22,572 bases of DNA from Selaginella moellendorffii. Its lineage: Eukaryota > Plantae > Lycopodiophyta. Each line of letters starts with the position of its first letter. Positions within the stretch are counted from its first letter, which is position 1. The notes beneath the pieces are model-generated. The model saw only the letters and a list, made by a program, of their open reading frames with translations, made no database searches and was not told where the DNA came from. A program made the translations under genes and the position numbers. The stretch lies in the NCBI RefSeq assembly GCF_000143415.4, contig NW_003314325.1:1-22572 (forward strand). The letters run 5' to 3'. Positions 1-22,572 of the stretch are shown in pieces.

Positions 1-298
1 AGCAGAGCCTGTTCCGTCGTCGAGCTTGAGAACCGACTTGAAGGCCATCCAGCCAAGCTCCACATCTCTCCACTTGAGGCACGAACTTAAGAATACACCA
101 ACGCGTCCGCCTTGCAAGGCCACGCTCTTTGAGCGCCTCGTTTTGAGCGAGAGAACTTCCCACCGATGCCTCTGTATCCAGCCATCGACCATCTAAAGCC
201 TGCCCGGAATCCTCTCTATCAAGCTCTTGGTTTTTTCTGCGTTTTCTTCTGTGGCATAAGATACAAATGGGACCAACCTTTGTTTCCATCAAGGACAG
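1..298 (-). pseudogene. Heavily deleted third copy of the PLS-E PPR gene
   Basis: 1-182 matches about 3397-3582 (E-domain region). About 187-225 matches about 4980-5018. About 269-298 matches about 5437-5468. Large internal deletions lie between these blocks. Confidence 0.85.
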
Positions 299-366
299 AT
301 TATTAGTAAGAAATGATAAAGCGAGCTCATATTTTTCATACCTCGAGCCTGACCAGTTTGCCGCTG

Positions 367-523
367 CTAAAAAACCTGCAACGTTTCAAGTTCCTTCTCC
401 AGCCATTGGAATGCAGCAAGATCGCTTGACTTATCCCTCGACAAGCACCAGCTCTACGTCAATATCTCTGCAAGAAAATATATAAAAATCACCTGGATGC
501 TAGAAACGAATAGCCAGATACCT
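367..523 (-). repeat. Tandem duplicate of the last intron and last exon of the 5'-3' exonuclease gene (decayed)
   Basis: Minus strand reads GTATCT...TTGCAG, then DIDVEL/WCLSRDKSSDLAAFQWLEKELETLQVF* with a frameshift, paralleling 528-691. The same doublet occurs at about 16750-17070. Confidence 0.8.
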
Positions 524-527
524 CTCT

Positions 528-1031
528 TTAGACACGATGCAGCATTTCAAGTTCTTTCTCCAGCCACTGCAATGCAGCAAGATCGTTTGACTTATCCCTG
601 CACCACTCAACTGGTAGCTCTACGTTAATATCTCTGCAAGAAAAAGGAAATAAGAAAATCACCTGGATGCTAGAAAAGAATAGCCAGTTACCTGCGTAAG
701 GACAAAACTTCCATGTTTTTCTCAAGCAACACGGAATGCTCTTTGAGAGCATCTTGTATGTATGGCTTCCCAACCGCTCGAATTGCCGCTGCACTTAATA
801 TATTTTCTAGCGAGCCGTGCTTCCTCATAAGTTTCAGAGCTGTTTTCCGTCCAAAACCAGGCACACCGGGACCACCATCAGCAGCATCCCCTAGCAAGCA
901 TCCTTGGAAAGAAAAAAACAAGAAGAAATAATCAGCCAAACTCACGAAACTGGATATATACGAAGTCCCAATTCAATCCCAGGCTCGCGTTTGTGTTGTT
1001 CAACGTAATCCTTGACAGTGTGAAACGACCA
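528..1031 (-). pseudogene. OEX2: 3' three exons of an organellar 5'-3' exonuclease/flap endonuclease (H3TH region), 5'-truncated
   Basis: Exons 1031-962, 902-692 and 633-528 are joined by GT-AG introns of 59 and 58 bp. They splice in frame to WSFHTVKDYVEQHKREPGIELGLRCLLGDAADGGPGVPGFGRKTALKLMRKHGSLENILSAAAIRAVGKPYIQDALKEHSVLLEKNMEVLSLRRDINVELPVEWC... The GD..D..PGVPG.G.KTA.KL...GSLE pattern is the H3TH signature, and the sequence resembles Arabidopsis At1g34380 as I recall it. It is cut at 1031 by AT-rich DNA. Confidence 0.8.
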
Positions 1032-1289
1032 AATGGTTGATATTAAATAAGATTAATCTTGTGTCTATAAATTATCAATATCTTTATAATTATAAACGTT
1101 TCTTTGATCAAATGGATTAATATATAAGAATAATATTACTATTAAGAATTAAGTATTATTGCATGCAACGGGCACCAAATTATTTGTTTGCTTAACCAAA
1201 CCTATAAGGGGATAGTGATTATACCTAGAATATGCTTGAATATTCTAGGATATTCTACCATCTAACAGTACTATTAAACAAATTAAGCA
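1030..1289. repeat. AT-rich palindrome-dense repeat, partial copy
   Basis: Matches 11592-11830 fused to about 12031-12050. Contains AAGATTAATCTT (1049-1060), TTTATAATTATAAA (1083-1096), TTTGATCAAA (1103-1112), TTGCATGCAA (1159-1168) and the hairpin CCTAGAATAT-N6-ATATTCTAGG (1224-1249). Confidence 0.85.
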
Positions 1290-1389
1290 NNNNNNNNNNN
1301 NNNNNNNNNNNNNNNNNNNNNNNNNNNNNNNNNNNNNNNNNNNNNNNNNNNNNNNNNNNNNNNNNNNNNNNNNNNNNNNNNNNNNNNNN
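1290..1389. other. Assembly gap (100 N, probably a placeholder size)
   Basis: Exactly 100 N. The two flanks map only about 20 bp apart in copy B (about 12050 and 12073). Confidence 0.97.
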
Positions 1390-1458
1390 AAATTATTTCT
1401 ACTTGTGATAATATTTATTCAAACAGAATCAAAATATAAAACAATTTATGTTATGACT

Positions 1459-1670
1459 CATGTCCAGAGAGGTATATGTCCATGAGAGAGGTCCCCTTGG
1501 TCCACAAAAGCCAGAGCTCAAGCATGCACGGCTTTGCCTTTAGAACTCAAAAACTCCAAGCTTAACAATGTATTGGTCAACAATCTGATCCTGTGCAGTA
1601 AGAATTGTGATGTGATTTGGAGAACCATTCTTATCCACTTGCTTGCCTTTGCCATAACCAAAACTGAGGC
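1459..1670 (-). pseudogene. Old CpG-decayed PPR fragment forming the 3' tail of the protease ORF
   Basis: Aligns to PPR about 4119-4392 (gtccacaaaagc.agagctc.agcatgcacgg; aagcttaac; acaatctg; aaccattct; cataaccaa) with many CpG>TpG/CpA changes. Confidence 0.85.
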
Positions 1671-2543
1671 CCTTTTTTTTTGGTGGCACCAACATAAACT
1701 ATCTGTCTCTGTAACAAATCTATCTTTACTGACTTCAAATACACCATTTGGATATTGAAGTCTATACCAGCAACCCAATTCACTAGATTTAAAAGTAACA
1801 ATATGATTCCTGAAGTCAATTATTGCTGAGTGCTTCTTAAGCCAATTCATCCCCAAAATTATGGTATCTATATTCTCTTTTATACCAATAAAATCTGTAC
1901 TTTCTGAAAAGCTTCCCATTTTATACGTTAAATTCTCAATTCCATAACCATCTTTCATTTGCACATCTGCAGTTAATCTTTTTGTAAAATACTTGTAATC
2001 ACGAATTGCTTTGAGCCCAAGTTTCTTGAGAAGTTGAAGTGATATAGCTGACCAATCAGAACCATTATCAAATTCAATTGTGATGTGATGATCATTGATT
2101 CTCCCACTGTATTCTGCATAATGAAAAGTAGTACATATATGTTGATTTATTCTCTTGTATTTTCTGCACTTATATAATTGGTAGTGATCATCAAGGGCAC
2201 CATCAATCTCCTTGAGGCAATATATAGAATTATTGACCTCAAAAGTTAAACTGTTTATAGTGCCACTGCAGTCTAACTCTAAGCAATGTTGATGTATCCA
2301 AGGTGAACCCAAAATTATATCATGATCAAGAATCAATGGTTTTACAGTCAAACTTGTTTTAAATTCACAATCCTCCACCATAAACTTGAAATCTTTAACT
2401 TGTGAATTACTGTCCACAGTAATATTGAATTCATCTACTAATTTCTGTGAGATAATATCACGGTCACAACCAGAATCCCAAAAAACATTGATTTTCCTCT
2501 CCAACCCATGATCCCCAGATAACCTTCCAAAAGTTTCTGCCAT
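1518..2543 (-). CDS. Tandem two-domain retropepsin-like (Ty3/gypsy RVP-type) aspartic protease, 341 aa, with PPR-derived read-through tail
   Basis: ATG at 2543 (the track start at 2546 is TTG). Lobe 1: VFWDSGCDRDIIS...DHDIILGSPWIHQH (D23). Lobe 2: IEFDNGSDWSAIS...DTIILGMNWLKKHSAIIDFRNHIVTF (D159). Intronless and visibly more AT-rich than neighbouring genes. Expression unknown. Confidence 0.75.
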   Translation of the reverse strand: MAETFGRLSGDHGLERKINVFWDSGCDRDIISQKLVDEFNITVDSNSQVKDFKFMVEDCEFKTSLTVKPLILDHDIILGSPWIHQHCLELDCSGTINSLTFEVNNSIYCLKEIDGALDDHYQLYKCRKYKRINQHICTTFHYAEYSGRINDHHITIEFDNGSDWSAISLQLLKKLGLKAIRDYKYFTKRLTADVQMKDGYGIENLTYKMGSFSESTDFIGIKENIDTIILGMNWLKKHSAIIDFRNHIVTFKSSELGCWYRLQYPNGVFEVSKDRFVTETDSLCWCHQKKRASVLVMAKASKWIRMVLQITSQFLLHRIRLLTNTLLSLEFLSSKGKAVHA

Positions 2544-2544
2544 C

Positions 2545-2593
2545 AAACCCTAAATTCCCTACCCTACAGATCCTAGAGTGTGGGAATTTATAA
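2545..2593 (-). promoter_or_regulatory. Putative TATA box and telo-box upstream of the protease ORF
   Basis: TTATAAAT on the minus strand (2593-2586), and AAACCCTAA at 2545-2553 directly next to the ATG. Confidence 0.4.
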
Positions 2594-2684
2594 GCCGTCA
2601 ACTCTTTCCCTTTTATTTGTTGCGTGTTCAACCCTACAAAGTCAAAAAGTTACTACACCACCAAAACTGAGTTTTTTCACCGTA

Positions 2685-3366
2685 TCCGCAAACCTGGAGA
2701 TCACAGGATCAAAAAGCTTTCTTTCGCTGTCAATGTTTTCACCTCGTTCTTCCATTTTTCTAACTTCCACTGGCTACGTTGATCCAAAGCACACCATCAT
2801 CCACGTTCAAGCGCTCTTCTTCCTGTCGCAAATTCATGGATTGAACAAAGTTTGTACAAGCCAAGTGACGCAAATTTTACAAAAAACCAGACAACATGTC
2901 ATTTTAAGCCTTTTGGACAGCCACTTCAAGAACTCACTCGCAAGAAGGGAAGCTCATTCGACACACGAAAAGTATGCAAGCCAAGCAAGACAGAAGAAAA
3001 ACGAGAGGAAACACGAGCGTTTGTGGCTCTACCAACACGAGTGACATATCCATGGTAAGCTTGCGGAGCTGCTTGTTTAACAAGGCCACTGCTGGTTGGA
3101 AGGTCACAAAGGCATGTTGAGCGAGAAAATGATAAACATCGGGGGCCAATGGGACCAGAAACTTCCATGCTTTGCTGTAGGATTAGGCAACGATTACATA
3201 CCTTTAAACCGCTTCCCCTCTCCTTGCTTTATCCTTGTTCTTCGCTGTTCTTCGCTTGTGTTCTGTTCCTTTCTCTTGAGTCCCCATGCCTTCCTGTTAA
3301 AAGAAGCATTAAATCGTTCCAACAACTGTTTCCTATGATGTTGGAGTTGTAAATCCGACTGACCTC
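2685..3366 (-). repeat. ~680 bp intron/exon-like module of unknown identity, copy 1
   Basis: Recurs at 13432-14075 (diverged) and 14076-14623 (near-identical, partial). The minus strand has short intron-like segments (GTCAGT...TTAACAG, GTATGT...CCAACCAG, GTGAAA...CTCCAG). Confidence 0.75.
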
Positions 3367-5455
3367 GGGCATAGATGTTGGACGTGAGAGAGTACGCAGA
3401 GCCTGTTCCATCGTCGAGCTTGAGAACCGACTTGAAGGCCATCCTGCCAAGCTCCACATTTCTCCACTTGAGGCACGAACTTAAGAATGCCATCCACACC
3501 ACCGCGTCCACCTTGCAAGGCCACGCTCTTTGAGCGCCTCGTTTTGAGAGAAAGAACTTCCCACCGATGCCTCTGTATCCAATCCAGCACTGCAAGCTTG
3601 TACGTGAATCTGCTGCCCGAAGTCCAGTGCTGCAAGGCTCAGCGCAGGCTTTGAGAGCAGCAACGTACGTCCGGTTACAAGCTTTTCTCGTGCAGCAACC
3701 GAGTGTAGAACTCCAGAGCTCGCTCGGGTTCTCCAAACCGACTATATCCCAAGATCAAGGGGCCTTTGATGCTGTGAAGACTTCCGCCGTGCTTTGACAC
3801 TTGGTATACATATCCACCGAAAAGTAGTCATCCAGTTCGCAAATCCTTGCGGCTTGCAAGTGGAGAGCTCTGCCTTTCTCCAGCTATTTCTTCACAAGCT
3901 TGCGGTCTCCATTCTCTGCTAGAGTCGCAACAGCCTTAAATGCAGCAGTAGCAGTGACATGATCTGCCTTAACACCTTCCTCTTGCATGCTTTCGAACGA
4001 TTGTAAGACGAGCTTGTGCTGGCCGCCGCAAGCATACCCCAGGATTATCCCCGTCCAAGTCGCACCACCATATCTTGGAAAACCAGCCAAGCATCCACCA
4101 TGCCTCCACACTTGGCGTACATGTCAACGAGAGCATTATGAACCGAGAGGTCTTCTCCGTCCACAAAAGCGAGAGCTCGAGCATGCACGGCCTTGCCTCT
4201 CTGCAAAGCCCGAAGCTTAACGACGCCTCCGTCGACAATCTGGCCCTGTTCCTTCTCAGCCAAGGTGACACAGGCCTTTAGTGCAGCAAGAACTGTGACA
4301 CGATCTGGAGCGCAACCATTCTCGTCCATGCTAAAGAATATCTCAAGAGCTTGCTCGCCTTTGCTGTTCTGAGCATAACCAAGAGTGAGGCAGTTCCAAG
4401 AAACCACGTCTGGACGTTCAATACTGTCAAAGAAACTGCGAGACTCCACCATGCTCCCACAGTTGGCATAGAACTCCACAAGTGTGTTGGTCACTAAGAT
4501 GTTTGAATAGTGCTTACCAGCTTCCAAGCGAACGGCCCTTCCTTTTTCGAAGCTCTGAATCTTCAAGACTTCCGTTTCTTCTTCACCATGAACAACTGAT
4601 CGATCCATCGATGGGGGAACAAACATGCCACGAATGCGTGCCGGGGCATGGGCAAGTTCCTCGTCCGCAAGACGGCAACAAGCTTTCAGCGCTGCGATGA
4701 AAGTTAAAGCATCCGGTGGAGTGTCTCCACGACGCATTCGAGCATAGATATCGAGAGCTTCACCACCCTCGCCGCTGCTGGCATACCCGAGAATCATGCA
4801 GTTCCATGTCACCACACTACGATGGCTCATTCCTTCGAAAACTCGACGAGCCTCTGTCAAGCTCCCACATTTTGCGTAAAGATCAATCAAGGTGCTCGCG
4901 ACGAAGAGATCCGAGTCTAAGCCAAGTTTTACTGCTTTCCTGTGAATCTCCCTGCTCCTCTCTAAGAATACCACCCGTTGACCATCCAAAGCCTGCCCGG
5001 AATCCTTCTCTATCAAGCTGGAACAAGCCTTGAGAGCACCAGGAACTGATACTCGATCCGGTTTGTACCCTTCGTCTCCCAGAGGAGCAAACAACTGTAG
5101 AGCCATTTCACCATTTCCACTCTGTGCATATCATATCCCTGTACGCTCGAATTCCAGGAGACAACATCGCGATGCGGCATGCTGTCAAATGTTCCACGAG
5201 CATCTATCATGCTTCCGCATTTCGCGTACAGATCAAGCAGGATGTTGGCGACGATAATGTTTGAGAAGTCACCTGTCTCGGAAACATCCCTGTTCATTCT
5301 CCTGCCTAGTTGTAGATCTCTCATGCTTCTACATACCTTGAGAGCACCAACAACAATGCCAATGGCTGGTTTCAATCCCTGACGTTGCATTCGTCTGTAC
5401 ACTTCATTTGAGAGACCCTGAGGTTTCTGCAGAAGTGGACCAACCTTCGCTCCAT
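3367..5455 (-). pseudogene. PLS-class pentatricopeptide repeat (PPR) gene with E domain, frameshifted, copy A
   Basis: Repeated LIDLYAKCGSL.EAR.VF..M..R.VV.WN..I.GYA..G motifs and an E domain VVWMAFLSSC..WRNVELGR.AF..VL.LD....SAY.L.SNIYA. Lesions: 5-bp duplication at 5128-5137, frameshift near 4070, in-frame stop at 3884, further deletions at about 3600-3830. Confidence 0.92.
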
Positions 5456-5548
5456 CAGGACAGACTATGGATTCTACGAAGGCCGTAGTAAGAAACGATA
5501 AAGCGAGCTCAAAATTTTCATACCTTGAGCCTGATCAGTTCACCGCTG

Positions 5549-5757
5549 CTAAAAAACCTGCAACGTTTCAAGTTCCTTCAATGCAGCAAGATCGCTTGAC
5601 TTATCCCTCGACAAGCACCAGCTCTACGTCAATATCTCTGCAAGAAAAAGGAAATAAGAAAATCACCTGGATGCTAGAAAAGAATAGCCAGTTACCTGCG
5701 TAAGGACAAAACTTCCAAGTTTTTCTCAAGCAACACGGAATGCTCTTTGAGAGCATC
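5549..5757 (-). pseudogene. OEX2: Collapsed remnant of the 5'-3' exonuclease gene 3' end
   Basis: Encodes DALKEHSVLLEKNLEVLSLR, then the intron, then a chimeric last exon. Relative to copy B it lacks one ~170 bp repeat unit and about 340 bp (about 17131-17472). Confidence 0.8.
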
Positions 5758-6064
5758 TGGACAATTGTACCCTAAATATTTTTAAAAATTTCTGTCGATG
5801 CTACATTCTTCCCTCCCAGAATCGAAATCCAGCCACTGGTGCGGCAGAAATCCGAGCGCAAGCTCCATCCGCGGCGGCGTTGGCTTGGAAATCGCTCGAT
5901 CGAGAGAGAACTCTCGCGGCTAAGCGCCCGGACCAGGCAGTGGGAGAATGGAGGATGAAAGTCAGCCGCCTTGGATCAAATTCACAAAATGACAACAGAT
6001 TGCCGCTCGATACATGGCCTCGCGCCCTTTCTTTCGACGATCTCACAGCACCACGAGCTCGGCC

Positions 6065-6393
6065 TCATCCTGCTCCTGCTCCCCTCGCTGCATCACGATT
6101 CTTGGACGTCTTCTTCTCTGAAACAGCAAGATTTCAGCTCGCGAGCCAGAGATCGAGAGAGAAAGAGAGAATCTTTGCCAAGATTTCGAGTGTGAGGGAG
6201 AGATTGAGAGTGAGGGAGAGATATTTCGGGAGAGATTGCACGAAATTTCACCTTGCGCAGCTTGAGCCTTGGCCCTTTCCTTGTCCTGGCGCTGCCGTTG
6301 GGATTCACTGATCCCGCGACGTTCCTTCCTCGGCATTCTCCTCTTCCCCTTCTTCTCGTTGTCGGCTGCCCTCGTCGAGCTTTTGCCCGCCAT
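6065..6393 (-). CDS. Putative two-exon small basic hydrophilic protein, 64 aa (copy A)
   Basis: Exon 6393-6252, CT-rich GT-AG intron 6251-6118, exon 6117-6065. Product MAGKSSTRAADNEKKGKRRMPRKERRGISESQRQRQDKERAKAQAAQEKKTSKNRDAARGAGAG*. ATG context gcgATGGCG. Indels versus copy B preserve frame and stop. Confidence 0.55.
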
Positions 6394-6477
6394 CGCACTT
6401 CCTCCACACAAAAAACCCTCGCAACGAAGCAATGAAGAAGAAACGAATATTCATGTTTTTAAATTTATTCCCGCCCT

Positions 6478-6635
6478 CGCATACAAGATCCTAGCCGACC
6501 ACGTGGCGAGGCGAGCGATTCAAATGAATTACCATGCCAGCCGAGCATTACCATGGCGTTCTTTGTTTTTAATTTGACGGCGTAAGCTCTGGTGACTGCC
6601 CCGCATACACGATCGTCGCCGACCACGTGGCGAGG
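6478..6635. promoter_or_regulatory. Divergent promoter with a 34-bp direct repeat carrying DRE core GCCGAC and G-box/ABRE CACGTGGC
   Basis: cgcataca.gatc.t.GCCGACCACGTGGCgagg occurs at 6478-6511 and 6602-6635, between head-to-head ATGs at 6393(-) and 6764(+). Confidence 0.6.
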
Positions 6636-6763
6636 CCATGGTGGCCGTGGCAGCAGACCATTTCCAGGTTTAACGACTAACTGCTATAACATTGTCACGC
6701 GAACAGAGTGGCGGCAGCTCCGGCGGCGCAATGCTCTCGGGGTAGCGCGAGCATGATCCAGCC

Positions 6764-8014
6764 ATGGAAGCTCTCAATGGCGTCAAGAAGAGGCATTTCA
6801 GGGTAGAGGGTTTCCAGTGGCCCTTCTCGCGCGTGGCTATGGAGTGGAGGCCTGGCGCCGGCACCGCCAAGCGCAAGAAGATCTCCAGCGACATCAATGT
6901 CGCCACTCCTCCTCCTCCTCCTTTACTTCCTCACCCTTCCTCACTCCTCTCCCTCCGGCAGCTCAATCACTCACCACCACCGCACGATCCAAACTTTCTC
7001 CGCGCGCTCCAGGCCAATGCTCTTCGGACAATGTCGGTGAATGGGAAGGGCTTCCTATCGAATCCTTGGTCGAACAGGGCAGCTTGGTCCAGGGTCGGGT
7101 CGAAGAAGGATCACGGTGGGGATTTGATGAACAAGAAGAGGCAGCTGGAGCTGTGGGACTTGGCGGGGTTCTCTCGTGAGAAGTTAAAGCTTCTCAAAGA
7201 GATTGAGGCGCTCATCGACTCGGAGGAGAATGCTTTGAACATGGAAGCTTCTGCTAAGGTTGGTCGAAGGCTCCTTCTTTCTTGAGTTTAGACCATCGTT
7301 TTATTTCTTCTTTCTTCTTTATAGGCCGCGGAAGGACGTCTTCGAAGCTTGCTGGATATCTGCGTATGCTCTCAATGCCAGGAGAATATAGAGAACAGGA
7401 TAGCTCTACAAAGCGTGAGAACCAAAGGTTTGGACGATGGCAAGGTTATTTCAGCAAGAACGAATGTAGCGACTGCAAAGCAAGAGGATCAGACAGCACC
7501 AGCGCTGGAAGGTCCCAAAACCACGAAGGTGACACTTAGATATAGTTTTCTAGGTCGGAAGTATTGATTCGGTTGCGTGTTCTCAGCTTCCAGAAACGAT
7601 GAAGAGAGATTTCACGAAGCAGGAGTCTCTCGAAAAGGAAAAAGAGAAGGAGAGGCGCTTCTTTCTTGGAAATGTGAAAGAAGCCATGGAGCGTGACCGG
7701 GTTGCGCTTGACAACTTTCTGCAGAAGCAGAGGCTCAAGCATGAAGTGTCTAAGCAGAAACTTGGCGAGGTGAAGGGGAGCTTTCTTGGGAAGTATCTGA
7801 GCTTTCTTGACAACTCACTGGACGATGCTCTCCAAAAGGACGATTTAAGCGACAAGCACGACCAGGTTTTCAAGTCTTTTACGTGTTGCTTTATTTGATC
7901 TCGAGGTCTCACTTTAGATTTCCTGTGTTAGGATTCAGAAGGTTTGGAGGATCCTTCCAAACTTCGCAAGGATCAAACTCCTGAGCTGGAACGATCTTCT
8001 GAAAAGTCAGATGA
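6764..8014 (+). pseudogene. 3'-truncated copy of the coiled-coil gene (exons 1-3 and start of exon 4)
   Basis: Near-identical to 18469-19701. Homology stops abruptly at 8014 inside exon 4. Confidence 0.88.
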
Positions 8015-8813
8015 AGTAACCGCGCGAACTTAACTTAGCTTTGCTGGCGCCGCCTTGTCTAGACACTAGAAAACGGAGGACATGCCTCGTAGTGAACTGA
8101 AGCCAATCCGGCAGCCAGATTGCGAGAAGGCTGGTAGACCGCTTAAACCGAATCGCCACGAGGAGTTTGCGGGAACCAAGGCTTAAGCACTTCCATAGGA
8201 GTTCTTGACAGAGAGATCAGGTGTCATGCTGCCAGGCTGCTAGGATTGTCTTCCAGACAACCTCTACACCCAAGACGTTTGATCGGCTTGGATCGAACGT
8301 AACAAGAAGAATACTCCAGGATTTTATGTGATCCAACACCTCCAGATGGTCAATGTGATCTTTCTTTCAGTAAGATATTTTTCTTCACTGGCTAGACTAG
8401 GCTCTCGCAACAATGGGGCGATCCGATGCTCGAAGAGGCTGACCGACGCAAATCCGCCGCCCCTATCTTCCATCGGATTAAGCTCTCTGTGCGACCGACG
8501 ATGAGAATGGGAGCTCGAGAATGAGTCCAGTGTCAAGGTACGAGCTTGACCCCAGGGCAAGCTTTTCTACAATCGCGTTGGAACCTTCGTTCGAGAAAAA
8601 TCTCGAGGTATGGAGACAGCAATTCCACCGCTAACTAAGGTTCGCGCCTAGATCAAACTATTCATAGCAAGCTCTTGTATGATTCCAGATCAAGTCCAAT
8701 CTCGCCGAGAAACATTGACGAACTGCCGAGTTTTCTGTATCTCCGGAAGTTTACGAGGCAAACATTTTTGTTTTAAATTTCAAATGAACGAATATACTTC
8801 GACTTGGGCGGGA

Positions 8814-9569
8814 CATTTCCAGGTTTAACAACTAACTGCGAGTGGCAGCAGCTCCGGCAGCCTCGGTGGTAGCGCGAGCATGACCCAGCCATGGAAGCTC
8901 TCAATGGCGTCAAGAAGAGGCATTCCAGGGCAGAGGCTTTCCAGTGGCCCTTCTCGCACGGCCTGGCGCCGGCACGACCAAGTGCAAGAAGATCTCCAGG
9001 GACATCAATGTCGCCACTCCTTTTCCTAGGCTAATGCTCTTCGGACAATGTCGGTGAATGGGAAGGGCTTCCGATAGAATCCTTGGTCAAACAGGGCAGC
9101 TTGGTCCATGGTCCAGAGCACTCGGCTCGAAGAAGGATCATGGTGGGGATTTGATGAACAAGAAGAGGCAGCTGAAGCTGTGGGACTTCGGGGGGTTCTC
9201 TAGTGAGAAGTTAAAGCTTCTCAATGAGATTGAGGCGCTTATCGACTCCAAGGAGAATGCTTTGAACATGGAAGCTTCTGCTAAGGTTGGTCGAAGGCTC
9301 CTTCTTTCTTGAGTTTAAACCATCGTTTTATTATTTCTTTCTTCTTTCTAGGCCGTGGAAGGACGTCTTCAAAGCTTGCTGGATATCTGCGTATGCTCTC
9401 AATCCTAGGAGAATATACAGAACAGGATAGCTCTACCGAAAAGTAAAGAGAGAAGGAGAGGCCCTTCGTTCTGGGAAGTGTGAAAGAAGCTATGGAGCGT
9501 GACCGGGTTGCACTTGACAACTTTCTGCAGAAGCAGAGGCTCAAGCATGAAGCGTCTAAGCAGAAACTT
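8814..9569 (+). pseudogene. Degenerate third copy of the coiled-coil gene 5' end
   Basis: ATGGAAGCTCTCAATGG at 8891 and LGSKKDHGGDLMNKKRQL...NMEASAK. Multiple internal deletions and frameshifts; ends at cagaaactt in exon 3. Confidence 0.9.
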
Positions 9570-9930
9570 AAACCCGAGAGGCTATTCGCAACGTATACGA
9601 ATCGTGGCCAATAGGCGAGCAAGCTGGTGGACTCGAGGAGCTTTGAGCGACGTTGGAACACAATCGAGGCATATCCCGGAATGATCATCATGGAGGCGCT
9701 TGAAATTTTTTGGAGCTCATGCCCGAGTGTAACGGACTAATTTTTCCGGTTTCTTAAGGTAAATTAGGGTACGTTCTTTGAATGCTGCGTGCTGCAGCAC
9801 AACCAACAATTGGAAAAGTTGAGAAAGTTCTTTTTGCTATTCTCCTTGTATGGTGGAACCATGTGTAAGTTGTTGACTAGCAAAAGCCCCTCAAGGATCT
9901 AATCCATAAAATTTGTAAATTTAGGGTTTG

Positions 9931-10601
9931 ATGGCAAAGGATGAGTTTAATATTACTATTAACAGTAACTCAAAGTTTATGAGTGAAGTTATGAGGACTT
10001 TGACTGTATTACCAATGATTCTTGATTATGATATAATTTTAGGTTCACCTTGGATACATAAACATTGCTTAGAGTTAGACTGCAATAGCATAATAAATAC
10101 TCTAACATTTGAGGACTACATATTGCCTCATGGGTGATTACAACTTATCTAAGACCAGAAAAATACAAGAGAATAAATCAACATATACATACTGTGGGAA
10201 ATCAATGATCAGAAAATCAGAATTGAAATAGATAATGGTTGTGCAAGTTCTGGAATACTTATCAGGAAACTCGGGGTTAAAGTAGTTCACGATTCCAAGT
10301 ATTTTGCAGAAAGGCTAACTCCATAAGTTCAAATGAAAGTTATGGAATTGGTATGTTATAACTAAACTTTTTAGAAAGAAGAAATTTTATTGGTCTAGAA
10401 GATTATAGAGAAACCATATTTCTTGGGATTGACTGGCTTCATAATCACTCAGCAATAATTAACTACAGGAATCATATTGCTACTTTTATATCCAAAGAGT
10501 TGGATTGTTGGTATAGATTTCAATACCCATCTGGTATATATGAAGCAAGTAAAGATAGATTTGGCAAAGAGATGAGTAGTTTGTGTTGGTGCTCATTTTG
10601 A
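9931..10601 (+). pseudogene. Diverged, inverted, decayed paralog of the tandem retropepsin-like ORF
   Basis: Shares the start context aatttagggtttgATGGCA. Encodes DYDIILGSPWIHKHCLELDC, INDQKIRIEIDNGC, TIFLGIDWLHNHSAIINYRNHIATF and ELDCWYRFQYPSGIYEASKDRF...LCWCSF*. The lobe-1 DSG segment is deleted, and there are frameshifts and an internal TAA. Confidence 0.88.
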
Positions 10602-11449
10602 CCACAAATTTAATAAATACTTTTTTAGCACAGTCCATTTTGTTTGGTTTGTTTTGCATTACCAGATTATGGTCTTTTCATGCCTTTCCATTGTTGGTAA
10701 TTCTTTTGAAGAAATAGAACGTGGGAACGACTACATTAATTATGGGAAATTGACTACAAGTTATATATGTAATTTTCTTTAGTATATGTGAAAGTTAGCA
10801 CAAAGGTGATTGTTTTGGTATGTACATAGTATAAGTCTGCCTCCTTGATCAAGTTATGATCAAGTTACGATGGAGCCAGAGATCACAAATCAGAGGTAAC
10901 ACTTAAGTAGTTTAGTAATCTTCAAAATAATGGTGCATGCCATGTATAGACATGTATTTATTCCAAGTCATAAGTTTGTATTTTATACATTTAGAAAAAA
11001 AGAAAACTATGTAGAAAATTTGGATAAATTTTTGTCATAAGAAATACTAAATGAAATATTATAGTTGTTCAAAGTTCTAATCTATGTTGGTGCTTAGTGT
11101 TAGACAATTTTAATAAATAATTTCAATCAAATATACCACGAATATCCAATAATATTTCAATCCAATGCTAAATAAAAAACTAATAAAATAACAATAATGT
11201 AAATATAAATAAGATATACCTGGCGTTTAATTTGGGTTAATATAAATGAAACCATAATTGTTTCAAATTAAAAAAATGAATAATATTTTTTAATAGTGAG
11301 TATTCTTTATAACTATAATATTATTTTGAAAATATAAATAATCATTCTCTTTCTGTAAAACTTTATACATATGTATAAATATATATGTTATATTTTTTAG
11401 TGAAAATTTTATTTGTAGTTTTCAATTTATCTAAATTTTTGGTTTTCAT

Positions 11450-12090
11450 AAGCAAACCTGTAGAAGGGTAGTGGATATATCTAAAATATGCTTGGATATT
11501 TTAAGATATTTTCTAACAGTTGTTATTCAATTAAATTAATCTTGTAAACTTTCCTAAACACTTCTTAATATATTCTAGTTTATTCTACAGTCAAATGGTT
11601 GATATTAAATAAGATTAATCTTGTGTCTATAAATTATCAATATCTTTATAATTATAAAAGTTTATTTGATCAAATGGATTAATAAATAAAAATAATATTA
11701 CTATTAAGAATTAAGTATTATTGCATGCAACGTGCACCAAATTATTTGTTTGCTTAACCAAACCTATAAGGGGATAGTGATTATACCTAGAATATGCTTG
11801 AATATTCTAGGATATTCTACCATCTAACAGTTGTTATTCATTTAGATTAATCTTGTATCTCTAATTTATAAATATTGTTTTAATTTATATAAACACTAAA
11901 CGCTTTCTAGGATATTCTAGTTTATTCTACTATCATATTCAATAAGATTAATCTTGTGTTTATACATTATCAACATGTTAAAAATTATAAACTTTAATTG
12001 ATCAATTGGATTAATTTAGAGAAATAACACTACTATTAAACAAACTAAGCATTGAATGTAGCAATGTGTAGCAAAGTATTTCTACTTATG
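11450..12090. repeat. AT-rich imperfect tandem dimer (~310-335 bp units) with iterated palindromes
   Basis: Unit anchors: caaacct.ta...atatgcttg.atatt at about 11453 and 11759; aataagattaatcttgtgt at about 11608 and 11941; tactattaa at about 11699 and 12031. Confidence 0.8.
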
Positions 12091-12140
12091 ATAATATTTA
12101 TTCAAACAGAATCAAAATATAAAACAATTTATGTTATGAC

Positions 12141-12375
12141 ACATGTCCAGAGAGGTATATGTCCATGAGAGAGGTCCCCTTGGTCCACAAAAGCCAGAGC
12201 TCAAGCATGCACGGCTTTGCCTTTAGAACTCAAAAACTCCAAGCTTAACAATGTATTGGTCAACAATCTGATCCTGTGCAGTAAGAATTGTGATGTGATT
12301 TGGAGAACCATTCTTGTCCATCCTAAAGAATTGCTCCAGAGCTTGCTTGCCTTTGCCATAACCAAGACTGAGGCC
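12141..12375 (-). pseudogene. Old CpG-decayed PPR fragment forming the tail of protease ORF copy B
   Basis: The tail VLVMAKASKLWSNSLGWTRMVLQITSQFLLH matches the off-frame PPR reading LLVMLRTAKASKLLRYSLAWTRMVALQIVSQFLLH (ORF 4278-4481). The final GKAVHA matches in-frame PPR RGKAVHA. Confidence 0.88.
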
Positions 12376-13247
12376 CTTTTTTTTTGGTGGCACCAACATA
12401 AACTATCTGTCTCAGTAACAAATCTATCTTTACTGACTTCAAATACACCATTTGGATATTGAAGTCTATACCAGCAACCCAATTCACTAGATTTAAAAGT
12501 AACAATATGATTCCTGAAGTCAATTATTGCTGAGTGCTTCTTAAGCCAATTCATCCCCAAAAATATGGTATCTATATTCTCTTTTATACCAATAAAATCT
12601 GTACTTTCTGAAAAGCTTCCCATTTTATACGTTAAATTCTCAATTCCATAACCATCTTTCATTTGCACATCTGCAGTTAATCTTTTTGTAAAATACTTGT
12701 AATCACGAATTGCTTTGAGCCCAAGTTTCTTGAGAAGTTGAAGTGTTATAGCTGACCAATCAGAACCATTATCAAATGCAATTGTGATGTGATGATCATT
12801 GATTCTCCCACTGTATTCTGCATAATGAAAAGTAGTACATATATGTTGATTTATTTTCTTGTATTTTCTGCACTTATATAATTGGTAGTGATCATCAAGG
12901 GTACCATCAATCTCCTTGAGGCAATATATAGAATTATTGACCTCAAAAGTTAAACTGTTTATAGTGCCACTGCAGTCTAACTCTAAGCAATGTTGATGTA
13001 TCCAAGGTGAACCCAAAATTATATCATGATCAAGAATCAATGGTTTTACAGTCAAACTTGTTCTAAATTCACAATCCTCCACCATAAACTTGAAATCTTT
13101 AACTTCTGAATTACTGTCCACAGTAATATTGAATTCATCTACTAATTTCTGTGAGATAATATCACGGTCACAACCAGAATCCCAAAAAACATTGATTTTC
13201 CTCTCCAACCCATGATCCCCAGATAGCCTTCCAAAAGTTTCTGCCAT
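12201..13247 (-). CDS. Tandem two-domain retropepsin-like aspartic protease, 348 aa (copy B)
   Basis: ATG at 13247, DSG at 13181-13173, DNG at 12773-12765, two (I/F)LG..W motifs. Differs from copy A by 7 aa substitutions in the protease part and a 21-bp indel in the tail. Confidence 0.75.
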   Translation of the reverse strand: MAETFGRLSGDHGLERKINVFWDSGCDRDIISQKLVDEFNITVDSNSEVKDFKFMVEDCEFRTSLTVKPLILDHDIILGSPWIHQHCLELDCSGTINSLTFEVNNSIYCLKEIDGTLDDHYQLYKCRKYKKINQHICTTFHYAEYSGRINDHHITIAFDNGSDWSAITLQLLKKLGLKAIRDYKYFTKRLTADVQMKDGYGIENLTYKMGSFSESTDFIGIKENIDTIFLGMNWLKKHSAIIDFRNHIVTFKSSELGCWYRLQYPNGVFEVSKDRFVTETDSLCWCHQKKRASVLVMAKASKLWSNSLGWTRMVLQITSQFLLHRIRLLTNTLLSLEFLSSKGKAVHA

Positions 13248-13248
13248 C

Positions 13249-13290
13249 AAACCCTAAATTCCCAAAATCCTAGAGTGTGGGAATTTATAA
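13249..13290 (-). promoter_or_regulatory. Putative TATA box and telo-box upstream of protease ORF copy B
   Basis: TTATAAAT on the minus strand (13290-13283) and AAACCCTAA at 13249-13257. Confidence 0.4.
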
Positions 13291-13431
13291 GCCGTCAACT
13301 CTTTCCCTTTTATTTGTTACGTGTTCAACCCTTTGAGCTCGAGAACATCCTCTTGTTAGCAACCAAGTGAACATCGATGTCCTTGTTGCGCCAAAAAGTA
13401 ACCTCATCGCCGAGACCGAGTGTTTCCAGTG

Positions 13432-14075
13432 TCCGCAAACCTGGAGATCACAGGATCATTTCTTTTGCTGTCAATGTTTTTACCTCGTTCTTCCATTTTC
13501 CTAACTTCCACTGGCTACGTTGATCCAAAGCACACCATCATCCACGTTCAAGCGCTCTCCTTCTTGTCGTGTAAGATGCAAATTCATGGATTAAACAAAG
13601 TTTCTACAAGACAAGTCACGCAAATTATCCAGACAACATGGCATTTTAAACCTTTTGGACAGCCAGAATAAGGGAAGCTCATTCGACACACGAAAAGTAT
13701 GCAAGCAAGCAAAACAGAAGAAAAACGAGAGGAAACACGAACTTTTGTGGCTCTACCAACATGAGTGACAAATCCATGGTAAGCTTGCGGAGCTGCTTGT
13801 TTAACAAGGCCACTGCTGGTTGGAAGGCATGCTGAGCGAGAAAATGATGAACATTGGGGGCCAATGGGACCAGAAACTTCCATGCTTTGCTGTAGGATTA
13901 CGCAACGATTACATACCTTTAAACCGCTTCCCCTCTCCTTGCTTTATCCTTGTTCTTCGCTGTTCTTTGCTTGTGTTCTGCTCGTTTCTCTTGAGTCCCC
14001 ATGCCTTCCTGTTAAAAAAAGCATTAAATCATTCCCACAACTGTTTCCCACGATGTTGTAAATCCGACTGACCTC
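13432..14075 (-). repeat. Intron/exon-like module, diverged copy
   Basis: Aligns end to end with 2685-3366 with many substitutions and small indels. Confidence 0.85.
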
Positions 14076-14623
14076 CTTCCTGTCGCAAATTCATGGATTG
14101 AACAAAGTTTGTACAAGCCAAGTGACGCAAATTTTACAAAAAACCAGACAACATGTCATTTTAAGCCTTTTGGACAGCCACTTCAAGAACTCACTCGCAA
14201 GAAGGGAAGCTCATTCGACACACGAAAAGTATGCAAGCCAAGCAAGACAGAAGAAAAACGAGAGGAAACACGAGCGTTTGTGGCTCTACCAACATGAGTG
14301 ACATATCCATGGTAAGCTTGCGGAGCTGCTTGTTTAACAAGGCCACTGCTGGTTGGAAGGTCACAAAGGCATGTTGAGCGAGAAAATGATGAACATCGGG
14401 GGCCAATGGGACCAGAAACTTCCATGCTTTGCTGTAGGATTAGGCAACGATTACATACCTTTAAACCGCTTCCCCTCTCCTTGCTTTATCCTTGTTCTTC
14501 GCTGTTCTTCGCTTGTGTTCTGTTCCTTTCTCTTGAGTCCCCATGCCTTCCTGTTAAAAGAAGCATTAAATCGTTCCAACAACTGTTTCCTATGATGTTG
14601 GAGTTGTAAATCCGACTGACCTC
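14076..14623 (-). repeat. Intron/exon-like module, near-identical partial copy
   Basis: Matches 2819-3366 at a constant offset of 11257. Confidence 0.9.
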
Positions 14624-16655
14624 GGGCATAGATGTTGGACGTGAGAGAGTACGCAGAGCCTGTTCCATCGTCGAGCTTGAGAACCGACTTGAAGGCCATC
14701 CTGCCAAGCTCCACATTTCTCCACTTGAGGCACGAACTTAAGAATGCCATCCACACCACCGCGTCCACCTTGCAAGGCCACGCTCTTTGAGCGCCTCGTT
14801 TTGAGCGAAAGAACTTCCCACCGATGCCTCTGTATCCAGTCCAGCACTGCAAGCTTGTACGTGAATCTGCTGCCCGAAGTCCAGTGCTGCAAGGCTCAGC
14901 GCAGGCTTTGAGAGCAGCAACGTACGTCCGGTTACAAGCTTTTCTCGTGCAGCAACCGAGTGTAGAACTCCAGAGCTCGCTCGGGTTCTCCAAACCGACT
15001 ATATCCCAAGATCAAGGGGCCTTTGATGCTGTGAAGACTTCCGCCATGCTTTGACACTTGGTATACATATCCACCGAAAAGTAGTCATCCAGTTCGCAAA
15101 TCCTTGCGACTTGCAAGTGGAGAGCTCTGCCTTTCTCCAGCTATTTCTTCACAAGCTTGCGGTCTTCATTCTCTGCTAGAGTCGCAACAGCCTTAAATGC
15201 AGCAGTAGCAGTGACATGATCTGCCTTAACACCTTCCTCTTGCATGCTTTCGAACGATTGTAAGACGAGCTTGTGCTGGCCGCCGCAAGCATACCCCAGG
15301 ATTATCCCCGTCCAAGTCGCACCACCATATCTTGGAAAACCACCCAAGCATCCACCATGCCTCCACACTTGGCGTACATGTCAACGAGAGCATTATGAAC
15401 CGAGAGGTCTTCTCCGTCCACAAAAGCGAGAGCTCGAGCATGCACGGCCTTGCCTCTCTGCAAAGCCCGAAGCTTAACGACGCCTCCGTCGACAATCTGG
15501 CCCTGTTCCTTCTCAGCCAAGGTGACACAGGCCTTTAGTGCAGCAAGAACTGTGACACGATCTGGAGCGCAACCATTCTCGTCCATGCTAAAGAATATCT
15601 CAAGAGCTTGCTCGCCTTTGCCGTTCTGAGCATAACCAAGAGTGAGGCAGTTCCAAGAAACCACGTCTGGACGTTCAATACTGTCGAAGAAACTGCGAGA
15701 CTCCACCATGCTCCCACAGTTGGCATAGAACTCCACAAGTGTGTTGGTCACTACTGAATCTTCAAGACTTCCGTTTCTTCTTCACCATAAACAACTGATC
15801 GATCCATCGATGGGGGAACAAACATGCCACGAATGCGTGCCGGGGCATGGGCAAGTTCCTCGTCCGCAAGACGGCAACAAGCTTTCAGCGCTGCGATGAA
15901 AGTTAAAGCATCCGGTGGAGTGTCTCCACGACGCATTCGAGCATAGATATCGAGAGCTTCACCACCCTCGCCGCTGCTGGCATACCCGAGAATCATGCAG
16001 TTCCATGTCACCACACTACGATGGCTCATTCCTTCGAAAACTCGACGAGCCTCTGTCAAGCTCCCACATTTTGCGTAAAGATCAATCAAGGTGCTCGCGA
16101 CGAAGAGATCCGAGTCTAAGCCAAGTTTTACTGCTTTCCTGTGAATCTCCCTGCTCCTCTCTAAGAATACCACCCGTTGACCATCCAAAGCCTGCCCGGA
16201 ATCCTTCTCTATCAAGCTGGAACAAGCCTTGAGAGCACCAGGAACTGATACTCGATCCGGTTTGTACCCTTCGTCTCCCAGAGGAGCAAACAACTGTAGA
16301 GCCATTTCACCATTTCCACTCTGTGCATATCATATCCCTGTACGATCGAATTCCAGGAGACAACATCGCGATGTGGCATGCTGTCAAATGTTCCACGAGC
16401 ATCTATCATGCTTCCGCATTTCGCGTACAGATCAAGCAGGATGTTGGCGACGATAATGTTTGAGAAGTCACCTGTCTCGGAAACATCCCTGTTAATTCTC
16501 CTGCCTAGTTGTAGATCTTTCATGCTTCTACATACCTTGAGAGCACCAACAACAATGCCAATGGCTGGTTTCAATCCCTGACGTTGCATTCGTCTGTACA
16601 CTTCATTTGAAAGACCCTGAGGTTTCTGCAGAAGTGGACCAACCTTCGCTTCCAT
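14624..16655 (-). pseudogene. PLS-class PPR gene with E domain, frameshifted, copy B
   Basis: Same motifs and same lesions as 3367-5455, plus a 58-bp deletion that splits the 353-aa ORF into 184 and 149 aa pieces. Confidence 0.92.
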
Positions 16656-16898
16656 CAAGGACAGACTATGGATTCTACGAAGGCCGTAGTAAGAAACGAT
16701 AAAGCGAGCTCAAAATTTTCATACCTTGAGCCTGATCAGTTCACCGCTGCTAAACAACCTGCAACGTTTCAAGTTCCTTCAATGCAGCAAGATCGCTTGA
16801 CTTATCCCTCGACAAGCACCAGCTCTACGTCAATATCTCTGCAAGAAAATATATTAAAATCACCTGGATGCTAGAAACGAATAGCCAGATACCTCTGT

Positions 16899-17473
16899 TT
16901 AGACACAATGCAGCATTTCAATTTCTTTCTCCAGCCACTGCAATGCAGCAAGATCGTTTGACTTATCCCTGGACAAGCACCACTCAACTGGTAGCTCTAC
17001 GTTAATATCTCTGCAAGAAAAAGGAAATAAGAAAATCACCTGGATGCTAGAAAAGAATAGCCAGTTACCTGCGTAAGGACAAAACTTCCAAGTTTTTCTC
17101 AAGCAACACGGAATGCTCCTTGAGAGCATCTTGCATGTATGGCTTCACAACCGTCCGAATTGCCGCTGCACTTACTAGATTTTCTAGCGAGCCGTGCTTC
17201 CTCATAAGTTTCAGAGCTGTAAAACCAGGCACACCGGGAACACCATCAGCAGCATACCCTAGCACAAGCGCTCACACACTCGCGACTCCAAGCTCAAGCA
17301 CAAACGAGAATGACTTACAGTGAAAACGAGATGCCATCCGACTTGCTCCCGCAGTAGCAAAGCGGCCATCCGATGGAGCTCGCCGTGGCGCCACCAGGAA
17401 CTGGGGATTCCGAGCTCGCCCTGGCGCCATTCTGAGCGGGAGCGCGCTGTGCGATCCAAGACGCGGCCGCCAT
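16899..17473 (-). pseudogene. OEX2: Internally deleted organellar 5'-3' exonuclease gene (putative first exon plus last two exons)
   Basis: ATG at 17473 reads MAAASWIAQRAPAQNGARASSESPVPGGATASS... (Ala/Ser-rich, transit-peptide-like) up to a GTAAGT donor near 17319. It is then fused to LGYAADGVPGVPGF-TALKLMRKHGSLENL (GRK deleted, D>Y) and the last exon DINVELPVEWCLSRD. The nuclease core exons are missing. Confidence 0.75.
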
Positions 17474-17781
17474 GGACAATTGTACCCTAAATATTTTTAA
17501 AAATTTCTGTCGATGCTACATTCTTCCCTCCCAGAATCGAAATCCAGCCACTGGTGCGGCAGAAATCCGAGCGCAAGCTCCATCCGCGGCGGCGTTGGCT
17601 TGGAAATCGCTCGATCGAGAGAGAACTCTCGCGGCTAAGCGCCCGGACCAGGCAGTGGGAGAATGTAGGATGAAAGTCAGCCGCCTTGGATCAAATTCAC
17701 AAAATGACAACAGATTGCCGCTCGATACATGGCCTCGCGCCCTTTCTTTCGACGATCTCACAGCACCACGAGCTCGCGGCC

Positions 17782-18089
17782 TCATCCTGCTCCTCTCTCT
17801 GCATCGTTCCCGCGCGTCTTCTTCTCTGAAACAGCAAGATTTCAGAGATCGAGAGAGAAAGAGAGAATCTTTGCCAAGATTTCGAGTGTGAGGGAGAGAT
17901 TGAGAGTGAGGGAGAGATATTTCGGGAGAGATTGCACGAAATTTCACCTTGCGCAGCTTGAGCCTTGGCCCTTTCCTTGTCCTGGCGCTGCCGTTGGGAT
18001 TCAGTGATCCCGCGACGTTCCTTCCTCGGCATTCTCCTCTTCCCCTTCTTCTCGTTGTCGGCTGCCCTCGTCGAGCTTTTGCCCGCCAT
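17782..18089 (-). CDS. Putative two-exon small basic hydrophilic protein, 61 aa (copy B)
   Basis: Exon 18089-17948, GT-AG intron 17947-17826 (122 bp, CT-rich), exon 17825-17782. Product MAGKSSTRAADNEKKGKRRMPRKERRGITESQRQRQDKERAKAQAAQEKKTRGNDAERGAG*. An AT-rich TATA-like tract lies about 65-75 bp upstream. Confidence 0.55.
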
Positions 18090-18173
18090 CGCACTTCCTC
18101 CACACAAAAAACCCTCGCAACGAAGCAATGAAGAAGAAACGAATATTCATGTTTTTAAATTTATTCCCGCCCT

Positions 18174-18340
18174 CGCATACAAGATCCTAGCCGACCACGT
18201 GGCGAGCGAGCATGATGCCACAGTTCAAATGAATTACCATGCCAGCCGAGCATTACCATGGCGTTCTTTGTTTTTAATTTGACGGCGTAAGCTCTGGTGA
18301 CTGCCCCGCATACACGATCGTCGCCGACCACGTGGCGAGG
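18174..18340. promoter_or_regulatory. Divergent promoter with twin GCCGACCACGTGGC (DRE core + ABRE/G-box)
   Basis: Motif starts at 18190 and 18323, between ATGs at 18089(-) and 18469(+). Confidence 0.6.
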
Positions 18341-18468
18341 CCATGGTGGCCGTGGCAGCAGACCATTTCCAGGTTTAACGACTAACTGCTATAACATTGT
18401 CACGCGAACAGAGTGGCGGCAGCTCCGGCGGCGCAATGCTCTCGGGGTAGCGCGAGCATGATCCAGCC

Positions 18469-21400
18469 ATGGAAGCTCTCAATGGCGTCAAGAAGAGGCA
18501 TTTCAGGGTAGAGGGTTTCCAGTGGCCCTTCTCGCGCGTGGCTATGGAGTGGAGGCCTGGCGCCGGCACCGCCAAGCGCAAGAAGATCTCCAGCGACATC
18601 AATGTCGCCACTCCTCCTCCTCCTCCTTTACTTCCTCACCCTTCCTCACTCCTCTCCCTCCGGCAGCTCAATCACTCACCACCACCGCACGATCCAAACT
18701 TTCTCCGCGCGCTCCAGGCCAATGCTCTTCGGACAATGTCGGTGAATGGGAAGGGCTTCCTATCGAATCCTTGGTCGAACAGGGCAGCTTGGTCCAGGGT
18801 CCAGAGCACGCTCGGGTCGAAGAAGGATCACGGTGGGGATTTGATGAACAAGAAGAGGCAGCTGGAGCTGTGGGACTTGGCGGGGTTCTCTCGTGAGAAG
18901 TTAAAGCTTCTCAATGAGATTGAGGTGCTCATCGACTCGGAGGAGAATGCTTTGAACATGGAAGCTTCTGCTAAGGTTGGTCGAAGGCTCCTTCTTTCTT
19001 GAGTTTAGACCATCGTTTTATTTCTTCTTTCTTCTTTATAGGCCGCGGAAGGACGTCTTCGAAGCTTGCTGGATATCTGCGTATGCTCTCAATGCCAGGA
19101 GAATATAGAGAACAGGATAGCTCTACAAAGCGTGAGAACCAAAGGTTTGGACGATGGCAAGGTTATTTCAGCAAGAACGAATGTAGCGACTGCAAAGCAA
19201 GAGGATCAGACAGCACCAGCGCTGGAAGGTCCCAAAACCACGAAGGTGACACTTAGATATAGTTTTCTAGGTCGGAAGTATTGATTTGGTTGCGTGTTCT
19301 CAGCTTCCAGAATCTCTCGAAAAGGAAAGAGAGAAGGAGAGGCGCTTCTTTCTTGGAAATGTGAAAGAAGCCATGGAGCGTGACCGGGTTGCGCTTGACA
19401 ACTTTCTGCAGAAGCAGAGGCTCAAGCATGAAGTGTCTAAGCAGAAACTTGGCGAGGTGAAGGGGAGCTTTCTTGGGAAGTATCTGAGCTTTCTTGACAA
19501 CTCACTGGACGATGCTCTCCAAAAGGACGATTTAAGCGACAAGCACGACCAGGTTTTCAAGTCTTTTACGTGTTGCTTTATTTGATCTCGAGGTCTCACT
19601 TTAGATTTCCTGTGTTAGGATTCAGAAGGTTTGGAGGATCCTTCCAAACTTCGCAAGGATCAAACTCCTGAGCTGGAACGATCTTCTGAAAAGTCCGATG
19701 ATCGTACCGAAGAATCTATTACAACTAGAGAAGCTGGAAGAAAACCTGCAGACGTTTCGCTTAGCACAGACGCGAAAAAGCTTCACGAGACAATTCACAA
19801 GCTGCTGGACAAGAACAAGCAGCTCCAGGAGATGCTCTCCGGGCGACAAAACTCGCACGATCATCAAAGACAGAACGTTAACGGGCTGGAGCACATTACA
19901 AAGCTGGAGATTTCTTGCAGCTGCAAGAGTCCGTGGGAGATGAGGCCCCCGAGAATTTTCAACTTCACCAGAAAGACGACGTCGAGAGTGTTGCAAACTT
20001 CTGGAGAGCTTGATATTGGGAGTCTTGAGGAAACTGCAGGGACAAGAACAGGCTACGAGGGGTTTCCTCAAGGCTACTCGTACCTCTACGTCTCTCCAGC
20101 TTTCGAGGCAGAAAATGTCGACCCGAACACGCAAACTCGTGACGAAGATCGCTCTGCTAGTAAACACGTTGTGACGAATCCCGTGAAGCTTCACAAGCTA
20201 AAGCAAGAACAGGAGGTGACGCACAGCCAGGAACAGAACTTTTGTCCAAAGGTACCTGAGTTCTTTGATGAAACTTAGCCGGTCTTTCAATCTTTTGTTA
20301 TTTTACTCCAGTTCAAGCTCTCGTCACTGCCGGCGTTATGCAGCAGCTTCACACAAACAACATGTGATTCCAGAGGTTTGAAGCAGCTTGATTTACAACA
20401 GCCGAAAGTTCGTCCCCAGTTAGAAGAGAGTAAAGCGAAAACTGATGAACATTCACTAGTAGAAAGACAAGACAAAGCTGTCGACGCTGGAGACTCGAGT
20501 GATGAAACTGATGTTTCTAGCGCAATGCTTATAGACGTCATCAGGTAATGCTTGCTCAATAGCGTTACTCGTTCTAAACTGTTTGTACTTCAGGAACTGG
20601 AGGATGCAAGCTTTAGTACCGAAAGATTTGCTGGAAAACAAAGACTCGTGTACTCAGACTGCTGTAAGCTTGACCGAGGTTGGACAAATCACAGAGGGAA
20701 AGCCTGTTGTCGAGAAATTCACACAAGGTGGAGGAAAATCTTTCGTCTTCATTTTTCACCTTAGCTGACGAAACTACTTGTTAATTACTAGGAGATGCTT
20801 TGCTAGAAATCTCACTTCTGTGCCAAGAAGAAGAGAATAAACTGAAAGCTTTGGAGGAACTTGATGTCAAGGACTCTCACAACAATCTATCAGAAACCAC
20901 GGAAAGCTTTTCCAGTGACGAGCTCATTGAGGTAATGAATCTAGTTTCTTTTCCTCTTCTTTTCATTTACAGAAGTACTTACAGGTGACGACTCAACTTT
21001 CCGAAAGCGTCGAGGGCGTTGCGAGAGATCGGTCAACCGAACAACTGGAGGCTGCGTTCAAGAGAAAAGTAAGTTTCTTTTGAAGATCCTGAAGTAGAAA
21101 GGAAGCCTAGCTAATGTGGTCACTTTAGTCCAGGAAGAGGATCTTGAGAACATAGTTCACATGTTGAGCTCCAAACTGGTGGAAAGCCAAGATAAAGCTG
21201 ATGCGCTAGAGAAATCTCTCGCAGAGAAGAGCTTCAAGGTGGAAGAGATGCTCGAGGCCTTGAAGACTTTTCAAGCCGAGGAATCCCAGGACAGCTGCAA
21301 AAGGATTGCAGCACTGGAGCAAGCTTTAGCCGAGAAAAGCTTTAGCATGGACCAGATGTCTCGGGCCTTGGCCACTGCGAATTCCTACGCCGAGCAGCTG

Positions 21401-22572
21401 CGAAAAGATTTCGAAGAAGCATTCGATGATACACTGAGGAAAGAACTTGCGACTAGCCAAGACACTATCTCAAACTTAGTGGAAGAAGCGGCCGAAAAGG
21501 ACGTAAAACTCGAAGAGATGAAGCTGGAAATGGAGGCCATTCAGAACCTAAAGTCCGCTTCCGATGTGAGTCGCACTGGATTGGAAGCGAAGGTATCAGA
21601 AGAAAGACACAACGTAAGTCATCGCAGAACTTTTTCTCTATCTCTCCATCAGAGCTTTTGTTGATCGCTACTTGTTGCATCTTTGCAGGCGAGGGAGGCG
21701 TACGCGAGCTTGGAGTCTGTGAAAAGTGAGCTTTCGAATTGCCAAGCCAAGGCACGGACGATGGAAGAAGCTGTTGCACAGAGAAACGCCACCGTGCAAA
21801 GGCTGGAGCTTCGACTCAAGGAGATGGAGAATTCTCAGTCCGTGTTTGAGAAATCCCAGGCCATGCTAACCAGGCAGCTGGAGGGTGCTAGAAACAGTGT
21901 AAGTCCAACTTCTGGATCACCTTGCAAAAAAACTCTTTGTTCTCTTGCAGGTGAAAGAGATGGTACAAATTCTAGGAACCGAGCGGCTTAGCAACACCGA
22001 AAAATACGTGTCTCTTGAGGAAGCCTTGAATGCCAAAAGCACGAAGATCAAAGAGCTGGAGCTCAAGGCACAGGAAATGCAGAAGCTCAAGTCTGCGATG
22101 GAGCTGGAGATGAAGAATGCAACAGAGAATGTTAGCTTGCTCTCTGATCGAAGCCAAAGTTGTAAGTGATTCTCAGTTCATGTTCTAACTGTTTTTTATT
22201 TTGTCTCCGCAGGCGAAGAGCTTGCATGCCACACTGAACACCGTCAAGCGTGACCTCTCCAGAGCCGATCACAAAACAGTGGCGATGGAGCAGTCTCTCG
22301 CGGCAAAGGACGCAAAGCTACAACAGTTGCAAGACCAGGTGGTGGCTCTCGAGTTTGAGAACTTCCAGCTGCGAGGCCAGTCGAGAGCGGCCGAGAAGCA
22401 GTCCAGCGATCACAGGCGCCAGTTCGAAGACCTGGTTGCCATCAACGAGGAGCTTCTCAGCTTTTCTCAAGGAAAAGAGAACGAGGTATGGCGCTAGTGC
22501 GCTTGTTTCACTCGCTAGAAAGCTGGCGCTTTGTTTCTCGTTCCAGCTGCTTGCATGCCGGAAGAAAATGGC
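18469..22572 (+). CDS. Large coiled-coil protein of unknown function (>1100 aa, 13+ exons, 3' end outside window)
   Basis: Exons 18469-18975, 19042-19245, 19304-19552, 19619-20251, 20312-20544, 20594-20727, 20792-20931, 20985-21068, 21134-21613, 21689-21898, 21951-22130, 22213-22485 and 22547->. All introns are GT-AG, 49-82 bp, with compatible phases giving one open frame of about 1117 codons. The C-terminal half is E/K/L/A heptad-rich; the N-terminus has basic clusters KKRHFR and KRKK and a poly-Pro tract. Confidence 0.88.

What the first reader, a model, noticed from the sequence alone, without database searches (positions are those of the whole stretch)
12201..13247. Stand-alone single-chain protein with two tandem retropepsin-like lobes (DSG + DNG) and no gag/RT
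Seen: one intronless ORF has two complete motif sets, FWDSG...DIILGSPW and FDNG...DTI(I/F)LGMNWLKKHSAIIDF, 136 codons apart. It has its own ATG and a TATA-like box, and no gag, RT, RNase H or integrase is recognisable in the window. There are two intact copies and one diverged relic. Established: retroviral and Ty3/gypsy proteases (clan AA) are single-lobed homodimers cut from a polyprotein, and bilobed pepsins are thought to derive from duplication of such a lobe. Inference: this is a lineage-specific family, either domesticated or carried by an unusual non-autonomous element, that has independently fused two retrotransposon protease lobes into a pepsin-like pseudo-dimer. Caveats: DNG departs from D[T/S]G, so lobe 2 may be non-catalytic, and the A/B differences are mostly non-synonymous, so these two copies show no sign of current constraint.
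Basis: partly seen in the sequence, partly recalled or inferred. Interest (0 to 1): 0.8.

Follow-up and report, generated by a model that had tools for sequence, protein, structure and literature searches.

The report
Two-lobed retropepsin-like ORF in Selaginella
A spikemoss (Selaginella moellendorffii) scaffold carries an unannotated reading frame with two retrotransposon-type aspartic-protease domains in one chain; it stayed open in one lineage while sister copies decayed, so it may be a natural single-chain form of an enzyme that normally works as a pair, but expression, fold and activity are unproven.

Summary
On the minus strand, 12201-13247 (copy A) and 1518-2543 (copy B) are intact ORFs. 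Each has DSG...ILG and DNG...(F/I)LG motif sets 136 codons apart. A decayed copy lies at 9940-10592 (+). Lobe 2 passes Pfam thresholds (gag-asp_proteas, RVP_2). Lobe 1 does not, but a profile-profile comparison with four unrelated retropepsin domains supports it (P 1e-6, score 42 against 11.8 +/- 2.0 for shuffles), with the motifs in register. No gag, RT, RNase H or integrase is present. The window is S. moellendorffii scaffold GL377629.1. The ORF is not annotated and has no relative outside this genome except generic retropepsins.

New points:
- The last ~60 codons are an out-of-frame reading of PPR-gene-derived DNA, not protease.
- The copies spread by inverted, segmental and tandem duplication of a host locus (unknown gene / protease pair / PPR / exonuclease), not by transposition.
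- DNG is ancestral to all copies.
- A versus B is uninformative on selection, but the A lineage has no stop where about 4.8 are expected if neutral (P about 0.009), and its branch dN/dS is about 0.45.

Both AlphaFold models failed (pLDDT about 37), so the pseudo-dimer idea is untested. Verdict: a real two-lobed retropepsin-like ORF, possibly exapted, with function unproven.

The parts
12201..13247 (-). Copy A: intact ORF of 348 codons plus stop
12912..13244 (-). Copy A lobe 1 (aa 2-112), retropepsin-like, with DSG at 13173-13181 and ILG at aa 77-79
   Evidence: hhalign against outside retropepsins: P 1e-6, 104 columns, motifs in register. Pfam RVP_2 reaches only 15 bits, E 0.02, below threshold.
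12810..12911 (-). Copy A inter-lobe linker (aa 113-146)
   Evidence: It lies between the matched stretches.
12486..12809 (-). Copy A lobe 2 (aa 147-254), retropepsin domain, with DNG at 12765-12773 and FLG at aa 229-231
   Evidence: Pfam gag-asp_proteas 33.8 bits, RVP_2 31.6 bits and Asp_protease_2 25.8 bits, all above gathering score. hhalign P 5e-18.
12204..12389 (-). Copy A tail (aa ~287-348): read-through into PPR-gene-derived DNA, translated out of the PPR frame; not protease
   Evidence: tblastn and blastn to the neighbouring and paralogous PPR gene. GC rises from 31-33% to 42%. A and B differ here by a 21-nt indel.
13283..13289 (-). TATA-like box 36-42 nt upstream of the ATG of copy A
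   Evidence: Read directly; function not tested.
1518..2543 (-). Copy B: intact ORF of 341 codons (lobe 1 at 2208-2540, lobe 2 at 1782-2105)
   Evidence: A copy with the same protein sequence (one synonymous difference) is on scaffold GL377827.1 (L002 6514-7536).
9940..10592 (+). Decayed copy (relic) covering aa 37-286 in inverted orientation to copy A; broken by 5 in-frame stops and at least 1 frame change
10593..12200 (.). Very A+T-rich spacer (15-32% GC) between the tail-to-tail inverted copies; no ORF of 70 aa or more
14598..16655 (-). Neighbouring PPR-E gene copy (unit 2), broken relative to the intact 826-aa paralogue in L003; unit 1 copy at about 3341-5447
6764..8186 (+). Neighbouring gene of unknown function (392-aa product, no Pfam hit); second copy from 18469, partial copy at 8862-9569

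Best explanation
Shown:
- This is a Selaginella-specific ORF whose first ~286 codons are two diverged clan-AA retropepsin-like domains in one polypeptide.
- It sits in an A+T-rich island (31-33% GC) between host genes of about 50% GC.
- It multiplied as part of the host locus: first as a tail-to-tail inverted pair, then by segmental duplication to a second scaffold, then by recent tandem duplication (units about 11 kb, 97-99% identical).
- One lineage (A, B and the GL377827.1 copy) kept the frame open while the other copies decayed.

Inferred:
- The sequence came from an LTR-retroelement protease region. Best Pfam families are RVP_2 and gag-asp_proteas, and the base composition is foreign to the flanks.
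- The A/B lineage was held under purifying selection for much of its history, meaning it was exapted or at least long expressed.
- If made, the protein folds as an intramolecular pseudo-dimer. Lobe 1 would give a canonical DSG loop and lobe 2 an ancestral DNG loop to one cleft. A 34-residue linker would replace the intermolecular dimerisation that single-lobed retropepsins need.
- With Asn in place of Thr/Ser in one loop, the cleft would be asymmetric and possibly weakened. A substrate-binding, non-catalytic role is as likely as full endopeptidase activity.
- The last ~60 residues are an accidental extension.
For: - Lobe 2 passes Pfam thresholds.
- Lobe 1 against four outside retropepsin domains: hhalign probability 91%, P 1e-6, score 42, against shuffles of 11.8 +/- 2.0 (max 17.5). 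DSG falls on the D[T/S]G column and ILG..W on the ILG.DW column.
- There are no other retroelement domains in the window.
- Flanks of the copies are homologous on both sides, in the window and in L003.
- DSG and DNG are present in every copy that covers them, so the two-lobe design predates the duplications.
- Branch dN/dS by three-point distances: A 0.45 (bootstrap 0.27-0.92), L003 copy 0.73, relic 0.88.
- On the A branch (0.107 substitutions per site) about 4.8 new stops are expected if neutral, P(none) 0.009. The sister copies carry 4 and 5 stops, close to their own expectations of 3.75 and 7.1, plus 2 and at least 1 frame changes.
- In the window the neighbouring PPR gene is broken while this ORF is intact.
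Against: - The ORF is not annotated and its protein is absent from a 15-billion-protein collection that includes assemblies of sequencing runs.
- No expression data could be consulted.
- No orthologue was found in any other species.
- A versus B gives 8 non-synonymous to 3 synonymous changes, dN/dS 0.63, which cannot be told from neutral.
- The C-terminus is junk sequence with an indel between A and B.
- The A-branch signal comes mainly from lobe 1. Its upper bootstrap bound is 0.92, and it rests on a star tree of three lineages.
- The intact copy was noticed because it is intact, which is an ascertainment bias. Correcting for three lineages gives P of about 0.03.
- Lobe 1 fails the Pfam threshold, and PDB sequence search finds nothing for it.
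- AlphaFold gave no usable model, so lobe packing is pure analogy.
- DNG departs from the catalytic signature.
Confidence: 0.5

Rival explanations
1. Neutral relic: a fragment of a dead retroelement's protease region was copied passively with the host locus. The A/B frame is open by luck or because constraint was lost only recently. No protein is made.
For: - Unannotated and absent from protein collections.
- Sister copies are all decayed.
- It lies in a degenerate, duplicated scaffold end with broken PPR copies and an assembly gap.
- The tail is out-of-frame PPR DNA.
- A versus B dN/dS of 0.63 is not different from 1.
- dN on the A branch (0.084) is about the same as on the decayed L003 branch (0.078).
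- No homologue exists in other species.
Against: - P(no stop) is about 0.009 on a neutral A branch, before counting frame-shifting indels.
- The branch dN/dS bootstrap interval excludes 1.
- All four motif sets are intact in A, B and the L002 copy.
- An ATG lies 22 codons before DSG, with a TATA-like box upstream.
Confidence: 0.35
2. The ORF is cargo of an unrecognised mobile element (non-autonomous, or a retroelement family with a duplicated protease) that is or recently was moving.
For: - A+T-rich island with sharp compositional edges.
- Retroelement-type Pfam families.
- Several copies exist in the genome.
Against: - Every copy seen has the same host neighbours on both sides, so all are explained by locus duplication.
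- No LTRs, terminal inverted repeats or other element genes surround the roughly 0.9-kb unit.
- No closer gag-pol relative exists among 1.84 billion representative proteins.
Confidence: 0.08
3. Only lobe 2 is a retropepsin domain. The DSG and ILG of lobe 1 are chance motifs in an unrelated N-terminal region.
For: - Pfam gives lobe 1 only 15 bits (E 0.02), over the ILG half alone.
- phmmer against PDB and against 1.84 billion proteins finds no lobe-1 relative outside the family.
- Lobe 1 against lobe 2 gives BLASTP E 0.15 and hhalign P 0.04.
- There is no confident structure.
Against: - hhalign against a profile built only from outside proteins gives P 1e-6 over 104 columns, about 15 sd above shuffles.
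- Both motifs fall on the right columns at the right spacing.
Confidence: 0.07

Closest known systems
Ty3/gypsy (Metaviridae) LTR-retrotransposon proteases: Pfam RVP_2 (PF08284) and gag-asp_proteas (PF13975)
   Same: These are the best family matches for lobe 2. The outside hits P0003-P0005 are of this type, and P0004 also has Retrotrans_gag and Ty3_capsid. Both lobes have the D-x-G ... hydrophobic-hydrophobic-Gly-x-x-W layout.
   Different: Those proteases are single lobes cut from gag-pol and act as homodimers (PMC2642776). Here two lobes share one chain, there is no gag or pol, the ORF has its own ATG, and one loop is DNG.
Host single-domain retropepsin-like proteins: Ddi1/Ddi2 (Pfam PF09668) and ASPRV1/SASPase
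   Same: They are host-encoded retropepsin domains without RT. They are the only solved structures with any sequence match to lobe 2: Ddi1 4z2z/2i1a at E 0.04, ASPRV1 at E 0.7. The best outside hit, P0002, is Ddi1-type.
   Different: They have one lobe per chain plus a ubiquitin-like or other partner domain. PF09668 scores 20.6-23.4 bits, below its threshold of 26. The foreign A+T-rich composition argues against descent from a host gene.
Pepsin family A1 (bilobed single-chain aspartic proteases)
   Same: The architecture matches by analogy: two homologous lobes, each with an Asp loop and a hydrophobic-hydrophobic-Gly, and little other similarity between lobes (PMC2761423, PMC2642776).
   Different: There is no Pfam pepsin-type hit. 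The lobes here are about 110 residues and of retroelement type. The common cleft is not shown.
Bacterial proteins with tandem Asp_protease_2 domains (recalled from memory of domain-architecture listings; not checked here)
   Same: They would be natural single chains with two retropepsin-like domains.
   Different: They are bacterial, often with extra domains. No such protein came back in any search here, so there is no evidence of relationship.

Membership tests
Retropepsin-like domain (clan AA; Pfam RVP_2 / gag-asp_proteas / Asp_protease_2) | Match to a family model above its curated threshold: lobe 2 | tested here: met
   33.8, 31.6 and 25.8 bits against cut-offs of 28.2, 20.3 and 24.3 in copy A; higher in copy B.
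Retropepsin-like domain (clan AA; Pfam RVP_2 / gag-asp_proteas / Asp_protease_2) | Match to a family model above its curated threshold: lobe 1 | tested here: not met
   RVP_2 reaches 15.1-15.3 bits against a cut-off of 20.3, E 0.02, over the ILG half only. Homology is supported only by hhalign, P 1e-6.
Retropepsin-like domain (clan AA; Pfam RVP_2 / gag-asp_proteas / Asp_protease_2) | Catalytic Asp-Thr/Ser-Gly loop | tested here: inconclusive
   Lobe 1 has DSG (met). Lobe 2 has DNG in all copies (not met). One outside retropepsin-like protein, P0005, also has DNG.
Retropepsin-like domain (clan AA; Pfam RVP_2 / gag-asp_proteas / Asp_protease_2) | Hydrophobic-hydrophobic-Gly about 55-70 residues after the Asp | tested here: met
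   ILG lies 54 residues after D23; F/ILG lies 70 residues after D159.
Retropepsin-like domain (clan AA; Pfam RVP_2 / gag-asp_proteas / Asp_protease_2) | Beta-barrel retropepsin fold | tested here: inconclusive
   AlphaFold2 gave pLDDT 37.8 with a single sequence and 37.3 with a 6-row alignment. Fold search was not run on such models.
LTR retrotransposon (Ty3/gypsy) element | gag, RT, RNase H and integrase in the same unit | tested here: not met
   No such Pfam hit in 51 ORFs of 70 aa or more.
LTR retrotransposon (Ty3/gypsy) element | Flanking long terminal repeats | tested here: not met
   The repeats found are the locus-scale duplication units and the inverted copies themselves.
Pepsin family A1 | Match to pepsin-type family models | tested here: not met
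   No pepsin-type family at E<=1.
Ddi1-like (A28) | PF09668 above threshold, plus a ubiquitin-like domain | tested here: not met
   20.6-23.4 bits against a cut-off of 26; no other domain.
Domesticated (exapted) retroelement gene | Intact ORF kept under purifying selection | tested here: inconclusive
   A-branch dN/dS 0.45 (0.27-0.92). P(no stop if neutral) 0.009. A versus B 0.63 on 11 substitutions.
Domesticated (exapted) retroelement gene | Syntenic orthologues in related species | not testable with these tools
   No plant-genome DNA search was available. Protein searches found none.
Domesticated (exapted) retroelement gene | Expression | not testable with these tools
   No gene is called over the ORF, and the exact protein is not on record.

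The most novel reading that the evidence does not exclude
A naturally selected single-chain pseudo-dimeric retropepsin. A land-plant lineage would have fused two retroelement protease lobes (DSG + DNG) into one expressed host protein with one asymmetric active-site cleft. That would independently repeat the duplication-fusion step proposed for the origin of pepsins.
Probability: 0.22. Interest if true: 0.75.

Novelty: new variant of a known kind. Interest (0 to 1): 0.45.

Why it matters
Retroelement proteases are the textbook single-lobed, obligate-dimer aspartic proteases. Pepsins are thought to descend from duplication and fusion of such a lobe (PMC2642776, PMC2761423). A natural eukaryotic chain with two retroelement-type lobes, one carrying a non-canonical DNG loop that has been kept since before the copies diverged, would be a young and sequence-traceable example of that transition. 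It would also add a plant case to the short list of host proteins built from retroelement proteases. If instead it is an untranscribed relic, it is only an unusual fossil that records a rearranged or duplicated protease region in an extinct Selaginella element.

Tried and rejected
- **rDNA idea.** An ~11-kb tandem unit with mixed GC suggested rDNA. Rfam and tRNA scans were blank, so this was rejected.
- **Word-index protein searches.** The whole protein, lobe 1 alone and lobe 2 alone all came back blank.
- **Exact look-ups.** The proteins of A and B are not on record.
- **Other libraries.** NCBIfam and PHROGs gave nothing useful. PDB sequence search with lobe 1 gave no hit even at E 10.
- **Structure.** AlphaFold2 was run twice, with a single sequence and with a 6-row alignment. 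Both gave pLDDT of about 37, and both jobs are spent. Fold search was therefore not run, because matches to such models are meaningless.
- **Promoter and terminator scan.** The bacterial scan is irrelevant to a plant and was no better than shuffles.
- **Tandem-repeat finder.** It found nothing in the A+T-rich spacer.
- **Literature.** Searches for natural tandem or single-chain retropepsins in eukaryotes or retrotransposons found none. One query had a malformed term.
- **Left out on purpose.** I ran no scan of viral contigs with this retropepsin-like protein, since it could fetch retroviruses of animals. Branch estimates used pairwise distances only.

Full report
**Where the window comes from**

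An exact look-up of the neighbouring PPR protein places window 1-22572 at the start of scaffold GL377629.1 of assembly GCA_000143415.2. A family fragment occurs in protein EFJ13091.1, SELMODRAFT_424830, of Selaginella moellendorffii. The organism is therefore a lycophyte: not a crop, an animal or a human contig.

**Observation**

- The ORF is on the minus strand. Copy A is 12201-13247 (348 aa from the ATG). Copy B is 1518-2543 (341 aa).
- Both copies have DSG (aa 23-25) with ILG (77-79), and DNG (159-161) with F/ILG (229-231). The two Asp residues are 136 codons apart.
- A TATAAAT lies 36-42 nt upstream of the ATG.
- A decayed copy lies on the plus strand at 9940-10592.
- Pfam scans of 51 ORFs of 70 aa or more found only PPR, E motif and a 5'-3' exonuclease fragment. 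There is no gag, RT, RNase H, integrase or zinc knuckle.
It omitted only the strand.

**Are both lobes retropepsin-like?**

Lobe 2 (aa 147-254) passes the curated thresholds of gag-asp_proteas, RVP_2 and Asp_protease_2. It weakly matches solved Ddi1 and ASPRV1 structures by sequence.

Lobe 1 alone gives only RVP_2 at 15 bits, E 0.02, covering the ILG half. It gives nothing against PDB sequences.

I then built a profile from the retropepsin domains of the four outside proteins returned by the exhaustive HMMER search: P0002 (Ddi1-type) and P0003-P0005 (RVP_2 type, one with gag). I compared this profile with lobe 1 of A and B.
- hhalign gave probability 91%, P 1e-6 and score 42 over 104 columns.
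- Forty column-shuffled versions of lobe 1 scored 11.8 +/- 2.0, with a maximum of 17.5.
- DSG falls on the D[T/S]G column and I-L-G-x-x-W on the I-L-G-x-D-W columns.
- The same profile matches lobe 2 at P 5e-18.
- Lobe 1 against lobe 2 directly is weak: BLASTP E 0.15 and hhalign P 0.04.

I conclude that both lobes are retropepsin homologues. They are not a recent internal repeat. The arrangement is either an old duplication or a fusion of two different protease sequences.

**The ORF end is not protease**

- Homology among the copies stops at about aa 286.
- Residues 292-324 of copy A match, at 73% identity, a translation of the neighbouring PPR gene's DNA. That translation is in a frame other than the PPR frame.
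- Conversely, the PPR protein matches window 12168-12372 in a frame other than the ORF's.
- GC rises from 31-33% in the protease part to 42% in the tail.
- A and B differ in the tail by a 21-nt in-frame indel.
- The last ~60 codons are therefore an accidental read-through into a PPR-derived fragment.

**How the copies arose**

- Self-comparison shows two units, about 1030-8014 and 11592-19701, that are 97-99% identical.
- Scaffold GL377827.1 (L002) carries a copy that differs from B by one synonymous site. It bridges the 100-N gap at 1290-1389 and runs on into the start of a further copy.
- A paralogous locus on GL377635.1 (L003) has the same order: unknown gene (+), protease copy (+), fragment of an inverted protease copy (-), spacer, PPR gene (-), 5'-3' exonuclease gene (-).
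- Nucleotide identity between L003 and the window is about 90% in the PPR gene, 78% in the protease region and 71-74% in the spacer.
- The ancestral state was thus a tail-to-tail inverted pair of the ~0.9-kb two-lobed unit between two host genes. All later copies are explained by duplication of the locus.
- Nothing indicates transposition. There are no terminal repeats around the unit.

**State of the copies (counts only)**

| Copy | In-frame stops | Frame changes |
|---|---|---|
| A, B and the L002 copy | 0 | 0 |
| Window relic | 5 | at least 1 |
| L003 (+) copy | 4 | 2 |

The L003 (-) copy is reduced to a short fragment. DSG and DNG are present in every copy that covers those columns, so DNG is ancestral and not a recent lesion.

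**Selection**

- A versus B: 8 non-synonymous and 3 synonymous differences, dN/dS 0.63. With 11 changes this cannot be told from 1.
- I applied the three-point formula to pairwise Nei-Gojobori distances, without any ancestral reconstruction. Branch dN/dS values are A 0.45 (bootstrap 0.27-0.92), L003 copy 0.73 and relic 0.88. The A signal comes mostly from lobe 1.
- Nucleotide branch lengths are 0.107 (A), 0.084 (L003) and 0.160 (relic).
- 134 of the 2574 possible single-base changes in the 286-codon protease part give a stop. A neutral A branch therefore expects about 4.8 new stops, and P(none) is 0.009.
- The same calculation predicts 3.75 and 7.1 stops for the two decayed copies, against 4 and 5 observed.
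- Allowing for the fact that the intact lineage was the one noticed, P is about 0.03. This is moderate evidence that the A/B lineage was held open by selection for much of its history. It says nothing firm about the present.

**Against a working gene**

- No gene is called over the ORF in either scaffold.
- The exact proteins are absent from a collection of 15 billion proteins.
- The only family member among predicted proteins is a gene model whose last exon runs into the decayed L003 copy.
- No relative in any other organism is closer than generic retropepsins at 25-32% identity to lobe 2.
- In the window the region is degenerate: both PPR copies are broken relative to the intact 826-aa L003 paralogue.

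**Structure**

AlphaFold2 with a single sequence gave pLDDT 37.8. With a six-row alignment it gave pLDDT 37.3. Both are unusable. Whether D23 and D159 meet in one cleft was therefore not tested. The only hint, at low confidence, is a short helix predicted right after each hydrophobic-hydrophobic-Gly, as in retropepsins.

**Mechanism I commit to**

This is a retroelement-derived, two-lobed retropepsin-like protein. If expressed, it forms an intramolecular pseudo-dimer with an asymmetric DSG/DNG cleft. A 34-residue linker removes the need for dimerisation. It has reduced or altered catalytic power, or a binding role. My confidence is about 0.5 that the ORF is or recently was a selected coding sequence of this kind, and about 0.35 that it is a neutral relic.

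**Comparison with known kinds**

- It is closest to Ty3/gypsy proteases in sequence, and to Ddi1 and ASPRV1 in being host-located without RT.
- It is analogous to pepsins in architecture only.
- It is not a member of an LTR element, of family A1 or of the Ddi1 family. Defining features of each were tested and not met.
- The clan-AA survey (PMC2642776) describes retroelement and host retropepsins as single-domain. My literature searches found no natural eukaryotic tandem.
- From memory only, some bacterial proteins carry two Asp_protease_2 domains. This was not checked.

The tables printed by my scripts show the bounds of the separate frame pieces of the decayed copies. The motif table shows a stop symbol at one named column of one decayed copy. 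I noticed this.

No collection of viruses was scanned.

Noticed in passing
window 3341-5447(-) and 14598-16655(-); L003 13078-15558(-): The PPR-E gene next to the ORF is broken into several frame pieces with in-frame stops in both window units. Its paralogue in L003 is an intact 826-aa ORF. This is the reverse of the protease copies, which are intact in the window and broken in L003.
   Followed up: partly
window 1290-1389: A 100-N assembly gap lies 130 bp downstream of copy B. Scaffold GL377827.1 (L002) bridges it with about 21 bases and continues into a further unit, so the array has at least three units or the short scaffold is a haplotig.
   Followed up: partly
L003 8001-9837(+) (P0001, SELMODRAFT_424830): The annotated 418-aa gene model of the unknown gene ends in an exon taken from the decayed lobe 1 of the L003 protease copy. 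This is probably an annotation artefact.
   Followed up: partly
window 9999-10114(+) versus 12941-13056(-) and 2237-2352(-): A 116-nt patch around the lobe-1 ILG region is 88% identical between the relic and copies A and B, while the rest is 76-77%. This may reflect gene conversion between the inverted arms, or it may be chance.
   Followed up: no
window 13578-14075 and 14085-14623: There is a local ~0.5-kb tandem duplication (88% identity) in unit 2 between the ORF and the PPR gene. Unit 1 has a single copy.
   Followed up: no
window 11000-12000: A stretch of 15-24% GC lies between the inverted copies. It has short dispersed internal repeats, no ORF and no tandem array.
   Followed up: partly
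window about 16900-17450(-) and about 5600-5760; L003 15705-17000(-): Fragments of a 5'-3' exonuclease gene (PF01367 and PF02739 in the L003 paralogue) belong to the duplicated unit.
   Followed up: no
P0005 and P0003 (outside hits): Two other retropepsin-like proteins in public data also depart from D-T/S-G. P0005 has DNG, and P0003 has Asn at the Asp column.
   Followed up: no
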